Part shown: positions 1-64,000 of the stretch, piece by piece
Layout: each line of letters begins with the position of its first letter
Numbering within the stretch: the first letter of the stretch is position 1
DNA from: an uncultured Alphaproteobacteria bacterium
Lineage (GTDB): Bacteria; Pseudomonadota; Alphaproteobacteria; JAPOUT01; G958296285
Assembly: GCA_958296285.1 (NCBI GenBank)
Contig: OY282459.1
Coordinates: forward strand, 258,367 to 322,366
Reading direction: 5' to 3'
DNA length: 64,000 nt
The notes under the pieces: generated by a model
What the model was told of the DNA's origin: nothing
Databases searched by the model: none
The model's input: the letters and a program-made list of their open reading frames with translations, nothing else
Program-made: the position numbers and the translations under genes

Positions 1-143
1 AAGGACAAATCGCCGCCAAAAGCCCCTATGGACAGTCCGTCTATTTGGAAAAGGAGGGCGATTCGCGTCATCTAGCCCCGGGGCGCGTCTCTGACGCCCT
101 CATCACCGAAGGATACGCCCACGCGCTCAGAGGACGCGCCGCA
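1..143 (+). CDS. miaB: 3' end (partial) of tRNA-i6A37 methylthiotransferase MiaB (TRAM domain C-terminus)
   Basis: Frame ending in TGA at 141-143 translates ...GQSVYLEKEGDS..APGRVSDALITEGYAHALRGRAA*. This matches the MiaB C-terminal TRAM consensus (..V.ITEA...SLRG.L). Stop overlaps the phoH ATG (ATGA). miaB-phoH-ybeY-corC is a conserved order. Confidence 0.5.
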
Positions 144-1138
144 TGAAAGAGAGACCCCTCGCCCCTTCCCTCGCGGAGGAGACGGGCGCGCTGATTTTGG
201 ATTTCCCCGATCCCCATCTTTGCGCCGAACTCTCTGGCGATGGCGGGGGGCATCTGAAACTGCTCTCGCGCGCGCTGGACATTAAGATCAGACAGCGCGG
301 GACTCGCCTCGCCCTTCAAGGCGAGAAGGCGGCGCTCGCCGCCGACTGTCTTCAGAAACTCTATGAAAGGCTGAGCTGCGGCGAAGCGCTCTCGGCGGAG
401 GATGTCGCCGCCGCGCTCCGCTTTTCCGAGAATGAGAGAGAGGACGCCGCCCCTGTCATCATCACTTCCGCCAAGCGCATCCGCGCCAGAAGCGCGACCC
501 AAGCGCGCTATATGGAGGCGCTGACGACAAAGAGTCTCAGTTTCGCGCTGGGATCGGCGGGATCGGGCAAGACCTATCTCGCCGCCGCCGCCGCCGTTCA
601 AGCGCTGGAAGAGGGCGAGGTGTCGCGGATCGTTCTGTCGCGTCCCGCGCTGGAGGCGGGGGAGCGTCTGGGCTTCCTGCCCGGCGACATGCGCGAGAAG
701 GTGGATCCCTATTTAAAACCTCTCCATGAAGCGCTCTCCGATCTGATGACGAAGGAAGCCGCCAAGCGCCATATGCGGCTGGGCGCGGTGGAAATCGCGC
801 CTCTCGCCTTCATGCGCGGGCGGACTTTCTCCGAGACTTTCTTCGTGCTGGACGAAGCGCAGAATTGCCGCGCCGAGCAGATGAAGATGGCGCTGACCCG
901 AATCGGATCCGGCTCGCGCATGGCGGTCGCCGGCGATCCCGCCGAGAGCGATCTGCCGAAAGGCGCGCAGGGCGCGCTCGCCCGCGCCGCCAAACTGATG
1001 GCGCGTCATCACGATGTCGCCGTCCTCCGCTTCAGCGAAAAGGACGCGCAGCGCCATCCTTTGGTGCGTGACATTCTCCGCGCCTATCAAGAAGAGGCGA
1101 AAGAGGCGCAAAACACGAAAGGCGAGAAGAGCGCATGA
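143..1138 (+). CDS. phoH: PhoH-like ATPase (YbeZ)
   Basis: Walker A GSAGSGKTYLAAAAA. PhoH-family conserved block LSRPALEAGERLGFLPGDMREKVDPYLKPLHEAL. Followed by ybeY and corC. Confidence 0.9.
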   Translation: MKERPLAPSLAEETGALILDFPDPHLCAELSGDGGGHLKLLSRALDIKIRQRGTRLALQGEKAALAADCLQKLYERLSCGEALSAEDVAAALRFSENEREDAAPVIITSAKRIRARSATQARYMEALTTKSLSFALGSAGSGKTYLAAAAAVQALEEGEVSRIVLSRPALEAGERLGFLPGDMREKVDPYLKPLHEALSDLMTKEAAKRHMRLGAVEIAPLAFMRGRTFSETFFVLDEAQNCRAEQMKMALTRIGSGSRMAVAGDPAESDLPKGAQGALARAAKLMARHHDVAVLRFSEKDAQRHPLVRDILRAYQEEAKEAQNTKGEKSA

Positions 1139-1638
1139 GACAAGCCCACGAGAATTCCGCCGCTCTCGCCATCCGCCTTCAGAGGCGCGGGCGGCATTGG
1201 ACGGAAGAGGAGGCGCGGCTGGCGCGTCATGTCGCCGCCGCCGCTTATGCCAAAGTCGGAAAAGAGAGGGCGGAGATGGGATTCCTTCTTGTCGGCGAGA
1301 GTTTGATGCGATCTCTGTCGCGGCGTTTTTTGCGCCAAGACAAGGCGAGCGATGTTTTGGCTTTTCCGCCCGCCCCCGCCCCCGCCGCCCCCGCGCCTCA
1401 CGGGTCTTTCTCTTCTTCGCCGCTCTGGCTGGGCGAAGTCTTCTTGGCTCGCGCGCCCCTTCATCGTGAAGCCGAAAAAAGAGGCGTTCGGTTTGAGGAT
1501 CGCCTCGCCCATCTGACGCTGCACGGCCTCCTTCATCTTTTGGGCTTCGCCCATGACCGCCAAGAGAGCGCCGAAAAAATGGAGTTTTTTGAGCGCGCCA
1601 TTCTTCTTGATTTGGGATATGCCGATCCTTATAGTTAA
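1135..1638 (+). CDS. ybeY: rRNA maturation endoribonuclease YbeY
   Basis: Zinc-binding motif HGLLHLLGFAHD. 4-nt overlap with phoH. Carries a Pro/Ala-rich insertion (PPAPAPAAPAPHG). Confidence 0.9.
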   Translation: MRQAHENSAALAIRLQRRGRHWTEEEARLARHVAAAAYAKVGKERAEMGFLLVGESLMRSLSRRFLRQDKASDVLAFPPAPAPAAPAPHGSFSSSPLWLGEVFLARAPLHREAEKRGVRFEDRLAHLTLHGLLHLLGFAHDRQESAEKMEFFERAILLDLGYADPYS

Positions 1639-1657
1639 AAGGCGATGCTGAAGAGTC

Positions 1658-2593
1658 ATGCCTTCCCCATCCGATCCTAAAACCCGGCCGCGGCGAGGCG
1701 GTCTCTTCGCTCGGACGCGCCGATTTTTCGGGAGACGGAAGCGCTCGCCGCGCGAGACGCTGGCGCGGTGGCTCGCCAAGAATTCTCATTTTGACGCCGA
1801 TGAGCGGCGCATTTTGAAAAACGTCCTCTCCCTCGCCGCCCGCCGCGTGGAGGATGTGATGGTCCCCCGCGCCGATATTGTCGCGCTGGAGGAAAAGACG
1901 CCGAAAGAGCGGGCGCTCGCGGCGTTTCTGAAGGCGGGGCATTCGCGTCTGCCTGTCTATCGCAAGAGGCTGGACGAGCCTTTGGGCATCGTCCATGTGA
2001 AAGATTTGCTGGGCGAGGAAAACGGGGTCAAGCGGCCAGGATCGGGGACAACCCTTCAAGAAGATCATCGTTCTGACAATCGGGAAGTTTCGCTTTTGCG
2101 GCGCGTCATGCGTCCTCCGCTTTTCGTTCCGCCCTCCATGGCGGTGCTGACTCTTCTTCGGAAGATGCAGGCGGCGCGGCTTCATCTGGCCCTCGTCATT
2201 GACGAGCATGGCGGCACATGCGGGCTGGTCTCCATTGAGGATTTGGTGGAGGAGATTGTCGGCGAGATTGAGGACGAGCATGATTCGGGAGAGGCGCTCA
2301 CTTTGAAGCGCCGCGCCGGCGGCGTCATAGAGGCGGATGCGCGCTTTCGGATTGACGAGCTGGAGCGAAGGCTGGATTTGTCGCTCCGCGCCGGCAGCGC
2401 GGACGAAGATGTCAGCACGCTGGGCGGGCTTCTCTTCACCCATGCCGGACGGCTTCCGAAAAAAGGGGACATTGTGCGCCATCCGTCTGGCTGGCGGCTG
2501 GAGGTTCAGGACGCCGATCCGCGCCGCGTCAAGCGGGTGCGTCTTCATCCGTCTCGGGGCAGGGCTGAGCGGGATTCGCGCCCAAAGCCCTAG
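1658..2593 (+). CDS. corC: CBS-pair / CorC_HlyC transporter-associated protein (CorC/TlyC family)
   Basis: DUF21-less CorC-type architecture. Two CBS-like blocks (EDVMVPRADIVALEE..., LALVIDEHGGTCGLVSIEDLVEEIVGEIEDEHD) and a C-terminal CorC_HlyC-like tail. Arg-rich N-terminal extension. Confidence 0.8.
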   Translation: MPSPSDPKTRPRRGGLFARTRRFFGRRKRSPRETLARWLAKNSHFDADERRILKNVLSLAARRVEDVMVPRADIVALEEKTPKERALAAFLKAGHSRLPVYRKRLDEPLGIVHVKDLLGEENGVKRPGSGTTLQEDHRSDNREVSLLRRVMRPPLFVPPSMAVLTLLRKMQAARLHLALVIDEHGGTCGLVSIEDLVEEIVGEIEDEHDSGEALTLKRRAGGVIEADARFRIDELERRLDLSLRAGSADEDVSTLGGLLFTHAGRLPKKGDIVRHPSGWRLEVQDADPRRVKRVRLHPSRGRAERDSRPKP

Positions 2594-2620
2594 AGGGGAA
2601 AACGTCTCCTCGTCGGCAAA

Positions 2621-3412
2621 ATGACGGATTGGCCCAAAGAAGGATTCCTCACAAGAGGCAGCGCCGGACGCCGCCTCGCTTGGCGGCGAAGCGCGCCCCC
2701 TCAAGCCGACAAGCCCTCGCTCTTATGGCTGGGCGGCTTCGCCTCCGATATGCAGGGGACGAAAGCCTCGCATCTCGCCCAATGGGCGGAGCAAACGGGA
2801 CAGAGCCTCATCCGCTTTGACTACGGATCCCATGGCGAATCGCCGGGCGATTTCGCCTCCGCCACCCTCGGCGATTGGCGGGACGACATGATGGCCGTCT
2901 TGGACAAGCTCGCCTCAGGACCTCAGATTCTCATCGGCTCCAGCATGGGCGCGTGGCTTGCCCTCCTCGCCGCCCGCGCCAAGCCCGATAAAGTAAAAGC
3001 GCTCTTGCTGATCGCGCCGGCGCCGGACTTCACCGAAAGACTGATCCTGCCCTCTTTGTCAGAGAGCCAAAAAATCGCGCTCCAACAAAAAAGCGCGATC
3101 CATCTCCCTGACGCGCCGGAACCCCTCTCATGGCGCTTCGTCCAAGAGGCGCGCGCCCATTGTCTCCTTGATCAGACGATCCCTCTCTCATGCCCCGTCC
3201 ATATCCTTCACGGCGCGAAAGACCAGACCGTGCCGCTCTCCCATCTCCTCCTGCTCCTCTCCCGATTGGACGCGCCGGACATTCTTTGCCGAATCCTGCG
3301 AGAAGGCGATCACCGCCTCTCCTCGCCGGAGGCGCTCAAGATTTTGCGCGAGACGGCGTCGGCGCTCTCGGACTCTCTCTCCTCCGCCAGCGCCCGCAAG
3401 CCCTCCCGATAG
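2621..3412 (+). CDS. alpha/beta-fold hydrolase
   Basis: Nucleophile elbow GSSMGAWLA. Typical alpha/beta hydrolase length and layout. 3' end overlaps the convergent SDR gene by ~100 nt. Confidence 0.65.
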   Translation: MTDWPKEGFLTRGSAGRRLAWRRSAPPQADKPSLLWLGGFASDMQGTKASHLAQWAEQTGQSLIRFDYGSHGESPGDFASATLGDWRDDMMAVLDKLASGPQILIGSSMGAWLALLAARAKPDKVKALLLIAPAPDFTERLILPSLSESQKIALQQKSAIHLPDAPEPLSWRFVQEARAHCLLDQTIPLSCPVHILHGAKDQTVPLSHLLLLLSRLDAPDILCRILREGDHRLSSPEALKILRETASALSDSLSSASARKPSR

Positions 3413-4305
3413 GTCGGGTAGAGAAGGCGCAGTTTCAACTCTCCGTGAAGACGGCGATTGCGAACGCGCCGATTCTCCCGATAAAAGCGCCGCGCCGCCT
3501 CCGAAATCTCGCCCTGCCGCAGCGTCTCCAACGGGCGAAGGGGCGGCGAAGGGAGACCCAAAAGCCTCGCCCCATAGCGCAGCACTTCGCTGGCAGGGGC
3601 CGGACAGTCGTCGCAGAGATTGTAAATGCGACAGCGCTCTTTGGATGGCGAGAGCGCGGAGGCTTCCAAAGCGCGGGCGATGTCGTCCCGATGAATCCGC
3701 GAGAAAAACTGCCCCGCTTTGTAAATGCGAAGGACGCCCCGCCCGCGCCCGCGCCGCCGCCGCAGCCTTTCCAAAACGCTCCGCCCAGGACCATAAATCC
3801 CGCCAAGACGGAAAATATGAAGAGACGCGCCATCATCCCGAAAAAGCCCGCGCCATGAAGCTTCGGCGCAGGCGCGTCTTTTCGCCGGATCGCTCATCGG
3901 GCGGAGCGCCGAACTTTCCGACACCGCCGCCCCATGCCGATCGCCATAGACGCCGGTCGTGGAAAGATAGCCCGCCCACAAAAGAGCGCCGCCGGCGCGA
4001 GCATCAATGATCTCCCCGCCGTGATGGCGAAGGAGAGGATCGCCTTTATCGTCAGGCGGAATGGAGGAAAGAAGATGGCTTATCTTTCCGCCGCGCAAAA
4101 GTTTGGACAGATTCGGGGAGGGCGCTTTTCCGGTGAAGAGAATGGGGGCGATTCCCAATCGCGCCAAGCGCTCTTTCTTCTCTTGGTCGCGGGCGCTGCC
4201 ATAGACTGTCCAGCCTTGTTGGATCATGCGCCGCGCGAAGGCGCGGGCGCTGTAGCCGGCGCCGCAGCAGAGAAGAACGCTCACGGCTCTGACGCGCCGT
4301 TCCAT
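3310..4305 (-). CDS. NAD-dependent epimerase/dehydratase (extended SDR) family protein
   Basis: N-terminal Rossmann-like segment (VSVLLCCGAGYSARAF...GWTVYGSARD). The true start may be an internal Met (MIQQGW). Confidence 0.55.
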   Translation of the reverse strand: MERRVRAVSVLLCCGAGYSARAFARRMIQQGWTVYGSARDQEKKERLARLGIAPILFTGKAPSPNLSKLLRGGKISHLLSSIPPDDKGDPLLRHHGGEIIDARAGGALLWAGYLSTTGVYGDRHGAAVSESSALRPMSDPAKRRACAEASWRGLFRDDGASLHIFRLGGIYGPGRSVLERLRRRRGRGRGVLRIYKAGQFFSRIHRDDIARALEASALSPSKERCRIYNLCDDCPAPASEVLRYGARLLGLPSPPLRPLETLRQGEISEAARRFYRENRRVRNRRLHGELKLRLLYPTYREGLRALAEERESESADAVSRKILSASGEERR

Positions 4306-5408
4306 TCGGCGAGAATGGCGGGATTCTTCTCGCGCGGCAGATGGCGAGAGCGCGTCTCGTCAAACTCTGACGGCGAGAGAAGCCGCTTCAGCGCCCAAAT
4401 CGCCGAAGCGCGGACAGGCGCGTCAAGCGATGAGAGATGCGGTTTTATCAGAGGAATGAGCGAAGTCTCGCCGCTGTTCGCGGCGGCGATCAGAAGATTG
4501 CGGAGAAGCCGCGCCCATCCGATCCGCTTGACGGCGGAGCGCGCGAAAAGACGGCGAAAGCCTTCCTCGTCCAATGCCAAAAGGCTCGCCAGATTCCGCC
4601 GCTCTTCGGGGAGGGCGCTGTGGAAGGCGGCGTCATGGGCGCGTTTGGCGAATTTGTTCCAAGGGCAGACGGCGAGACAGTCATCGCAGCCATAGACCCG
4701 ATTGCCGATCGCCTCGCGGAATTCTTTCGGAATGACACCATCATATTCTATCGTCAGATAGGAAATGCAGCGCCGCGCATCCAGCTGGAAGGGGGCGGGG
4801 AAGGCGTTGGTCGGGCAGACGTCCAAACAGGCGCGGCATGTGCCGCAGCGATTCTGATGCCGCCTTGAGGGCGGGAGCGCCATGTCCGTCAGAATGCCTC
4901 CCAAAAACAGCCATGAGCCGAAATCTCGCGCGACAAGATTCGTATGTTTCCCCTGCCATCCCAAGCCCGCCGCCTCGGCATAGGGCTTTTCCATGACAGG
5001 CGCGGTGTCGGCGAAGGGGCGGGTTTCGGCGCGATAGCGCTTTTTGACGAAACGCGCCAGCGCTTTCAGTTTGCGCCCCAGCGCGCGATGATAATCCTCG
5101 CCCGAAACATAGACCGAGAAGACGCCCTTCTCTTTGCGGAGAAGTTCAGGCATCGGATTCTTGAGAGGCGCGTAATTGATCCCCAAAAGGAGAACGCTTT
5201 TCACGGACGGCATGATCTCTCGCGGAGAAAGCCGGGCGCGATTTTCCATCCAGCGCATTTCGCCGTGATGGTCTTTCGCCAAGAAACTTTTCAGCCCCGC
5301 CCTCGCCTCTCTGATGGAAGCGCTGTCAGGACGCGCGATGCCAAAAGCCTCAAAGCCCAAAAGATGCGCGCGCTTTTTTATGGCTTCAGCCGCGTCTCCA
5401 GCGATCAC
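4281..5408 (-). CDS. queG: tRNA epoxyqueuosine(34) reductase QueG
   Basis: Two 4Fe-4S ferredoxin motifs (CGTCRACLDVCPTNAF and YGCDDCLAVCPWNKFA). N-terminal cobalamin-binding-like region. C-terminal HEAT-like segment typical of QueG. Confidence 0.85.
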   Translation of the reverse strand: MIAGDAAEAIKKRAHLLGFEAFGIARPDSASIREARAGLKSFLAKDHHGEMRWMENRARLSPREIMPSVKSVLLLGINYAPLKNPMPELLRKEKGVFSVYVSGEDYHRALGRKLKALARFVKKRYRAETRPFADTAPVMEKPYAEAAGLGWQGKHTNLVARDFGSWLFLGGILTDMALPPSRRHQNRCGTCRACLDVCPTNAFPAPFQLDARRCISYLTIEYDGVIPKEFREAIGNRVYGCDDCLAVCPWNKFAKRAHDAAFHSALPEERRNLASLLALDEEGFRRLFARSAVKRIGWARLLRNLLIAAANSGETSLIPLIKPHLSSLDAPVRASAIWALKRLLSPSEFDETRSRHLPREKNPAILAEWNGASEP

Positions 5409-6382
5409 AAGGGCGGCTTTCTGTAGCGGCGCAAATAATGGGGCGCGACATCCTCAAGCGGGCGGGGCTTTATCCCCAATCCCTCCAAAGAGCGCTTCTC
5501 GCGCTTGGCGCGGGAACTGACGATATTGTCGCTGCGGAGCGCCTCCACTTGATCCGGCGTCAGCGGCGCGCCCGGCGCATATTGGGCGAAACGCGCCAAG
5601 AGCCGCGCCAACGGAAAAGGCAGAGGCAGCAAGAGGCGATCTCTCTTGATCGTCTTGAGAAGGAAGGTCATCAATTCGCGGAAAGAATAAATCGCCGATC
5701 CCCCCAGCTCATAGATTTTCGCATGGCGCTCCATCCTGCCGCCCTTGGCGTCTTCGGCGATTTTCAAGACCGCCAAAGCCGCATCGTCCGCATAGACCGG
5801 CTGAAAGCGGGTCTCTTCGCCGATGAGAGGGAGGATGGGCGAGAATCTCGCCATGTTCGCGAAACGGTTCAGAAAAGAATCTTCGGGCCCAAAAATGACG
5901 GAGGGGCGCAAAATGGCGGCGTTGGGAAAAACCTCCCTGACGCCGCGCTCGCCCTCCGCCTTGCTTTTGGCATAGAGGCTGGCGCTCTCTGGATCAGCGC
6001 CGATGGCGGAAATGTGAATGAAGGCGGCGGCGTTTTCGGCGGCCGCCGCCCGCGCCAACGCGCGCGCCCCCCGCGCGTGAAGAGACGAGAAGCGCTGTCT
6101 TCCGCTTTCATGGAGAATCCCGACCAAATTAATGACGACGGTCGCGTCTTTGACGAGAGGGAGACAAGTCTCGCGCTTTGCCAGATCGGCGGCGAAAATC
6201 TCTATCTGTCCCGGATCGCCCATCGTCTTGAGGAAGAGTCCGACATTCGGTCGGCGTCCGCAGGCGCGGATTCGCCATCCCGCCCGCGCCAAGCGCCGCG
6301 TGACGTGCCGCCCCAAAAAGCCCCATGCCCCGAAAATTGCCGCGATGGGCGTCATCAATGCCGCTCCTCCTTCTCCGATCAT
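5405..6382 (-). CDS. NAD(P)H-binding NmrA/NDUFA9-like (complex I intermediate-associated) SDR family protein
   Basis: N-terminal GAWGFLGRHVTRRL Rossmann motif as in bacterial NDUFA9-like proteins. 4-nt overlap with queG. Confidence 0.65.
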   Translation of the reverse strand: MIGEGGAALMTPIAAIFGAWGFLGRHVTRRLARAGWRIRACGRRPNVGLFLKTMGDPGQIEIFAADLAKRETCLPLVKDATVVINLVGILHESGRQRFSSLHARGARALARAAAAENAAAFIHISAIGADPESASLYAKSKAEGERGVREVFPNAAILRPSVIFGPEDSFLNRFANMARFSPILPLIGEETRFQPVYADDAALAVLKIAEDAKGGRMERHAKIYELGGSAIYSFRELMTFLLKTIKRDRLLLPLPFPLARLLARFAQYAPGAPLTPDQVEALRSDNIVSSRAKREKRSLEGLGIKPRPLEDVAPHYLRRYRKPPL

Positions 6383-6564
6383 ATTAGCCTCAGGAGGCGC
6401 TTATGGAAAAGACGCTGAATCTTCCAAAAAAATCTGTGGATAAGGAGGCGCGGAATTAAGGGGATAAACCCTCTTTCCCGCGCTGCGAGAAGGCTTGCCG
6501 CGATTCTCATTCTGTGCGTCTTTTGCCGAACAGTCCGGGCGCGGCTCCGGGCTAGACTGATCCA

Positions 6565-7758
6565 ATGTCGCGCCATGCCGCCAATATCCCGGAGCCGCTG
6601 CCGCTCGCCCATCCAAACGGGCAGAGCCTCGCGCGCGGCGCGCACGGCATCCTCAACGCCAAAGACATAAAATCCCTCATCGCCCAAAAAGCCGTCCGCG
6701 CCAAGACAGACCTTCAAGAGGATCAAATCCAATCGGCAAGTCTGGACCTCCGATTGGGAAAAGGCGGCTATCGGCTGCGGGCCAGTTTCCTGCCCGGCCC
6801 CCGCGCCAGCGTCCAGCGAAAAGCCGAAAGCCTCGCCCTGCACCAATTTTCTCTGGAAGGCGGCGCCGTCTTGGAGACGGGCTGCGTCTATCTGCTGGAA
6901 ATCGCCGAGAGCCTCGCTCTTCCGAAAAGCCTCTCCGCCCTCGCCAGCCCCAAAAGCTCCACAGGGCGCATAGATCTCTTCGCGCGACTCATCACCGATT
7001 ATGGCGGATATTTTGACCGCGTCCCTTCGGGCTATGAGGGGCCGCTTTATTTGGAAGTCAGCCCCCGAAGTTTCGGCGTCATCGCCAGGCCGGGCGCGCG
7101 CCTCTCGCAGCTGCGCTTCCGAAAAGGACGCCCCGCTTACGACAACCACCGTCTCCAATCCCTCCATAAGCGCGACCAGCTCGTCCAAATCGCCTCGGAG
7201 GGACGAGAGGAATCCGCCGTTCCCCCATGGCAGGACGCGATGCGCGTCCCCCATATAGAGCAGGGGCTGGTCTTGTCGGTGGATCTGCGGGGGCTTCCGC
7301 CGCGAGGGCTGGCAGCCTATCGCGCCAAGCGCCATACGCCCCTCATTGATTTGGACAAGGATCGCGCCCTCGCCATCAACCCTTTCTGGGAAAGTTTGGA
7401 CGCGCCGCCGTCAGGGCGACTCATTCTGGATCCTGACGCCTTCTATATCCTCGCCTCGCGCGAGATCGTCCGCATTCCGCCGACCCACGCCGCCGAAATG
7501 ACGCCCTTTGATCCGCAAATCGGAGAGTTCCGCGTCCATTATGCCGGCTTCTTTGACCCCGGCTTCGGCGCGAACCATGGCGCGCGCGCCGTGCTGGAAG
7601 TCCGAAGCCGCGACATTCCGATCGTCTTGGAGCATGGGCAGGCGGTCGGGCGTCTGATCTTTGAGCGCCTCTTGGAAGCCGCCCCCGCCTATGACGACCG
7701 CAGCGGCGCTCATTATAAAGGACAGGCGCTCGCCCTCTCCAAACATTTCGCCGAATAG
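6565..7758 (+). CDS. 2'-deoxycytidine 5'-triphosphate deaminase family protein (long alphaproteobacterial form)
   Basis: ~400 aa. N-terminus NAKDIKSLIAQKAVRAKTDLQEDQIQSASLDLRLGKGGYRLRASFLP, characteristic of the long dCTP deaminase-domain proteins of alphaproteobacteria. Confidence 0.7.
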   Translation: MSRHAANIPEPLPLAHPNGQSLARGAHGILNAKDIKSLIAQKAVRAKTDLQEDQIQSASLDLRLGKGGYRLRASFLPGPRASVQRKAESLALHQFSLEGGAVLETGCVYLLEIAESLALPKSLSALASPKSSTGRIDLFARLITDYGGYFDRVPSGYEGPLYLEVSPRSFGVIARPGARLSQLRFRKGRPAYDNHRLQSLHKRDQLVQIASEGREESAVPPWQDAMRVPHIEQGLVLSVDLRGLPPRGLAAYRAKRHTPLIDLDKDRALAINPFWESLDAPPSGRLILDPDAFYILASREIVRIPPTHAAEMTPFDPQIGEFRVHYAGFFDPGFGANHGARAVLEVRSRDIPIVLEHGQAVGRLIFERLLEAAPAYDDRSGAHYKGQALALSKHFAE

Positions 7759-7788
7759 TCGGAACGCCGCCCGCCGCCCGCCGCCGCG

Positions 7789-8709
7789 TCAAGAGCAGGA
7801 CGCGCCCCCCAGCACGCAAAAGCGCGCGCAATGCGGATGATTCAACGAGATCGGCTTCTGCGATTCCTTCAGACTGCGCCCCATCTCAAAACGCGAATCA
7901 TAGGGGAGAAGCGTGCAGGAGAGGACGACAGGAAAGGGCGACCCCTTCCGCTTCACGACCATGCGGCTGTCGGCGCACATGATCGCTTCGGGCTTGACGC
8001 CCAAAATCTTCCAGCAGCCCTCGGTGATTTCCGGAACATCCGCTGTCTCGTCCATTTCCGGAAAGAGGACAAGCGCCTCTTCCGAAAAGGCGTCAAGCGC
8101 CACCCCCTCCTCACGGAAGAGCGCGGCATAGGATTGTCTGAGCGTCTCCTCCTCCTCGCCCCAGCAAGTCCGCCCCGCCACATGGAGCGCGAAGCCCTCT
8201 CGCGCCAGCCATTTCAAGCCTTTGAGAGTCTCTTGGAAGCCGCCTTCGCCGCGCTCGGCGTCATGGAGCGCCGGCGCATAGTGATCCAAACTGACCCTCA
8301 AAATAAGAGAGTTCCCAAAACGCCGCCGCAGAGAGACCAAGCCCTCCCGCAAGCGCGGGCGCATCATCGGGCGCATCGCGTTTGTCAGAACGAGGGCGCG
8401 GAAGCCTCGCGCCATCGCGTCTTCCAACATTCCCAGAATGTCCGGATTCATGAAAGGCTCGCCGCCGGTGAAGCCCGCCTCCTCCGCCATAGGGCGAAAC
8501 TCTTCCAACTCGTCCAGATAGGCGGCGACTTCGGCGCGGGTGAGATAAAGAAGGCGATCATTCGTGGGGCTGGATTCTATATAACAATGGGCGCAGGCAA
8601 TGTTGCAGAGAGTCCCGGTGTTGAACCACAAAGTTCTCAAGCCCAGCGGCGCGACATGCGCGCGCTTCTCGTTTCGCGCCGTCAGAAGGGGATCGGCAAA
8701 TTTTTTCAT
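7789..8709 (-). CDS. radical SAM / Cys-rich domain protein
   Basis: CNIACAHC (Cx3Cx2C) radical-SAM cluster motif near the N-terminus. The start is most likely MKKFADP (8709), not the upstream Met at 8808. Last gene of a 3-gene minus-strand operon. Confidence 0.7.
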   Translation of the reverse strand: MKKFADPLLTARNEKRAHVAPLGLRTLWFNTGTLCNIACAHCYIESSPTNDRLLYLTRAEVAAYLDELEEFRPMAEEAGFTGGEPFMNPDILGMLEDAMARGFRALVLTNAMRPMMRPRLREGLVSLRRRFGNSLILRVSLDHYAPALHDAERGEGGFQETLKGLKWLAREGFALHVAGRTCWGEEEETLRQSYAALFREEGVALDAFSEEALVLFPEMDETADVPEITEGCWKILGVKPEAIMCADSRMVVKRKGSPFPVVLSCTLLPYDSRFEMGRSLKESQKPISLNHPHCARFCVLGGASCS

Positions 8710-8723
8710 GGCGCCCCCCCCTT

Positions 8724-10028
8724 TCACGAAAAGAGTCGGACAGTGAACCAATAAGCGCCCAGCCCCCCTAAAGCGACAGCGACGCCATCTTCGGCGGGGG
8801 CGCGCCAAGCGCCGGCGCGGCTCAGTTTAAACAGCCCCCAGATCGCCAGCGAGAATAAAAGGATCAGCGCGACTTGTCCAATTTCCACCCCCAGATTGAA
8901 GCCGAAAAGCGCCGGCAGGCGGCGCTCAATCGGCAGCCCGAATTCTTGCAGCGCCGAGGCGAAGCCGAAGCCGTGAATGAGTCCGAAAAAAGAGGCGAGC
9001 GCCGAAATCTCAAAAGCGCGATGTTTCGAACCTTCGCGCCGAAGCCCATAAAAGAGCGTGAAGAGAATCAGCCCGCCGAAAAAAGCGAAACTCCCCAAAG
9101 ACGGCAGAAACCAAGAAAGACAGGCGAGCGCTGTCAGAAGAAGGGACAGAAAAGCGAAAAGATACGGAGATTTTTGGCGGCGCTCCATGCTTTCGGCGGC
9201 GGCGAAGAGAATCGTGAAGCCGATCAGCGCCTCTATCAGAGGAATCTTGGCGAGGAGGAGATCGGTCGCGGCAAGCCCCAAAGTGAGGCTGTGTCCCAAT
9301 GTGAAGCCGGTGACGGCGAGGAGCGCCAGGCGCGTCCGGCGGCACAGAAGAAGAAGGGCTAGAAGAAAAGCCAAATGATCCAAGCCCTCCAAAATATGCG
9401 TGATGCCGATCGGAATATAGGTCAGAAAAGCCTCCCAAAAAGACAGGGACTTTCTTTGCGCGGCTTTCTCGTCAAAGGAGACGGTCAGGCTTCGGCGGCT
9501 GTTCGTCAATATCGCCTCGCGCGCGCCAGCAGCCCCTTCAAAATGGAGACGCAGAAAGTGAAGATGAGTCGGAATCTCGTCAAAAAGAATATCGCCCTTG
9601 AGGGCCAGAGGAGGGCTCTCGGCAAAGGGCTTCGGACATTGAAATCGCATGGAAAGGCGAAAGAGATCGCCCCCGCCGCCGCCCCCGCCGAAACCGCCGC
9701 CGCGCCCCGCGCCGGACTCCCATCGGGGCGGCGCGGCCAGAGAGCAGCGCGCCCCCTCCTGCCAAAGACGGAACATGGAAGAAAATCTTTTTAGAAGAAA
9801 ATCTTCGGGGAGGGCGGCCGACCTCTCCGCTAGAACGGGAAACGCCCTCGCAATCTCCATGATCGGCATGGCGATCCGCGCCTCCGCCGCGCCATCTTTA
9901 TGGACAAGCCAGTGGGATGAAGAGCGGCTTAAACTATGGGCTAGCGCGCTTCCATCGGCGAAGAGGGCGAGGGCAAGCAAAGCGGCGGCGAGGACGGGGG
10001 CGGGGGCGAAAATCCCTGTCAGACGCAT
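8724..10028 (-). CDS. HupE/UreJ-family membrane protein with N-terminal periplasmic extension
   Basis: Signal peptide, ~220-aa periplasmic part, then multi-TM domain with HupE/UreJ-like HxxxGxDH (HILEGLDHLAFLL) and HGFGFA motifs. Contains a poly-Gly tract (GGGFGGGGGGGD). Confidence 0.6.
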   Translation of the reverse strand: MRLTGIFAPAPVLAAALLALALFADGSALAHSLSRSSSHWLVHKDGAAEARIAMPIMEIARAFPVLAERSAALPEDFLLKRFSSMFRLWQEGARCSLAAPPRWESGAGRGGGFGGGGGGGDLFRLSMRFQCPKPFAESPPLALKGDILFDEIPTHLHFLRLHFEGAAGAREAILTNSRRSLTVSFDEKAAQRKSLSFWEAFLTYIPIGITHILEGLDHLAFLLALLLLCRRTRLALLAVTGFTLGHSLTLGLAATDLLLAKIPLIEALIGFTILFAAAESMERRQKSPYLFAFLSLLLTALACLSWFLPSLGSFAFFGGLILFTLFYGLRREGSKHRAFEISALASFFGLIHGFGFASALQEFGLPIERRLPALFGFNLGVEIGQVALILLFSLAIWGLFKLSRAGAWRAPAEDGVAVALGGLGAYWFTVRLFS

Positions 10029-10030
10029 CC

Positions 10031-10978
10031 CTATCGCCCTTCATCATCCAGATGAATCTCTATCCGAGCCTCCTCGCGCAGGCGATCCAAATAGGCGCGG
10101 AGCGCCTTGTCGTCTTGCGCCGTCCGCCAGCGCCGCCAGACCTCCTCCCGCGCCTCGTCAAAGGACGGAATCCGCGCCTCCTCCCGCGCGATCAGACGCA
10201 GGAAAATCCTGCCGCCATCCGCCGAAGGGTAAGGGCCGCCCAGTTCCGAAACCTTCAAGCGCTCCGCCGCCGCCGCCAAAGCGCCGCCCAAATAATGCCG
10301 CAGCGCCGAGAGAGGAAGAGGCGCGTCAGGAAGAGGAATGACGTCATCCCTCACGCCTGACCTCGCGTCAAGACGCCCCGCGTCAAGACGCCCCGCCGCC
10401 CCCGCGTCAAGACGCCTCGCCGCCTGCGCCCGCTCCAAATCCGCCAAAGACCAATCTTTCCCAGCCCCCTCCTTCCAATCTTCCGCCGAAAGGCGAAAGC
10501 GCCGAAGATGAAGTCTCGCCTCGCGGCGAAAAAGACCGCGATTCTCTTGATAAAAATCGCGCAACCCCTCTTCGGACAAATCCTCGCGGGAAGCCTCGCG
10601 CAGAATGAGCGCGATCATGCTGCGGACGATCGCCGCGCGAACCGCTCGGTCGGCGCGAAAGAGACCCAAACTCCGCGCGCGCTGCAGCAGCAGCTCCTCG
10701 TCCAAAAATCTCTCCAACAGACGCCGCTTCTCGCTCTTTGAGAGCCGGGTTCGTCTCGCCGCTTCTATCCCCTTGAGCGCCGCCTCATAGTCGGCGCGCG
10801 CGATCGCTCTGCCATTCACATGGGCGGCGGCGGAGGGGTTTTTGAGACGCGCCGCCAAACCCGCCGACCCGTCCAAACTTTGCCAAAAGGCGATGACGAT
10901 CCCGGCGAGAGCCGCCGCGCCGAAAAAGCCGGCGCGCCAAGCCTCGCTCTTTCGCAAAAGCCGCGGCAAAGACAGCAT
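10031..10978 (-). CDS. SurA N-terminal-domain-like periplasmic chaperone (hypothetical)
   Basis: N-terminal TM anchor then SurA_N/PpiD-like helical region. Contains the in-frame 15-bp tandem repeat (GRLDA units, DNA 10365-10430). 3-nt spacing to the HupE gene. Confidence 0.4.
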   Translation of the reverse strand: MLSLPRLLRKSEAWRAGFFGAAALAGIVIAFWQSLDGSAGLAARLKNPSAAAHVNGRAIARADYEAALKGIEAARRTRLSKSEKRRLLERFLDEELLLQRARSLGLFRADRAVRAAIVRSMIALILREASREDLSEEGLRDFYQENRGLFRREARLHLRRFRLSAEDWKEGAGKDWSLADLERAQAARRLDAGAAGRLDAGRLDARSGVRDDVIPLPDAPLPLSALRHYLGGALAAAAERLKVSELGGPYPSADGGRIFLRLIAREEARIPSFDEAREEVWRRWRTAQDDKALRAYLDRLREEARIEIHLDDEGR

Positions 10979-11108
10979 CGCTTCCCTCCTCCCTTTCCTC
11001 TAAAAAATGGCGCGGACTTGTTGATAAGCCCCGCCGCCGTGATATTATCTTATCGCGGCGGAGGCGCAAAGCCTCTGGCGCTCAAGGGAAGAAAGGAAGG
11101 AATCTATT

Positions 11109-13433
11109 ATGATGCGCAAAATAGGGATCGCTCTCTTTGCCGGGGCGGGTTGTGTCAGCATTTTTCTCTATGGGCTGGGCACGGGCTGGCTGGGCGCGCG
11201 GCGGGACGCCGGCGAGATCACGCCTAGAACGCGGCCTGCCGCCGTCCAAGCCGACTACGCGATCAGGCAGGACAGCGCGCGCGCCGCCGTCAAAGGCTCG
11301 GAGAAGCAAATCCTCTTCGGCGATTTCCATGTCCATACGACCTTCTCGTGGGACGCCTTTCTGATCTCGCTGCCGATGCTGGGCGGCGAAGGCGCGCATC
11401 CTCCGGCGGACGCCTGCGATTTCGCGCGATTCTGCTCGGCGCTGGATTTCTGGTCCATCAACGATCACGCCGAGGGCTTGACCCCCTTCCAATGGCAGGA
11501 GACGCGCGAGAGCATCCGACAATGCGACGCGCTTGCCGGCGACCCCGAAGATCAAGATCTCGTCTCCTTCTTGGGCTGGGAATGGACGCAGGTCGGGAGA
11601 GAGCGCGAGAATCATTACGGACATAAAAACGTGATCCTCCGCGACATTGACGATCGCAAAACGCCGCCGCGCCCGATCGCCTCGGCTAGAGACGGTCTGG
11701 CGATGAACCCGCCTCTCTCCTCGCGGATTCAGCTGGGACTCTTCGCGCCGCAAGGCAGACGGCAGGACTATTTGGATTTCGCCCGCTTCACGCAAGATCG
11801 CGTGACGCTCAAAAAATGCCCGCAAGGCGTTCATGTCCGCGCGCTGCCTGCCGATTGCGAGGAAATTGCCGCCACGCCCGGACTCCTCTATCGCAAACTC
11901 CGCGAATGGGGCTATCCCGCCCTCGTCATCCCGCATGGCACGAGCTGGGGATTCTACACGCCGCAGGGATCCACCTTTGACAAGCAGCTGACCGAAAGAC
12001 AGAACGATCCAGGCTTGCAGACTCTGATTGAAGTCTTTTCGGGACACGGCAATAGCGAGCAATATCGGGACTGGCGCGCCGTCCGTCTGGATGAGGAGGG
12101 CAAGCCCTATTGTCCGAAGCCCAGCGCCGACTATCTGCCCTCCTGCTGGCGCGCCGGAGAGATCATCCGCGCCAGATGCCTGAAGGAAGGCGCGAGCGAG
12201 GAGACCTGCGAAGAGCGCGCCCTCCAAGCGCGGCAATATTACGCCGAAGCGCCCTCCGTGACAGGCTTTCTCGCCATTCCGGGCAGCGACCCCTATGACT
12301 GGCTGGACGCAGGACAATGCCGCGACTGCTATCTCCCGGCTTTCAACTATCGCCCCGGCAGTTCGGTTCAATATACGCTGGCGATCGGAAATTTTGACGA
12401 TCCCGAAAATCCGAAATATTTTCGCTTCGGCTTCATCGGCTCCAGCGACAACCACAAGGCGCGGGCAGGCACAGGCTATAAAGAGTTCGCCCGACAGCAA
12501 ATGACCGAAGCCACGGGCGCCCTTCAGCCGGGAAGCCCTCTTGATCCGATCTTGCGCCGAGAACCCGCCGCCGCCGCGGCGCGCCCGATGGATGACGCGG
12601 CGATAGAGGGACGCGCCAATTTTGATCTCTTGGAAACGGAGCGCAACGGCTCTTTCTTCACGACAGGCGGGCTGGTCGCCGTCCATTCCGGAGGGCGGAA
12701 CAGGCGCGCCATCTGGGACGCCCTAGAGCGCCGCGAAGTCTATGGCACATCGGGCGAGAGAATCCTCCTCTGGTTTGATCTGGAAAACGCGCCGGAGGGA
12801 AAACTCCCAATGGGATCCGAAACCGAAATGGACGCCGCCCCCCGCTTCGCCGTCCGCGCGCTGGGCGCTTTCAAGCAGAAGCCCGGCTGCCCCGATCATG
12901 TCCATGACGCGCTGGGAGACGCGCGGGTGCAGAAAATCTGCCTCGGCGAATGCTACAACCCCTCCGATGAGCGCAAGCGAATCACCCATATTGAGATCAT
13001 CCGAATCACGCCGCAAACCCAAAAAGACGAGCCGATCGCCCCGCTGATCCAAGATGTCTGGAAGCGCATCCCCTGTCCGAAGGAGGGGGAGGGATGCGTC
13101 GCGCAATTCTCCGATCCCGATTTCGTCCGCGGCGGCAGGCGGACAGTCTATTACGCCCGCGCCGTGCAGGAAGAAGCCCCCGTCGTCAATGCCGCGCAGC
13201 TCAGATGCTCCTTTAACGCCGAAGGCGCGTGCGTCTCGGTCAATCCCTGCTACGGCGATTATCGCACGCCCTATCAGGACGACTGTCTCGCCAACGCGCC
13301 GGAAATGGCATGGTCGTCCCCCATCTATATCGGCTATAAGAAGGGCTTGCGCGGGACGCGACCGGCGCCGGCGGCGCGGACGCCCGCGCCGCGAGCGCCG
13401 CAGACGCCGGCGTCTCAGACGCCCGCGCCATAA
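11109..13433 (+). CDS. DUF3604 domain-containing secreted protein (PHP-like fold)
   Basis: Signal peptide. Hallmark DUF3604 motif FGDFHVHTTFSWDAF and ...DFWSINDHAEG. ~770 aa. Ala/Pro-rich C-terminal tail. Confidence 0.7.
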   Translation: MMRKIGIALFAGAGCVSIFLYGLGTGWLGARRDAGEITPRTRPAAVQADYAIRQDSARAAVKGSEKQILFGDFHVHTTFSWDAFLISLPMLGGEGAHPPADACDFARFCSALDFWSINDHAEGLTPFQWQETRESIRQCDALAGDPEDQDLVSFLGWEWTQVGRERENHYGHKNVILRDIDDRKTPPRPIASARDGLAMNPPLSSRIQLGLFAPQGRRQDYLDFARFTQDRVTLKKCPQGVHVRALPADCEEIAATPGLLYRKLREWGYPALVIPHGTSWGFYTPQGSTFDKQLTERQNDPGLQTLIEVFSGHGNSEQYRDWRAVRLDEEGKPYCPKPSADYLPSCWRAGEIIRARCLKEGASEETCEERALQARQYYAEAPSVTGFLAIPGSDPYDWLDAGQCRDCYLPAFNYRPGSSVQYTLAIGNFDDPENPKYFRFGFIGSSDNHKARAGTGYKEFARQQMTEATGALQPGSPLDPILRREPAAAAARPMDDAAIEGRANFDLLETERNGSFFTTGGLVAVHSGGRNRRAIWDALERREVYGTSGERILLWFDLENAPEGKLPMGSETEMDAAPRFAVRALGAFKQKPGCPDHVHDALGDARVQKICLGECYNPSDERKRITHIEIIRITPQTQKDEPIAPLIQDVWKRIPCPKEGEGCVAQFSDPDFVRGGRRTVYYARAVQEEAPVVNAAQLRCSFNAEGACVSVNPCYGDYRTPYQDDCLANAPEMAWSSPIYIGYKKGLRGTRPAPAARTPAPRAPQTPASQTPAP

Positions 13434-13449
13434 CCGCGCCCTTAAGAAT

Positions 13450-13523
13450 GCGGGTGTAGCTCAGGGGCAGAGCACGAGCTTCCCAAGCTCGGTGTCGAGG
13501 GTTCGATTCCCTTCACCCGCTCA
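13450..13523 (+). tRNA. tRNA-Gly (anticodon CCC)
   Basis: Cloverleaf readable directly: acceptor GCGGGTG/CACCCGC, D-arm TAGCTCAGGGGCAGAGCA, anticodon stem-loop CGAGC-TTCCCAA-GCTCG, T-arm GGGTTCGATTCCC. Confidence 0.85.
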
Positions 13524-14963
13524 CTGGGCGCTTCGGAGAAGCATCAGGCGGATTTCGGTCATGTCCTCCATCGCGAAGCGCACGCCCTCGCGCCCCAGAC
13601 CCGAATCCTTCACGCCGCCATAGGGCATCGCATCCACCCGATAGGACGGCACATCCCCAATCACCACGCCCCCGACCTCCAAGCGATCCCAGGCTCTATG
13701 CGCTTTGTGAATGTCGCGCGTGAAAATCCCCGCCTGCAGACCAAAAGCGCTGTCATTGATCTCATTGAGCGCCGCGTCAAAATCGGAAAAGGAGGAGAGA
13801 ACCGCCACGGGCCCAAAAGCCTCCTCGCGCATCAGAGAGCAGGACTTCGGAACTTTTTCCATCAGGGTCGCCGCCAGCATGACTCCCTGCCGCGTCCCCC
13901 CGCAGAGAATATGCCCGCCTTCGGCTTTCGCCTCTTGAATCCAAGATTCCACGCGGCGCGCCTCCTTTTCCGAAATCATCGGCCCGATGAAGGTGTCCTC
14001 CTCTTTCGGATCGCCTATTTTAAGTTTTTGGGTCGCCTCGCGGAGTCTGTCGCGGAAAGGGTCGTAGAGTTTCTCGTGGATCAGGATTCTTTGAACGCCG
14101 ATGCAGCTCTGCCCCGACTGATAAAAAGCGCCGAAGACAACTCGCGCCACCGCCTCCTCTATTTGGGCGTCCTCGTCTATGAGGCATGCCGCGTTGCCGC
14201 CCAGTTCCAAGACGACCTTCTTTTTTCCGGCGCGCGCTTTCAGCGCCCAGCCCACTTTCGGCGAGCCTGTGAAACTGAGCAGTTTTAAGCGCTCATCCTC
14301 CGTGAAAAGACGCGCCCCCTCTCTGGCGCAGGGCAGGACGGAAAACGCGCCTTCCGGCAGATCGGTCTCGGACAGAATCTCGGCAATCATCAAAGCGCCG
14401 ATCGGCGTCAGACTGGCCGGCTTCAGAATGAAGGGGCAGCCGCAGGCAATCGCCGGCGCGACCTTATGCGCCACCAGATTCAAAGGAAAATTAAAAGGCG
14501 AGACAAAAGAGCAGGGGCCTATCGGCACGCGCTTCCACTGCCCGCGATAGCCTCTCGCTCTCGCCGAAATGTCCAAAGGCTGAACTTCGCCGATCATCCG
14601 CTCGGCTTCGCCGGCGGCGATGCGGAAGGTGTCAATCAGGCGCATGACTTCGCCTTTGGAGTCGCGGATGGGCTTCCCCGCTTCAATCGTCAGCGCGGCG
14701 GCAAATTCCGAAAAGCGCTCCTCAAAACGGCGGACGCAATGTTCCAGCGCCTCGCGTCTTTCATAGGAGGCGAGCGCCGCCATCGGCTTCGCCGCTTTGA
14801 GGCACGCCGCGATCGCCCGATCAATCGCCGCTTCGTCCGCCAAAGCCGCCCGCGCCGCCTCTTCGCCTGTATATTTGTCGCGCACGACAAGATCGCGGTT
14901 CGGCGCTTCGGGCTTGCCTGCCAGATAATAGGGGTAATCCTTTTTGGAGAGAGCCATCGTCAT
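13521..14963 (-). CDS. NAD(P)-dependent aldehyde dehydrogenase family protein
   Basis: ALDH family fold. Conserved catalytic Cys region (FYQSGQSCIGVQRILIHE) and glycine motif GSPKVGW. 4-nt overlap with the upstream TPP enzyme gene (operon). Confidence 0.9.
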   Translation of the reverse strand: MTMALSKKDYPYYLAGKPEAPNRDLVVRDKYTGEEAARAALADEAAIDRAIAACLKAAKPMAALASYERREALEHCVRRFEERFSEFAAALTIEAGKPIRDSKGEVMRLIDTFRIAAGEAERMIGEVQPLDISARARGYRGQWKRVPIGPCSFVSPFNFPLNLVAHKVAPAIACGCPFILKPASLTPIGALMIAEILSETDLPEGAFSVLPCAREGARLFTEDERLKLLSFTGSPKVGWALKARAGKKKVVLELGGNAACLIDEDAQIEEAVARVVFGAFYQSGQSCIGVQRILIHEKLYDPFRDRLREATQKLKIGDPKEEDTFIGPMISEKEARRVESWIQEAKAEGGHILCGGTRQGVMLAATLMEKVPKSCSLMREEAFGPVAVLSSFSDFDAALNEINDSAFGLQAGIFTRDIHKAHRAWDRLEVGGVVIGDVPSYRVDAMPYGGVKDSGLGREGVRFAMEDMTEIRLMLLRSAQ

Positions 14964-16612
14964 AATTGCATAGCAATCTTTCCCAAGCGCTCCGTCAAGA
15001 GCCTGTTTTCGCGATAGTCAATCGGAATGACGAGGAGCGACGGCCCTTGATGGGCGAGCGCGGCTTCCAAGGAGGGCAGCAGATCGCGCGAGCGGCTCAC
15101 ATAAGAGCCGCGCCAGCCGAAACTCTTCGCCAAATCCAGCCAGTCGGGATTGCCGAAGGAGAGATCGGTATGTTTTCCGAAATGCCCCTCCTGCTTCCAC
15201 GCGATGAGGCCATATTGCTTGTCCTCCCAAACCATGATCGTGATGTCGGCGTTCAAGCGCCTTGCCGTTTCCATCTCTTGGACGTTCATCAGAAAGTCGC
15301 CGTCTCCGGCGATTCCCAAGATTTTCCGATCCGGATGCACCATATGCGCCGCGATCGCGCCCGGCAGAGGCATCCCCATTGAGCAGAAGCCGTTTGGAAT
15401 GAGGCACGTATTGGGCTGGTGGCAGTGATAATAGCGCGCGATCCACATTTTATGCGCGCCCACGCCGGAGATCAGAATGTCGTCCATGTCCAGAGCCTGC
15501 CTCGCGTCATGGAGCGCTTTTTGCGGACGAATCGCGCCTTCGGTGTCGTCATCGGCATATTCGGCGAAGTCGGCGATCATGCGCTCTCGGATTTTCGCTT
15601 GGGCGGTCAGATCGTAAGAGGCTCGCTTTTCGCCGCGCATCGCCGCCATCAATTTTCTCAGAGAGAGCGCGATGTCGCCAATCAGTTCCGTCTGCGGATG
15701 GTAATGCTCGTCTATCTCGGCGGGCAGGAAGTCTATATGGAGGATTTCCTTGTCGGAATTCGGATTCCAAAGTTTCGGCGGATATTCCACAAGATCATAG
15801 CCGATCGCGAGAACCAAATCGGAATCGTCTATGGCGAGCGACGGTATGTCCTTCTGCCCCAGTCCGATCGTGAAGAGGCAATAGGGGGCGTCCTTATCCA
15901 CCGCGCCCTTCCCCATGAAGCTGGACATGACGCCGATGCCGGTCTCGGCGCATAGTTTGCGAAGTTCGCGCGAGGCGCGGCGGCGAATCGTTCCGTTGCC
16001 GGCGATGATGATCGGCGTCTTGGCTTCGGCGAGTTTTTGCGCCGCTTCTTGGATCGCGACGGCGTCCGGTTCGGGGCGGCGGAAGCGTCTGGGCGTCATT
16101 GGCGCGGCGTCCGTTTCCATTTTGGCGATGTCTTCCGGCAGTTCAATCAAGACCGCGCCCGGCTTCTCCGCCCGCGACAAGCGCACGGCTTTGCGGACAA
16201 TTTCGGGCAGCGTATGGGGATGAATGACTGAGACCGACCATTTCGTGACGGGACGATACATGGCGACCACATCCATGATTTGGTGGCTTTCTTTATGCTG
16301 CCGCGTTGTCGCGCCTTGTCCTGTGAGGACGAGGATTGGCGCTCTGTCCATATTGGCGTCCGCGACTCCGGTGATGAGGTTGGCGGCGCCGGGGCCGAGC
16401 GTGCCGAGGCATCCTGCCGGCGTTCCTGTGAGGCGTCCATAGACTTCCGCCATGAAGGCTGCGCCTTGTTCGTGGCGCGTCAGGATGAAGCGGATTTTTT
16501 TGGATGCTTCAAGCGACATGATGAAGTCGGCGTTTTCCTCGCCTGGGACGCCGAAAATATGGGTGATGCCTTCTTCTTCTAGGCATTGGACGAAGAGATC
16601 GGAGGCTTTCAT
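14960..16612 (-). CDS. thiamine-pyrophosphate-dependent enzyme, acetolactate-synthase-large-subunit-like
   Basis: N-terminal TPP-enzyme Pyr domain (GITHIFGVPGEENADF...GPGAANLITGVADANMDRAPILVLTGQ). C-terminal PP-binding GDGDFLMN motif. 550 aa. Confidence 0.85.
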   Translation of the reverse strand: MKASDLFVQCLEEEGITHIFGVPGEENADFIMSLEASKKIRFILTRHEQGAAFMAEVYGRLTGTPAGCLGTLGPGAANLITGVADANMDRAPILVLTGQGATTRQHKESHQIMDVVAMYRPVTKWSVSVIHPHTLPEIVRKAVRLSRAEKPGAVLIELPEDIAKMETDAAPMTPRRFRRPEPDAVAIQEAAQKLAEAKTPIIIAGNGTIRRRASRELRKLCAETGIGVMSSFMGKGAVDKDAPYCLFTIGLGQKDIPSLAIDDSDLVLAIGYDLVEYPPKLWNPNSDKEILHIDFLPAEIDEHYHPQTELIGDIALSLRKLMAAMRGEKRASYDLTAQAKIRERMIADFAEYADDDTEGAIRPQKALHDARQALDMDDILISGVGAHKMWIARYYHCHQPNTCLIPNGFCSMGMPLPGAIAAHMVHPDRKILGIAGDGDFLMNVQEMETARRLNADITIMVWEDKQYGLIAWKQEGHFGKHTDLSFGNPDWLDLAKSFGWRGSYVSRSRDLLPSLEAALAHQGPSLLVIPIDYRENRLLTERLGKIAMQL

Positions 16613-16719
16613 GGGGTTCTCCTTATTGAGGTTATCGTTTTGCGTTCCCTGACCCCATTGGGAGGATTATAGCGGGGATTTCTTTTGTTTGCTAGCGGGG
16701 GATTGGGGTCGCTGCCGCG

Positions 16720-17035
16720 CTCCCGTGAAGGGGGGTGTGGGGGGCGAAGCCCCCCGCGAAAAGGGGGTTCGGGGGAAACCCCCGAATAGTCGGCGGGCGT
16801 GGCGAAACGAAGCGCACGAAGCGCGTAGCGCAAGTGCGCGAGAAAGCCCGCCGACCCCCCTGCTTACAAGAGCTCTTGGCGTTCAGGGGGCGCGTGGGTG
16901 GGTCGCATTTGCTCGCTCACGCTTCGCTCCGCTCGCAAATGCTTTTTTCCCACCCACCCACGCGTTTCGGGGGGATTCCCCCCGACCCCCCCCTTCTTCG
17001 CGGGGGGCGTTCCGCCCCCCACACCCCCCTTCACT
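16720..17035. repeat. palindromic G6/C6-run repeat element, copy 1 (forward orientation)
   Basis: Left arm GTGAAGGGGGGTGTGGGGGGCGAAGCCCCCC..GGGGGAAACCCCC. Core TAGTCGGCGGGCGTGGCGAAACGAAGC...GAGCTCTTG...GCGCGTGGGTGGGTCGCATTTGC...GCAAATGCTTTTTTCCCACCCACCCACGCG. Right arm is the inverted complement of the left. Intergenic. Confidence 0.85.
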
Positions 17036-17051
17036 GGAGCGCCGCCCCCCT

Positions 17052-18650
17052 CTACGCAAAACCATGCTCCGTCTTATCCCAATAATGCGGATCACGGAAA
17101 AACTGCCAAAAAGCCCGAAACACCGCCACCGCCGACAAAATCCAATAAAACGGCATGGAAAAACTCTCGCGCCACAAAACACAACCCCGCGAGCCGCTCG
17201 CCAAAAGCGCCGCCCCTATCGCCGCCCCATAACCCAAAACCCCCGCCAACAAATTAAAGAAAAGCAAAGACCCCATCCATGACGCGCCAACATGAACCTC
17301 CAAAACCCACAAAAACGCCGTCAAAGGCCAAAAAAGACCATGCGCAAGAATGTTCACGACATAAACCGGAATCAAAAGATGCAGATAAAAACGCGCCGCC
17401 CATGAAACAGGCAAACCCCGGCGAGGCTGCCGCATGGCGGAAGCATAGCTCTGCATCCATCCTTTGATCCAACGCGAGCGCTGTCTTATCCATGAGCCGA
17501 GCGCGCCGTTCGCCTCCTCCCGCGTCTCCGATTCAAAACACGCCGCGCGAAAGCCATGACGCGCCAACCGCAAACCCAATTCGGCGTCTTCAGTCACATT
17601 GTAAGAATCCCAGCCATGCATCGCCCGCAGAGCCTCTATGCGGAAATGATTGGACGTCCCGCCCAACAAAATCGGCAAGCCCAGCGAAGAGGCGAAAGGC
17701 AGAAAAAAACGAAAATGCATCAGATATTCCAACGCGAACTGCCGCGTCAGCCATGTCGCGCCCCCATTGAAAAAAGAAAGATGCGCCTGAAGCGCCACAA
17801 CATCAGCAGGAAGATGACGGAAATGCGCCGCCGCTTTCCGCAACTGCCGCGGATCAGGAATGTCTTCGGCGTCATAGATCGTGATCAAATCGCCGCGCGC
17901 GAAAAGGAGACCATAATTGCAAGCCTTCGGCTTCGTCTGAACTTCATGAGACGGCACGATCAGAATATGAAAGCGCTTGTCCAGCGCCTCTCCTCGGACG
18001 GCTTGGATCGTCTCGGCATCCTCCTCTTCCAGCAGGAGTTTGATGTCCAGCTTATGGCGGGGATAGTCTATGCGCTTCAGCGCGCGAATGAGATTGGGCA
18101 GGACGCGAGTCTCGCGGAAGAGGGGAACGAGAATCGTATAGACAGGAAGCGCCTCGTCTTTAAGGGGCGGCGCCGGCGGCGCGAAGCCTCGCCGCCGCCT
18201 CTTCTCTCCGAAGACAGACCACAGAACGAGACCCTGCCGAAAGAGAATCCCCAAAAGACTCACCGTCCCAATGGCGAGGTTCAAAAAGATGAAAGATGTT
18301 TTCGGCGACAGAAGCGCTCCGACAAAGCAGCAGAGAAGAAGAATCATCGCGCCGCCGAAAATTTTCCTCACCGGCAGATGCGCCGCCGACGAGGGCGGGT
18401 CTTCTTCCGCCAAGCCCCGCACCGCCCGCGACAGCAGAGAGGCGCGGCAATGGCGCTCTATCGTCTGATAGAGCGAGGCGCGATCTATCGGAACGATTCT
18501 GCCATGTTGGACGCCCCGCTTTTTCATCTCGGCGGCGGCGAGAGACGGATCGCAAGCGGCGTAGTCCATTCTCTTCGGCGCGTCTTTGGCGCGCCCTATC
18601 GGCATGGCTTCGGCGGCGAGATAGAAGGAGAAATTTTCTGTCTCCAACAT
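17052..18650 (-). CDS. glycosyltransferase family 2 membrane protein (processive-synthase-like: N-terminal TM, GT2 domain, C-terminal multi-TM)
   Basis: GT-A DxD region (ITIYDAEDIPD) and QxxRW-like segment (RQRSRWIKGW), flanked by TM helices. 532 aa. Confidence 0.75.
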   Translation of the reverse strand: MLETENFSFYLAAEAMPIGRAKDAPKRMDYAACDPSLAAAEMKKRGVQHGRIVPIDRASLYQTIERHCRASLLSRAVRGLAEEDPPSSAAHLPVRKIFGGAMILLLCCFVGALLSPKTSFIFLNLAIGTVSLLGILFRQGLVLWSVFGEKRRRRGFAPPAPPLKDEALPVYTILVPLFRETRVLPNLIRALKRIDYPRHKLDIKLLLEEEDAETIQAVRGEALDKRFHILIVPSHEVQTKPKACNYGLLFARGDLITIYDAEDIPDPRQLRKAAAHFRHLPADVVALQAHLSFFNGGATWLTRQFALEYLMHFRFFLPFASSLGLPILLGGTSNHFRIEALRAMHGWDSYNVTEDAELGLRLARHGFRAACFESETREEANGALGSWIRQRSRWIKGWMQSYASAMRQPRRGLPVSWAARFYLHLLIPVYVVNILAHGLFWPLTAFLWVLEVHVGASWMGSLLFFNLLAGVLGYGAAIGAALLASGSRGCVLWRESFSMPFYWILSAVAVFRAFWQFFRDPHYWDKTEHGFA

Positions 18651-18734
18651 AAGCGTCCTCCCCGAATCGCTTAGAGGTTGGAGAATTATACCTATATCTA
18701 GCTGTTTTTCCGAAAAATCGCCTAGATATGGATT

Positions 18735-19607
18735 TTATCTTTTGGCGAAGAGGAGACGTGTCAGGAAGGGGAGTTGGAGGATCCAGAGGAGGCGGGTTGT
18801 GTCGGCGGGTTTGCAGGGCGGGAGTCCGAGCGTCAGCGTTTTTTGGGGTTTGTCGGTGTAGGTTCGGAAGATTCTGTCCCAGAGGGAGAGGATGAAGCCG
18901 AAATTTGTGTCGCGCTCGCCTTGGCGGATGGAGTGGTGCGTGCGGTGCATATCGGGCGTGACGAGGATGGCGCGGATGTATTTTTCGTAAGGCTTTTTGA
19001 TGGAGGCGTTGGCGTGGTTGAAGATCGCCATGCTGGAGAGCAGGATTTCAAAGATCATGACGCCGTAGGCGGCGGCGCCCAGCGCGTAGACGGCTGTGAT
19101 TTTGATTCCCATGCTGAGGAGGATTTCTATTGGGTGGAATCGCAGCGCGCTGGATGCGTCTATATCGGGGTCTGTGTGGTGGGCGGCGTGGATTCGCCAG
19201 AGCGCGGGGATTTTATGGAGGAGGGCGTGTTGGGCGTAGATGAGGAGGTCTAGGGCGAGGATTGTGATGAGGATGGAGAGGGCGTGGGGGAGTTTGGTTT
19301 GGTTGAGGAGTCCGATGGTGTTTTGTTGGGCGTGGATGGCGGTTTCTAGGGCGAGGATTGGGACGAGGAGTCGGAGGAGGATCATGTTGCAGAAGCCGAG
19401 TCCGAGGTTGACGGCGAGGCGTTTTTTGAGATTGAGGATGAGGGCTCTTGCTGGGGCGTGGTGTTCCCAGAGCATGATGATTGCGAGGGTTATGATGAAG
19501 ATGGCGCTTCGGATGATGGGTTCATATTCGGTCATGGGGCATTTTATATTTGTGAAAGCTCCAAAAGAAAGGGGGGTTTGGGGGGCTAGCCCCCCAAAAA
19601 AAACCAA
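18735..19607 (-). CDS. sterol desaturase / fatty-acid hydroxylase superfamily membrane protein
   Basis: His boxes HAAHHTD and HRTHHS with multiple TM helices. 290 aa. Confidence 0.8.
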   Translation of the reverse strand: MVFFGGLAPQTPLSFGAFTNIKCPMTEYEPIIRSAIFIITLAIIMLWEHHAPARALILNLKKRLAVNLGLGFCNMILLRLLVPILALETAIHAQQNTIGLLNQTKLPHALSILITILALDLLIYAQHALLHKIPALWRIHAAHHTDPDIDASSALRFHPIEILLSMGIKITAVYALGAAAYGVMIFEILLSSMAIFNHANASIKKPYEKYIRAILVTPDMHRTHHSIRQGERDTNFGFILSLWDRIFRTYTDKPQKTLTLGLPPCKPADTTRLLWILQLPFLTRLLFAKR

Positions 19608-19885
19608 GCGGGCGAAGCCCGCTATAGTCGGCGGGCGTGGCGAAACGAAGCGGGCGAAGCCGCAGGCAAGCCCGCGAGAAAGCCCGCCGACCCCCCTGCT
19701 TACAAGAGCTCTTGCGAGCAGGGGCGGTTGGGGGGTGGGTCGCTTTTCCTCGCTGCGCTACGCCACGAGTGGCTACGCTTGCTCGGAAAAGCTTTTTTCC
19801 CACCCCACCCCCCAACCGTTTCGGGGGGGATTCCCCCCGATCCCCCCTTCTTTCTTGGGGGGCAAGCCCCCCCAAACCCCCCTTA
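19566..19885. repeat. palindromic G6/C6-run repeat element, copy 2 (forward)
   Basis: Same family as copy 1, with the ACCAAGCGGGCGAAGCCCGCT module variant at the left. Intergenic between the desaturase and pyrD. Confidence 0.85.
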
Positions 19886-19923
19886 ACGAAAGCAGCCTAA
19901 TCTGCTAACCCTCCCAAGATAAA

Positions 19924-21123
19924 ATGAACCCTCTCCTCATACATTGCGGCTTCCGCCTCCTCTCGCCAGCGCTCTCGCGCATGAACCCCGAAACCGCCCA
20001 TAAACTCACAATCCAAATCCTAAAACGCCTCCCCCAAAAGACGCCCCAAAACCAAAACCCCTTGAGCCAAAAACTCCTCAATCTGACCTTCCCAAACCCT
20101 CTCGGCATCGCCGCAGGCTTTGACAAAAACGCCGAAACGCTCAACGGAATCTTCCAACTCAACTTCGGCTTCGCCGAAATCGGAACCATCACCCCTAAAC
20201 CCCAAATGGGCAACCCACGCCCCCGAATCTTCCGCCTCCCAAAACATCAAGCCGTCATCAACCGCATGGGCTTCCCCAATGACGGAATGGAAAAAATCCG
20301 CGAGCGCCTCGTCAAAACACAACCCCCCCAATCCATCATCGGCGTCAATATCGGCGCGAATGCCGAAAGCGCCAACATGGAAGACAAAATCGCCGACTAC
20401 GAAAAAACGCTCCACGCCTTCGCCAATCACGCATCCTATATCGCCGTCAATGTCTCCTCGCCCAACACCAAAGGACTGCGAAATCTCCAACGCCCCGACA
20501 ATCTCGCCAAACTCCTCAATCGCCTCAACGCGATACGCCAAAGCCGCGTCCCTCTCCTCCTCAAAATCTCCCCCGATCTGAGCGATCAAGAACTTCAAGA
20601 AATCGCCCGCCTCGCCCTAGAAAAAAAACTGGACGGCATCATCGCCACAAACACGACAATAAAACGCGAAGGACTCGTGGATGGAATCCACGCCGAAGAA
20701 ACGGGCGGACTTTCGGGAAAACCCCTCGCCTCCCTCGCCAATCAGACAATCCGAAAATTTTACCAAATGACCAACGGCGCGATTCCCATCATCGGAGTCG
20801 GCGGAATCGCCTCGGCGGAAGAGGCTTACGAAAAAATCCGCGCCGGCGCGTCTCTTCTCCAAATCTACACCGCGCTCGTCTATGATGGGCCTAGAATCGT
20901 CTCCGCCATCCTTGACGGGCTGGAGGCGCTTCTCAAAAAAGACGGCTATCGCCATATCAGCGAAGCCATCGGCGCGGATCATCGCCCAAAAGGAGAAAAA
21001 GAGAGACGCCGTCATGCAGCCCGCCATCTGCCACAACCCAATATGGCGAGAAAGCCGTCTTGGCGCGCCCGCCGGATCGCGCCCTTTCCATTCTCTCCGC
21101 ATCAGCTTAAAATATTAAAATAA
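19924..21123 (+). CDS. pyrD: dihydroorotate dehydrogenase (quinone), class 2
   Basis: Class-2 DHODH N-terminus (ETAHKLTIQILKRL) and FMN/substrate motifs (GFAEIGTITPKPQMGNPRPRIF..NRMGFPNDG..). Has a ~40-aa basic C-terminal extension beyond the usual end. Confidence 0.9.
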   Translation: MNPLLIHCGFRLLSPALSRMNPETAHKLTIQILKRLPQKTPQNQNPLSQKLLNLTFPNPLGIAAGFDKNAETLNGIFQLNFGFAEIGTITPKPQMGNPRPRIFRLPKHQAVINRMGFPNDGMEKIRERLVKTQPPQSIIGVNIGANAESANMEDKIADYEKTLHAFANHASYIAVNVSSPNTKGLRNLQRPDNLAKLLNRLNAIRQSRVPLLLKISPDLSDQELQEIARLALEKKLDGIIATNTTIKREGLVDGIHAEETGGLSGKPLASLANQTIRKFYQMTNGAIPIIGVGGIASAEEAYEKIRAGASLLQIYTALVYDGPRIVSAILDGLEALLKKDGYRHISEAIGADHRPKGEKERRRHAARHLPQPNMARKPSWRARRIAPFPFSPHQLKILK

Positions 21124-21150
21124 GCTCTGTCTAAAAAGGGGAGGCTCGCT

Positions 21151-22179
21151 ATGTCGTTTCAGAGATTGATGCTCAAATCCTTATTGAGTCTGCCTGATCC
21201 TCTTCTCATTCGGATGTCGGGCGGTCGGCCTCTTGAGATTGACGGACGGCGTTTGGATGCGAAAGCGCAGTTTCTCGCGGCGCAGGCGGCGAACGCGCCG
21301 GCTCTGCACAGTCTCACCCCTCTTGAGGCGCGTCAGGCGACAAGCCTCGCCTTCGCGCTTCTGAACGCGCCGCGCCCAAGCGGCGTGGAGACGCGGGACG
21401 ATAAGATTCCGGGGCCCGGCGGCGATCTTCCTGTCCGCCATTATCGTCCGAAGGGCGCGTCTGGCGCTCTTCCCGCCCTTGTTTATTTTCATATGGGCGG
21501 ATGGGTGATTGGCGATTTGGACAGTTCGGATTCTTTCTGCGCGCTTTTGGCGAAGCGCGGCGGGGCGCATGTGATGTCGGTGGATTATCGTCTCGCGCCC
21601 GAGCATAAATTTCCTGCCGCGATGGAAGATGGAATCGCCGCCTATAAATGGATCGCGCGGAACGCCGCTTCTCTGAAGGTTGACGGCGATCGCGTGGCGG
21701 TTGGCGGCGATTCGGCGGGCGGCGGCATCAGCGCGGTCATTTGTCATGAGGCGAAGAGTCGCGGATATCGGCAGCCCAAGGCGCAGATGTTGATTTATCC
21801 TGCTGTGGATTTGGCGGCTGTCGGCGGCTCTATGGAGAGTTGCAGAGATTGTTATCCTCTGACGAGGGATTTGATGCTTTGGTTTGGCGGGCATTTTTTA
21901 GAGCGGGAGGAGAGTCGCGTGGATGTGATGGCGTCGCCGTTGCGCCGCGAGGATTTTAGCGAGTTGGCGCCGGCGCTTCTCATCACGGCGGGGTTTGATG
22001 TTTTGCGTTCGCAGGGTGAGGCTTATGCGGAGAAGATGCGGGAGGCGGGTGTTTCGGTTCGGTATCGTTGTTATGATTCTCTTGTTCATGGTTTCACGGC
22101 GCAGGCGGGGGTAGTGTCTGCGGCTGAGGCGGCGTGTGAAGGGATTGCGCGGGATTTTGGGAAGATTCTTTCTGAGTAG
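21151..22179 (+). CDS. alpha/beta hydrolase (esterase/lipase, HSL-like)
   Basis: HGGG-type oxyanion motif (HMGGWVIGD) and nucleophile elbow GDSAGGG. Confidence 0.8.
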   Translation: MSFQRLMLKSLLSLPDPLLIRMSGGRPLEIDGRRLDAKAQFLAAQAANAPALHSLTPLEARQATSLAFALLNAPRPSGVETRDDKIPGPGGDLPVRHYRPKGASGALPALVYFHMGGWVIGDLDSSDSFCALLAKRGGAHVMSVDYRLAPEHKFPAAMEDGIAAYKWIARNAASLKVDGDRVAVGGDSAGGGISAVICHEAKSRGYRQPKAQMLIYPAVDLAAVGGSMESCRDCYPLTRDLMLWFGGHFLEREESRVDVMASPLRREDFSELAPALLITAGFDVLRSQGEAYAEKMREAGVSVRYRCYDSLVHGFTAQAGVVSAAEAACEGIARDFGKILSE

Positions 22180-22189
22180 GAGTTTTGCG

Positions 22190-22595
22190 GAAAAGGGGGG
22201 GCGGCGAGCCGCCGCGGGCATCTTTTTCATAGACAGGCATTTTGGATTTGCCCCAGGGGAACTAGTGCATAGAAGCTGAAGGTGAAGGGGGGTCAAGGGG
22301 GGCTTGCCCCCCTTGAGAAAAGGAGGCTCGGGGGAAACCCCCGAATAGTCGGCGGGCGTGGCGAAACGAAGCGAGCGCTAGCGAGCGAGAAAGCCCGCCG
22401 ACCCCCCTGCATCGCGTGAGCTCTTGCGAGCGGGGGGCGCGTGGGTGGGTCGCATTTGCTCGCTCACGCTTCGCTCCGCTCGCAAATGCTTTTTTCCCAC
22501 CCACCCACGCGTTTCGGGGGGGATTCCCCCCCGACCCCCCCCCCTTCTTCGCGGGGGGCTTCGCCCCCCACACCCCCCGTCAGGGAGCTCCCCTG
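22190..22595. repeat. palindromic repeat element, copy 3 (forward; extended variant with ~90-bp 5' module)
   Basis: Core as copy 1. The extra left module GGCGGCGAGCCGCCGCGGGCATCTTTTTCATAGACAGGCATTTTGGATTTGCCCCAGGGGAACTAGTGCATAGAAGCTGAAGG is also present (inverted) at the right end of copy 7. Confidence 0.85.
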
Positions 22596-22622
22596 TTTTT
22601 TGGAGATCCTCTATAATAAACC

Positions 22623-23369
22623 ATGACCCTCGCCCAAATCTTCCAAACAGCCCGAGACTGGATCCTCCCCCCTCATTGCCTCATCTGCGACACAACCATC
22701 CTCACCAACGGATGCCTCTGCGCGCCATGCTGGAAATCTATCCGCTTCATTGACAAACCCCGATGCCCCATCACAGGCGTCCCCTTCGCCCACCCCTGGC
22801 CCGCCCATATGCAAAGCGCCCAAAGCCGCCTCGTCAAACCGCCCTACGATTACGCCCGCGCCGCCATGCTCTACGGATCCGAAAAAAGCCGAATCCTCAT
22901 CGCCCAAATGAAATTCCGCGACCACCCCGAAATCGCCATCCCCGCCGCCCAATGGATCGCGCGCGCCAGCCGCGACATCCTCAACAAAGCCGACCTGCTC
23001 GCCCCCGTCCCCCTCCACCGCCGCCGACTCTTCCAAAGACGCTTCAACCAATCCGCCGAAATCGCCCGCGCTCTTTCCCAAATCAGCCAAATCCCGCATC
23101 TCCCCGACCTCCTGATCCGCGCCCGCCACACCCAGCAGCAGACGGGGCTGAAGCGCCGCGATAGAGAACGCAATGTCGCGCGCGCTTTCATTATCAATCC
23201 CCATCACAAGAAGCGCGTCAAAGGGCGGAGCGTTCTTATCATTGACGATGTGATGACGTCGGGCGCGACAAGCGGCGAATGCGCTCAGACTTTGCGCCGC
23301 GCCGGCGCGGGCGCGATTGGGGTTTTGACTGTGGCGCGGGTTGTTCATCCCCATGAGACGCATCCTTGA
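22623..23369 (+). CDS. comF: ComF-family phosphoribosyltransferase-domain protein
   Basis: N-terminal double Cys pairs (CLICDT...CAPCW). C-terminal PRTase motif VLIIDDVMTSGAT. Confidence 0.8.
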   Translation: MTLAQIFQTARDWILPPHCLICDTTILTNGCLCAPCWKSIRFIDKPRCPITGVPFAHPWPAHMQSAQSRLVKPPYDYARAAMLYGSEKSRILIAQMKFRDHPEIAIPAAQWIARASRDILNKADLLAPVPLHRRRLFQRRFNQSAEIARALSQISQIPHLPDLLIRARHTQQQTGLKRRDRERNVARAFIINPHHKKRVKGRSVLIIDDVMTSGATSGECAQTLRRAGAGAIGVLTVARVVHPHETHP

Positions 23370-23370
23370 G

Positions 23371-23705
23371 CGCATAGAAGCTGAAGGTTAAGGGGGGTTT
23401 GGGGGGCTAGCCCCCCAAAAAAAAACCAAGCGGGCGCAAGCCCGCTATAGTCGGCGGGCGTGGCGAAACGAAGCGGGCGAAGCCGCAGGCAAGCCCGCGA
23501 GAAAGCCCGCCGACCCCCCTTGCAACGCGAGAGCTCTTGGCGTTCAGGGGGCGCGTGGGTGGGTCGCATTTGCTCGTTTCGCGTTGCTTCACTCGCAAAT
23601 GCTTTTTTCCCACCCACCCACGCGCTTTCGGGGGGATTCCCCCCGACCCCCCCCTTTTCTCAAGGGGGGCAAGCCCCCCTTGACCCCCCGTCAGGGAGCT
23701 CCCCT
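23371..23705. repeat. palindromic repeat element, copy 4 (forward)
   Basis: Same family. Starts with GCATAGAAGCTGAAGGTTAAGGGGGG as copy 3. Confidence 0.85.
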
Positions 23706-24485
23706 GTCTTTTGGAGCTTCAAAAAGCCCCTTCCGCGCCGCCATCATATAATTCACATCCATATCCCCAGTCAGACGAAAAAAAGAAAAAAAAGGCACAT
23801 ACATAACACCCGTCTCATCACTCGCCTCCAACCCCCCGCCACGAAAAGCGCGGCGAAGCTCGTCAGGCGTGATGAAACCCTCATAACGATGCGTGCCGCG
23901 AGGAAGCCAGCCCAAAACATACTCCAAGCCAAGAATCGCGAAAAGAAAAGATTTCGGCGTCCTGTTAATCGTCGCCGCGATAAGAAGCCCCGAAGGCGAA
24001 AGCATCGCGCCAAGACGCTTGACCGTCCCCGCCACGTCCGGAAGATGCTCCAAAATCTCCATGATCAAAATCACGTCATAAGAACGCGCCGCCGACCCCT
24101 TCCCCTTCGCCGCCCTCTCCCGATAAAGCGTCTCGTCCGTGCCGACTCGGTAATCTATCTTTAAGCCCTGAGAAACAGCATGGGCTTTGGCGATCTCTAT
24201 CGTCTCTGAACTCGCGTCCAAAGCGGTGACCCTAGCGCCCATCCGCGCCAACGGCTCGCTCAAAAGACCGCCGCCGCAGCCCATATCCAAAAAACGAAGC
24301 GAAGCGAAAGACTGCCCGCGCCCTCCCAAGCCAAAATGCGCCGCGACAAGCCTCTCAATATAAGAAAGGCGAAGCGGATTAAGCCGATGGAGCATCGCGA
24401 AAGGCCCCTCCCTGTCCCACCATCTCTGGGCAAGAGCGGAGAAATGCGCGATCTCTTCTTCTTCTCTGGCGGTCGGCGGATTCAT
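23691..24485 (-). CDS. ubiG: bifunctional 3-demethylubiquinol 3-O-methyltransferase / 2-polyprenyl-6-hydroxyphenol methylase
   Basis: Class I SAM-MTase motif LDMGCGGGLLSEPLARMGARVTALDAS and UbiG-like flanking sequence. The start is most likely MNPPTA (24485). Divergent from lysC as in many alphaproteobacteria. Confidence 0.8.
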   Translation of the reverse strand: MNPPTAREEEEIAHFSALAQRWWDREGPFAMLHRLNPLRLSYIERLVAAHFGLGGRGQSFASLRFLDMGCGGGLLSEPLARMGARVTALDASSETIEIAKAHAVSQGLKIDYRVGTDETLYRERAAKGKGSAARSYDVILIMEILEHLPDVAGTVKRLGAMLSPSGLLIAATINRTPKSFLFAILGLEYVLGWLPRGTHRYEGFITPDELRRAFRGGGLEASDETGVMYVPFFSFFRLTGDMDVNYMMAARKGLFEAPKDRGAP

Positions 24486-24568
24486 GATTCTTGAACCAAG
24501 TCTATCGCGCCGCGCCCCCTTTGAGAAGAGCTCTGCGCCGCCGCCCGTCTGATGATACACTCCGCGCC

Positions 24569-25834
24569 ATGTCCGCTCTGGTGATGAAATTCGGCGGAAC
24601 CTCCCTCGCCGATGAAACGCGCCTTCGCCGCGCGGCGCGTCATGCCGCGCGGGAGGCGAAAAACCATAAGAGACTGGCCGTCATCGTCTCGGCGCAGGGC
24701 GGCGAGACCGACTCGCTTCTCAACCGCGCCAAAATCATGAGCGGCGCGATAGACTCCTCCGAAACCGATGCTGTCCTCGCCGCCGGCGAGCAGATCAGCG
24801 CCGCTCTTTTCGCTTTGGCGCTCCAAGAGATTGGCGTCAAGGCGCGATCATGGCAGAGCTGGCAGATTCCGATCCGCGCGGCAGGCTCCCACGGAAGCGC
24901 GCGCCTCGCCTCCATCAAAACCGAAGCGCTGACGCGCGCGCTCAATCAGGGCGAAACCGCCGTCATTTGCGGCTTTCAAGCCGTCACGGCGGATGAGCGA
25001 ATCGCCACTCTCGGGCGCGGCGGCTCAGACACCAGCGCTGTCGCGCTCGCCGCCGCCCTCCAAGCGAAGCGCTGCGACATCTACACCGACGTTGACGGCG
25101 TTTTCACCGCCGATCCGCGCATTGTCAAAAAAGCGCATCGGCTTGGCAGAATCGCCTATGAGGAAATGCTGGAAATGGCGTCTTTGGGCGCAAGGGTCTT
25201 GGAGACGCGGGCGGTCGCGCTCGCTATGATGGAGAATGTCGCGCTCTGGGTGCGCTCGGCTTTTGACGACTGGACGCTCTCGCCGAAGCCCGGCGAGCGC
25301 GGCACATGGATCGGCGGCGAGGAGGAGATTGTGGAGAAGGAAAAGATTCGCGGCATCAGCTGCGCCGAAAAAGAAGCCAAAATCACGCTGACCCGTCTCC
25401 AAGACAAGCCCGGAGTCGCGGCTGCCGTCTTCGCGCCTTTGGCGAAGGCCGGCGTCATCGTGGATATGATCGCGCAGAGCGCGGCGGCGGGGAAAGCGGC
25501 GGCAGGGGCGGGCGCGATAGGCGCGACAGACCTCACCTTCACCGTCGCCCGCCAAGATTTGGCGCGCGCCAAACGCTGTCTGGAAGAGGCGCGCGCGCAG
25601 ATAGGCTATGAAGGCTTGTTCTGCGAAGAGAGCGCCGCCAAACTGTCGGTGGTCGGCATCGCGATGCGAAGCCAAGCCGGCGTGGCGAGCGTCATGTTCC
25701 GCGCTTTGGCGGAAGCGAAGATCAACATCCACGCCATTTCCACATCCGAGATTAAAATCTCCATCCTGATAGAGAGCCGCCACGCCAAAAAGGCGCTCCG
25801 AATCCTCCATCAGCTCTACGGGCTGGACGGATAG
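24569..25834 (+). CDS. lysC: aspartate kinase
   Basis: N-terminus MSALVMKFGGTSLADE (aspartokinase signature KFGGTS). C-terminal ACT domains. The upstream in-frame Met at 24491 would leave no promoter room against ubiG. Confidence 0.9.
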   Translation: MSALVMKFGGTSLADETRLRRAARHAAREAKNHKRLAVIVSAQGGETDSLLNRAKIMSGAIDSSETDAVLAAGEQISAALFALALQEIGVKARSWQSWQIPIRAAGSHGSARLASIKTEALTRALNQGETAVICGFQAVTADERIATLGRGGSDTSAVALAAALQAKRCDIYTDVDGVFTADPRIVKKAHRLGRIAYEEMLEMASLGARVLETRAVALAMMENVALWVRSAFDDWTLSPKPGERGTWIGGEEEIVEKEKIRGISCAEKEAKITLTRLQDKPGVAAAVFAPLAKAGVIVDMIAQSAAAGKAAAGAGAIGATDLTFTVARQDLARAKRCLEEARAQIGYEGLFCEESAAKLSVVGIAMRSQAGVASVMFRALAEAKINIHAISTSEIKISILIESRHAKKALRILHQLYGLDG

Positions 25835-25852
25835 CCCGCCCTTGCGCCCCCG

Positions 25853-28120
25853 ATGGAGTCCCAAGACAGAGGCACGCGCTTTTTTCTGAAACGCCTGCGC
25901 GAGACCATGGCGCTGGCGCTCAAAGAAGAGAGCCGATTGGCGAAGATTGTCGCCCTCATTTCCGGACATATGGTCGCCGAAGTCTGCTCTATCTATCTGC
26001 GCCGCCCGGGGGGCGAGATGGAACTCTACGCCACCGAAGGCTTGAATCCGAAAGCGGTCGGGCGGACAGTGCTGGCGGCGGGCGAAGGTCTCATCGGCGC
26101 GATCGCCCGCCACGCGCAGCCTCTCATTCTGCAGGACGCGCAGAACCATCCCGCCTTCTCCTATCGTCCTGAAACGGGCGAGGAGATTTACAAATCCTTC
26201 CTCGGCGTTCCGATCATCCGCATGGGGCATGTGCTGGGCGTGCTGTCGGTGCAGAATCGCCGCCGCCGCGCCTACAGCGAAGACAATGTGGAACTGATGG
26301 AGACCGCCGCCATGCTGATGGCCGAATTGCTGGCGGGGCGCGCTTTTCACTCGCGCGCGGCGCGGGCCGCGCCGAATGAAGCCCTTCATCTCAAAGGCGC
26401 GTCTTTGGCGCGGGGCTTGGCGATGGGCGAGATCGTCCTCCATCAGCCGCGCATCCATATTGAGACGCTCCTCGCCGAAGATTCAGACCGCGAGCATGAG
26501 CGTCTGGACGCCGCTCTTTATGATCTCCGCGCCGAGCTGGACGAAATGCGGAGCGCGCCCAGCCTCGCCGAGGGCGGCGAAGAGCGGCAGATTCTAGAAG
26601 CCCACCGAATCTTCGCCGATGATCGCAGCTGGCAAGCCCGCCTCCATGAAGCGATAGAGACGGGCTTGAGCGCCGAAGCCTCTGTTGAGCGCGTCCAAGA
26701 GAATATCCGCGCCCGCTTCCTGCATCAAAGCAACCCCTATCTGAAAGAAAGGCTTCACGATTTGGACGATCTCGCCAACCGCCTGCTGCGCCATCTGACA
26801 GGCGGGGGCATGAAGCCCGAATCTCTTCCGGAAGAGGCTATTCTGGTGGCGCGCAATATGGGGCCTGCCGAACTGCTGGACTATGACAAAGATCGTCTGC
26901 GCGGCATCGCGCTGGAGGAAGGCTCGGCGCTCGCCCATGCCACCATTGTCGCGCGATCTTTGGGGATTCCGCTCATCGGACGGCTTCCCGATCTCTTGAC
27001 GATCGCGGCGGCCGGGAGCGCCGCCATTTTGGACGGCGACACCGGCGCGCTTTATCTCAATCCCGACCGCCATCTGCGGGCGGCTTACCGCGAGAAAAGA
27101 AAGATTCGCGCGCGCCGCCTCAAAGCCTATCGCGCGCGCGCCCGCCGCGCCTCGCGGACAAAAGACGGCGCGGAGATAGCCCTTCTGATGAATGTCGGTC
27201 TTTTGATGGATCTGCCGCAGCTGGAGGAAACGGGCGCGGAAGGGATCGGACTTGTCCGCACGGAGCTGCAGTTCATGATTCACGCCGCCATGCCGCGCCT
27301 CTCGGCGCAGGTGGCGCTTTATCGTCAGATTTTGGCGGCGGCGGGCGAGAATCCGGTCGCCTTCCGCACGCTGGACATTGGCGGCGACAAGATTCTCCCC
27401 TATATGCGAAATCTGGGAATCCGAAGGCAGAGAGGAGAAAACCCGGCTTTGGGCTGGCGGGCGATCCGAATCGCGCTGGACAAGCCCGTTCTCCTCCGAT
27501 ACCAGCTGCGCGCGCTTCTTCAGGCGGCGGCGGGGAAGGCGCTTCATATTCTTTTTCCGATGATCGCCACTGTGGAGGAATATCATCAGGCGCGGGCGCT
27601 TCTGCGGAAGGAGGAAACGCATGCCGAGCGGCATGGTTTGGCGCGTCCGCGCTCGGTCTCGGTGGGCGCGATGCTGGAAGTCCCGTCTCTCATCTGGCAG
27701 TTGGAGGCGCTTTTGCCCGAGAGCGATTTTCTCGCCATTGGCACGAACGATCTTTTGCAGTTTTTCTTCGCCAGCGACAGAGGCGATCCGCATGTCGGCG
27801 AGCGCTATGATCCTCTGAATAGAGGTTTTTTGGCGGCGCTCCGCCATATTCATCGCAAGGCGGAGGCGGCCGGCGTGCCGGCGACCGTCTGCGGCGAGAT
27901 GGCGGCGAATCCCCTTCACGCGCTGGCGCTCATCGGCATCGGCTTTCGGAAAATCACGCTGGCGCCAAGCGCCATCGGTCCTGTCAAAGAGGCGATCGGG
28001 CTCTTGGATCTGCGCGCTCTTCAAGAAGAGATGCCGAAAATCTTTGACGATCCCGCGTCAAGCCCTCGTGAAATCCTTGAAGATTTCGCCAAGAAGCATA
28101 AGATTCCGACAGTCTCTTAA
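25853..28120 (+). CDS. ptsP: phosphoenolpyruvate-protein phosphotransferase of the nitrogen PTS (EI-Ntr; GAF + EI domains)
   Basis: N-terminal GAF domain. PEP-utilizing enzyme mobile-domain His region and C-terminal PEP-binding TIM barrel (GTNDLLQF). Confidence 0.9.
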   Translation: MESQDRGTRFFLKRLRETMALALKEESRLAKIVALISGHMVAEVCSIYLRRPGGEMELYATEGLNPKAVGRTVLAAGEGLIGAIARHAQPLILQDAQNHPAFSYRPETGEEIYKSFLGVPIIRMGHVLGVLSVQNRRRRAYSEDNVELMETAAMLMAELLAGRAFHSRAARAAPNEALHLKGASLARGLAMGEIVLHQPRIHIETLLAEDSDREHERLDAALYDLRAELDEMRSAPSLAEGGEERQILEAHRIFADDRSWQARLHEAIETGLSAEASVERVQENIRARFLHQSNPYLKERLHDLDDLANRLLRHLTGGGMKPESLPEEAILVARNMGPAELLDYDKDRLRGIALEEGSALAHATIVARSLGIPLIGRLPDLLTIAAAGSAAILDGDTGALYLNPDRHLRAAYREKRKIRARRLKAYRARARRASRTKDGAEIALLMNVGLLMDLPQLEETGAEGIGLVRTELQFMIHAAMPRLSAQVALYRQILAAAGENPVAFRTLDIGGDKILPYMRNLGIRRQRGENPALGWRAIRIALDKPVLLRYQLRALLQAAAGKALHILFPMIATVEEYHQARALLRKEETHAERHGLARPRSVSVGAMLEVPSLIWQLEALLPESDFLAIGTNDLLQFFFASDRGDPHVGERYDPLNRGFLAALRHIHRKAEAAGVPATVCGEMAANPLHALALIGIGFRKITLAPSAIGPVKEAIGLLDLRALQEEMPKIFDDPASSPREILEDFAKKHKIPTVS

Positions 28121-28136
28121 AATCTCTTGAAGAAAC

Positions 28137-29300
28137 TTGTTGGAAGCGCCGATCATGCGAAACAGAAAGACCGAAAAAACGCCGCGCTCTTGCGCGGACG
28201 CCCCCTATCGGGAAATCAAGCGCCGACAGTCGCGCAAGATTTGGGTGGGGCCGGTGGCGGTCGGCGGAGACGCGCCCATTTCGGTGCAGTCCATGACGAA
28301 CAGTCCGACTTCGGACGCCGCCGCCACGCTCAAGCAAATAGAGACTTTGGCGGAGGCCGGGGCGGATTTCGTCCGCGTCTCCTGTCCTGACGAGGATTCC
28401 ACGAAGGCTTTGCGCAAGATTGTCCGCCGGTCTCCTCTTCCGATTGTCGCCGACATTCATTTTCATCATGCCCGCGCGATAGAGGCGGCGGAAGCGGGGG
28501 CGGCGTGTTTGAGGATCAATCCCGGCAATATCGGCGCCAGAGATCGCGTCCGCGATGTCGTTCAGGCGGCGCGGGATCATGGCTGCGCGATGCGAATCGG
28601 CGTCAATGGCGGATCGCTGGAATCGTCTCTTCTTGAGAAATATGGCGAGCCTTGTCCGGAGGCGATGGCGGAGAGCGCGCTTTATCACGCCTCGTTTCTT
28701 GAGGAGGAGGATTTTCACAACTATAAGATCAGCGTCAAAGCTTCCGATGTCTTTATGACGGTCGCGGCTTACAGGCTTCTCGCCGCGAAGACGGACGCGC
28801 CGCTCCATTTGGGAATCACCGAAGCCGGAAGTCTTTGGCCGGGGACGATCAAATCGGCGATCGGCTTGGGCGCGCTTCTTTGGGAGGGGATTGGCGACAC
28901 GCTGCGCGTCTCTTTAGCCGCGCCGCCGGCTGAGGAGGTTCGCGCCGGTTTTGAGATTCTGAAATCTTTGGGTCTGCGGCAGCGGGGCGTCAAGATTATC
29001 GCCTGTCCTTCCTGCGCCAGACAGGGCTTTGACGTGATCAAGACGATCCGAATCTTGGAAGAGCGTCTGGCGCATATCAAGACGCCGATGACCCTTTCCG
29101 TCATTGGCTGCGTCGTCAATGGGCCGGGCGAGGCGCGGATGAGCGACATTGGCTTCACCGGCGGAGGCGGTCTCGCCGGGCTTCTTTACATTGGCGGCAA
29201 GCCTCATCAGAAAGTGCCGCATGACGAGATGGTGGATCGCCTTGTCGCGCTTGTGGAGGAGAAGGCGGCGGAATGTGATTCCGAGTCTCGGAAGGGCTAG
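28137..29300 (+). CDS. ispG: 4-hydroxy-3-methylbut-2-en-1-yl diphosphate synthase (flavodoxin) IspG/GcpE
   Basis: GcpE signatures [14 protein letters not shown] and three Cys ([15 protein letters not shown]) for the 4Fe-4S cluster. Confidence 0.9.
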
Positions 29301-29307
29301 CGTGGAG

Positions 29308-30381
29308 ATGGTGTCGGCGGAGGCGCGGGCGCGTTTGTTGGCGCGCTTCGCGGATTTGGAGACGCGGCTGGGCGCGAGCGATCCTGCCGGCGCGGATTAT
29401 GCGAGATTGTCCAAAGATTGGGCGGCGCTTCGCGCCGCCGCCGATCTGGCGCGGCGGATTGACGCGCTGGCGCGGGAGTTTGAGGCGCTGGAGGCGATGC
29501 GGCGCGAGGCGGCGGGCGACAGGGAGATGATCGCTTTGGCGGAGGAGGAGGCGCGCGCCATTCTCGCGCGGCGCGAGGCTTTGGAGGCGGAGTTGGCGCG
29601 GGCGATGGCGGCGGGCGGCGCGGCGGGCGATGGGGGCGATGAGGATGATGCGATAGGCTCTGTGATTTTGGAGATTCGCGCCGGGACGGGCGGCGAGGAG
29701 GCGGCGCTTTTCGCTGGGGATTTGATGCGGATGTATCAGCGTTATGCGGCGTCTCGGGGTTGGCTTGTGGAGATTCTCAATCTTTCGGAGTCGGAGACGG
29801 GGGGGGCGCGCGAGGCGATTTTGTCCATTGGCGGGGCTGAGGTTTTTCGGCGTTTGCGGTTTGAATCGGGCGTTCATCGGGTTCAGCGCGTGCCGGTGAC
29901 GGAATCGGGCGGGAGGATTCACACTTCGGCGGCGACTGTCGCTGTTTTGCCGCAGCCTGAGGAGCGCGAGGTAGAGATTGTGGAGAAGGATCTTCGGATA
30001 GATGTTTTTCGGGCGCGGGGTCCGGGCGGGCAGTCTGTGAATACGACGGACAGCGCGGTTCGGATCACGCATATTCCGAGCGGCATTGTTGTGGCGCAGC
30101 AGGATGAGAAGTCGCAGCATCGCAATAAGGCGAAGGCGTTGCGCGTTTTGCGGGCGCGGCTTTATGAGCGCGAGCGGGAGGCGGCGCGGGTTGCGCGCGA
30201 TGAGGCTCGGCGCGGGCAGATTGGCACTGGTGATCGTTCGGAGCGGATTCGGACGTATAATTTTCCACAGAACAGGGTTAGCGATCATCGGATTCGTTTG
30301 ACGGTTCGGAAGTTGGATATGGTTTTGGATGGGGCTTTGGATTTGGTTGTGGGGCCGTTGCTGGAGTCGCGGACGGATTGA
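29308..30381 (+). CDS. prfA: peptide chain release factor 1
   Basis: GGQ motif ([23 protein letters not shown]) and RF-1 tripeptide region. The upstream Met at 29149 overlaps ispG and is unlikely. Confidence 0.9.
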
Positions 30382-30384
30382 CAT

Positions 30385-30695
30385 GCTCCCGTGAAGGGGG
30401 GTTTGGGGGGCTAGCCCCCCAAGAAAGGGGGGGTCGGGGGGAATCCCCCCCGAAAGCGCGTGGGTGGGGTGGGGGAAAAGCATTTGCGAAGCGAGAGTAG
30501 CGAGCGAGCAAATGCGACCCCACCCACGCGCCCCCTGCTAGAAGAGCTCTTGCGATGCAGGGGGGTCGGCGGGCTTTCTCGCGGGCTTGCCTGCGGCTTC
30601 GCCCGCTTCGTTTCGCCACGCCCGCCGACTTTTCGGGGGTTTCCCCCGAACCCCCTTTTTTCAAGGGGGGCAAGCCCCCCTTGACCCCCCTTTAT
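30385..30695. repeat. palindromic repeat element, copy 5 (reverse orientation)
   Basis: Same family in inverted orientation (GCGTGGGTGGG... precedes ...GCTTCGTTTCGCCACGCCCGCCGACT). Intergenic prfA/prmC. Confidence 0.85.
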
Positions 30696-30724
30696 CGGAG
30701 CCAAGAAACCGATACACTGCCCAA

Positions 30725-31582
30725 ATGACAAACAAACCCCTCCCCAAAGACGCCCGCCTCTGCGCAGCAAAACTCCGCCAAATCTTCCAAAACGCCAACA
30801 TCAAAACACCCGCCCTAGACGCACAAATCCTCACAGCCCACGCCGCCAAACAAACCCCCGAAACTATCCTCTCACAAAAAATAACCCTCCCCCAAAAAAC
30901 ACGCCAATGGCTCCAAAAAGCCGCGCAAAAACGAATCCAAGGCGAACCAATCTCACGAATCATAAAACGCCGAAATTTCTGGAAAACCTCCTTCGCCATC
31001 AACCCCCACGTCCTAGACCCACGACCCGAAAGCGAAACCATCATAGAAGCCGCCCTCGCCAAAATATCCAAAAATCAACCCGCCACAATCCTAGACCTCG
31101 GCATAGGAAGCGGATGCCTCCTCCTCTCCCTATTGCGCGAAATGCCCAAAGCCAAGGGCATCGGCATAGACCTCTCGCATCAAGCCCTGCGAACAGCCCA
31201 AAAAAACGCCGCCGCGCAAAATCTCGCGCCCCGCGCCCGCTTCATCAACGGCAATTGGGGCGAAGCCCTCGCCCCCGCCTCCTTCCATATCATCCTCGCC
31301 AACCCCCCCTACATCCCAACAGACCATCTGCCGCATCTGCCAGCCGAAGCAAAGCGCGATCCGCCCCTCGCCCTGGACGGCGGCAAAGACGGGATCCGCG
31401 CCTTCGCCCAAATCCTTCCGCAAATCGCGCCCCTCCTAACCCCAAACGGCTTCGCCGTATTAGAAATCGGCGCCGGACAACTCAACCCCCTGCGCCGCCT
31501 CGCCGCCAAAGCCTCGCTCCGTCTGGATAAAATCACGCCAGACCTCTCCCATATCCCGCGCGCCCTCACCCTGACCCGATGA
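30725..31582 (+). CDS. prmC: release factor glutamine N5-methyltransferase PrmC (HemK)
   Basis: NPPY motif (ILANPPYIPT). SAM-binding LDLGIGSGCLLLSL. The start is most likely MTNKPLP (30725); the upstream part of the ORF lies in the repeat. Confidence 0.85.
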   Translation: MTNKPLPKDARLCAAKLRQIFQNANIKTPALDAQILTAHAAKQTPETILSQKITLPQKTRQWLQKAAQKRIQGEPISRIIKRRNFWKTSFAINPHVLDPRPESETIIEAALAKISKNQPATILDLGIGSGCLLLSLLREMPKAKGIGIDLSHQALRTAQKNAAAQNLAPRARFINGNWGEALAPASFHIILANPPYIPTDHLPHLPAEAKRDPPLALDGGKDGIRAFAQILPQIAPLLTPNGFAVLEIGAGQLNPLRRLAAKASLRLDKITPDLSHIPRALTLTR

Positions 31583-31824
31583 CGCGATGACGCGATAAAG
31601 CTTGATTATTCCACGCGCCATGCTAACATTTCGGACAGAAGACGAGGACATCGCCGAGGAGATCGCAAGAACACGATCCCGCATAACGTTTCTGAAGCGC
31701 GAAAAAGATTCATCACCCGCGCCGCCGCGCCCCGCGCGCTTGGCGCTCTGTTTCCGTTCCTCATCCCCGAGCCTCCGCGCCCCAAGCCACCACCACATAT
31801 CACCCCATAGGAGAGTCAAGAATC

Positions 31825-32247
31825 ATGCGACAAGGACAAAATCCGAAATGGATGCGCGGGCGAAAACCGCGACCACAAAATATGGCGTCCCGTATGTTTG
31901 AAAGCAACGGGCCAGACGTCAAATTGCGCGGCACAACCTCCCATATCTGCAAGCGCTACCAAATGCTCGCCCGCGACGCCCAAAGCCAAGGGGATCGCGT
32001 GAGGGCGGAGAATTATCTGCAGCATGCCGAGCATTATTATCGGATGGCGCTGAGTTTCCAAAGACAGGGCGCGAGCGCGGGGGGCGCGGGCGCGCCGCCG
32101 CCGCGCGCCGCCGAGCCGCCGCAGCACGAGATGGAGCAGCCGGAAGCCCATGCGGCGAACGGCAATTTCGCGCCAGAAGGTTTTAAAGAGAGAGAGCAGC
32201 CTCCCCTCGCCAAAGAGGAAGCCTCGCAAGAGAACTCCGAAAACTGA
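31825..32247 (+). CDS. DUF4167 domain protein (conserved alphaproteobacterial, follows prmC)
   Basis: Sequence MRQGQNPKWMRGRKPRP...RYQMLARDAQSQGDRVRAENYLQHAEHYYRM matches the DUF4167 family typically found downstream of hemK/prmC. Confidence 0.65.
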   Translation: MRQGQNPKWMRGRKPRPQNMASRMFESNGPDVKLRGTTSHICKRYQMLARDAQSQGDRVRAENYLQHAEHYYRMALSFQRQGASAGGAGAPPPRAAEPPQHEMEQPEAHAANGNFAPEGFKEREQPPLAKEEASQENSEN

Positions 32248-32264
32248 TCCGCCTGTCGCCGGCT

Positions 32265-32293
32265 CTTGCGCCATAGGGCAAGAATCCCCATCT
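32265..32293 (+). promoter_or_regulatory. putative sigma-32 (RpoH)-type promoter upstream of clpB
   Basis: CTTGCGC (32265-32271), 14-nt spacer, CCCCATCT (32286-32293). This resembles the CTTGAAA-N13-15-CCCCATNT heat-shock promoter consensus. It lies only ~8 nt before the annotated ATG, so the start or the promoter call is uncertain. Confidence 0.3.
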
Positions 32294-32300
32294 CTTCCCT

Positions 32301-34907
32301 ATGATGAGGCAGGACAATTACACCGAAAAAACGCTGGACGCGCTCCGCGCCGCCGAAACGCTGGCGCAAGAGAGAGGCCATGCCGAAATCGCCCCTCTTC
32401 ATCTCGCCGCCGCTCTCCTCTCGGAAAAGAGCGGCTTGGCGGCGAGGCTTCTCTCCGCCGCCGGCGCGTCTCCCGCCGCGCTGAAAGAAGCCATAGAGAC
32501 GGCGCTGGCGAATCTGCCGCGCCAAAAAGGCTCCGCCGCCCAAAGCCATGCCACCCCGGCGCTCTCGGCGCTTCTCAAGGAGGCGCGCGCCATCGCCGAA
32601 GCGCAAGGCGATTCGCATCTGGCGCTGGACACGCTCCTCGTTGCGCTCGCGCGCCACGCGCCGCCGCCGCTTTCAGAGATTTTCCGCGAAGCGGGGCTGA
32701 GCGATCGCGAGATCCAAGAGGCTTGCCAAAATCTTCGCATGGGGCGCGCCAGTCAAAGCGCCTCGGCGGAGGAAACTTATGAGGCGCTCCAAAAATACGC
32801 CCGCGATCTGACCGAAGAGGCGAGGAAAGGAAAACTAGACCCCGTCATCGGGCGCGATGAGGAAATCCGCCGCGCCATGCAGGTCTTGTCGCGCCGAACG
32901 AAAAACAATCCCGTCCTGATCGGCGCGCCCGGAGTCGGCAAGACCGCCATCGCCGAAGGCTTGGCGCTCCGCATCGTCCGACAGGATGTGCCGCGAAGTC
33001 TGGCGCGGAAGCGAATCTTGGCGCTGGATATGGGCGCGCTTGTGGCAGGCGCGAAATATCACGGCGAGTTTGAGGAGCGTCTGAAGGCGGTCTTGGGCGA
33101 GATTGTCGCGGCGGGGGATGTCGTGCTTTTTATAGACGAGATGCATATGCTGATCGGCGCCGGGCGCGCCGGCGGCGCGATGGACGCCTCCAACCTTCTC
33201 AAGCCGGAACTGGCGCGCGGCGCGCTCCGCTGCATCGGCGCCACCACGCTGGACGAATATCGCGAGCATGTGGAGAAGGATGCTGCGCTCGCCAGACGCT
33301 TCCAGCCCGTCTATGTCCAAGAGCCGAGCCGCGAGGACGCCGTCTCCATTCTCCGCGGCTTGAAGGAGAAATATGAGACTCATCATGGCGTCCGCATCGC
33401 CGATGGCGCGCTCATCGCCGCGGCGGAACTGTCCGAGCGCTATATTCACGATCGCTTCCTTCCTGACAAGGCGATTGATCTGATGGACGAGGCGGCGAGC
33501 CGCGTTCGGATGCAGATGGATTCGCGCCCCGAAGCGCTGGACGAGATGGAGCGCCGTCTGGTTCAGCTGAAGATAGAGCGCGAAGCGCTCGCCCGCGAGA
33601 AGGACGCCGCATCCCAATCGCGTCTTCGGGCGCTTGAGAAAGAGATCGCCGCGCTGGAAGACGCCGCCGCAAAGCGCCGCGCTTTATGGGACGCCAGCCA
33701 AGAGAGAAGCCAAAAAGCGCGAGAAACCCGCGCCCGTTTGGAAGAGGCGCAGACGGCGTTGGAGCGCGCCACGAGGGACGGCGATTTTGAGCGCGCCGGA
33801 GAAATCGCCCATAAGATCATTCCTGATTTGGAGAGAAGGCTCTCCGCGCCGCCGGCGGCGGATGCGGCTGATGCGGCGGATGCGGCTGATGACAGAGAGT
33901 TGGAGATTGTCCGCGCCGAGGATATTGCCTCTGTCCTTGCCCGATGGACGGGAATCCCGGTGGAGACGATGCTGGAGGGCGAGCGCGAGAAACTTTTGCG
34001 CTTGGAGGAGACTCTCGCCCAATGGGTTGTCGGGCAGAAGGAGGCGATTGGCGCGATTGCGCGCGCCGTTCGCCGACAGAGGGGCGGGCTTCAGGATCCG
34101 GATCGTCCGATTGGCGCGTTTCTTTTGATGGGGCCGACTGGCGTTGGCAAGACGGAACTTGCCAAATCTTTGGCGCGCGCGCTTTTTCAAGATTCTCGCG
34201 CCCTGTTGCGGATGGACATGTCGGAATATATGGAAAAGCATGCGGTCGCGCGGTTGATTGGCGCGCCGCCGGGCTATGTGGGTTATGAGGAGGGGGGCGC
34301 TTTGACGGAATCTGTTCGCCGCAGACCTTATCAGGTCATTCTTTTGGATGAGATTGAGAAGGCGCATCCTGATCTTTTCAACCTTCTTTTGCAGCTTTTG
34401 GATGAGGGGCGCTTGACGGATGGTCATGGGCGTTTGGTGGATTTCAAGAATTGTTTGATTTTGATGACGTCCAATTTGGGGGCGGATCATTTGGCGCGGG
34501 CGGAGGCGCCTGACAGGGAGCGTTTGATGGGGGAGTTGCGCGGATTTTTTCGCCCTGAATTTTTGAATCGCTTGGATGAGGTTCTGATGTTTGACAGGCT
34601 TTCGCGCGAGGAGGTGGATGCGATTGTTGGGCTTCAGATTGGGCGGTTGAATGAGAGGCTTGCGGCGCGGGGTCTTCGTTTGCGGTTGGAGGATGGGGCT
34701 CGCCGTTGGATTGGGGATAGGGGTTATGATCCTGTTTATGGGGCGAGGCCTTTGAAGCGGGTGATTCGCGGTGAGATTGAGGATGGTCTTTCGGAGGAGA
34801 TTTTGAGGGGGTTGTTGGTTTCGGGGGATGAGGTTGTGGTTTCTGTGAAGGGGGATGGTCTTGTTTTGAGGAGGGAGGCGGGGGGTCGCGGCGAGGAGGC
34901 GGCTTGA
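32301..34907 (+). CDS. clpB: ATP-dependent chaperone ClpB
   Basis: Clp N domain. Two AAA+ modules ([13 protein letters not shown].., [15 protein letters not shown]). Long middle coiled coil. 868 aa. Contains an (AAD)n insertion. Confidence 0.95.
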
Positions 34908-35215
34908 AAAAAGGGGGGTGTGGGGGGCGAAGCCCCCCACGAAGAAGGGGGGGATCGGGGGGGAATCCCCCCCGAAAACGCGTGGGTGGGTGGGAAAAGA
35001 GCTTTTCCGAGCAAGCGCAGCGCAGCGAGGAAAAGCGACCCACCCACGCGCCCCCTGAACGCCAAGAGCTCTCGTAGCAGGGGGGTCGGCGGGCTTTCTC
35101 GCAGGCTCGCGCTACGCGCTTCGCCTGCTTCGTTTCGCCACGCCCGCCGACTTTTCGGGGGTTTCCCCCGAACCCCCTTTTCTTGGGGGAACTTCGTTCC
35201 CCCAAACCCCCTTTT
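34907..35215. repeat. palindromic repeat element, copy 6 (reverse)
   Basis: Same family. Intergenic clpB/M23 peptidase. Confidence 0.85.
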
Positions 35216-36730
35216 TTAACGCAGCCGCGCCGCAACCGCCCCCCGAGACAAAGGCAATCCCTCAAACCGAGCCGTAATCTCACGCCGAGACGCCCGAAAC
35301 AACGCCATCTCATCATCAGACAAAACCTCACGCGGCAATGCCACCCGAAGCGGATCCCGACGCCGACTATATTTCAAAATCTCATAATGCAAATGCGCCC
35401 CCGTAGAACGCCCCGTAGAACCCACAAACCCAATCGTCTCGCCCTGACGAACAAACCGCCCCTTCCCTATGCCCGCGCGAAACTTCCACAAATGCGCGTA
35501 AGCCGTCTGATATCCCCCCCTATGCCGAATGCGAATGTAATTGCCATAAGCGCCCAAACGACCCGCATCCTCCACAACCCCATCGCCCGCCGCATAAACA
35601 GGCGTCCCGCGAGGCGCGGCGAAATCTATGCCGCGATGCATCCGCGAATAACCCAAAATCGGATGCCGCCGCATCCCAAAATGCGAGGAAATCCGCGCCC
35701 CATCCAAAGGCGTCTTCATCAAAAGACCAATCACAGGACGACCATCGCGATCATAAAACGCGCCCCTCTCGCCGTCAGACGGATAACGCCAAATCTCATG
35801 CGCCTTCGCGCCGCGCCGCAGCCTCAGCCGCGCGTAAAGAAGACGACCCCCCGCGCCATAAGCAATCAAATCGCCCTCCTTGTCATAATGAAGCGCGTAA
35901 AGAGCGTCAAAAGAATCGCCGCGCCGCAACTCATGCTGAAACGCCACAATATGACTGAACACGCGAACAATCTTCTGAATCATCCCCGCCGGCACGCCCG
36001 CCCGCTTCGCGGATGTGAAAAAATCCGACTCTATCAAAACGCGAACCCGAAACAATCGCGTCTGAAGAGGCAGATTCTCCTTCTCCGAAATGTAAAAACG
36101 ATCGCTGGCGCGCTTCAGCGCGATCGCCGTGTCCGGACTCGGACGCAGCCGCATCGCCAAAAGAGTCCGCTTCGGAACGCCGCCCTCGGCGGCAGGCGCG
36201 AAGGCGAAATCCATAAACAATTTCTGCCCGGCGCGCACAAGATTCGGATCCAAATGTTTTCCCAAAGCCCGAAGAGCGCTCTCTATCTGCCTCGGGCGAA
36301 CATGGTTGCGCGCCAAAAGAGTCCAAAGAGTCTCCCCTTCCCGAAGCGCCAGCGCGCGCCTCTGCACAGTGCCGGGCGCGCGCAAGAAAGGCGCGCGCGG
36401 CGCGCGCACCAATTTTTTTCTCAGAACCTCTTTCAAATCGGCGCGGCGAGAAAAAGCGTCCGCCCGCGCCGCTTTCATCCTAACCCCAATGTCTCGCGCC
36501 TGAGCCTGCGCCCTCTCCTCAAGAATGCGCTCATCGGCGCGGCGCGGCGCGTCTCGCGCCGAGAGAATGAGCGGCGCGAAAAGCGCGGCAAAGGCAAGAT
36601 AGGCGAATCGCGCCCAAAACATCTCTCGCCAAAGATGACGCGCTTTTTCAAGCTTTATGCCCACCTTTTTCCTCCAAAGCGGAAGCGGAATTTGTCGCGG
36701 CGACAACGCCGGAAAGAGAAATTTTAGCAA
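35216..36730 (-). CDS. M23-family metallopeptidase (LytM-type)
   Basis: HRGIDFAAPRGTPVYAAGDGVV ... GSTGRSTGAHLHYE (HxxxD and HxH M23 motifs). N-terminal TM/signal. Confidence 0.8.
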   Translation of the reverse strand: MLKFLFPALSPRQIPLPLWRKKVGIKLEKARHLWREMFWARFAYLAFAALFAPLILSARDAPRRADERILEERAQAQARDIGVRMKAARADAFSRRADLKEVLRKKLVRAPRAPFLRAPGTVQRRALALREGETLWTLLARNHVRPRQIESALRALGKHLDPNLVRAGQKLFMDFAFAPAAEGGVPKRTLLAMRLRPSPDTAIALKRASDRFYISEKENLPLQTRLFRVRVLIESDFFTSAKRAGVPAGMIQKIVRVFSHIVAFQHELRRGDSFDALYALHYDKEGDLIAYGAGGRLLYARLRLRRGAKAHEIWRYPSDGERGAFYDRDGRPVIGLLMKTPLDGARISSHFGMRRHPILGYSRMHRGIDFAAPRGTPVYAAGDGVVEDAGRLGAYGNYIRIRHRGGYQTAYAHLWKFRAGIGKGRFVRQGETIGFVGSTGRSTGAHLHYEILKYSRRRDPLRVALPREVLSDDEMALFRASRREITARFEGLPLSRGAVAARLR

Positions 36731-36755
36731 AATCTGTGGAAAAGTCCAAATGCCT

Positions 36756-37820
36756 CTAAAAGAAGAACGGCGTCAGAAAAGCCCGCGACACGGCTTCCGC
36801 CATCAAAGCGAGCGCGATGAGCGCCCCGCAAAGGCGGTTGGAGCGAAAAAGAGAGAGCGCCGAAGAAACGCCCTCCCTCTCCAAACGCCGCAGCTGAAAG
36901 ACGAAATGCCCCGCCGCCGGCGCCAGGCAGAGATAATAAACCGCGCCAGCCTCCAAAAAAATCCCCGCCGCCAAAAGACAAAGACAAGACGCGCCATAAA
37001 AACAGGCAACCCCATGCCAAAACCGATCGCCAAGAATAAGCGCCGAAGATTTGACGCCAATAAGAGCGTCCGTGTCTCTGTCTTGGAGCGCGTAGATCGT
37101 GTCATAGCCGAGCGTCCAAAAAATCCCCGCCGCGTAAAGACTCCATGCCGAAAAAGCGAGCGTCTCCGCTTCCGCCGCGAAGCCCATCAGCGCGCCCCAG
37201 TTAAAGACAAAGCCCAAAAAAATCTGAGGCCAATAGGTGATCCGCTTCATAAAAGGATAGAGCGCCACCAGACCCAAAGAGGCGATCCCTAGAGAAATGG
37301 CGAGCGCGTTCATCTGAAAAAGAACGACCGCGCCCAAGCCGCAGAGAATCACCAAGAAGAGGGCGGCGCGCATTAATGAGATTTCGCCTGTCGCCAAAGG
37401 GCGCTTCGCCGTCCGAGGCGTCCGCTTGTCAAAATCGCGATCCGCCATGTCGTTAAAGACGCAGCCGGCGCTCCGCATCAGAATCGCCCCCAGCGCGAAA
37501 AGCATGATCAGAAAAAAAGACGGCGCGCTCCGACCCGTCTCCAGCGCCGCCGCCGTCAAGCCCCAGAGACACGGCCAAAAAAGAAGCCAAATTCCAATCG
37601 GTCTGTCCAGCCGCGCCAAACGCAAATAAGGCTTCCAGACGGCAGGCGCGAAGCGATCCACAAGGTTGCGGCGAGGGGCGTCAGCGAGCCTATGGTCAGT
37701 GTCTTGCCTATCGGGCATAATGGCGCGGCGGGGAAGAGAGGAAGGCGCGCCATGATGACACAGAAGAAGCATGAAGAAAACCATCGCCCCCTCCGCCGAT
37801 GAAGCGCCGATGCTGCGCAA
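36756..37820 (-). CDS. ubiA: 4-hydroxybenzoate polyprenyltransferase (UbiA family)
   Basis: UbiA prenyltransferase motif NDMADRDFDKRTPRTAKRPLATGEIS and multi-TM layout. The start may be the internal MPDRQ. Confidence 0.85.
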   Translation of the reverse strand: MRSIGASSAEGAMVFFMLLLCHHGAPSSLPRRAIMPDRQDTDHRLADAPRRNLVDRFAPAVWKPYLRLARLDRPIGIWLLFWPCLWGLTAAALETGRSAPSFFLIMLFALGAILMRSAGCVFNDMADRDFDKRTPRTAKRPLATGEISLMRAALFLVILCGLGAVVLFQMNALAISLGIASLGLVALYPFMKRITYWPQIFLGFVFNWGALMGFAAEAETLAFSAWSLYAAGIFWTLGYDTIYALQDRDTDALIGVKSSALILGDRFWHGVACFYGASCLCLLAAGIFLEAGAVYYLCLAPAAGHFVFQLRRLEREGVSSALSLFRSNRLCGALIALALMAEAVSRAFLTPFFF

Positions 37821-39162
37821 GGGAGACCTCGCCGCCTATTTGGAAAAAGGCTGCCGCCCGAAAGAGCGGTTCCGAATCGGCACGGAGCATGAGAAATTCG
37901 GCTTCTCTCTGAAAAACCGCGCGCCCCTCGCCTATGGCGGCAAGACCGGAATGCGCGCGCTGCTCCAAAAATGGGCGCGGCGAGGCGAGGCGGAGCCTGT
38001 CATGGAAGACGGACATATTTTGGGCGTCCGCTTCTCCGAAAAAGAAGGCGGCGCCGTCTCGCTGGAGCCGGGGGGGCAGTTGGAACTGTCCGGCGCGCCG
38101 CGGGAGAATATCCATCAAACGAAAGACGAGCTGGACGACCATTTGGCGCAGCTCCGCGCTTTGTCCGATTCCTTCCAAATCGGCTTTCTCGCCCTCGCCT
38201 TCCCTCCCCATTGGAAAAGGACGGACATGTCGCCCGTTCCGAAAAAACGCTACGCGATCATGGCGGCGCATATGCTGAAGCGCGGGCGTTTGGGGCTGGA
38301 CATGATGTATAGAACGGCGACGACTCAGGTCAATTTGGATTTCAGTTCCGAAGAGGATATGCGGCGGAAAATGCGGGTCGCCGTGGCGCTGTCTCCGTTG
38401 GCGACGGCGCTTTTCGCGAACTCGCCCCTCTGCGATGGAAAAAATTCGGGCGTTCTCTCGCGCCGCGCCCTCTCTTGGCGCGACACCGATCCCGATCGCG
38501 CCGGCATGATTCCCTTCGTCTTTGACGAGGGGTTCGGCTTTGAGCGCTACGCCGATTACGCGCTGGACGTGCCGCTCTATTGCGTCCATCGCGGAGGCAG
38601 GACGATCTCGCTTGCCGGCGAATCTTTCAGACGCTTCATGGAGGGAAAGTTGGAGCCTCTGCCGCGCCAGCGCCCCACTTTGGCGGATTGGGAGGAGCAT
38701 CTGACGACTCTTTTTCCGGAGGCGCGTCTCAAGCGCTTCATGGAAATGCGGGGCGCGGATGTCGGGACGCCGGAAATGATCTGCGCGCTGGCCGCCTTCT
38801 GGACAGGACTTTTTTACGATTCCTCCGCGCTCCAAGAGGCCTCGGATCTGGTGGAAGATTGGACGGCGGAGGAGCGCGAGCGTCTCTATCAGGGCGTCTG
38901 CCGAGACGGGCTGGCGCTCCCCTTTCGCGGCGCGACTCTCAAAGAGATCGCCCTGCAGCTTTTAGAGATCGCCGAGAGAGGGCTGCGCCAGCGCCGCCGT
39001 CTCAATGAGAAAGGGCATGATGAGAGCGTCTATCTCAAACCCCTTCACGAGATCGCCCAAACCGGACAGGCCTCCGCCGCGCGTCTGTTGGAAAAATATC
39101 GGAATCTCTGGAAAGGGGACGCGATGCGCCTCTTTGACGATCCCGAGCATCGTTTTTTCTAG
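37771..39162 (+). CDS. gshA: glutamate--cysteine ligase (plant/alphaproteobacterial GCS2 type)
   Basis: ~460 aa. N-terminus KGCRPKERFRIGTEHEKFGF typical of GshA of alphaproteobacteria and plants. Confidence 0.85.
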   Translation: MKKTIAPSADEAPMLRKGDLAAYLEKGCRPKERFRIGTEHEKFGFSLKNRAPLAYGGKTGMRALLQKWARRGEAEPVMEDGHILGVRFSEKEGGAVSLEPGGQLELSGAPRENIHQTKDELDDHLAQLRALSDSFQIGFLALAFPPHWKRTDMSPVPKKRYAIMAAHMLKRGRLGLDMMYRTATTQVNLDFSSEEDMRRKMRVAVALSPLATALFANSPLCDGKNSGVLSRRALSWRDTDPDRAGMIPFVFDEGFGFERYADYALDVPLYCVHRGGRTISLAGESFRRFMEGKLEPLPRQRPTLADWEEHLTTLFPEARLKRFMEMRGADVGTPEMICALAAFWTGLFYDSSALQEASDLVEDWTAEERERLYQGVCRDGLALPFRGATLKEIALQLLEIAERGLRQRRRLNEKGHDESVYLKPLHEIAQTGQASAARLLEKYRNLWKGDAMRLFDDPEHRFF

Positions 39163-39173
39163 CGCGTTTTCCG

Positions 39174-40109
39174 TCAGCCGGGCGGCGCTTTGAGAAAAGG
39201 GCGCGCCCGCGCTCTTTTAATGGCGGACTGCAATTTCTCAAAGCCGCGCACTTCAATCTGCCGCACGCGCTCGCGGGAGACGCCGAAGCGCTGCGCCAAT
39301 TCGTCCAAAGTCGCCGGCGTCTCCTGCAGACGCCGCGCCGTCAGAATCTGCTGCTCTCTCTCATTGAGCGATTTCATCGCTTCGGCGAGGATGCGCCGCC
39401 GCCTTATCCATTCCTGATCTTCCATCAGCGTTTCTTCTTGATCCGCCTCTTCGCTGGGGAGCCAATCCTGACGCTCGCCGCCATCCTCGTCTCTGCCATA
39501 GGGCGCGTTCAGAGACGAATCGCCGCGCGTGAGCCGTCTGTTCATCATCACGACATCTTGTTCGGAGACGTCCAGTCGGCGCGCGATCGCGCGCACCTGA
39601 TCGGGCTTCATATCGCCGTCTCCATAGGCGGCGATCTCCTGCTTCGCCTTGGCGAGATTGAAGAAGAGTTTTTTCTGCGCGCTCGTCGTGCCGATCTTGA
39701 CGAGGCTCCAAGAGCGCAGCACATATTCTTGAATAGCCGCTCTTATCCACCAGACCGCATAGGTTGTCAGGCGGAAGCCTTTTTCGGGATCAAAGCGCTT
39801 GACGGCTTGCATCAGACCGATATTTCCTTCCGAGATGACCTCCGAGATCGGGAGACCGTAGCCGCGATAGCCCATCGCGATTTTGGCGACAAGGCGCAGA
39901 TGGCTTGTGACCAGCTTATGGGCGGCGTCTCTGTCCTGCTCGTCTCGCCAGCGTCTGGCGAGGGTGAACTCCTCCTCCTTCTCCAGCATCGGGAAGGCGC
40001 GAATCTCGCGCAGATATTGCGTCAGCCCGCCGGAATGGGAGAGGGCGGGCAGCGCCGCCGCGCGCGGCTTGGCTTTGGCGGATGGGCTTTTGGATTCGGG
40101 CTTTGTCAT
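39174..40109 (-). CDS. rpoH: RNA polymerase sigma-32 factor RpoH
   Basis: Sigma-70 regions 2 and 4, with the RpoH box. LMQAVKRFDPEKGFRLTTYAVWWIRAAIQEYVL matches RpoH region 2. Confidence 0.9.
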   Translation of the reverse strand: MTKPESKSPSAKAKPRAAALPALSHSGGLTQYLREIRAFPMLEKEEEFTLARRWRDEQDRDAAHKLVTSHLRLVAKIAMGYRGYGLPISEVISEGNIGLMQAVKRFDPEKGFRLTTYAVWWIRAAIQEYVLRSWSLVKIGTTSAQKKLFFNLAKAKQEIAAYGDGDMKPDQVRAIARRLDVSEQDVVMMNRRLTRGDSSLNAPYGRDEDGGERQDWLPSEEADQEETLMEDQEWIRRRRILAEAMKSLNEREQQILTARRLQETPATLDELAQRFGVSRERVRQIEVRGFEKLQSAIKRARARPFLKAPPG

Positions 40110-40144
40110 CGGGAGAGTCTAGCGCGGATTGAGACGGTCGGGCA

Positions 40145-41194
40145 TTAGTCTTTTGTTCCCGCCATGGCGGCGAGATTCTCCCGCAGCGATTGGAGGGCGG
40201 GCGGGAGCGCGCTTTCAAAGGAGAGGCGCTGTTTGGTTTTGGGATGGGTGAAATTTAGGCTTTGGGCGTGGAGGGCGTGGCGTCCCAGCTTTCGCGCCAG
40301 AGAGCCGAGAGGCGGCGCGGCGTTTTTTGGGAGTCCTCCATAGAGCGGATCGCCGAAGACCGGGCAGCGCAGATGCGCCAAATGGACGCGAATCTGATGG
40401 GTGCGTCCTGTCTCCGGCTGGCAGAGAAGGAGGCTCGCCCCGTTAAGGCTCGCCTCGCTTTTGCCGTAGCGCTCCAAGAGGCGATAGCGCGTGATGGCGG
40501 GGCGCGCGCGGGGGTCGGTCTTTTTGAGAACTGCCATTTTATGACGCTGGGTTTTGTGTCTGCCGATCGCCTCTTTGATGATTCCCGTCTCGGGGCGGGG
40601 CGCGTTCCAGACGAAGGCGAGGTAGGTTTTTTGGACGCTTGGTTTCGCGCCGTGGTTGGCGAATTGGCGTATCAGCGAGAGATAGGCGGCTTGGCTTTTG
40701 GCGGCGACCATGACGCCGCTTGTGTCTTTATCCAGCCGATGGACGATGGCGGGGCGCGTGGGGTTTCCTGGCAGCGCGGCGTGGATGCCGCAATGGGCGA
40801 GGATCGCGTGGGCGAGCGTGTTTTCTTTATGGCTTGGCGCGGGGTGGGTGATCAGTCCGGCGGGTTTGTTGAGGATGAGGATGTCTTCGTCTTCAAAGAG
40901 GATTTTGAGGGGGATTTTTTTTGGCGTGAGGGTTGCGGGTTTTGGGGTTGGGAGGGTGAGGGTGAGGGCTTGGGGTTTGTCGCCGCGCGTGTTTGGGGCG
41001 AGGGGTTTTGCGTTGGGGTTTTTGGGGTTTTCGGGGTTTTTGAGGCGGCCTTCTTTGATCCATTGTTGGACGGTGTTTCGGGAGACGTTGATGCCTATGG
41101 CGAGGAGTTTTTGGGTAAGGATGGTGTCCAGCCTTGTATTTTTGGGGCTGTTTTGGGTTTTGATGGTGATTTTTTGTGGGGGTTGCGTGGTCAT
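40145..41194 (-). CDS. rluD: 23S rRNA pseudouridine synthase RluD-family (S4 + RluA catalytic domain)
   Basis: S4 domain (RLDTILTQKLL...). Catalytic HRLDKDTSGVMVAAKS. Lys/Pro/Thr/Asn-rich insertion after the S4 domain. rluD-rpoH adjacency is conserved. Confidence 0.85.
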   Translation of the reverse strand: MTTQPPQKITIKTQNSPKNTRLDTILTQKLLAIGINVSRNTVQQWIKEGRLKNPENPKNPNAKPLAPNTRGDKPQALTLTLPTPKPATLTPKKIPLKILFEDEDILILNKPAGLITHPAPSHKENTLAHAILAHCGIHAALPGNPTRPAIVHRLDKDTSGVMVAAKSQAAYLSLIRQFANHGAKPSVQKTYLAFVWNAPRPETGIIKEAIGRHKTQRHKMAVLKKTDPRARPAITRYRLLERYGKSEASLNGASLLLCQPETGRTHQIRVHLAHLRCPVFGDPLYGGLPKNAAPPLGSLARKLGRHALHAQSLNFTHPKTKQRLSFESALPPALQSLRENLAAMAGTKD

Positions 41195-41337
41195 GGTGTT
41201 TAGGATTTTATCATGGATTTATGTTTAGGCGGGTTTGGGTTCTTTTGGTTTTGGTAGTCGTGATGGGGGTTATTCTTGTCGCGGGTTTTGTTGTTGTGGT
41301 TGTGGAGATTGTGTCGCGGGCTTGGGCGCTGTGGAGT

Positions 41338-41730
41338 TAAGAAAGGGGGGTGTGGGGGGCGAAGCCCCCCGCGAAGAAGGGGGGATCGGGGGGAATCCCC
41401 CCCGAAAGCGCGTGGGTGGGGTGGGGAAAAAGCATTTGCGAGTGAAGCAACGCGAAACGAGCAAATGCGACCCACCCACGCGCCCCCTGCTAGAAGAGCT
41501 CTTGTAAGCAGGGGGGTCGGCGGGCTTTCTCGCAGGCTCGCGCTACGCGCTTCGCCTGCTTCGTTTCGCCACGCCCGCCGACCGCAGCGGGCTTCGCCCG
41601 CTTGGTTTTTTTGGGGGGCTAGCCCCCCAAACCCCCCTTCACCTTCAGCTTCTATGCCCTAGTTCCCCTGCGGCAAATCCAAAATGCCTATCCATGCAAA
41701 AAATGCCCGCGGCGGCTCGCCGCCGCGCTC
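41338..41730. repeat. palindromic repeat element, copy 7 (reverse; extended variant with the ~90-bp module at its right end)
   Basis: Core 41338-41648, then the inverted GGCATTTTGGATTTGCC...GCCGCCGCG module to ~41730. Immediately upstream of tRNA-Glu. Confidence 0.85.
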
Positions 41731-41776
41731 CCTTGATTCCCAAACCTAACCCCCCTATAAACCCCAAACACGTCCC

Positions 41777-41851
41777 GTCCCCTTCGTCTAGCGGTCTAGG
41801 ACGCCGCCCTCTCACGGCGGAAACAGGGGTTCGAGTCCCCTAGGGGACGCC
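41777..41851 (+). tRNA. tRNA-Glu (anticodon CUC)
   Basis: GTCCCCTTCGTCTAGCGGTCTAGGACGCCGCCCTCTCACGGCGGAAACAGGGGTTCGAGTCCCCTAGGGGACGCCA. Near-identical architecture to E. coli tRNA-Glu; anticodon loop CTCTCAC. Confidence 0.85.
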
Positions 41852-41890
41852 ACCAACACAGAAACCCAACCCATCCCATACGCCCCCCTT

Positions 41891-43774
41891 ATCCTCACAA
41901 TAAGCCTCGCCTTCGCCGCGAGCGCCGCCAACGCCAAATCCACCCCCCCCCTCGCGCCCCTCACGCCCGACCCCCTCATCATCCAAGCCACGCTCTCGCC
42001 CCAATCCCTCCGAAAAATAGGGAGCGCCATCACAATCCTGACAAAAGACGAGCTCCAAAAATCCGGCGCCGTCTTCCTGATAGACGCCCTCCAAACCGCG
42101 CCCGGCATCACCATCTCGCAATCAGGACCGCCCGGAACCCTCGCCAGCGTCCGAATGCGCGGCGGCGAAGCCGACCACACCCTCATCCTCCTAGACGGCA
42201 TGGAACTGAACAGCCCAACAGGCGGCTACGACTTCGCCCACCTCCTCGTCAGCGAAATAAACCGCGTGGAAATCATCCCAGGACCCCAAAGCGTCGCGCA
42301 TGGCGGCGGCGGATTGGCAGGAACCATCAGCCTCTCCACCAGCGACGACGCGCCCATCAGCGCCGACTCCCCCGCCATCCAAAGCGCGTCCGCCGCCGCC
42401 GAAGGCGGATCGTTCGGCTCCGTCCTCATCCGCGCTGCCGCCGCCCTAAAAAATCACACAAGCCGCGCCCGCCTCGCCGCCGCTTTCTACGCCTCCGACA
42501 ATGTGGATATCTCGCCCAATGACGGCAGAAAAGAGCGGGACGGATACCAAAATCTCACCCTCCACGCGCTCTACGCCCACAAAATGGGCGGCGTCCTCTT
42601 CCAAGCCGCCGCGCGCCACGCGCAAGCGAAAGGCGACTATGACGGAACCGCCAACGGAATCCCGAACGATCGCCTCGGCGGCGACAGCGAATATGAACTC
42701 CGCTCCACCGCGCTTCGCGCCCAACTCCGCCGCGACAATCACGCCCTCGCCGTCTCCTACCTCCACAGACGCGACAAAAATCAAGACGGGATGATCCGCG
42801 ACATCACGCTGAATAAAGTCGCGCGCGCGACCATCACGGCGCAATCATCATGGCGCATGAGGCGGGGAGATTTGTCGCTCCGCGCCGGATGGGAGCTGGA
42901 AGAATTTCAGCAAACCCATAACCAAAATCGGCGGGAGCAAACCACGCGCAGCTTCATCGCCGCCGAGCAAAGCCTCGCCTTCCGAAACGCGCTCTTCACG
43001 ACCCTCGGACTCCGATATGACAGAAACAGCGACTTCGCCTCGTCTTTGACTTGGCGCGCGACCGCGGCATGGCAAATCCCCGTCTTTATGCCGCTCCGCC
43101 TCCGCGCCGCATACGGAACGGCCGTCCAAAATCCCAGCCTCTACGATCTCTACGGCTTTAATCCTTCGCGCTTCGCCTTCACGCCAAACCCCAATCTGCA
43201 GCCGGAAAAGGCGCGAGGCTTTGAAATCGGGGCGGATTTTCTGCCCTCGCCTTTCTCCGCCATCGGCGTCAGCTATTTTGAAACGAGACTGGAAAAGGAA
43301 ATCACCTTCAACCCGCGAAGAGAAGGCCCGACCGTCGCCAACGCGACAGGCGGCAGCGAAAGGCGAGGCGCGGAGGCGAGCCTCTCATGGAACATGCTCT
43401 CCAGCCTCGCCCTCCAAGCGCGATACAGTTTCACATCATCCAAACAGCCCAATGGCGCGCAGGAACTCCGCCGCCCCAGACACCAAATCCAAGCCTCCGC
43501 CACATGGTCGCCCTTAAAACGTCTCCGCCTCCATGTGGGCGCGGCTTATGTCTCCAAACAGAGGGATCGCGTCTTTCTGTCAGAGCCGCCCTTCGCCCGC
43601 GATGTCATCCTTGACGGCTACGCGCTTCTGCGCGCGAAAATCGCCTGCAGTTTCGGCGCGAAGACGGTGGTCTATCTGCGCGCCGAAAATCTCTTGGACG
43701 AATCCTATCAGCATGTCGCCGGCTACGCGACTCGCGGCATCGGCGTCTTCGCCGGCGTGGAGCGGCGCTTTTAG
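41891..43774 (+). CDS. TonB-dependent outer-membrane receptor (no canonical ATG/GTG/TTG start in frame; possible non-canonical start or incipient pseudogene)
   Basis: In-frame translation from 41891 gives signal-like ILTISLAFAASAANA and a plug domain (...ILTKDELQKSGAVFLIDALQTAPGITISQSGPPGTLASVRMRGGEADHTLILLDGMELNSP). C-terminus ends ...VERRF with a terminal aromatic residue (beta-barrel). The six-frame track starts only at M42155, inside the plug. Confidence 0.65.
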   Translation: MLTISLAFAASAANAKSTPPLAPLTPDPLIIQATLSPQSLRKIGSAITILTKDELQKSGAVFLIDALQTAPGITISQSGPPGTLASVRMRGGEADHTLILLDGMELNSPTGGYDFAHLLVSEINRVEIIPGPQSVAHGGGGLAGTISLSTSDDAPISADSPAIQSASAAAEGGSFGSVLIRAAAALKNHTSRARLAAAFYASDNVDISPNDGRKERDGYQNLTLHALYAHKMGGVLFQAAARHAQAKGDYDGTANGIPNDRLGGDSEYELRSTALRAQLRRDNHALAVSYLHRRDKNQDGMIRDITLNKVARATITAQSSWRMRRGDLSLRAGWELEEFQQTHNQNRREQTTRSFIAAEQSLAFRNALFTTLGLRYDRNSDFASSLTWRATAAWQIPVFMPLRLRAAYGTAVQNPSLYDLYGFNPSRFAFTPNPNLQPEKARGFEIGADFLPSPFSAIGVSYFETRLEKEITFNPRREGPTVANATGGSERRGAEASLSWNMLSSLALQARYSFTSSKQPNGAQELRRPRHQIQASATWSPLKRLRLHVGAAYVSKQRDRVFLSEPPFARDVILDGYALLRAKIACSFGAKTVVYLRAENLLDESYQHVAGYATRGIGVFAGVERRF

Positions 43775-43791
43775 CGTTTGGACGAGGGCGG

Positions 43792-46503
43792 TCAGGAGGC
43801 GGAAGAAGCGGGGGCTTGGCGGAGCGCGACAGTCTCGCGCTTGCGAACCCACGCCAAAATGGCGGGCAGCACGATAAGCGCCGAGATGAGCGTGAATCCC
43901 ATCGCGATGGTCAGCGTATAGCCGATGCTCGCCAAACCCTCATGGGGCGAGAGCATCATGCTGCCGAAACTGGCGAGGGTGGAAAGATTCGCCAACGAGA
44001 TGGCGAGAGGAGTCGTGGATCCCATCACGGCGCGCAGATTCTCTTCGCTCTTGGCGCGCGTCAGCATGTGAATTCCGTTATCCACGCCCAGCCCCAGCAT
44101 CAGCGGCAGAACCAAAATATTCCCGAAATTCAGAGAAATCCCCAAAGCCACGCAGCTCGCCAGCGTGAAGGAGGCGGCGATCAGAATCGGCAGCAGCGCC
44201 AAGACCACATTCCGCATCCCCCGAAGAAGAACGAAAAGCAAAGCCCCAATGACGCAAAAAGCGATCAGCGAGGCGAGGCGAAAAGCGTGAACCGTGATCT
44301 CGCCCACCGCATATTCCGCGACAGGAAGCCCAATCGCCGAAGGCTCCAGCGCCCGCGCCTCCTCAATGAAGCGCGGCGCGAAGCGCATGTCCGACAGATC
44401 GCCCTTCGGATAAAGAACCATCCGAATGCGGCCGTCCGCCGCTTGAACCTGCCTCTTGATTGTCGGCGGCAGATCGTCAAAGACGAAAGGCTGGGCGCTG
44501 AGCGACAGGCGCAGCCGCTTCATTTGGCGCGGCACATCGCGCATCAGCCGCGCGCTCAAATCGCGGAGCGCCGCGCCGGCGTTCTCCCGCGCCAAGAAGC
44601 GCGCCAGAGACTGACCGAGCGCCCGCCTCGCCTCGCCTTCGGGCTTCGCCTCTTCAAGCGTCTGATAAAGGGCGCGGGCGGAGGAGAGAAACCCTTCCGC
44701 CCCGGGCTTCTCTTCCCGCCTTTCTTCCGGGGGCGGGAGAAAAGTCGCCGCGTCTTCTAAAATCGCCGCCTTCAGCGGCTGATCCTCAGGCACATAGACC
44801 CGATGGGTCTCCACTTTCCGCACAGTCGGCAGCGCCTCCAAGAGGGGGGCTTTGGCGTCCGCCGCCGCTTTGTCCCGCGCCAAGACCGAAATGGTGTAGT
44901 CGTTATAGAGACCGCGGCGGCGGAGCTCTTTGAGGAAAATCACCGATTCGGAGCGCGGATCTTTGACGCTGAGCGCGCTGTGATCAAACTCCACATTCAG
45001 CGCCGCCGGGAGAGCCGCGAGAGCCAGCAGCACGGCCCCTGCCGACAAAGTTCGGCAGTGGCGGCGAATCTTCTCATAAAAAAACCGCCCCCAAGAGACG
45101 GCGCGCGAAGCGCCCCGCGGCGAAAAAGCCGGCGGCGGCAGCAAAGAGAAAAGCGCCGGCAGCATCGTCAAAGCCGAGAGGAGCGCCAAACACAAGCCGC
45201 CTCCGGCAATGACGCCCAAATCGGCAAGCCCGGCGAAAGGCGTCGGGATGAAGGAGAGAAAGCCCACCGCCGAAGTGATCGCGCAAAGCGCCACCGCCGA
45301 TCCCGCGCCGCGCGCGGCGCGGCGGCACGCTTCCGCCGTCTCCTCTTCGGGCAGACGCCGGCGCTCCTCCATGAAGCGCAGCGTGATGTGAATCGCGAAA
45401 GCCACGCCGATCCCCATATAAAGAATCACGAAAGCCGCCGAGATCATGTTGATCTCTTGAACGGCGATCGCCGCGAAGCCCACGCACCAGCAGAGACCCA
45501 AAGCCAAAGAGATTAAAATGCAGAGAGTCGCCAAAAGAGATCCTGTGCCGATCGTCAAAAGGAGAAAGAGCGCCGCGCTGGAAAGAAGAGAGGCGATCTC
45601 CACGCTTCTTCCAATGCTTTCCATCTGCTCATGATCCAAGACCTCGCGCCCCGTGAGCCCCACTCTTATGCCATCGGGCGCGCTCTCGGTCGCGCGGGCG
45701 AGATGGCGCAGGAAGCGGATAGGCTCTTGGGCTGCCAGAATCTTGGAATAATCCATGCGGGGCTGCGCCAAGATGACCCTTATCGGATCTTCGCCCGCCG
45801 CCTCTCCCACCGACCATTCGGGAAAGGCGTCTCCCCACAATTCCGGCGAAGGCGAGGCGGCGGCAGGGGCGGGGGCGGCGGGGCGTCTTGACGCGGGGCG
45901 TCTTGACGCGGGGTCGGGGGGGGTCAGAATTTGAGCGAGGCGCGCCATGACCAAAGAAAAAGTCGGAGGAAGTTCGGCTCTTCCGGCTTTTTCGGCTTCC
46001 AGAGCTTTTCGGATCAGATCAAAAAGATTGACGAGATTGGCGCCCCGCGACAATTCCGCCAAAGCCGGCTGCGCCTCCGCCAAGCGCGAGGCGAAACGCT
46101 CAACCTCCTCCGCCGTCAGATAGAGAAGCCCGTTCTTTTGGAAAAAAGGCTCGGCTTGCGGATAAAAAAGACCATGAAAAAGATCGCCGCGCTCTCGCGC
46201 CGCCTCAAAGATCGTCTCGGCGGCTCTCTCGGCTTTGAGCGCGCTGGGCGCGGTCACGACGATCAAAATCGTATGGGCTTGCTCTGGAAAAGCGCTGTCA
46301 ATGTCGGCGACCAATTTCTGAAAAGGCGCGTCCTGCGACACCAAATCGCCCTGTCTGCCATTCACCGGAAGATGATGCCAGCCGTAAAAAAGACTGCCCG
46401 CCGCGGCGAGCGCGCCGAGGGCTAGAGTGAGAAACGGTTTCTTAAAACAAAAAAGCGCCAGATTCGCCAGAATGTCAGGATATTTATCTTGCAGGCGGCG
46501 CAT
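43792..46503 (-). CDS. RND-superfamily MMPL/HpnN-like lipid exporter
   Basis: ~900 aa with two 6-TM bundles, each preceded by a large periplasmic loop. N-terminus resembles hopanoid-associated HpnN transporters. Contains in-frame (ASRRP)2 from the 15-bp tandem repeat. Confidence 0.75.
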   Translation of the reverse strand: MRRLQDKYPDILANLALFCFKKPFLTLALGALAAAGSLFYGWHHLPVNGRQGDLVSQDAPFQKLVADIDSAFPEQAHTILIVVTAPSALKAERAAETIFEAARERGDLFHGLFYPQAEPFFQKNGLLYLTAEEVERFASRLAEAQPALAELSRGANLVNLFDLIRKALEAEKAGRAELPPTFSLVMARLAQILTPPDPASRRPASRRPAAPAPAAASPSPELWGDAFPEWSVGEAAGEDPIRVILAQPRMDYSKILAAQEPIRFLRHLARATESAPDGIRVGLTGREVLDHEQMESIGRSVEIASLLSSAALFLLLTIGTGSLLATLCILISLALGLCWCVGFAAIAVQEINMISAAFVILYMGIGVAFAIHITLRFMEERRRLPEEETAEACRRAARGAGSAVALCAITSAVGFLSFIPTPFAGLADLGVIAGGGLCLALLSALTMLPALFSLLPPPAFSPRGASRAVSWGRFFYEKIRRHCRTLSAGAVLLALAALPAALNVEFDHSALSVKDPRSESVIFLKELRRRGLYNDYTISVLARDKAAADAKAPLLEALPTVRKVETHRVYVPEDQPLKAAILEDAATFLPPPEERREEKPGAEGFLSSARALYQTLEEAKPEGEARRALGQSLARFLARENAGAALRDLSARLMRDVPRQMKRLRLSLSAQPFVFDDLPPTIKRQVQAADGRIRMVLYPKGDLSDMRFAPRFIEEARALEPSAIGLPVAEYAVGEITVHAFRLASLIAFCVIGALLFVLLRGMRNVVLALLPILIAASFTLASCVALGISLNFGNILVLPLMLGLGVDNGIHMLTRAKSEENLRAVMGSTTPLAISLANLSTLASFGSMMLSPHEGLASIGYTLTIAMGFTLISALIVLPAILAWVRKRETVALRQAPASSAS

Positions 46504-46604
46504 GACTGTCTTATGCCTTAAGCCTTGTGTCTTGGGTGGGAGGAGAAGCCGCTGGGGAGCGTCCGCCGCCTTGAGAGAAAGAGGGGAGACAGGGGAACTG
46601 TTCC

Positions 46605-47357
46605 ATGCGCCACAGCGATAGCAGATCGGCGAGTTTTTGCCAAGACGCGAAAACCTTTCTCGCCGCCTTCCCTCTTTTGGCGCTCATCCTCTTTGCCGCC
46701 GCCCCCCAAAAAACCGCCGCCGCCCAAAAAACCGCCGCCCCCGCCGCCGCGACCCGTCTGACTCCTGAAGCGGTGATCGCGCGGCTTGATCGCGACGTCA
46801 TTCTTCCGATGAGCCGCCTCGCCGAAGAGAGCGAAGGCGAGGAGAGGCAGGCGAAATTCCTAAAACTTTTGGATTCGGTTTTTGATCTGGAGCGCATCAC
46901 AGTGGCGAGCATCGGACACAGCCATTGGCGCGCATGGACGCCAGAGCAGCGCGCCGCCTATCGCCAAGCCTTCCGCGATTATATGATCGTCATCTATCTG
47001 GATCGCTTCCGCGCCTATACCGGGAGCGGGCTGAAAATCGTCAAATCCACGATAGAAGGCAAGCGCGCCCTCGTGCAGACCCGATTGGTCGTGCCGAATG
47101 AAGAGAATCCCCTCGTCTCCTTCCTGTTGAGACATGGCAAGGCGGGCTGGAAGATCGTGGATGTCTATTTTGACGGCGCGATCAGCGAAGTGGCGGGGCT
47201 TCGCGCGCAGTTCAGCAAAGCGCTGGACAAGCAAGGCTATGAAGGCTTGCTCCAAGAGATGGCGAAGCTGAAAGAGCGTCTTTTGTCAGAAGAGCGAGAG
47301 GGGCGAGAGGGGCGAGAGGGGCAAAAGGGACAAGAGGGACGGCAGAAGAAAAATTAG
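46605..47357 (+). CDS. MlaC/Ttg2D-family periplasmic lipid-binding protein (HpnM-like)
   Basis: Signal peptide. MlaC-family core (...HWRAWTPEQRAAYRQAFRDYMIVIYLDRFRAYTG...). Divergent from the HpnN-like gene. C-terminal (EGR)n tail from 9-bp DNA repeats at 47290-47345. Confidence 0.7.
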   Translation: MRHSDSRSASFCQDAKTFLAAFPLLALILFAAAPQKTAAAQKTAAPAAATRLTPEAVIARLDRDVILPMSRLAEESEGEERQAKFLKLLDSVFDLERITVASIGHSHWRAWTPEQRAAYRQAFRDYMIVIYLDRFRAYTGSGLKIVKSTIEGKRALVQTRLVVPNEENPLVSFLLRHGKAGWKIVDVYFDGAISEVAGLRAQFSKALDKQGYEGLLQEMAKLKERLLSEEREGREGREGQKGQEGRQKKN

Positions 47358-48214
47358 GCGGAAGAGGCGCGAAACGCGCCGACGCTCGCCAAGAAAGATC
47401 CGTTGCGCCACCCTCTTGACGGCGCGTAGCGCAGAGGCTCGCCATTCTGATCCACGACATGCCCGCCCGCCGCTTCCAAAAGCGCCTGTCCGGCGGCGGT
47501 GTCCCATGCCATGCTGGGGGTCTGGCGCGGATAAATCTGCGCTTCGCCGCAGGCGAGCATGGCGAATTTGATAGCCGAGCCGGATCGCAAGATTCGTTTG
47601 GACTGGTAGCGCCGTTTTTGAGATTCCGCGTAAGCCGGCTCAGCGCCTCTGGAAAGGGCGAGGACGGGGCTGGCCGTCTTGCGCGGATGGAGGCGGCGAA
47701 GACCCCCGCCCCCGCCCCCGCCGCCGCCCGCGCCCCTCGCGCCGCCCGCGCCGCCGCCGCGCTCTTCATAAGCCCCGCCATGCAGAGATCCCCAAAAGAG
47801 ACGCCGCTTGGCAGGCGCGTAAAGAACGCCGCATAGAGCGCGATCATTTTCCACATAGGCGATATTGACGGTGAACTCGCCGTTTTTCTTCAGAAACTCC
47901 CTCGTGCCGTCCAGCGGATCCACCAAAAAAAATCGCCTTCGCGCCAAAGGCAGACGCCCCGCCTCCGCCGCCTCTTCGGAAATCGCCGGAATGGAAGGGC
48001 AGAGTTTCGCCAATTCGCGCAAGATATAGCGCTCGGCCAGGGCGTCGGCGGCGGTGACGGGGCTGGCGTCCCTCTTCAGCCGCGCGGCAGAGACGTCCCG
48101 CCCATAGTGGCGCATGATAATATGCCCGGCATGGCGCGCGATTCGTCTCATCTCTTCGCAGAGGGCGAGGCGCTGCGGCGTCCGCATCTCACGAGCCTTT
48201 CGGAAAGGGGGCAT
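47354..48214 (-). CDS. cysQ: 3'(2'),5'-bisphosphate nucleotidase CysQ / inositol monophosphatase family
   Basis: IMPase metal-binding motifs (EEAAEAG..., VDPLDGTREF, WDTAAGQAL). Contains a poly-Gly insertion (GGGAGGARGAGGGGGGGGG). The start is probably an internal Met (MRTPQ). Confidence 0.75.
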   Translation of the reverse strand: MPPFRKAREMRTPQRLALCEEMRRIARHAGHIIMRHYGRDVSAARLKRDASPVTAADALAERYILRELAKLCPSIPAISEEAAEAGRLPLARRRFFLVDPLDGTREFLKKNGEFTVNIAYVENDRALCGVLYAPAKRRLFWGSLHGGAYEERGGGAGGARGAGGGGGGGGGLRRLHPRKTASPVLALSRGAEPAYAESQKRRYQSKRILRSGSAIKFAMLACGEAQIYPRQTPSMAWDTAAGQALLEAAGGHVVDQNGEPLRYAPSRGWRNGSFLASVGAFRASSA

Positions 48215-48857
48215 GATGGCGAAGAGCGAAAGGAGGCGGGATTCCCTCTCTGTTCCGGCGCGTCTTTTGGGCGCGTGGCTCTGCCATGAACTGGCCGCCC
48301 CTTTGACGGCTCTGGGGCAGGGCTTGGAACTTCTCCCTCAAAGTTCCGCCAAAGAGCGGGAGGAGATTCTCCGCCTTCTCCAAGAAGGAAGCGCCGCGCT
48401 TGACGCCAGATTTCGGGCGCTGCAGCGCCTCTTCGCCGTCTCGCCGCCTGACGAGACGGAGGGGGGCTTTTCGGATAGCCTTGTCGCGCTTGCCGCCTCC
48501 CATAAGATCGCTCTTCGCTGCGAGGGCGTGGAGAATCTGCCTGTTCGTCATCGCGGAATCCTCGCTTTTTTGGCTTTCGCCGCCCTGTCGGGCTTGAAGC
48601 CGCCATCGTCTCTTAAAATCTCCTGCGTGAAAAGCGCGAAGAGCTGGCGCGTCCAAGCCTCCGCTTCGGGCTGCGAAAGGAAGCGCGTTTCCGCCTCGCG
48701 GCGCTTTTTTGAGAAGCCGTCTCCGCCGCCCTCATCGCTCTCGCCGTCTGACGCGCCTCTTTATCTTCTTGGCGAGAAAGCCAGATTGGAGGGCGCGCCT
48801 CTCCGCCTCCTCCATGAGGGCGGCGTCTCGGCGTTTTTGATAGAGATTCCTCTTTAG
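48213..48857 (+). CDS. chpT: histidine phosphotransferase ChpT
   Basis: ChpT signature LLGAWLCHELAAPLTALGQGLELL (LxxRLCHDLxxPxxAIxNGLELL). Convergent with ctrA as in Caulobacter and relatives. The start is taken at MMAKSE to avoid overlap with cysQ. Confidence 0.6.
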   Translation: MMAKSERRRDSLSVPARLLGAWLCHELAAPLTALGQGLELLPQSSAKEREEILRLLQEGSAALDARFRALQRLFAVSPPDETEGGFSDSLVALAASHKIALRCEGVENLPVRHRGILAFLAFAALSGLKPPSSLKISCVKSAKSWRVQASASGCERKRVSASRRFFEKPSPPPSSLSPSDAPLYLLGEKARLEGAPLRLLHEGGVSAFLIEIPL

Positions 48858-48912
48858 TTTTTATTTTTGATTTTTGATTTTTGTTTTTTGGGCGCGGATT
48901 TTATTTTTTATT

Positions 48913-49722
48913 TTAAGGCGCGCGGCGCGCGCTTCTGGCCGGGCGGGGCGGGCGCGGGGGGCGCTGTCGGCGCGGCGGGTGAGGGGGGCTGGGGCTTTTC
49001 AAGCGCTGCCGCATCGGCGTCACATTGCTTTTTTCGGCGCTCTTCTCCGCCGGATCGCGCAGCACATAGCCCCGCCCCCAGACTGTCTCAATATAATGCG
49101 CGCCGCCGGTCATCAAAGCGATCTTCTTGCGCAATTTGCAGACAAAGACGTCAATGATTTTAATGACAGGCTCGTCCATCCCGGCATAAAGATGCTCCAG
49201 CAAAAGCTCTTTCGTCAGAGTCGCGCCTTTGCGAAGGCAGAGAATCTCCAAAATCTGATATTCCTTGCGCGTGAGTCGGATGGGCGCGCCATCCACCTCC
49301 GCCTCGCGCCGCGCCAAATCCACGACGAGCCGCCCGGTGCGGACGCTGGGCGCGCTATAGCCATGGGCGCGGCGTATCACCGCCTTGAGACGCGCCAGCA
49401 ACTCATCTCTGGCGAAAGGCTTCGTCATATAGTCGTCCGCGCCGGTCATCAGTCCGCGCACCTTGTTCGTCACATCGGCATAGCCGGACAGAATGACGAG
49501 CGGCGCGTGCGTCTTCGCGCGGCGCAGACGGCGCAAGACTTCATGTCCGCTCATGTCAGGGAGATCCAAATCCAAAATCACGGCGTCATAATCATAGACG
49601 CGGCTCAGATCCAGCCCCTCCTCGCCGCTCCCTGCCGCATCCACGCTGAAGCGCTCGCGCTCCAGCAGAAGCGTGACGCTTCTGGAGGCGGCAAGATCGT
49701 CTTCAATCAGCAATATGCGCAT
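48913..49722 (-). CDS. ctrA: cell-cycle response regulator CtrA (with ~40-aa Pro/Arg-rich C-terminal extension)
   Basis: Near-identity to canonical CtrA blocks: MRILLIEDD..., YDYDAVILDLDLPDMSGHEVLRRLR, GADDYMTKPF, LTRKEYQILEILCLRKGATLTKE, PVIKIIDVFVCKLRKKIA, HIETVWGRGYVLRDP. Confidence 0.9.
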   Translation of the reverse strand: MRILLIEDDLAASRSVTLLLERERFSVDAAGSGEEGLDLSRVYDYDAVILDLDLPDMSGHEVLRRLRRAKTHAPLVILSGYADVTNKVRGLMTGADDYMTKPFARDELLARLKAVIRRAHGYSAPSVRTGRLVVDLARREAEVDGAPIRLTRKEYQILEILCLRKGATLTKELLLEHLYAGMDEPVIKIIDVFVCKLRKKIALMTGGAHYIETVWGRGYVLRDPAEKSAEKSNVTPMRQRLKSPSPPHPPRRQRPPRPPRPARSARRAP

Positions 49723-49831
49723 GGATAACCCGAATCACTTCTCTTTCTGAGAAAAAGCTTTGCGGAAAAGAGCGAAGGGGGTCAAGATGTTTTTGCGTCC
49801 ATCAAGCCAAAGAAGCCGAAGGCGAAAGATT

Positions 49832-50992
49832 ATGGAAGAGACTTTTCGCGATCTGCCGCCCCCGTCCGAAGCCGGGCCGATCGCGGTCGCGATGTCGGGA
49901 GGCGTGGATTCCTCCGCCGCCGCCGCTCTTTTGCGAGAGCGGGGCTATTCCCTGATCGGACTCTCGCTCCAACTTTATGATCAGAGCTTTTCCGGCAACA
50001 AGCCCTGCTGCGCCGGCCCCGCTCTGATGGAGGCGCGGCGCGCGGCGGCGAAACTTGGCATTCCGCATTATGTTTTGGATTATGAAAAGCGCTTCCGCGA
50101 CAGCGTCCTAAAGGATTTCGCCTCCTCCTATATGGAAGGGCGCACCCCTTCGCCCTGCATCCGCTGCAATGAGCGCGTGAAGTTCCGCGATCTGTTGGAT
50201 TTCGCCGGAGAGTTGGGGGCGGAGACGCTCGCCACCGGCCATTACGCCCGCCGCGTCAAAAAACGTCAGGGCTGGGAGATTTGGCGCGCCGCCGACAAAA
50301 ACCGCGATCAAAGCTATTTCCTCTGCATGACGACCAAAGCGCAGCTGGCGAGAATAGCCTTCCCTCTAGGCGGCATGACCAAAGACGAGACGCGCCGCTA
50401 TGCGCGGGCGAAGGGGCTTCAAGCCGCCGACAAGCCGGACAGCCAAGATCTCTGCTTCGTCCCGAAAGGGCGCTATTTTGAGACGGCGGAGAAGATGCGC
50501 CCGCAATCCTCGCGCTCCGGCGAGATTCTCCATCAGGACGGACGGCTTTTGGGGCGTCATGGCGGGATTCATCGCTTCACGCCCGGACAGCGCCGCATCG
50601 GGGTTTCCGATGGCCAGCCTCTTTATGTTTTGCGGATAGAGGCGGAGAAAGGGCGGGTTGTCGTCGGGCCGAAAGAGGCGCTCCGCCTTCGCCGCCTCGC
50701 TCTTCGGAATCTGAACTGGCTGGGAGAAGGCTCTCTGAGCGCCATGCGGGGAAAGAGCCGACAGATTCTGGCGCAAATCCGCGCCAGGGCGAAGCCCGCG
50801 CCGGCGGCCCTTCTGCCGCGCGCCGACGGTCATGCCCTCCTCACTTTCGCCGAAGAGCAGCCCGCATCCGCCGCGCCCGGACAGGCTTGCGTTTTTTATG
50901 AAAAAAGCGATAATCATCAGAGAATGCTGGGAGGAGGCTGGATCGCTTCCGAAGAGACGGCGGAGGCTGGAGATAAGGAACGAGAGGCATGA
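49832..50992 (+). CDS. mnmA: tRNA 2-thiouridine(34) synthase MnmA
   Basis: PP-loop AVAMSGGVDSSAAAALL. Catalytic Cys region (SPCIRCNERVKF). The start is most likely MEETF (49832). Confidence 0.9.
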   Translation: MEETFRDLPPPSEAGPIAVAMSGGVDSSAAAALLRERGYSLIGLSLQLYDQSFSGNKPCCAGPALMEARRAAAKLGIPHYVLDYEKRFRDSVLKDFASSYMEGRTPSPCIRCNERVKFRDLLDFAGELGAETLATGHYARRVKKRQGWEIWRAADKNRDQSYFLCMTTKAQLARIAFPLGGMTKDETRRYARAKGLQAADKPDSQDLCFVPKGRYFETAEKMRPQSSRSGEILHQDGRLLGRHGGIHRFTPGQRRIGVSDGQPLYVLRIEAEKGRVVVGPKEALRLRRLALRNLNWLGEGSLSAMRGKSRQILAQIRARAKPAPAALLPRADGHALLTFAEEQPASAAPGQACVFYEKSDNHQRMLGGGWIASEETAEAGDKEREA

Positions 50993-51693
50993 CGCAACCG
51001 CGAGATTCGGATTTTCGGAAGGATGACAGCCAAGTGCGCTTCCCGATGACGGCGCATGACGTCCGCAAAGCCTATCGGCGCTGGGCGCCTTTTTACGATT
51101 TTCTTTTCTCGCCCTTCGTGCTGCGGATGACGCATCATCAGGTGGCGAATCATGTGAATGGGGGGGCTGGCTCTGTTTTGGAGGTCGGCGTGGGGACGGG
51201 CTTCGCGCTTCCTCTTTACGAGACTCATTTGACGATCACCGGCGTGGATCTCTCGCCTGAGATGCTGGCGCGGGCGCGCCGCCGCGTGGAGAAGCGGGGG
51301 CTTGGCCACATTCATGAGCTTGCCGAGATGGACGCGACCGAACTTGCCTATCCCGACGGTCATTTTGACATGGTGGTGGCGGTGCATGTGATGTCGGTGG
51401 TTCCTGATCCCTGCCGCGTTTTTCGGGAGTTGGAGCGGGTCTGCAAGCCTGGGGGCGAGGTGATCATCGTCAATCATTTTCAGAGGGAGAAGCGCGATGT
51501 GATCGGCTTTATGGAGCGGGCGATCGCGCCTTTGTCGCGTTATTTGGGCTGGCATCCTGACATGCCGATCGCGATTTTCAACAAGCCTGGGCAGCTTTTG
51601 CTGTTGAAGGAGAAGCGGACGTTGAAACCTTTTGGTCTTTTCACGATGCTGCTTTTCAAGAAGCCTCTGTCGGCGGTTGGCGCGGCGGAGTAG
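50989..51693 (+). CDS. class I SAM-dependent methyltransferase (small, PmtA-like)
   Basis: SAM motif VLEVGVGTGFALP and motif II DMVVAVHVM. 4-nt overlap with mnmA. The stop overlaps the tRNA-Met 5' end by ~10 nt. Confidence 0.7.
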   Translation: MTQPRDSDFRKDDSQVRFPMTAHDVRKAYRRWAPFYDFLFSPFVLRMTHHQVANHVNGGAGSVLEVGVGTGFALPLYETHLTITGVDLSPEMLARARRRVEKRGLGHIHELAEMDATELAYPDGHFDMVVAVHVMSVVPDPCRVFRELERVCKPGGEVIIVNHFQREKRDVIGFMERAIAPLSRYLGWHPDMPIAIFNKPGQLLLLKEKRTLKPFGLFTMLLFKKPLSAVGAAE

Positions 51694-51760
51694 CTCAGTT
51701 GGTTAGAGCAGCGGAATCATAATCCGCGTGTCGGGGGTTCGAGTCCCTCCTCCGCTACCA
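51684..51760 (+). tRNA. tRNA-Met (anticodon CAU; elongator Met or tRNA-Ile2(k2C) not distinguishable by eye)
   Basis: GGCGGAGTAGCTCAGTTGGTTAGAGCAGCGGAATCATAATCCGCGTGTCGGGGGTTCGAGTCCCTCCTCCGCTACCA. Anticodon loop ATCATAA. CCA encoded. Confidence 0.85.
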
Positions 51761-51778
51761 GAACGCAATGGAGGCAGC

Positions 51779-52483
51779 ATGGCGCAGACGACCACTATCA
51801 AGAAGCATAATGAAGACAGGATTCGCCGCGCCAAAAGTTGGCTCAAAAGGGCGAAAGAGTGGCGCAACGAGAATCCCAATATGAAGGATGGTTCGGATGA
51901 AGAGTTTCTTTTTTTGTGGATCGCCTTCAACGCCGCTTATGGCTCTCTCGCCGGTCCGGAGGATAGCGAGAAAGAGTGGAAGTGTTGGAGAGGTTTTATA
52001 GAAAAAGTGATGAATATAGACTCATCAAGAATCTTGAAGGCTTTGTCCGCAACAGAACAGCTAAGTATCATGGAGATGAAAGCCGCAAGGCCCATAGATG
52101 AGCTGCTGAAAAACCCATATGTTTATGCGGGACTCTGGCAAAAGTTAAGAACGGGAAAACCTTGGTTCAAAGACATGGAAGACAAAAACAAGACAGCTAA
52201 AGAAAGTCGGCTCAAGGGAAATTGGAAAGGATTCGTCATTGAAATTCTGTATCGTCTTTACACGCTTCGCCATCAAATTGTCCATGGCGGGAAAACTTAC
52301 GGCAATTCAATCGATTCAAGCTGGGGCGCGAAGCAGCTCCAAGACGGATGCAAGATTATGAGGAACCTTGTTCCTGCCATTGTTGAGATTATAGAGAAAG
52401 ACATTAAAGAGAATCCAGCCACGCCAAGATGGGGCAAGATTGGCTATCCGCGCTTCCGCAAAACGCCCGATCCCGATCAATAA
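51779..52483 (+). CDS. hypothetical protein with HEPN-like Rx4HGG motif (low-GC islet gene 1)
   Basis: Start taken at MAQTTTIKKH (upstream Mets overlap the tRNA). Contains ILYRLYTLRHQIVHGGK (R-x4-H followed by GG). Lys/Glu/Trp-rich. Local GC ~45% against ~63% flanks. Confidence 0.45.
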   Translation: MAQTTTIKKHNEDRIRRAKSWLKRAKEWRNENPNMKDGSDEEFLFLWIAFNAAYGSLAGPEDSEKEWKCWRGFIEKVMNIDSSRILKALSATEQLSIMEMKAARPIDELLKNPYVYAGLWQKLRTGKPWFKDMEDKNKTAKESRLKGNWKGFVIEILYRLYTLRHQIVHGGKTYGNSIDSSWGAKQLQDGCKIMRNLVPAIVEIIEKDIKENPATPRWGKIGYPRFRKTPDPDQ

Positions 52484-53178
52484 ATATAAGGAAACACCCG
52501 CCACGGCACGCGCTTCTTATAATCAGCATAACCTTTGAGATTTTTCTCCAAAAATCGCTCCTCATAGCCAATCCGCCAAAGAAACATCGCGCAAAGAACG
52601 CCCATCGTCAGCGAGAAAATCCACTGCTGCACAATCAGCGCCCAGCCCGGAAAAACGATCAGCGCCGCCAAATACATCGGATGGCGAACATGGCGGTAAA
52701 GACCGTCCGAAACGACCCGCTGCCCCTCATGCTTGATCACGACAAGGCTGGAAAAAGCGTTCTGAAACATCGCCGCCGCGAAAATCCCCAATCCCAGCGC
52801 GAAAAGACAAACCCCCAAAAGAAGAGGAACCGTCTCAAAATCGCCGTCCGCCAAATAGGCGGAGGCGTAAAAGCCTCCGTAAAAAACCACGGAGAAAAGG
52901 GCGAGAAAGATTTTATCCCCGAAAGGCTGATCGCCAGAGGCGATCTTCATGCGACTCAACAGATAGTCGGGACGCCAAAAGGCAAGATAGAAAATGAACG
53001 GCGCCGGCAGAATGACCAGCATCACATAGGTGATGAGATAGGGGACATGAAAATCGCCGCCCGCCAAGAAAAAAGGAATGACGCCGTAAAGGATCGCCGC
53101 CATCAGCACCGCGCCCAAAGCCAAAAGAGTGGAGCGAAGATAAGTCATCTTCAACATTATATCCTTTACTCGGGGCAA
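52477..53178 (-). CDS. isoprenylcysteine carboxyl methyltransferase (ICMT/PEMT)-family membrane methyltransferase
   Basis: 5-6 TM helices. C-terminal ICMT-family signature ...RVVSDGLYRHVRHPMYLAALIVFPGWALI...EERFLEKNLKGYADYKKRVP. Lies immediately downstream of, and overlaps, the AIPR gene on the same strand. Confidence 0.7.
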   Translation of the reverse strand: MPRVKDIMLKMTYLRSTLLALGAVLMAAILYGVIPFFLAGGDFHVPYLITYVMLVILPAPFIFYLAFWRPDYLLSRMKIASGDQPFGDKIFLALFSVVFYGGFYASAYLADGDFETVPLLLGVCLFALGLGIFAAAMFQNAFSSLVVIKHEGQRVVSDGLYRHVRHPMYLAALIVFPGWALIVQQWIFSLTMGVLCAMFLWRIGYEERFLEKNLKGYADYKKRVPWRVFPYIY

Positions 53179-55400
53179 GATACAATGCCATCAACAAGGC
53201 TTTTGTGTTGCACGGCATGTTTGGCCCACGCAAACGCCGCAAGATAGTCTGCTCCCTTTTGAAGATTTTGATCCCAAGAATCTATTATTTCAAATACTTG
53301 AATCCGAGTTTTAACGTTATAGACCATTCTCGTCCTTGATGTTGTTTGATGGTAGAGTTCCTTCCAACTGCCACCCGCCAATTGTTCGATTATATTGCAG
53401 AACATAGACCAACTCTTCCCCACCAAATGATTCTCTTCAAATTTTCCATCCTTCACCGCCTCCGAGATGAGTGTGGCATCCATGCTTGTTTTCAATCTCT
53501 GGAGGTCTGTCTTTTCAAGAAGATTCGGAAAAATCCGATACAGGCCTTTCCCGTATTTTTTGAATAAAAGGTATCCCACCATCTCAACGTATATATACAT
53601 GGCTGTATTCTTAACTACTCCAGCCAAATATTCTGATTCTTTCATCAAGAGGGTAGCCTTTTCTTCTGGTGTTATCCTCGTGCTCGTGATCCCCAACTTT
53701 TTTTCCATATGCTTCCGATGGTCCTGGTTGGATGGAGTCAGCTGTTTCGCAGCTTTACTCAGCAAATAAGCAGTTAGCAGAGCTTGGTGCGGGGGAGATT
53801 GAGGCTCAAAGTCCTCCTTGATCCGCCTAGGGTCGTATTTCAATCTATAATCTCCACCTTCCTGAAGGGAATGCTGCTCGGGTCGCCTCTCAAACACGGT
53901 CTTATAGTAGTCATGCGTATCTACAAAAATTCTCTTTTTGTCATGCATAGCCTCGCTAGAAAACCCTATGAACGCTAACCAGGCTTCAGCGACGTGACTA
54001 TTCTCGGCGACCCGATATTTTCTCCTTCTTGCATCGTGAGACGTTTGTATTGCGAAATGCTGTGGTTTCTTCCCTGGCAGAGTGGGCCAGTCCTCGGACT
54101 CTCTGAAAGCTTCCCATGCGAATTCTTTCCTCTCATAAAACCAGCCTTCTTTAGCAAAGTCCTTTTCTAGAGCTTTTTGCTCCTCCTCATTTGATTTAAG
54201 ATTCCGGGGATCCATCACATTCTGAGTGTTGGTAGCAATGATGAGCTCCCCTACATCCTCAACAGCCCCTTTCTCGAATGCTCGCACCAAAACGTAACAT
54301 TCTTTCTCAAAAATCTTCTTCAACTCAGAGCCCATGTCCTTATAGGTTTCGGAAAGTGTTGTGATCGTCTGCAACCCGTTCACGATGCCAGGCTTAACAA
54401 AGGTTGCGCAGCCAGGCTTACCACGATCGGAAGGTTTAGCGGAAACAGACTCAGCAAGAATCGTCAACCCGTTATTCAGCAGGTGAAACTTCTTGATCCC
54501 TTTTTCTGTTTGAATCTGATCCTCTATTTTCTTATTGACCGCCGATTTAGAGATCGCGCAGCGAACATTGTCTTCAAATATACGCTGTCCAAAATCTTCG
54601 TATCCGTTTATGAGGTCATAGGCCTTCGCGAAGAAAACCTTGAACCCCTCATCATCTATCACATCCCCACGGATAGCAACCGTAATCCTATCCCTTTTAT
54701 CGCCGCCTCGGTCACGCCAACCAAAATTTCCTAAAGCCCATTGCGCTTCTAACAGCCTATCAATGCCGAGGATTTTGAACTCAACAGAACATTCAACGCC
54801 ATTTACGGTCAGATTTTTTGAGGACTGTTGAATTTCCCGAAACATTTCTTTTGCTTGGTCAGTTAAACCTGAGCCAGAAAGAATGAGTGAGATATCTATT
54901 TTATAGACGTCTTGGATTTCTCCACCATCCCCACCTTGACGCCTAAATTTTCGCAACTCGGATAATAAAGTCTGCTGAAAGCCCCGAATACTGTGATTCT
55001 GCTCTCTCTTCGCTTTATGAGCTGTATTCAAATAATTGAGAATACTGTTTATATCACCAAGATTTTTACGGTCATGCTTCTCTTTCCAGATATCCAAAAT
55101 ATCCGCGTCTCGCCCTTTGCATTGAAAAATCTCCACCTTTCCAGGCTTAAAAGCATAGAAATCAATGCCTCTATCACCTGGGCCGTCGGACATATCGGAA
55201 TTGTCAGCACTTTCTCTATCGTCATAGCCAAGGCACTCTAGCGCGACAATTTTAAAGGCTTCTGGATATGAGAGATCGTCCGTATTCATTGCTTCACGGA
55301 TTCTCTCCGAGAGCTCCTGCAATAGATTGCTGCGCTGGTTTTCAGGAAAAGCGCTGTTTCTGTTGGCGTGTCCTTTGCTCAACTTAACCTCCTCTGACAA
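53166..55400 (-). CDS. AIPR-family (abortive-infection phage-resistance-like) protein, 744 aa
   Basis: Contains the AIPR hallmark NGxQT twice (LLNNGLTIL and GIVNGLQTITTL). Large, Lys/Glu-rich. GC ~42%. Low-GC islet next to tRNA-Met. Confidence 0.65.
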   Translation of the reverse strand: MSEEVKLSKGHANRNSAFPENQRSNLLQELSERIREAMNTDDLSYPEAFKIVALECLGYDDRESADNSDMSDGPGDRGIDFYAFKPGKVEIFQCKGRDADILDIWKEKHDRKNLGDINSILNYLNTAHKAKREQNHSIRGFQQTLLSELRKFRRQGGDGGEIQDVYKIDISLILSGSGLTDQAKEMFREIQQSSKNLTVNGVECSVEFKILGIDRLLEAQWALGNFGWRDRGGDKRDRITVAIRGDVIDDEGFKVFFAKAYDLINGYEDFGQRIFEDNVRCAISKSAVNKKIEDQIQTEKGIKKFHLLNNGLTILAESVSAKPSDRGKPGCATFVKPGIVNGLQTITTLSETYKDMGSELKKIFEKECYVLVRAFEKGAVEDVGELIIATNTQNVMDPRNLKSNEEEQKALEKDFAKEGWFYERKEFAWEAFRESEDWPTLPGKKPQHFAIQTSHDARRRKYRVAENSHVAEAWLAFIGFSSEAMHDKKRIFVDTHDYYKTVFERRPEQHSLQEGGDYRLKYDPRRIKEDFEPQSPPHQALLTAYLLSKAAKQLTPSNQDHRKHMEKKLGITSTRITPEEKATLLMKESEYLAGVVKNTAMYIYVEMVGYLLFKKYGKGLYRIFPNLLEKTDLQRLKTSMDATLISEAVKDGKFEENHLVGKSWSMFCNIIEQLAGGSWKELYHQTTSRTRMVYNVKTRIQVFEIIDSWDQNLQKGADYLAAFAWAKHAVQHKSLVDGIVSCPE

Positions 55401-55431
55401 TTGTCCTGCTGTCCAAAATTGTAAAGTTGCG

Positions 55432-56520
55432 TCAGGGCGTCAGGACGACGCGCCCCATCACTTTGCCGGCGCGGAGATCCTCCAACGCCGCGTTGGCTTT
55501 ATCCAACGGCCTCGTCTCTATCGGAATCGGGCTTATCTTGCCCGCCTTGACGAGCGCCAGCATCTCCTTCGTGTCGTCATAAGAGCCGACAAAAGACCCC
55601 GCCATGAAAAAAGCCCGCAGCGGAAACATCGGCAGAGGCATCTGAAACGCGCCGCCGAAAAGACCGACCAAAACCACGCCGCCTCCGCGCCTGACCGCGC
55701 CATTGGCGGCGGCGGCGGACTCTTCCGACCCTACGAAATCCACGACCCCGGCCACCCCGCCTTCCGTCAGCGTCATGATTTTCCCCAAAGCGTCCTGCTC
55801 TTTGAGATTGAAAACTTCCGCCGCGCCCGCGCCCATCGCGGCTTGCAGTTTCTGCTCATCCACATCGGCGACAAAAGGGGCTTTGTCAAAAAGAGCGGCG
55901 GCGAATTGCAGACCCATCATGCCGACCCCTCCCATGCCGATCAGAAGAATCTGCTCCTCTCCGACAAGGCGCTTGAGTTTCTTGATCGCGCCATAAGCCG
56001 TGATACCGGAACACATATAGGTCGCCGCCAAGCCGGGGGCGATGCCTTCGCTGTCCAAGACATATTTCTCATGCGGCACAAGGCAGTGAGTCGAGAAGCC
56101 GCCGCCCCAATTGACTCCCAGCACGCGCCCCATCGGACATAAATGCTCCTCGCCGCGCGCGCAAATGGAGCATTCGCCGCAGCCGATCCAAGGATAAAGA
56201 ACGCCGTGATCGCCGACTTTGACCGACTTTACGTCAGGGCCGACGGCAGAGACATTTCCCTCAATCTCATGCCCCAAAATATGCGGCAGATCGCGCATCG
56301 TCAGATCCAGCTTCTCCTCCCCGCCCAGCGAGAAATAGCCGTCATGGATATGGACGTCCGAATGGCAGACCCCGGCATGGGTGACCTCCATCAAGACTTG
56401 CGCGCCTTCGGGCTTTGGCGTTTCCAGTTCCACGCCCTCCAGAGGCGCGCCGAATTTCGTGATGGCTTGGCTTTGCATGGGTTCCCTCCTCCAAGATTGA
56501 CGGGTTTTATTCTGCCACAA
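55432..56520 (-). CDS. zinc-dependent alcohol dehydrogenase (MDR family)
   Basis: GroES-like domain with Zn ligands (HAGVCHSDVHIHDG..., CGECSICARGEEHLC). Rossmann GMGGVGMMGLQFAAA. Confidence 0.85.
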   Translation of the reverse strand: MWQNKTRQSWRREPMQSQAITKFGAPLEGVELETPKPEGAQVLMEVTHAGVCHSDVHIHDGYFSLGGEEKLDLTMRDLPHILGHEIEGNVSAVGPDVKSVKVGDHGVLYPWIGCGECSICARGEEHLCPMGRVLGVNWGGGFSTHCLVPHEKYVLDSEGIAPGLAATYMCSGITAYGAIKKLKRLVGEEQILLIGMGGVGMMGLQFAAALFDKAPFVADVDEQKLQAAMGAGAAEVFNLKEQDALGKIMTLTEGGVAGVVDFVGSEESAAAANGAVRRGGGVVLVGLFGGAFQMPLPMFPLRAFFMAGSFVGSYDDTKEMLALVKAGKISPIPIETRPLDKANAALEDLRAGKVMGRVVLTP

Positions 56521-56543
56521 AAGACAGGGTTTGATGACGAGAA

Positions 56544-57467
56544 TTATCGCGCCCTATGCACCAAAACTTCCTCTTCCCGATTCGGCAAGCCGCGCGCGCT
56601 CTTGACGAATCCTTTCGGCACGCGGACAGTAAGAGGGCTTCCGGCGACAGAGAGGCAAAGATTGGTGTTGTTGTCCTCATCCCGCCTGTCGCCGATGGCG
56701 CTAGGCGCGGCGTCAAAGGGGCCATCGGACGACCCCGCCGCCGCCCCTGCCGCCGCCGCTCCTGCCTCCGCCGCCGCCGCGCTGTCGCCGCGCATATTGA
56801 CGAAGGTCGCGCTCCAATCTTGCGGATCGGAGACGGCGCGCGACCAAGTGAGGCGGAGCGCCGCTTTCGCCGCGCTTGGACAGTCGCTGCCGCCGCTCTC
56901 GCGCTCGGCGGGCGCGATCAGTTCGGCATAGACCAGAGACGGCGCTTCGTCCAACAGCGCCACGCCGTCATAGGACAAGCCGCGCATGTCGTAGATCACA
57001 TTGTCCAGATTGGGTTCGGTCGTCAGCGAGCCGACCACGCGCGCTTTGAGCGGCGGATCAAAGACGGCGCTGCCGAAATCGCCTAAGAGGAAGATTGTGC
57101 GATCTTCATTTTCCTCGTCTGACGGGCTGGTTGTCAGGCAGAAGGGCGTTTTTTTGACGCCTGAGCGAGTCGTGATGGCGAAGTCTTCGGGATCCAGGCT
57201 GGATTCCTCTATTTCGTGGGTGAAGACGAGGGCGATTCTGTCCATGCGTCCGGCTTTGGCGCAGAGGAGTCGCGTCCAGAGATTGGACCAGGGGACGGGC
57301 TTGTCGTCCATCTCGTGGGCGGCGGAGAGAAGACGCGGACGCGCCCGCTCCACGGCTTCGGCGCTTGGCGGCAAGGCTGTCCAAAGAAGCGCCAGGGCCG
57401 CGAGCGCCAGGGCGGCGAGCGCGAGGAGGGCGGGGAGGTTTTTTTTTCGGGCGGCGGTTGGTTTCAT
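56544..57467 (-). CDS. hypothetical secreted protein
   Basis: Signal peptide (LPALLALAALALAALALLWTALP). No recognisable motif. Last gene of the msrA operon (4-nt overlaps). Confidence 0.45.
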   Translation of the reverse strand: MKPTAARKKNLPALLALAALALAALALLWTALPPSAEAVERARPRLLSAAHEMDDKPVPWSNLWTRLLCAKAGRMDRIALVFTHEIEESSLDPEDFAITTRSGVKKTPFCLTTSPSDEENEDRTIFLLGDFGSAVFDPPLKARVVGSLTTEPNLDNVIYDMRGLSYDGVALLDEAPSLVYAELIAPAERESGGSDCPSAAKAALRLTWSRAVSDPQDWSATFVNMRGDSAAAAEAGAAAAGAAAGSSDGPFDAAPSAIGDRRDEDNNTNLCLSVAGSPLTVRVPKGFVKSARGLPNREEEVLVHRAR

Positions 57468-57712
57468 GTGTCGTCTTTTCGCACGAAGGTGACGGCGTAG
57501 TGGATTCGTCCTTCTAGGAGGGGTTTGGGTTCGCCGAGTCCGTCGGTCAGGAAGAATTTGCGCGGCGTCACGCGCCCTTCGAGGCGGTAGCCGCGCTCGT
57601 GCATTTTGCGGCGATGGAATTCCATCGCGGCGGGCGTGAAATCGGTCGAGAGGACTGTGATTCTTTCGGGGAGCGCGGTTTGGCTTTTGTCGTTTTTGGT
57701 TTTGTCGTTCAT
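57464..57712 (-). CDS. small hypothetical protein (82 aa)
   Basis: ATGA-type overlaps with both neighbours indicate translational coupling inside the msrA operon. No recognisable motif. Confidence 0.4.
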   Translation of the reverse strand: MNDKTKNDKSQTALPERITVLSTDFTPAAMEFHRRKMHERGYRLEGRVTPRKFFLTDGLGEPKPLLEGRIHYAVTFVRKDDT

Positions 57713-58203
57713 GGCGCTTCTCTCGCGCGGAAGAGGCGGGCTGTGTGTTTTTCTTCGTAATGTTGGTGGTAGTCTTCGGCGCGCCAGAATTGGGTTTTTG
57801 GTTGGATTTCTGTCGCGATGGGTTTTTGGAGGCGTCCGGAGTTTTGGAGCGCCGTCAGGGATTCGCGCGCCAGTTTATTTTGTTCTTCGGAGTGGGTGAA
57901 GATGGCGCTTCTATATTGGGTTCCGATGTTGGGGCCTTGTTTATTTTTTTGGGTTGGGTCGTGGCATGTCCAGAAAGTTTGGAGGAGGGTTTGGTAGGAG
58001 ATGGTTTGGGGGTCAAAGATGATGTGGATGGTTTCGGCGTGGCCTGTTTGTCCTGTGCAGACTTGTTCGTAGGAGGGGTTTGGGGTTGTTCCGCCTGTGT
58101 ATCCGACTTCGGTTTTGAGGATGCCTGGGATTTTGGCGAAGATGCTTTGGACTTGCCAGAAGCATCCTGCGGCGAAGCTGGCGTGTTGGGTTTGGTTGGT
58201 CAT
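57709..58203 (-). CDS. msrA: peptide-methionine (S)-S-oxide reductase MsrA
   Basis: Active-site GCFWQ (FAAGCFWQVQSIF) and downstream GYTGG..YEQVCTGQTGHAE. The start is taken at MTNQTQ (58203); the upstream ORF part is repeat sequence. Confidence 0.85.
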   Translation of the reverse strand: MTNQTQHASFAAGCFWQVQSIFAKIPGILKTEVGYTGGTTPNPSYEQVCTGQTGHAETIHIIFDPQTISYQTLLQTFWTCHDPTQKNKQGPNIGTQYRSAIFTHSEEQNKLARESLTALQNSGRLQKPIATEIQPKTQFWRAEDYHQHYEEKHTARLFRAREAP

Positions 58204-58213
58204 GGGGGGATTA

Positions 58214-58552
58214 TAGCATAGAAGTTTTGGTTTGGTTTGCTCCCGTGAAGGGGGGTCAAGGGGGGCTTGCCCCCCTTGAAAAAAGGGGGGATCGGGGGGA
58301 ATCCCCCCCGAAAGCGCGTGGGTGGGGTGGGGAAAAAGCATTTGCGAAGCGAGGTGAGCCGAGCGAGCAAATGCGACCCCACCCACGCGCCCCCTGCTCG
58401 CAAGATCTCTTGGAGGGGGGTCGGCGGGCTTTCTCGCGGGCTTGCCTACGGCTTCGCCCGCTTCGTTTCGCCACGCCCGCCGACCTTTCGGGGGTTTCCC
58501 CCGAACCCCCTTTTTTCTTGGGGGGCTAGCCCCCCAAACCCCCCTTCTTTTG
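58214..58552. repeat. palindromic repeat element, copy 8 (reverse)
   Basis: Same family. Begins with a truncated GCATAGAAG module. Intergenic msrA/ACAD. Confidence 0.85.
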
Positions 58553-58559
58553 GAGCAAC

Positions 58560-59699
58560 CTAAAAGCCCCCCAACCGCGCATAACGCGCACGATGAAACC
58601 GACCATCGCCATACAACTGAGCCTGAACCCGCGCCCGCTTCATGAATAAACCCATATCCAACTCATCCGTCATCCCCATCCCGCCATGCAACTGAACCGC
58701 CTCATTCGTAATATGACGCAAAGCCTCCGACATCCGAGCCTTCGCCAAACTCGCCATCTGCGCCACATCATCACGCCCCTCCTCCAACGCCGACAACCCA
58801 TCCCAAACAACCGAATGACCCAACTCAATCTGACAAAACATCTCCGCCGCCCGATGCTTCAAAGCCTGAAAAGACCCAATCGGCTGATCAAACTGCCGGC
58901 GCTCCTTCATATGCGCCAAAATCCTCTCAAAAAGCTCGCGCGCCGCGCCCAGCATCTCAGAAGCAAGCGCGATCCGCGAAACATCCAAAACACGCGACAA
59001 AATCTCGCCGCCCCGATCCAACTCGCCCAAAACCGAATCCTCGCCCAGCGCCACATCCTCCAACTGAATGTCCGCCATGCCGCGACTGTCCGCCATGGAA
59101 AGAGAAACACGCTCAACCCCCCTCGCGTCTGACGGAAAAAGAAAAAGCGTGATGCCCCGCTTGTCGTCTTTCTCGCCGCTCGTCCTCGCCGAAACAATGA
59201 GCCAATCCGCCGCGCCGCCGTCCGGCGCGAAGCGCTTGCGCCCCCGAAGCGTGAAGCCGCCCCGCCCCCTCCTCGCCTCGCATGAAACCGCATAAGGCGC
59301 ATGACGCGCGCCCTCGTCAAAAGCGGGGGCGAAAATTCTCTCGCCGGCGGCGATCTTCGGCAAATGCGCCTTCTTCTGCGCCTCGCTGCCAGCATGATTG
59401 ACGGCTTCCGCCGAAACGCAAGAGGTCGCGAAAAGAGGGGAGGGCGAAAGCCTCCGCCCCGCCTCCTCAAAAACCAACCCCATGCCCAGCGCGCCAAAGC
59501 CGGTGCCGCCATAATCTTCCGGAATCATCATGCCGGCGAAGCCGAGCTCCGCCATTTTCTTCCACAGATTCCCGTCAAAAGCCTCGCCCTCCCCCGCGTC
59601 CCGAAGAGCGCGCAAATGAGAGACAGGCATATGGTCTTGGAAAAACTGCGCCGCCGTTTCCCGCAGCAGCCCATGCTCCTCGCTCAATAGGAACGCCAT
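58560..59699 (-). CDS. acyl-CoA dehydrogenase family protein
   Basis: ACAD three-domain layout. Conserved ..GGMGMTDE.. C-terminal region and catalytic-base neighbourhood. Confidence 0.85.
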   Translation of the reverse strand: MAFLLSEEHGLLRETAAQFFQDHMPVSHLRALRDAGEGEAFDGNLWKKMAELGFAGMMIPEDYGGTGFGALGMGLVFEEAGRRLSPSPLFATSCVSAEAVNHAGSEAQKKAHLPKIAAGERIFAPAFDEGARHAPYAVSCEARRGRGGFTLRGRKRFAPDGGAADWLIVSARTSGEKDDKRGITLFLFPSDARGVERVSLSMADSRGMADIQLEDVALGEDSVLGELDRGGEILSRVLDVSRIALASEMLGAARELFERILAHMKERRQFDQPIGSFQALKHRAAEMFCQIELGHSVVWDGLSALEEGRDDVAQMASLAKARMSEALRHITNEAVQLHGGMGMTDELDMGLFMKRARVQAQLYGDGRFHRARYARLGGF

Positions 59700-59700
59700 G

Positions 59701-60873
59701 CTAGTCAGGAAGGCCCAGCACGCGCTTCGCTATGACATTGAGCTGAATCTCAGAGGTTCCCCCCTCAATGGAATTGCCTTTGGAGCGAAGCCAGTTTCGG
59801 GCGGTCGCCAGCTGGCTGTCGGAAAAACTCTGCCCCTCCCAGCCCAGCGCCTCCATCCCCATCATCTCCAACAGAAGCTCAAAGCGGCGCTTATTATGCT
59901 CCGCGCCAAAATATTTGAGAATGGAGGTCGCGGCAGTCGGCCCCCCCGCCTTCGCTTCCTCCTGAACGCGCCGCAGCGTCAAGCCGAAAGCGTGGCTCTC
60001 CATCTTATGCGCCGAGACGGCATCGCGCATCGCGCCGTCGGCGACAGCGCCCTTCTCCTCGCCGCAATAATCTTTCGCGACATCCTCCATCGCGCCGCCG
60101 CCCGATGTGATGATGTCGCCGCGAAAGTCCGAGATCGCGTTCCGCTCATATTGCAAGAGCCTCTTCGCCACCGTCCAGCCCTTATGGAGATCATGGACGA
60201 GATTCTCTTTCGGGACGCGGACATTGGCGAAAAAGGTCTCGCAGAAGGGGGACGCGCCGCTGATGAGGCGTATCGGTTTCGTCTCCACGCCTTTATCGTC
60301 CATATCTATCAGCAGGAAGGAAATGCCGTCATGCTTCTTGCTCTTGTCGGTGCGGACGAGGCAGAAAATCCAGTCCGCCTTGTCGGCGTAGGACGTCCAT
60401 ATTTTTTGTCCATTGACGAGATAGTGGTCGCCTTTGTCTTCGGCTTTGGTCTGCAAGCCGGCCAGATCGGATCCGGCGCCGGGCTCCGAATAGCCTTGAC
60501 ACCATCGGATCTCGCCTTTGGCGATTTTCGGGAGATGCTCTTTCTTCTGCGCCTCATTGCCGAACTCTAGGAGGACAGGCCCGAGCATCCATATTCCGAA
60601 GGAGAGGAGCGGCGGACGCGCTCGGATTCGCGCCATTTCCTGAGCGAGGATTTTCGCCTCCTCTTTCGTCAAGCCCGCGCCGCCATAGTTTTGGGGCCAG
60701 AGGGGCGCGGTGAAGCCTTTGGCGGCGGCGCGCTCCATCCAGATTTTGCTGTCCGGATTTCTCCATTCGGCGCGGCGACCGCCCCAGACCTGCTCTTCTT
60801 CGGGCATCGGGGTTCGCATGGAGGGCGGACAATTCTCCTCCAGCCAAGCCCTCACCTCCTCGCGGAACGCCAT
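59701..60873 (-). CDS. acyl-CoA dehydrogenase family protein
   Basis: ACAD N-terminal helical domain, middle beta domain (CQGYSEPGAGSDLAGLQTKAE), C-terminal helical domain. 1-nt spacing to the preceding ACAD. Confidence 0.85.
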   Translation of the reverse strand: MAFREEVRAWLEENCPPSMRTPMPEEEQVWGGRRAEWRNPDSKIWMERAAAKGFTAPLWPQNYGGAGLTKEEAKILAQEMARIRARPPLLSFGIWMLGPVLLEFGNEAQKKEHLPKIAKGEIRWCQGYSEPGAGSDLAGLQTKAEDKGDHYLVNGQKIWTSYADKADWIFCLVRTDKSKKHDGISFLLIDMDDKGVETKPIRLISGASPFCETFFANVRVPKENLVHDLHKGWTVAKRLLQYERNAISDFRGDIITSGGGAMEDVAKDYCGEEKGAVADGAMRDAVSAHKMESHAFGLTLRRVQEEAKAGGPTAATSILKYFGAEHNKRRFELLLEMMGMEALGWEGQSFSDSQLATARNWLRSKGNSIEGGTSEIQLNVIAKRVLGLPD

Positions 60874-60902
60874 GCCTCTCCCTCTTCGCTTCTCGGCGGG
60901 GC

Positions 60903-62048
60903 TTATTCGGCGGCGGCGAGGGCGTCCATAGAGAGATAGCGGTCTGACCCGCCATTGACGCCGATAAGATATTTGATGCCTTCTTCGGCGATCTCATCGC
61001 CGATCATCCGATCGCCTTCGCCGTAGAGTTCTTCCACATCCACGTAAGCCGCGTAGTTGGCGGAGGTGCGCTTCGTGATGATTCCGGCTTTGACGAGGGT
61101 CTTGACCAGCACGCGGAAGATGTTGGTGGCGTCCTGCATATCCTCGCGGATTTTGGCGTCCGTCATCGCTTCCATGAAGGCGTCCTGCACCCACTGCCAT
61201 TCCAATCCGAGCGGCTCATAGATGTGTTTTTTCTGCTCGGGGCTTGCCAGATTGTAGAGCAGGATGTGGAAGACTTCCCACGCCCAGTCTTCTATTTTGT
61301 CGCGCTCTTCCGGCGAGATATGGGGGATTGTGCGCTCCGCCCATATTTTGCCGAATTTATGGTGGAAGGCTTCATCGGTCATGACGAGCTGGCAGAGTTT
61401 GACCATGACCGGATCGTATCCGAATTTGTAGAAGGTTGCGAAGGCGCCCATGGCGAGTCCTTCCACCATCATTTGCATGCCGACCAGTTTTTTCCAGACG
61501 AGGGGCGAGGAGACCACATCTTGGAGGAGTCCGCCGAGCGCGTCTCCGATTTTCACAGGCTTGTCCCATCGTCTTTGGACATATTGCGAGAAGGCGGTGA
61601 CGTGTCTTGCTTCTTCGCGGGTTTGGTTGGCGGCGTATTCCTGCGCGCCTGGGTCTTTGAGGATGTGGCAGAGCGAGGCGGAGAGCGAGAGCGCGCCTTG
61701 CTCGCCGTGCAGGATGGAGGAGAAAGACCATCGGGCGTTATTATTGACGAGTTGGATTTTTTGGTCTTCGTTGAGTTTGTCGGCGACGGCGGTTTTCAGT
61801 TCGCCGCTGATTTCGGGGTCTACCAGATAGCCTTTTTTGAGGTCAAAGTCTGGCGAGAAGTCTATGTATTTTTTGTCCAGCGGGTCCCAGAAGTGGTCGT
61901 GGGTTGCGGCGATGATTTTGTCAAAGGCTGAGGATCGTTTGGCGTAGCGATCCACTTCAATCATGGCGGCGAAGTTATCGGGGGCGACGGCTTCGTAGGC
62001 GGCGTCGGCGTTGATTTGGTTTTGGGCGTTTGGGGTTTGGCGTGTCAT
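60903..62048 (-). CDS. ferritin-like diiron-carboxylate protein (AurF/diiron-oxygenase-like)
   Basis: Two ExxH motifs in helical context (EEARHVTAF and DEAFHHKFG) plus upstream Glu residues. 381 aa. Embedded between acyl-CoA dehydrogenase genes. Confidence 0.55.
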   Translation of the reverse strand: MTRQTPNAQNQINADAAYEAVAPDNFAAMIEVDRYAKRSSAFDKIIAATHDHFWDPLDKKYIDFSPDFDLKKGYLVDPEISGELKTAVADKLNEDQKIQLVNNNARWSFSSILHGEQGALSLSASLCHILKDPGAQEYAANQTREEARHVTAFSQYVQRRWDKPVKIGDALGGLLQDVVSSPLVWKKLVGMQMMVEGLAMGAFATFYKFGYDPVMVKLCQLVMTDEAFHHKFGKIWAERTIPHISPEERDKIEDWAWEVFHILLYNLASPEQKKHIYEPLGLEWQWVQDAFMEAMTDAKIREDMQDATNIFRVLVKTLVKAGIITKRTSANYAAYVDVEELYGEGDRMIGDEIAEEGIKYLIGVNGGSDRYLSMDALAAAE

Positions 62049-62127
62049 GGCGGGTCTCTTGGGGTTTGCGGCTTTTGGGATGGGGGGATTTTGGGGGAAT
62101 GGGGGTTAGGAGTCAAGACGCGCTCCA

Positions 62128-62432
62128 AAAAAGGGGGGTCAAGGGGGGCTTGCCCCCCTTGAGAAAGGGGGTTCGGGGGAAACCCCCGAATAGTCGGCGG
62201 GCGTGGCGAAACGAAGCGGGCGAAGCGCGACAGCGCAAGCCCGCGAGAAAGCCCGCCGACCCCCCTCCAAGAGCTCTTCTAGCAGGGGGCGCGTGGGTGG
62301 GTCGCATTTGCTCGCTTCGCGTTGCTTCGCTCGCAAATGCTTTTTTCCCACCCACCCACGCGCTTTCGGGGGGGATTCCCCCCCGATCCCCCTCTTTTTT
62401 TGGGGGGCTAGCCCCCCAAACCCCCCTTTACG
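62128..62432. repeat. palindromic repeat element, copy 9 (forward)
   Basis: Same family. Intergenic diiron gene/ACAD. Confidence 0.85.
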
Positions 62433-62439
62433 GGAGCCG

Positions 62440-63591
62440 CTAATCCCCCCCGCGCCCCAAAAGAGAATCCGAAACAATCCGCAGCATAATCTCCGACGAC
62501 CCCTCAAAAATCTTCGTCAACCGAGAATCCCGCCAATAACGCTCCACACTATGCAAAGTCGTATAACCCGCGCCCCCCAAAATCTGCAACGCCTCAGACG
62601 AAACCCGCTCCGCCATCTCAGACGCCACATATTTCGCCCGCGCCGCCATCACCGCCATATCACCGCCCCCATCCATCGCCGCGCAAGTCTCATAAAGAAG
62701 CGCCCGCGCCGCGGCAACCTCGCTGGACATCTTCGCAAGCTTAAACCGTATCGCCTGAAAAGACCCAATAGGCCTCCCAAACTGCTCGCGCGCCTGCGCA
62801 TACGCCAACGCATCCTCCAACGCGCCCCGCGCCAAGCCAATCGCGCGCGCCGCCGTATGCGCCCGCATGACGGCAAAATCCTCCGCCAAACTATAAAAAG
62901 CGCGACCCTCCTCGCCAGCATTCTCATAAGAGGTTCGCGCCCCGTCAAAACGAAGCTCCCACGTCTTCCAGCCAAAATAGCCGATCTTCGGAATAGGCTC
63001 GCCAGTCAAGCCCTCAGGAAACCCGCCCCTCTCCTTCTCCAGCGAAATCCCCGTCAGCCCCAAATGACGCCGCCCCGCCTCGCCCGCGCCAGTCCGCGCG
63101 ATGACATAAATAAAGTCGGCGCGATCAGCGAAAGTGCACCAATATTTGTTTCCAGTGATGACCCACTCCGCGCCCTCGCGCTTGGCGCGGCACTCTATGC
63201 CCGCCACATCCGATCCCGCCTGAGGCTCGGAGATGGCGTAAGCGCCCAGATATTCCCCGCGCGCCATGGCTTTGACGCGCTCTTCGCGCCGCGCCTTGTC
63301 TCCGGGGACGCGCTTATAAAAACCGTTTCCCCGCGCCAGCAAACTGCCCACGCTCATCCAGCCGCGCGACAACGCCTCGGCGACAAGACAATATTCATAA
63401 ACGCCCAGCCCCATCCCGCCCATCTCTTTCGGGATAAGAATGCCGAAAAAGCCAAGCGCCCCCATCTTCTCAATGAGAGAGTCGGGAATGTCGCCTTTTT
63501 CCGAATCCAGCCTGTCGGCGAGAGGCAGAACCTCGCGGCGCGTGAAATCCTCCGCCGTTTCCTGAATGAGACGGCGCTCTTCGGTCATCAT
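62440..63591 (-). CDS. acyl-CoA dehydrogenase family protein
   Basis: ACAD domains (..YAISEPQAGSDVAGIECRAKREGAEWVITGNKYW..). 4-nt overlap with the upstream MaoC gene. Confidence 0.85.
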   Translation of the reverse strand: MMTEERRLIQETAEDFTRREVLPLADRLDSEKGDIPDSLIEKMGALGFFGILIPKEMGGMGLGVYEYCLVAEALSRGWMSVGSLLARGNGFYKRVPGDKARREERVKAMARGEYLGAYAISEPQAGSDVAGIECRAKREGAEWVITGNKYWCTFADRADFIYVIARTGAGEAGRRHLGLTGISLEKERGGFPEGLTGEPIPKIGYFGWKTWELRFDGARTSYENAGEEGRAFYSLAEDFAVMRAHTAARAIGLARGALEDALAYAQAREQFGRPIGSFQAIRFKLAKMSSEVAAARALLYETCAAMDGGGDMAVMAARAKYVASEMAERVSSEALQILGGAGYTTLHSVERYWRDSRLTKIFEGSSEIMLRIVSDSLLGRGGD

Positions 63592-64000
63592 CGGGGCGTC
63601 TCCGCGTCAAGACGCTCCGCATCAAGATGCTCCGCCGCGCGCCCGCCGCGCTTTCGGATCAGCGCGCGGCGCTCCACTTCCAACACGAGCGCGCCGTCTT
63701 GGTTGAATCCCCAATGGCGGAAGAGGACTTCGCCGGCGTTTTTTGTTTCAAAGGGTCGGCATTCCAAGATTTCGCTGGCGGCGTAAAGCGTGTCGCCGTG
63801 AAAGACGGGATGGTTGAGGCGCATTTTGTCCAGACTCAGTTCGGCGATCGCTTGCGCGGCGCAATCTTGGGATGCCAAGCCCAGCACGACCGACAGAGTC
63901 GCGCCGCCGAAGACGAGCCGTCTTTTGTTGGGTTCGGAGGCGGCGAAGTCTTTATTGAAATGGACTTGCGCCGTGTTGAGGGTCATATGGGTCAGGAGGT
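63588..64000 (-). CDS. MaoC-like (R)-specific enoyl-CoA hydratase / hot-dog dehydratase (N-terminus may extend beyond the window edge)
   Basis: Hot-dog fold signature ...LNHPVFHGDTLYAASEILECRP. C-terminal ERLDA units come from the 15-bp tandem repeat. Confidence 0.65.
   Translation of the reverse strand, partial: LLTHMTLNTAQVHFNKDFAASEPNKRRLVFGGATLSVVLGLASQDCAAQAIAELSLDKMRLNHPVFHGDTLYAASEILECRPFETKNAGEVLFRHWGFNQDGALVLEVERRALIRKRGGRAAEHLDAERLDAETPR

Follow-up and report, generated by a model that had tools for sequence, protein, structure and literature searches.

A gene for a TonB-dependent receptor of the BtuB family, directly downstream of a tRNA-Glu gene in an uncultured alphaproteobacterium, lacks any canonical start codon. 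The receptor is probably functional, its ancestral ATG having been replaced by a near-cognate codon, with AUC at 41873–41875 as the most likely start. This reading was obtained by sequence comparison across five orthologous loci, and the case is a fresh instance of a known, rare phenomenon. The DNA analyzed is a stretch of 64,000 nucleotides (the window; contig OY282459.1 of assembly GCA_958296285.1). Coordinates refer to this window, and the features of the receptor locus lie on its plus strand. If the AUC start is confirmed, the receptor would be a natural bacterial gene of a rare kind, started at a conserved AUC without an SD sequence and carried on a tRNA-mRNA co-transcript. To annotation pipelines the lineage would seem to have no intact B12-type receptor, their calls being a meaningless fragment of 510–539 aa.

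A BtuB-like receptor without a canonical start codon

The proposed full coding sequence (41873–43774) comprises 633 codons plus a stop and has a C-terminal Phe. In the translation starting at 41843, the plug domain PF07715 occupies residues 56–161 (42008–42325; E 6e-20, 72.1 bits against a cut-off of 23.9) and the beta-barrel domain PF00593 occupies residues 232–617 (42536–43693; E 6e-37, 128.9 bits against a cut-off of 27). Several features of a TonB-dependent receptor are present: plug and barrel above their gathering scores, a TonB box, and an aromatic residue at the C-terminus, where the protein ends in RRF. The TonB box DPLIIQAT (41969–41992) aligns with DTLVVTA of mature Escherichia coli BtuB, TPDPLIIQAT pairing with SPDTLVVTA, and is kept in the orthologues L002 and L008 described below.

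The best match among solved structures is E. coli BtuB (E 2e-30; PDB 1NQE and related entries), and it covers almost the entire length. Both proteins have a TonB box (DTLVVTA and DPLIIQAT), a plug, a barrel and an aromatic residue at the C-terminus. Unlike BtuB, the receptor described here follows a tRNA gene and has neither a canonical start nor a cobalamin riboswitch. Such a riboswitch is usual, but not obligatory, in the 5′ leader of BtuB genes. None was found in the window, where a permissive Rfam scan also gave no remnant, and none in L002 or L008. A cobalamin riboswitch does precede the homologues P0003 and P0004. Outside the clade, the nearest homologues are 31–33% identical and carry cobalamin riboswitches, and one of them has a CobA/BtuR neighbor. 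The equivalog cut-offs for BtuB are missed, with 192.8 against 599.7 bits for TIGR01779 and 168.7 against 836 bits for NF007926. The best family and structure matches class the receptor as BtuB-like. Cobalamin is only a putative substrate, because the scores fall far below the equivalog cut-offs and there is no riboswitch.

Where does this reading frame open? The nearest in-frame upstream stop is TAG at 41789–41791, within tRNA-Glu. The original prediction had correctly put the stop inside the tRNA gene but had located it at 41840–41842, where the sequence reads CTA and an adjacent TAG (41841–41843) is out of frame. ATG, GTG and TTG are absent from all three plus-strand frames between 41853 and 42154, which confirms and extends the earlier observation that the receptor frame has no such codon before M42155. 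The first canonical in-frame ATG (42155–42157) lies inside the plug, as had also been noted, and the plug match begins 49 residues ahead of it. This ATG is the start chosen by the gene caller and gives a product of 539 aa. The 633-codon frame contains no stops, against about 15 expected from composition. For the 94 codons upstream of 42155 about 1.65 stops are expected, and the openness of this part alone is not significant.

Three in-frame ATN codons lie near the signal peptide: ATC 41873, ATC 41891 and ATA 41900. Only the last two had been listed in the original prediction, which overlooked the ATC at 41873–41875. From this candidate initiation codon the predicted signal peptide, (M/I)PYAPLILTISLAFAASAANA, covers 41873–41935 and is cleaved at ANA|K. 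The putative signal peptide has a hydrophobic core followed by an AxA|K site. The earlier description of a signal-like segment ahead of an intact plug is borne out. The signal peptide does lack a basic residue in its n-region, as had been remarked, but it is not unusually short, with 21 aa when counted from ATC 41873.

Orthologous loci and the position of the start

Five orthologous loci were compared. The window, L001 (97% identity to the window), L007 (a strain of 98% identity on a circular 1.72-Mb long-read contig) and L002 (about 64% amino acid identity to the window receptor) form a clade of four. The outgroup L008 is a more distant syntenic relative that was located via ClpB (69% identity); with named Alphaproteobacteria, ClpB identity is at most about 61%, which marks the lineage as poorly sampled. 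At all five loci tRNA-Glu(CUC) stands directly 5′ of the receptor gene and an MMPL gene is convergent on its 3′ side. The gene order of L008 matches throughout, with pseudouridine synthase, tRNA-Glu, receptor and MMPL. The homologues P0003 and P0004 were considered as further outgroups for the start position and were dropped because they are not syntenic.

All four clade assemblies have the same arrangement, with tRNA-Glu, a short spacer, the codons ATC CCA TAC GCC and a signal peptide, and no canonical start. The candidate ATC opens the invariant block (ATCCCATACGCC). It begins 20 nt after the tRNA in the window and is the first in-frame near-cognate past the tRNA in the window, L001 and L007. 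The spacer between tRNA and ATC measures 20 nt in the window, 19 nt in both L001 and L007, and 35 nt in L002; in L008, 110 nt separate the tRNA from the ATG. Indels 3′ of the ATC all come in multiples of three, with 9 nt in L001 and, in L002, three events of 3 nt each. Just 5′ of the ATC there is a 1-nt indel, with CCC at 41870–41872 in the window and CC in L001 and L007. This pattern is evidence for a reading frame that begins at or just past ATC 41873.

The outgroup has retained a conventional start. In L008, AAGGAAG (SD) precedes an ATG and a 23-aa signal peptide, MGRNSLACFIAIGLLFPLGLAHA|ED, ending AHA|E. The signal peptide of L002 is again 21 aa long and ends AHA|K. In a MAFFT alignment, M1 of L008 pairs with I1 of the window (ATC 41873), Ile12 of L008 (ATA) pairs with ATA 41900, where L002 has Ala, and an Ile of L008 pairs with M42155, which L002 keeps as Met. 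These pairings indicate that the ancestral ATG occupied 41873 or a position only a few codons away, that ATA 41900 is no decayed ATG, and that the orthologues do not start at the position of M42155. The comparison with orthologues that had been proposed for locating the lost ATG has in this way placed it at or close to ATC 41873. It contradicts an ATG-to-ATA change at 41900, an ATA that is shared with the outgroup and is Ala in L002, and equally a start of the orthologues at the position of M42155, where L008 has Ile. The broader suggestion of a rare ATA or ATC start has held up, at ATC 41873 and not at the codons originally named. Two marks of a near-cognate start are present at ATC 41873: no in-frame canonical start precedes the essential N-terminal parts of the protein, and the codon is conserved and matches the ATG of the outgroup.

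Two minor points concern the spacer. The 1-nt indel before the ATC lies in a run of C and could conceivably be a sequencing error in the window, though L001 and L007 agree with each other. Upstream of the ATC block, L002 has two more in-frame near-cognates, an ATA and an ATT.

The shortened form of the receptor dominates the annotation. Gene callers truncate it to 539 or 510 aa in all four clade genomes, and the two close clusters found in the protein database both consist of these shortened products (539 and 510 aa). Among the matches listed, GTDB representative genomes gave distant homologues only, at 24–31% identity. Scans of JGI metagenomes by protein pattern and by exact DNA gave no matches.

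Selection on the receptor gene

The five orthologues, of 630–646 codons each, contain no stops or frameshifts. From codon 95 onward, the window and L002 differ with a dN of 0.265 and a dS of 1.42. For the window and L007, dN/dS is 0.26 over the same codons and 0.36 for the whole gene. Neighboring genes in the latter comparison range from 0.11 to 0.54, and the receptor falls inside this range. Six TGG Trp codons are invariant in a three-sequence alignment of the window, L001 and L002, although the G>A bias would convert such codons into stops. Among the marks of a pseudogene, the loss of the initiation codon is present; disruptions and a dN/dS near 1 are absent (0.19–0.36). On these comparisons the receptor is intact and has been under purifying selection since the loss of its ATG.

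The N-terminal part behaves somewhat differently. Of the changes that separate the window from L007, 8 nonsynonymous and 1 synonymous lie within the first 94 codons, as against 20.5 and 25.5 in the remainder of the gene (Fisher p = 0.025). All 8 nonsynonymous changes lie outside the signal peptide, and several of them are G>A. The excess could reflect a relaxation of constraint in the N-terminal part, and it could also be the product of strong mutation pressure at this locus.

Because the start-less state is common to lineages separated by a dS of about 1.4, the loss is old and the gene has been maintained since, which rules out the fresh pseudogene of the original prediction; all copies are intact, with dN/dS of 0.19–0.26 over the barrel. 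Purifying selection on the barrel implies export of the protein, and translation would have to include the signal peptide for this reason.

Alternative explanations

How else could a conserved receptor without a canonical start be explained? It may be a functional gene that starts at another non-canonical codon, ATC 41891 or ATA 41900, both of them near-cognates. Sequence alone cannot tell which AUN serves, and ATC 41891 is kept as Ile/ATC in L002. This alternative is nevertheless unlikely. The leaders it would give, MLTISLAFAASAANA (15 aa) and MSLAFAASAANA (12 aa), are below the usual length of Sec signal peptides. At ATA 41900, L002 encodes Ala and the outgroup already has Ile, likewise as ATA. 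It is at 41873 that both the invariant block of 12 nt and the in-frame indel pattern begin, and the 23-aa signal peptide of L008 fits a start there (21 aa). Somewhat less probable again is a pseudogene, in which the loss of the start silenced the receptor and left the open reading frame as an untranslated relic. Its location in a zone of strong mutational bias, the nonsynonymous excess in the first 94 codons between close strains, and the lack of both a canonical start and an SD sequence would fit this explanation. Yet the start-less state is older than the split between the window and L002 (dS about 1.4), and 630–633 codons have stayed open in all four copies where about 15 stops would be expected. 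The low dN/dS (0.19–0.26), the in-frame indels and the TGG codons retained under G>A pressure likewise argue against a relic, and the constraint on the receptor resembles that on clearly functional neighboring genes.

The annotated start at ATG 42155 has in its favor that it is the only canonical one and that its Met is conserved in L002. It would yield a 539-aa product without signal peptide, TonB box and the first half of the plug, and a product lacking an export signal would make no sense for a beta-barrel under selection. The corresponding residue in L008 is Ile, no SD sequence precedes 42155, and the 94 codons on its 5′ side are conserved in frame, including the TonB box that aligns with BtuB. 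A start at this codon is very improbable. Could a sequencing or assembly error hide a real ATG or a frameshift? The start region contains C homopolymers, and the long-read assembly of L001 splits other genes (ClpB into 734 + 148 aa, MMPL into 610 + 283 aa). The start-less sequence was, however, recovered in four independent assemblies from different samples, one of them the circular 1.72-Mb contig. Since no ATG, GTG or TTG occurs in any frame, a single indel could not restore a start. An error of this kind is hardly credible. Of the readings weighed here, initiation at AUC 41873 is the most likely.

Proposed expression from the tRNA-Glu promoter

The tRNA-Glu gene (anticodon CUC; 41777–41852) includes an encoded CCA and is identical in the four clade members. 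Upstream of it, a promoter-like TTGATT with a 17-nt spacer and TATAAA (41733–41761) was recognized by eye. The block is kept in L001, L007 and L002, and its CTTGA is also found in L008. A consensus promoter scan from 41200 to 42300 gave no site under a strict rule that required T at position 6 of the −10 element. No terminator was found between tRNA-Glu and the receptor frame. The 20-nt spacer or leader (41853–41872) contains a single G and no SD sequence, and its length is not conserved in frame. The interval that separates tRNA and receptor is also too short for a promoter, and from this layout and its conservation we infer that the two genes are cotranscribed by read-through. A similar arrangement is known in E. 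coli, where thrU-tyrU-glyT-thrT-tufB forms a tRNA-mRNA operon with a coding gene directly 3′ of tRNA genes and no intervening terminator or promoter. In contrast to the receptor, which follows a 20-nt spacer and for which cotranscription is proposed, tufB has its own SD sequence and AUG.

Expression of the receptor may then proceed as follows. Read-through from the tRNA-Glu promoter would transcribe the receptor gene, and 3′ processing of the tRNA would free an mRNA with a short, G-poor and unstructured leader without an SD sequence. AUC 41873 would be decoded as fMet by initiator tRNA, with weak initiation, by the measure of E. coli reporters about 1% of that at AUG. The product would carry a 21-residue signal peptide (MPYAPLILTISLAFAASAANA|K) followed by the TonB box, the plug and the barrel. 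With a strong tRNA promoter and weak initiation at AUC, the receptor could be expressed constitutively at a low level. Such expression might suit a receptor that has no riboswitch here and that is repressed by a cobalamin riboswitch in other lineages. The ATG itself was probably eroded by a repeat-centered, strand-asymmetric bias that arose in the clade and depletes G and T on the plus strand. The sequence comparisons show the missing canonical start, its conservation together with the ATC block, the intact frame under purifying selection and the matching ATG of the outgroup; actual AUC initiation, the expression-level rationale and mutation pressure as the cause of ATG loss are, like cotranscription, inferred.

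A repeat-centered strand bias and its possible role in the loss of the ATG

The bias is centered on a GC-rich palindromic intergenic repeat. Its 27-nt core occurs eight times in the window, where no match is expected by chance, and the copy nearest the receptor (core at 41515–41541) marks the center of a divergent switch in strand composition, with plus-strand C+A of 0.21–0.40 on its left and 0.59–0.68 on its right. Across the seven copies profiled, C+A on the plus strand rises from about 0.21–0.38 left of the repeats to about 0.65–0.76 right of them, and the shift fades over 1–2.5 kb. The exception is the left arm of the copy at 23489, which is swamped by the copy at 22377, 1.1 kb away. Third-position C+A reaches 0.71–0.88 in genes that read away from a repeat and 0.17–0.26 in genes that read toward one. 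A skew tied to gene orientation was considered and rejected, the composition being positional around the repeats. These profiles confirm the earlier statement that the receptor lies on the right side of a repeat copy, in a block rich in C+A.

At third positions of the window relative to L002, T>C changes number 93 versus 10, G>A changes 34 versus 7 and G>C changes 59 versus 19. With G>C in excess among the biased changes, a change from ATG to ATC runs in the favored direction. The broader suggestion that the ATG was lost along the local bias is plausible: the bias is real and repeat-centered, and it includes G>C and T>C changes as well as G>A. In the L008 sequence read, no repeat was seen 5′ of tRNA-Glu, there is no such bias, and the ATG is kept, a combination that would fit bias-driven loss. 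Seven other genes reading away from repeats have retained ATG and the receptor has not.

It is doubtful, though conceivable, that active, localized mutagenesis centered on the repeats destroyed the ATG and that an AUC start on the tRNA-processed leader has kept the gene in service for a long time. The changes would be C>T and A>G on whichever strand has its 3′ end toward the repeat, as would arise on the single-stranded 3′ tails that remain when a break at the repeat is resected. Were this so, mutation pressure would here have rewritten a start codon in nature, with a tRNA promoter to compensate. The receptor is a concrete read-out of the repeat-centered compositional bias.

Initiation context and start codons across the genome

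Non-AUG starts of this type have precedents. The E. coli genes infC and pcnB start at AUU; there too, a third-base variant of AUG is the only plausible start, is conserved and is expected to be weak. The receptor differs from these genes in having AUC and not AUU, in lacking an SD sequence and in having no known link to IF3 autoregulation, and its start is a predicted one. In model bacteria AUC performs very poorly as a start, and this counts against the AUC reading here, as do the lack of an SD sequence and the signal peptide without a basic residue in its n-region. In E. coli, initiation at AUC has been measured at 1–2% of that at AUG, with an N-terminal Met found by mass spectrometry (Hecht et al., bioRxiv 10.1101/063800).

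Initiation without an SD sequence is frequent in the genome of the window, where the SD 4-mer core precedes 17 of 42 genes. The region from −20 to +30 around the ATC is predicted to be wholly unpaired in all four clade members. Unstructured local mRNA has been shown to permit initiation without an SD sequence (Scharff et al., 2011, PMC3121790). In its missing SD sequence and predicted unpaired region the receptor resembles the cases of SD-independent initiation described by Scharff et al. (2011, PMC3121790) and Nakagawa et al. (2017, PMC5397173). Those cases have AUG starts, and SD-independent initiation at a non-AUG codon is not an established mode.

A general habit of non-canonical starts was considered and rejected, as the surveys flag the receptor only. 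A gene finder based on codon usage found 50 genes in the window, and the receptor is the only one whose coding onset lies far 5′ of its canonical start. The onset falls at codon 18 of the open frame and the first canonical start at codon 121. Among 12 genes of L002 the receptor alone is likewise flagged, and L008 is normal. Three C+A-rich genes of the window with long open 5′ stretches (18735–19757, 30542–31582 and 57709–58662) have ATG starts, and the stretches consist of repeat sequence.

Upstream Region of the Receptor Gene

A cobalamin riboswitch lies upstream of each of the closest homologues of the BtuB-like TonB-dependent receptor outside the clade formed by the window and its relatives (31-33% identity), at 2668-2896 in locus L009 and at 2638-2876 in locus L010. 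In one of these two loci, the receptor homologue is followed downstream by a gene encoding the adenosyltransferase CobA/BtuR. Within the clade, the place of this riboswitch leader is occupied by a tRNA gene.

GC hairpins with T-runs, which resemble terminators, were found on both strands of the window (41586-41611, plus strand; 41727-41698, minus strand). Both are situated between the core of the GC-rich repeat and the tRNA promoter, where they may shield the tRNA-receptor unit from the divergently oriented gene encoding a pseudouridine synthase. The 5' end of the receptor gene is also overlapped by an antisense open reading frame (window 41812-42201, minus strand), which in the 97% identity relative L001 (9668-9967, minus strand) has been annotated as a gene of 99 amino acids. 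No Pfam match was found for this antisense frame, and its annotation is most likely spurious, filling the gap left by the truncated annotation of the receptor.

Repeat-Centered Strand Composition

The GC-rich palindromic repeat is intergenic, and its 27-nt cores are located at 19666, 22377, 23489, 30564, 35084, 41515, 58419 and 62235 of the window. Each copy is the center of a divergent switch in strand composition that was observed over ~2 kb on either side. On both flanks, the strand rich in C+A is the one running 5' to 3' away from the repeat. The skew is maximal in the first ~500 nt, decays over 1-2.5 kb, is independent of gene orientation and has the reverse sign relative to a replication origin. 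This pattern is consistent with deamination-type changes affecting the strand that has its 3' end directed towards the repeat.

Translation Starts

A 4-mer Shine-Dalgarno core precedes only 17 of 42 genes. Several ATG starts lacking such a sequence, among them 19535 (minus strand), 22623 (plus strand) and 58203 (minus strand), instead have TATAAT- or TATAAA-like boxes 5-7 nt before them, which suggests leaderless or near-leaderless mRNAs.

Differences Between Related Genomes

The ClpB and MMPL genes are split in L001 (220-2884 and 11638-14326), into 734 + 148 and 610 + 283 amino acids, respectively. Both genes are unbroken in the window and in the 98% strain L007. The splits are probably long-read homopolymer errors of the L001 assembly, and single-base indels seen in L001 alone are therefore untrustworthy.

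The window also carries a gene encoding an abortive-infection-type (AIPR) protein of 744 amino acids (53166-55400, minus strand), inside a low-GC stretch at ~51.7-55.5 kb (segment GC 45-49%). It is flanked by the ICMT/PEMT and ADH genes, one on each side. Since these two genes adjoin each other in L001, the AIPR segment is a strain-specific insertion near tRNA-Met (51684-51760).

What the first reader, a model, noticed from the sequence alone, without database searches (positions are those of the whole stretch)
51761..55431. Low-GC islet at tRNA-Met: AIPR-family protein + ICMT-family membrane methyltransferase + HEPN-like protein (candidate compact anti-phage module)
Directly 3' of tRNA-Met(CAU) the GC content drops from ~63% to ~42-46% across two genes. 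One encodes a 744-aa AIPR-family protein (two NGxQT motifs; 53166-55400, - strand). The other encodes a 235-aa protein with an Rx4HGG HEPN-like motif (51779-52483, + strand). Between them sits a 233-aa ICMT/PEMT-family multi-TM methyltransferase (RHPMY motif; 52477-53178). It is on the same strand as the AIPR gene, overlaps it, and has host-like GC (~56%).

No integrase, recombinase or obvious direct repeat of the tRNA 3' end is present. tRNA-adjacent low-GC islets carrying Abi-type genes are typical defense islands. An AIPR gene overlapping (likely co-transcribed with) a membrane isoprenylcysteine-carboxyl-methyltransferase-like enzyme is not a combination I recognise from described defense systems.

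The HEPN call is based only on a short motif. The mixed GC suggests a mosaic or a host gene captured between two acquired genes.
Basis: partly seen in the sequence, partly recalled or inferred. Interest (0 to 1): 0.7.

Follow-up and report, generated by a model that had tools for sequence, protein, structure and literature searches.

The report
Mosaic islet, not a three-gene module
The three genes next to tRNA-Met are real and correctly identified, but they are not one defence system: the AIPR (AbiU-type) abortive-infection nuclease is a strain-specific single-gene insertion beside a resident membrane methyltransferase and a separate lone HEPN-family gene.

Summary
**Observation: confirmed.**
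- tRNA-Met(CAT) lies at 51684-51760.
- It is followed by a low-GC HEPN-like gene, an ICMT/PEMT-family membrane methyltransferase and a low-GC AIPR gene.
- There is no integrase and no att repeat.

**Family calls: largely hold.**
- ICMT/PEMT: above the Pfam cut-offs, with RHPMY/EE aligned to structure 4A2N.

**"Compact three-gene module": not supported.**
- Two sister genomes, about 97-98% identical across the flanking DNA, keep tRNA-Met, HEPN-like, ICMT and ADH but lack AIPR.
- The 2,289 bp AIPR segment (53143-55431) sits exactly between the ADH stop codon and ICMT codon 5. The sister genomes carry 28 bp or 172 bp there instead.
- No ICMT or HEPN-like gene occurs at 84 loci of AIPR relatives. 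No ICMT or AIPR occurs within 10 kb at 80 genomic HEPN-like loci, nor within 3.5 kb at 4 plasmid loci.
- The only recurrent AIPR partner is a DNA methyltransferase (9 of 84 loci).

**Best reading.** This is a small variable spot holding a recently acquired stand-alone AbiU/AIPR nuclease, a resident methyltransferase and an older lone HEPN gene. It is ordinary and of low interest.

The parts
50989..51693 (+). Left core flank: UbiE-type class I SAM methyltransferase gene. Its 3' end overlaps the tRNA by 10 nt.
   Evidence: ORF. Pfam methyltransferase families are recorded for the orthologue in L001 and L087. It is 99.4% nt identical to L001.
51684..51760 (+). tRNA-Met (anticodon CAT).
   Evidence: ARAGORN; Rfam tRNA at 66.7 bits. 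It is 100% identical in L001. No repeat of its 3' end occurs elsewhere near the islet.
51779..52483 (+). Lone HEPN-family gene (234 aa, soluble, all-helical). Predicted metal-independent RNase with R164-x4-H169. Low GC, and present in all three strains of the lineage.
52477..53157 (-). ICMT/PEMT-superfamily membrane methyltransferase (226 aa, about 5 hydrophobic segments). Resident gene, convergent with the HEPN-like gene and overlapping its end by 7 nt.
   Evidence: Pfam PEMT 49 bits and ICMT 41 bits, both above cut-off. It aligns to Ma-ICMT 4A2N with GxYxxxRHPMY and EE retained. Hydropathy. P0206 confirms the start. It is present in L001 and L087. dN/dS is 0.16-0.25. GC3 is 0.63.
53143..55431 (.). 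Strain-specific 2,289 bp segment, absent from both sister genomes. It comprises a short 5' leader, the AIPR ORF, an 8-nt spacer with an RBS, and a replacement start plus the first 5 codons for ICMT.
   Evidence: BLAST and alignment against L001 and L087. Identity stops at 53142 and resumes at 55430-55432, exactly at the ADH stop codon. L001 has 172 unrelated bp there and L087 has 28 bp.
53166..55400 (-). AIPR / AbiU-type abortive-infection protein (744-aa ORF; probable start TTG 55382 gives 738 aa). It has an N-terminal PD-(D/E)xK nuclease-like domain (D76, G78, D80 ... Q93-x-K95), a central AIPR domain (NGLQT 341-345, N391/Q393/N394) and a helical C-terminal domain.
55432..56478 (-). Right core flank: zinc-type alcohol dehydrogenase gene. 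In L087 its stop codon lies 24 nt upstream of the ICMT start.
   Evidence: ORF. Pfam ADH_N and ADH_zinc_N are recorded for the orthologues. It is 98.4% nt identical to L001.

Best explanation
The locus is a small mosaic at a strain-variable spot between core genes (a UbiE-type methyltransferase plus tRNA-Met on one side, a Zn-ADH gene on the other). The host is a sparsely sampled alphaproteobacterium-like organism with a main contig of about 1.7 Mb. Three independent elements sit side by side.

1. **ICMT/PEMT-superfamily membrane methyltransferase.** It is a resident gene under purifying selection. In the simplest allele (L087) it lies 24 nt downstream of ADH on the same strand and has its own GGAGG.
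2. **Lone HEPN-family gene directly 3' of tRNA-Met.** This is an older foreign acquisition shared by all three known strains. I infer that it is a metal-independent RNase using the R164/H169 pair. It has no fixed partner gene.
3. **Single-gene AIPR/AbiU-type abortive-infection protein.** I infer that it was acquired recently, in this strain's lineage only, as a minimal 2.3 kb cassette. The cassette dropped exactly between the ADH stop codon and ICMT codon 5. It replaced the ICMT ribosome-binding site and first codons with its own.

AIPR most likely works alone, as lactococcal AbiUi does. I infer that it uses its N-terminal FokI/Mrr-like PD-(D/E)xK nuclease domain (D80, Q93-x-K95), under control of the central AIPR domain and the helical C-terminal domain, to cut nucleic acid once infection is sensed.

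Its tight spacing with ICMT is a by-product of where the cassette landed, not evidence of a functional partnership.

- **Shown:** gene content, family membership, folds, the indel and its exact boundaries, and the lack of co-occurrence.
- **Inferred:** direction of the indel (gain rather than loss), nuclease and RNase activities, and any anti-phage phenotype.
For: **Indel**
- L001 and L087 are about 97-98% identical to the window through 41742-53142 and again from 55430/55432 onward, but they lack 53143-55431. They hold 172 bp and 28 bp there instead.
- Both keep intact HEPN-like and ICMT genes. ICMT has dN/dS 0.16-0.25 and HEPN-like 0.40.
- The tRNA/HEPN-like junction and the HEPN-like/ICMT junction are homologous in all three strains.

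**Foreign origin of AIPR**
- GC3 is 0.47 against 0.68-0.75 for host genes.
- The nearest homologue is 42% identical.

**No co-occurrence**
- 84 AIPR-relative loci (546 kb; 53 with at least 700 bp downstream) give no ICMT-profile or HEPN-like-profile hits, and the positive controls work.
- 84 HEPN-like loci (1.43 Mb) give no ICMT or AIPR profile hits.
- The closest AIPR relatives sit next to a type ISP RM gene and a PLD-helicase gene, or in unrelated contexts.
- The only recurrent AIPR neighbour is a DPPY DNA methyltransferase, in 9 of 84 loci. That matches the published AIPR-RM link (PMC3506569).

**Stand-alone function and nuclease fold**
- AbiUi alone confers resistance, and its AF2 model resembles FokI (PMC13064643).

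**HEPN**
- The family has variable neighbourhoods. The most frequent neighbour is a WYL regulator, in 9 of 80 loci. It occurs on 22 plasmids.
Against: - Only three genomes of this lineage exist in the collections. The direction of the indel therefore rests on parsimony, low GC3 and the lack of AIPR remnants, not on an outgroup.
- AIPR and ICMT are on the same strand, 8 nt apart, with no terminator-like site between them. They are probably co-transcribed in this strain, so a newly formed functional link cannot be formally excluded.
- ICMT has lower GC3 (0.63) and higher between-strain divergence (96.5% nt) than the core flanks (98.4-99.4%). Its nearest homologues are only about 33% identical. 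It may itself be an old acquisition rather than a true core gene.
- The co-occurrence surveys cover the closer relatives of each protein, not every PF10592 member.
- No activity or phenotype was measured.
Confidence: 0.8

Rival explanations
1. AIPR, the ICMT-like methyltransferase and the HEPN-like protein form one compact three-gene anti-phage system acquired together at tRNA-Met.
For: - The three genes are adjacent, and two of them have low GC.
- AIPR and ICMT are 8 nt apart on one strand.
- AIPR is a recognised Abi family, and HEPN domains are common defence effectors.
Against: - AIPR is absent from two sister genomes that keep the other two genes.
- The three genes have three different GC3 values: 0.47, 0.63 and 0.53.
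- The HEPN-like gene is convergent, not co-oriented.
- There is no co-occurrence in 84 plus 84 loci.
- PADLOC has no model for the other two proteins.
- There is no integrase and no att repeat.
Confidence: 0.03
2. The HEPN-like gene and the ICMT-like gene form a two-gene unit, for example a toxin plus a membrane-associated modifier or immunity function. They would have been acquired together at tRNA-Met, with AIPR added later.
For: - Both genes are present in all three strains, with the same 7-nt convergent overlap of their ends.
- Both are more diverged between strains than the core flanks: 95.8% and 96.5% nt against 98.4-99.4%.
- Both have GC3 below the typical host range.
- The ICMT is an orphan, at most 33% identical to anything else.
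Against: - None of 84 loci of the HEPN-like family has an ICMT/PEMT-profile gene nearby, within 10 kb at the 80 genomic loci and within 3.5 kb at the 4 plasmid loci.
- The convergent orientation excludes an operon.
- In L087 the ICMT is arranged as a downstream partner of the host ADH gene, with a 24-nt gap and its own RBS.
- ICMT GC3 (0.63) overlaps the low end of the host range, for example MsrA at 0.59.
Confidence: 0.07
3. AIPR is ancestral at this site and was lost independently, or replaced, in L001 and L087. The locus would then be an old defence islet that is decaying in the sister strains.
For: - All three strains have different sequence between the same two boundaries (2,289, 172 and 28 bp), so no allele is obviously the 'empty' ancestor.
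- Defence genes are frequently lost.
Against: - There is no AIPR remnant in the 172 bp or 28 bp alleles; BLAST finds only chance words.
- AIPR GC3 of 0.47 shows no adaptation towards the host's 0.7.
- L087, the strain closest to the window (98.3% identity, identical HEPN-like protein), has a tidy ADH-RBS-ICMT arrangement.
- Even if true, this rival does not rescue the three-gene module, because there is no co-occurrence elsewhere.
Confidence: 0.12

Closest known systems
AbiU (AbiUi/AbiU1) and the AIPR family (Pfam PF10592) of abortive-infection proteins
   Same: - The Pfam AIPR domain scores well above cut-off, and the PADLOC AbiU model scores 6e-31.
- The N-terminal domain has a FokI-like PD-(D/E)xK fold, as reported for AbiUi (PMC13064643).
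- It is a single large soluble protein with no obligatory partner.
- Relatives often lie beside DNA methyltransferase or RM genes (PMC3506569).
   Different: - It is only 42% identical to its nearest database relative.
- The AbiU profile match covers only residues 140-426.
- At 738-744 aa it is longer than the 537-position AbiU profile.
- No RM or DNA methyltransferase gene lies next to it here.
- It is inserted inside what appears to be a host ADH-ICMT gene pair.
- No phenotype is known.
MZA system protein MzaE (AIPR-family component of a five-gene system)
   Same: It shares the AIPR domain (PADLOC MzaE 4.5e-11; NCBIfam MzaE 46.9 bits).
   Different: The score is far below the NCBIfam cut-off of 1050 bits. 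No candidate MzaA-D partner is present: the flanking genes are an ICMT/PEMT methyltransferase and a Zn-ADH. It is not an MZA system.
HEPN superfamily lone or Abi-type RNases (RiboL-PSP-HEPN, AbiV, AbiA-CTD, HEPN toxins of HEPN/MNT pairs)
   Same: - Invariant Rx4H motif.
- All-helical fold whose best PDB matches are HEPN domains.
- Occurs on plasmids and in variable, defence-like neighbourhoods.
   Different: - No Pfam or NCBIfam HEPN model reaches threshold.
- There is no MNT antitoxin or other fixed partner.
- At 234 aa, with extra conserved blocks (RRAxSW, WIAFNAAY), it is larger than minimal HEPN domains of about 130 aa.
Isoprenylcysteine carboxyl methyltransferase / phospholipid methyltransferase superfamily (Ste14-like; Ma-ICMT, PDB 4A2N)
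   Same: - Pfam PEMT and ICMT are above cut-off.
- About 5 hydrophobic segments.
- The cofactor-site motifs RHPMY and EE align with 4A2N.
   Different: - It scores far below the NCBIfam equivalog cut-off, 54.9 against 160 bits.
- It is at most 33% identical to Bradyrhizobium Ste14-like proteins.
- Its substrate is unknown.
- No link to phage defence was found: the 10 top-ranked of 414 papers matching at least two of the three search terms did not contain the ICMT term.
tRNA-associated genomic or defence islands
   Same: Low-GC foreign genes lie immediately 3' of a tRNA gene, and gene content varies between strains.
   Different: - No integrase, no att direct repeat and no mobility genes.
- The strain-variable segment (AIPR) is not the one adjoining the tRNA.
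- The tRNA-proximal HEPN-like gene is fixed in all three strains.

Membership tests
AIPR (Pfam PF10592) / AbiU-type Abi protein | Match to the family profile above the curated threshold | tested here: met
   PF10592 scores 106.3 bits against a cut-off of 25, E=3.2e-30, over residues 275-624. All 63 aligned relatives hit it too. PADLOC AbiU scores 5.9e-31.
AIPR (Pfam PF10592) / AbiU-type Abi protein | Conserved core motifs of the family (NGLQT-type and NxQN blocks) | tested here: met
   N341, G342, L343, Q344, T345, N391, Q393, N394 and R399 are invariant across 63 sequences, including the window protein.
AIPR (Pfam PF10592) / AbiU-type Abi protein | Nuclease-like (FokI-type PD-(D/E)xK) domain, as described for AbiUi | tested here: met
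AIPR (Pfam PF10592) / AbiU-type Abi protein | Confers phage resistance by abortive infection | not testable with these tools
   This needs cloning and phage challenge.
MZA defence system (MzaE) | Equivalog-level match to MzaE, plus MzaA-D partner genes | tested here: not met
   NCBIfam MzaE scores 46.9 bits against a cut-off of 1050. The flanking genes are an ICMT/PEMT methyltransferase and a Zn-ADH, so there is no room for MzaA-D partners.
HEPN superfamily | Conserved Rx4-6H catalytic motif | tested here: met
   R164 and H169 are invariant in 70 homologues; the consensus is RLYTLRNQIxHGG.
HEPN superfamily | Helical HEPN fold | tested here: met
HEPN superfamily | Match to a curated HEPN family profile above threshold | tested here: not met
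   HEPN_RiboL-PSP scores 17.3 bits against a cut-off of 28.4. 14 of 70 family members hit it, best E 1.4e-5. NCBIfam and PADLOC give nothing.
HEPN/MNT type II toxin-antitoxin pair | Adjacent MNT (nucleotidyltransferase) antitoxin gene | tested here: not met
   Only 18 nt separate the tRNA from the gene start, and the gene's 3' end overlaps ICMT. No recurrent neighbour exists in 80 loci.
ICMT/PEMT membrane methyltransferase superfamily | Profile match above threshold, with cofactor-site motifs and multiple TM segments | tested here: met
   PEMT scores 49 bits (cut-off 25) and ICMT 41.1 bits (cut-off 24). RHPMY and EE align to 4A2N. There are about 5 hydrophobic segments.
Protein-S-isoprenylcysteine O-methyltransferase (NCBIfam NF040696 equivalog) | Equivalog-level score | tested here: not met
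   It scores 54.9 bits against a cut-off of 160. The substrate therefore cannot be assigned.
Multi-gene defence system (AIPR+ICMT+HEPN-like module) | Genes co-inherited and recurrently co-located across genomes | tested here: not met
   AIPR is absent from 2 of 3 strains. There is no co-occurrence at 84 AIPR loci or at 84 HEPN-like loci.
tRNA-integrated genomic island | Integrase gene and a direct repeat of the tRNA 3' end bounding the island | tested here: not met
   No integrase ORF is present. No repeat of the tRNA 3' end with up to 3 mismatches occurs near the islet.

The most novel reading that the evidence does not exclude
In this one strain the AIPR cassette landed inside a host ADH-ICMT gene pair and now supplies the ICMT start codon and ribosome-binding site. 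This could have created a new operon in which a membrane methyltransferase is co-expressed, and translationally coupled, with an Abi nuclease. If that coupling is functional (for example, the methyltransferase tempers or localises AIPR toxicity), it would be an undescribed Abi accessory.

A separate, more modest possibility concerns the HEPN-like family. It has at least 583 matching stretches in the genome collection, sits on 22 plasmids, has a WYL regulator nearby in about 11% of loci, and has no curated model. It may be an unrecognised stand-alone defence or addiction RNase.
Probability: 0.06. Interest if true: 0.5.

Novelty: new member of a known kind. Interest (0 to 1): 0.2.

Why it matters
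**Practical value.** The result removes a false lead. The unusual AIPR plus membrane-methyltransferase pairing is an accident of where an insertion landed, not a new defence architecture.

**What remains of interest**
- **A clean small-scale gene gain.** A single-gene Abi cassette of 2.3 kb, with no mobility genes and no repeats, sits at base-pair-exact boundaries inside a host gene pair. It rewrites the downstream gene's start. This shows how defence genes can enter small genomes without islands or integrases.
- **A divergent AIPR with a confident model.** The protein is 42% identical to its nearest relative. Its model shows a FokI-like nuclease domain and supports the nuclease view of AbiU-type proteins.
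- **An uncurated lone HEPN family.** It is widespread and has no curated profile, so it could be added to defence-gene catalogues if it proves active.

Tried and rejected
- **Foldseek against afdb50:** the library was not available.
- **PDB sequence-profile searches:** the AIPR and HEPN-like alignments gave only marginal hits.
- **Exact look-up of P0206:** no record. The third genome was reached through the window's own HEPN-like protein.
- **Genome-collection scan with the HEPN-like alignment:** it did not recover the window's own lineage; the best hit was 37% identical. Cluster look-ups show that only three assemblies of this lineage exist. No outgroup synteny could therefore be obtained, and the direction of the indel stays inferential.
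- **Promoter and terminator scan:** at chance level, so uninformative about transcription units.
- **Repeat searches:** no att repeats, target-site duplications or terminal inverted repeats around the AIPR segment or the tRNA.
- **Rfam:** only the three tRNAs.
- **First dN/dS run for the HEPN-like gene:** distorted by indels in my extraction (a spurious stop in L001). I redid it with the called coordinates.
- **Literature search linking ICMT to phage defence:** the 10 top-ranked of 414 matching papers did not contain the ICMT term.
- **Idea rejected, AIPR plus ICMT as an analogue of the AIPR plus DNA-methyltransferase pairs seen elsewhere.** ICMT is a lipid or protein O-methyltransferase-type membrane enzyme. 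It predates AIPR at the locus.
- **Idea rejected, the whole islet as a tRNA-integrated island.** There is no integrase and no att repeat, and the variable part is distal to the tRNA.

Full report

Yes.

- ARAGORN and Rfam place tRNA-Met(CAT) at 51684-51760 on the + strand.
- Three ORFs follow it:
  - a 234-aa ORF at 51779-52483 (+);
  - an ORF at 52477-53178 (-);
  - a 744-aa ORF at 53166-55400 (-).
- GC drops from about 0.60 in the flanks to 0.41-0.47 over the first and third genes, and to 0.50-0.53 over the middle one.
- Third-position GC separates the genes more sharply: AIPR 0.47, HEPN-like 0.53, ICMT 0.63. Most host genes are 0.68-0.75, with a low tail such as MsrA at 0.59.
- There is no integrase ORF and no copy of the tRNA 3' end near the islet.

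Two details need correcting.

- The AIPR stop codon is TAA at 53168-53166. It is followed by AAGGA and then ATG at 53157. The public 226-aa protein P0206 uses that start. AIPR and ICMT are therefore 8 nt apart, not overlapping.
- AIPR most likely starts at TTG 55382, behind GAGGAGG, giving 738 aa, identical to P0001.

**2. What are the three proteins?**

*AIPR.*
- Pfam PF10592 scores 106 bits against a cut-off of 25.
- PADLOC AbiU scores 6e-31, with a weaker MzaE hit. NCBIfam MzaE is far below its cut-off.
- PHROG 1841, "Abi alpha-like", scores 2e-35.
- In an alignment of 63 relatives the invariant residues include D76, G78, D80, Q93 and K95 in the N-terminal part, and NGLQT (341-345) and N391/Q393/N394 in the AIPR domain.
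- The AlphaFold model is confident, with pLDDT 90.5.
- This agrees with a recent review. It reports that AbiUi alone confers resistance and that its model superimposes on FokI (PMC13064643).
- An earlier comparative study noted that AbiU1/AIPR is frequently linked to RM systems and is related to the DndB N-terminal domain (PMC3506569).

*ICMT-like protein.*
- Pfam PEMT (49 bits) and ICMT (41 bits) are both above cut-off.
- It falls far below the NCBIfam equivalog threshold for protein-S-isoprenylcysteine O-methyltransferase.
- It aligns with the archaeal ICMT structure 4A2N across the cofactor-binding half and retains GxYxxxRHPMY and the EE pair.
- It has about five hydrophobic segments.
- Its nearest database relatives, Bradyrhizobium Ste14-like proteins, are only about 33% identical.

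*HEPN-like protein.*
- For this protein Pfam gives only a sub-threshold HEPN_RiboL-PSP hit: 17.3 bits against 28.4.
- Among 70 homologues, 14 hit that model, best E 1.4e-5.
- The family alignment shows invariant R164, Q166, H169 and G170 (consensus RLYTLRNQIxHGG). It also shows conserved RRAxSW and WIAFNAAY blocks.
- The model is confident (pLDDT 89.8) and all-helical.
- PGAP labels plasmid homologues "HEPN domain-containing protein".
- I accept the HEPN assignment at superfamily level with moderate confidence. It belongs to no curated family.

**3. Do the three genes belong together?**

*Comparison with sister genomes.*
- The 92%-identical homologue of the HEPN-like protein led to contig L001. 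The window's own HEPN-like protein led to a 1.72 Mb contig, L087.
- Both contigs are syntenic with the window and about 97-98% identical to it across the aligned flanks. Both show the gene order mnmA, methyltransferase, tRNA-Met, HEPN-like, ICMT, ADH. Neither has AIPR.
- Identity to the window runs unbroken to 53142 and resumes at 55430-55432, which is the ADH stop codon.
- Between these two points the window has 2,289 bp. L001 has 172 unrelated bp, which add an in-frame extension of about 45 aa to ICMT. L087 has 28 bp that provide GGAGG and an ATG.
- In L087, ICMT thus sits 24 nt downstream of ADH on the same strand.
- The window's segment is a minimal cassette: a short leader, the AIPR ORF, an 8-nt spacer with an RBS, and five new ICMT codons.
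- No repeats or mobility genes flank it.
- The tRNA/HEPN-like junction and the convergent HEPN-like/ICMT junction are homologous in all three strains.
- ICMT (dN/dS 0.16-0.25) and HEPN-like (0.40, with changes concentrated at the termini) are both maintained by selection.

*Co-occurrence elsewhere.*
- A scan of species-representative genomes found at least 583 stretches encoding relatives of the HEPN-like protein. The best match was 37% identical.
- In the 80 loci fetched, with ±10 kb where the contig allowed, plus four plasmid loci (1.43 Mb in total), neither tblastn nor profile HMMs found any ICMT/PEMT or AIPR gene.
- That family has no fixed neighbour. The commonest is a WYL-type regulator, in 9 of 80 loci, which is also seen directly upstream on plasmid pOT1-5.
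- tRNA adjacency is rare in that family.
- The family occurs on 22 plasmids, 14 of them conjugative, and on no phage in the collection.
- For AIPR I examined 84 loci (546 kb): 79 metagenomic loci plus five contigs of the closest relatives. Of these, 53 have at least 700 bp downstream of the gene. None has an ICMT-profile or HEPN-like-profile hit, while both profiles find the window's own genes.
- The nearest AIPR relative (42% identity) lies beside a type ISP RM gene and a PLD-helicase gene.
- The only recurrent neighbour of the clade is a DPPY-motif DNA methyltransferase lying mostly upstream on the same strand (8 of 10 ORFs), in 9 of 84 loci.

**4. Most likely explanation**

The ICMT gene, and also the HEPN-like gene, are present at this tRNA locus without AIPR in sister genomes, and the combination does not recur.

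- The islet is a mosaic of three parts:
  - an older lone HEPN-family gene next to the tRNA;
  - a resident membrane methyltransferase that belongs with the upstream ADH gene;
  - a recently gained, stand-alone AbiU/AIPR-type gene.
- I infer gain rather than loss for three reasons:
  - AIPR GC3 shows no adaptation towards the host value.
  - The other alleles contain no AIPR remnants.
  - L087, the closest strain, has a tidy ADH-RBS-ICMT arrangement.
- With only three genomes of this lineage available, loss or replacement cannot be excluded.
- Mechanistically, I infer that AIPR acts alone as an infection-triggered nuclease. It would act through its PD-(D/E)xK domain (D80, Q93-x-K95), governed by the AIPR and C-terminal helical domains.
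- I infer that the HEPN-like protein is an RNase using R164 and H169.
- The substrate of the methyltransferase is unknown.
- No activity or phenotype was measured here.

**5. What remains open**

- AIPR and ICMT are probably co-transcribed in this strain. They are 8 nt apart with no terminator-like site between them, although the scan is at chance level overall.
- A strain-specific, newly formed functional link cannot be ruled out, but nothing supports it.
- ICMT is itself somewhat atypical (GC3 0.63, 96.5% nt identity between strains, orphan sequence). It may be an old acquisition.

**6. Novelty and verdict**

- AIPR is a divergent new member of a known Abi family.
- The ICMT-like gene is an ordinary, if orphan, superfamily member.
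- The HEPN-like protein belongs to a widespread but uncurated HEPN family.
- The proposed new three-gene architecture is not real.
- Interest is low, at 0.2. The residual value lies in the base-pair-exact, mobility-gene-free cassette gain, and in the uncurated lone HEPN family.

Noticed in passing
window approx. 16728-17035, 19556-19861, 22267-22577, 23372-23668, 30391-30693, 34909-35216, 41341-41724, 58271-58556, 62122-62437; also L001 14301-14616 and 18301-18613: A dispersed repeat of about 310 bp occurs at least 9 times in the 64 kb window, in both orientations, at 75-92% identity. It is built of G-run/C-run hairpins (for example GGGGGGCTAGCCCCCC and GGGGGTTCGGGGGAAACCCCCGAA) around a conserved core (GTCGGCGGGCGTGGCGAAACGAAGC...GCGAGAAAGCCCGCCGACCCCCC). 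There is no Rfam match. It looks like a MITE/REP-like intergenic element. It explains the odd 'GGFPPIPPFFKGG' ORF translations around 57700-58560.
   Followed up: partly
window 53143-55431; L001 11359-11530; L087 11365-11392: The interval between the ADH stop codon and ICMT codon 5 holds three unrelated sequences in three strains (2,289, 172 and 28 bp), with the same boundaries in each. Every allele supplies a different in-frame ICMT N-terminus: MLKMT-, an extension of about 45 aa rich in Lys/Arg in L001, and MR- in L087. This is a micro-hotspot of replacement that repeatedly rewrites a gene start.
   Followed up: partly
whole window; L001; L087: The host lineage is extremely sparsely sampled. 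Even CtrA-like, ADH, acyl-CoA dehydrogenase and methyltransferase proteins have only these three assemblies in their 90%-identity clusters, out of about 15 billion proteins. The genome-collection scan did not recover the lineage. Main contigs are about 1.72-1.73 Mb.
   Followed up: partly
L031 10558-11604 and 8 other loci among L007-L086; L167 2421-3395 (plasmid pOT1-5): A subset of the HEPN-like family (9 of 80 genomic loci, plus Haematobacter plasmid pOT1-5) has a WYL-domain/HTH regulator nearby. On pOT1-5 it lies immediately upstream on the same strand. Plasmid copies also sit near RecB-like nucleases, an exonuclease/AAA-ATPase gene pair, transposases and integrases. This hints that the family is a regulated defence or addiction effector.
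   Followed up: partly
L097 608-1864 and 8 other loci among L088-L166: In 9 of 84 loci of this AIPR clade, a DPPY-motif DNA methyltransferase gene lies close by, mostly upstream on the same strand (8 of 10 ORFs). This matches the published AIPR-RM association. The window's AIPR lacks such a partner.
   Followed up: partly
window 58560-59699; L001 14719-15444: The acyl-CoA dehydrogenase gene is intact in the window and in L087 (379 aa). In L001 it is broken into fragments of 116 and 119 aa. My extraction of the L001 region also showed internal stops, but that may be an artefact of how I extended the alignment. This is either a pseudogene or an assembly or frameshift error in L001.
   Followed up: no
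window 47354-48214 (- strand): The inositol-monophosphatase-family ORF contains a glycine-run insert (GGGAGGARGAGGGGGGGGG). Its length differs between strains: 286 aa here, 272 aa in L001 and 277 aa in L087. This suggests a length-variable low-complexity tract.
   Followed up: no
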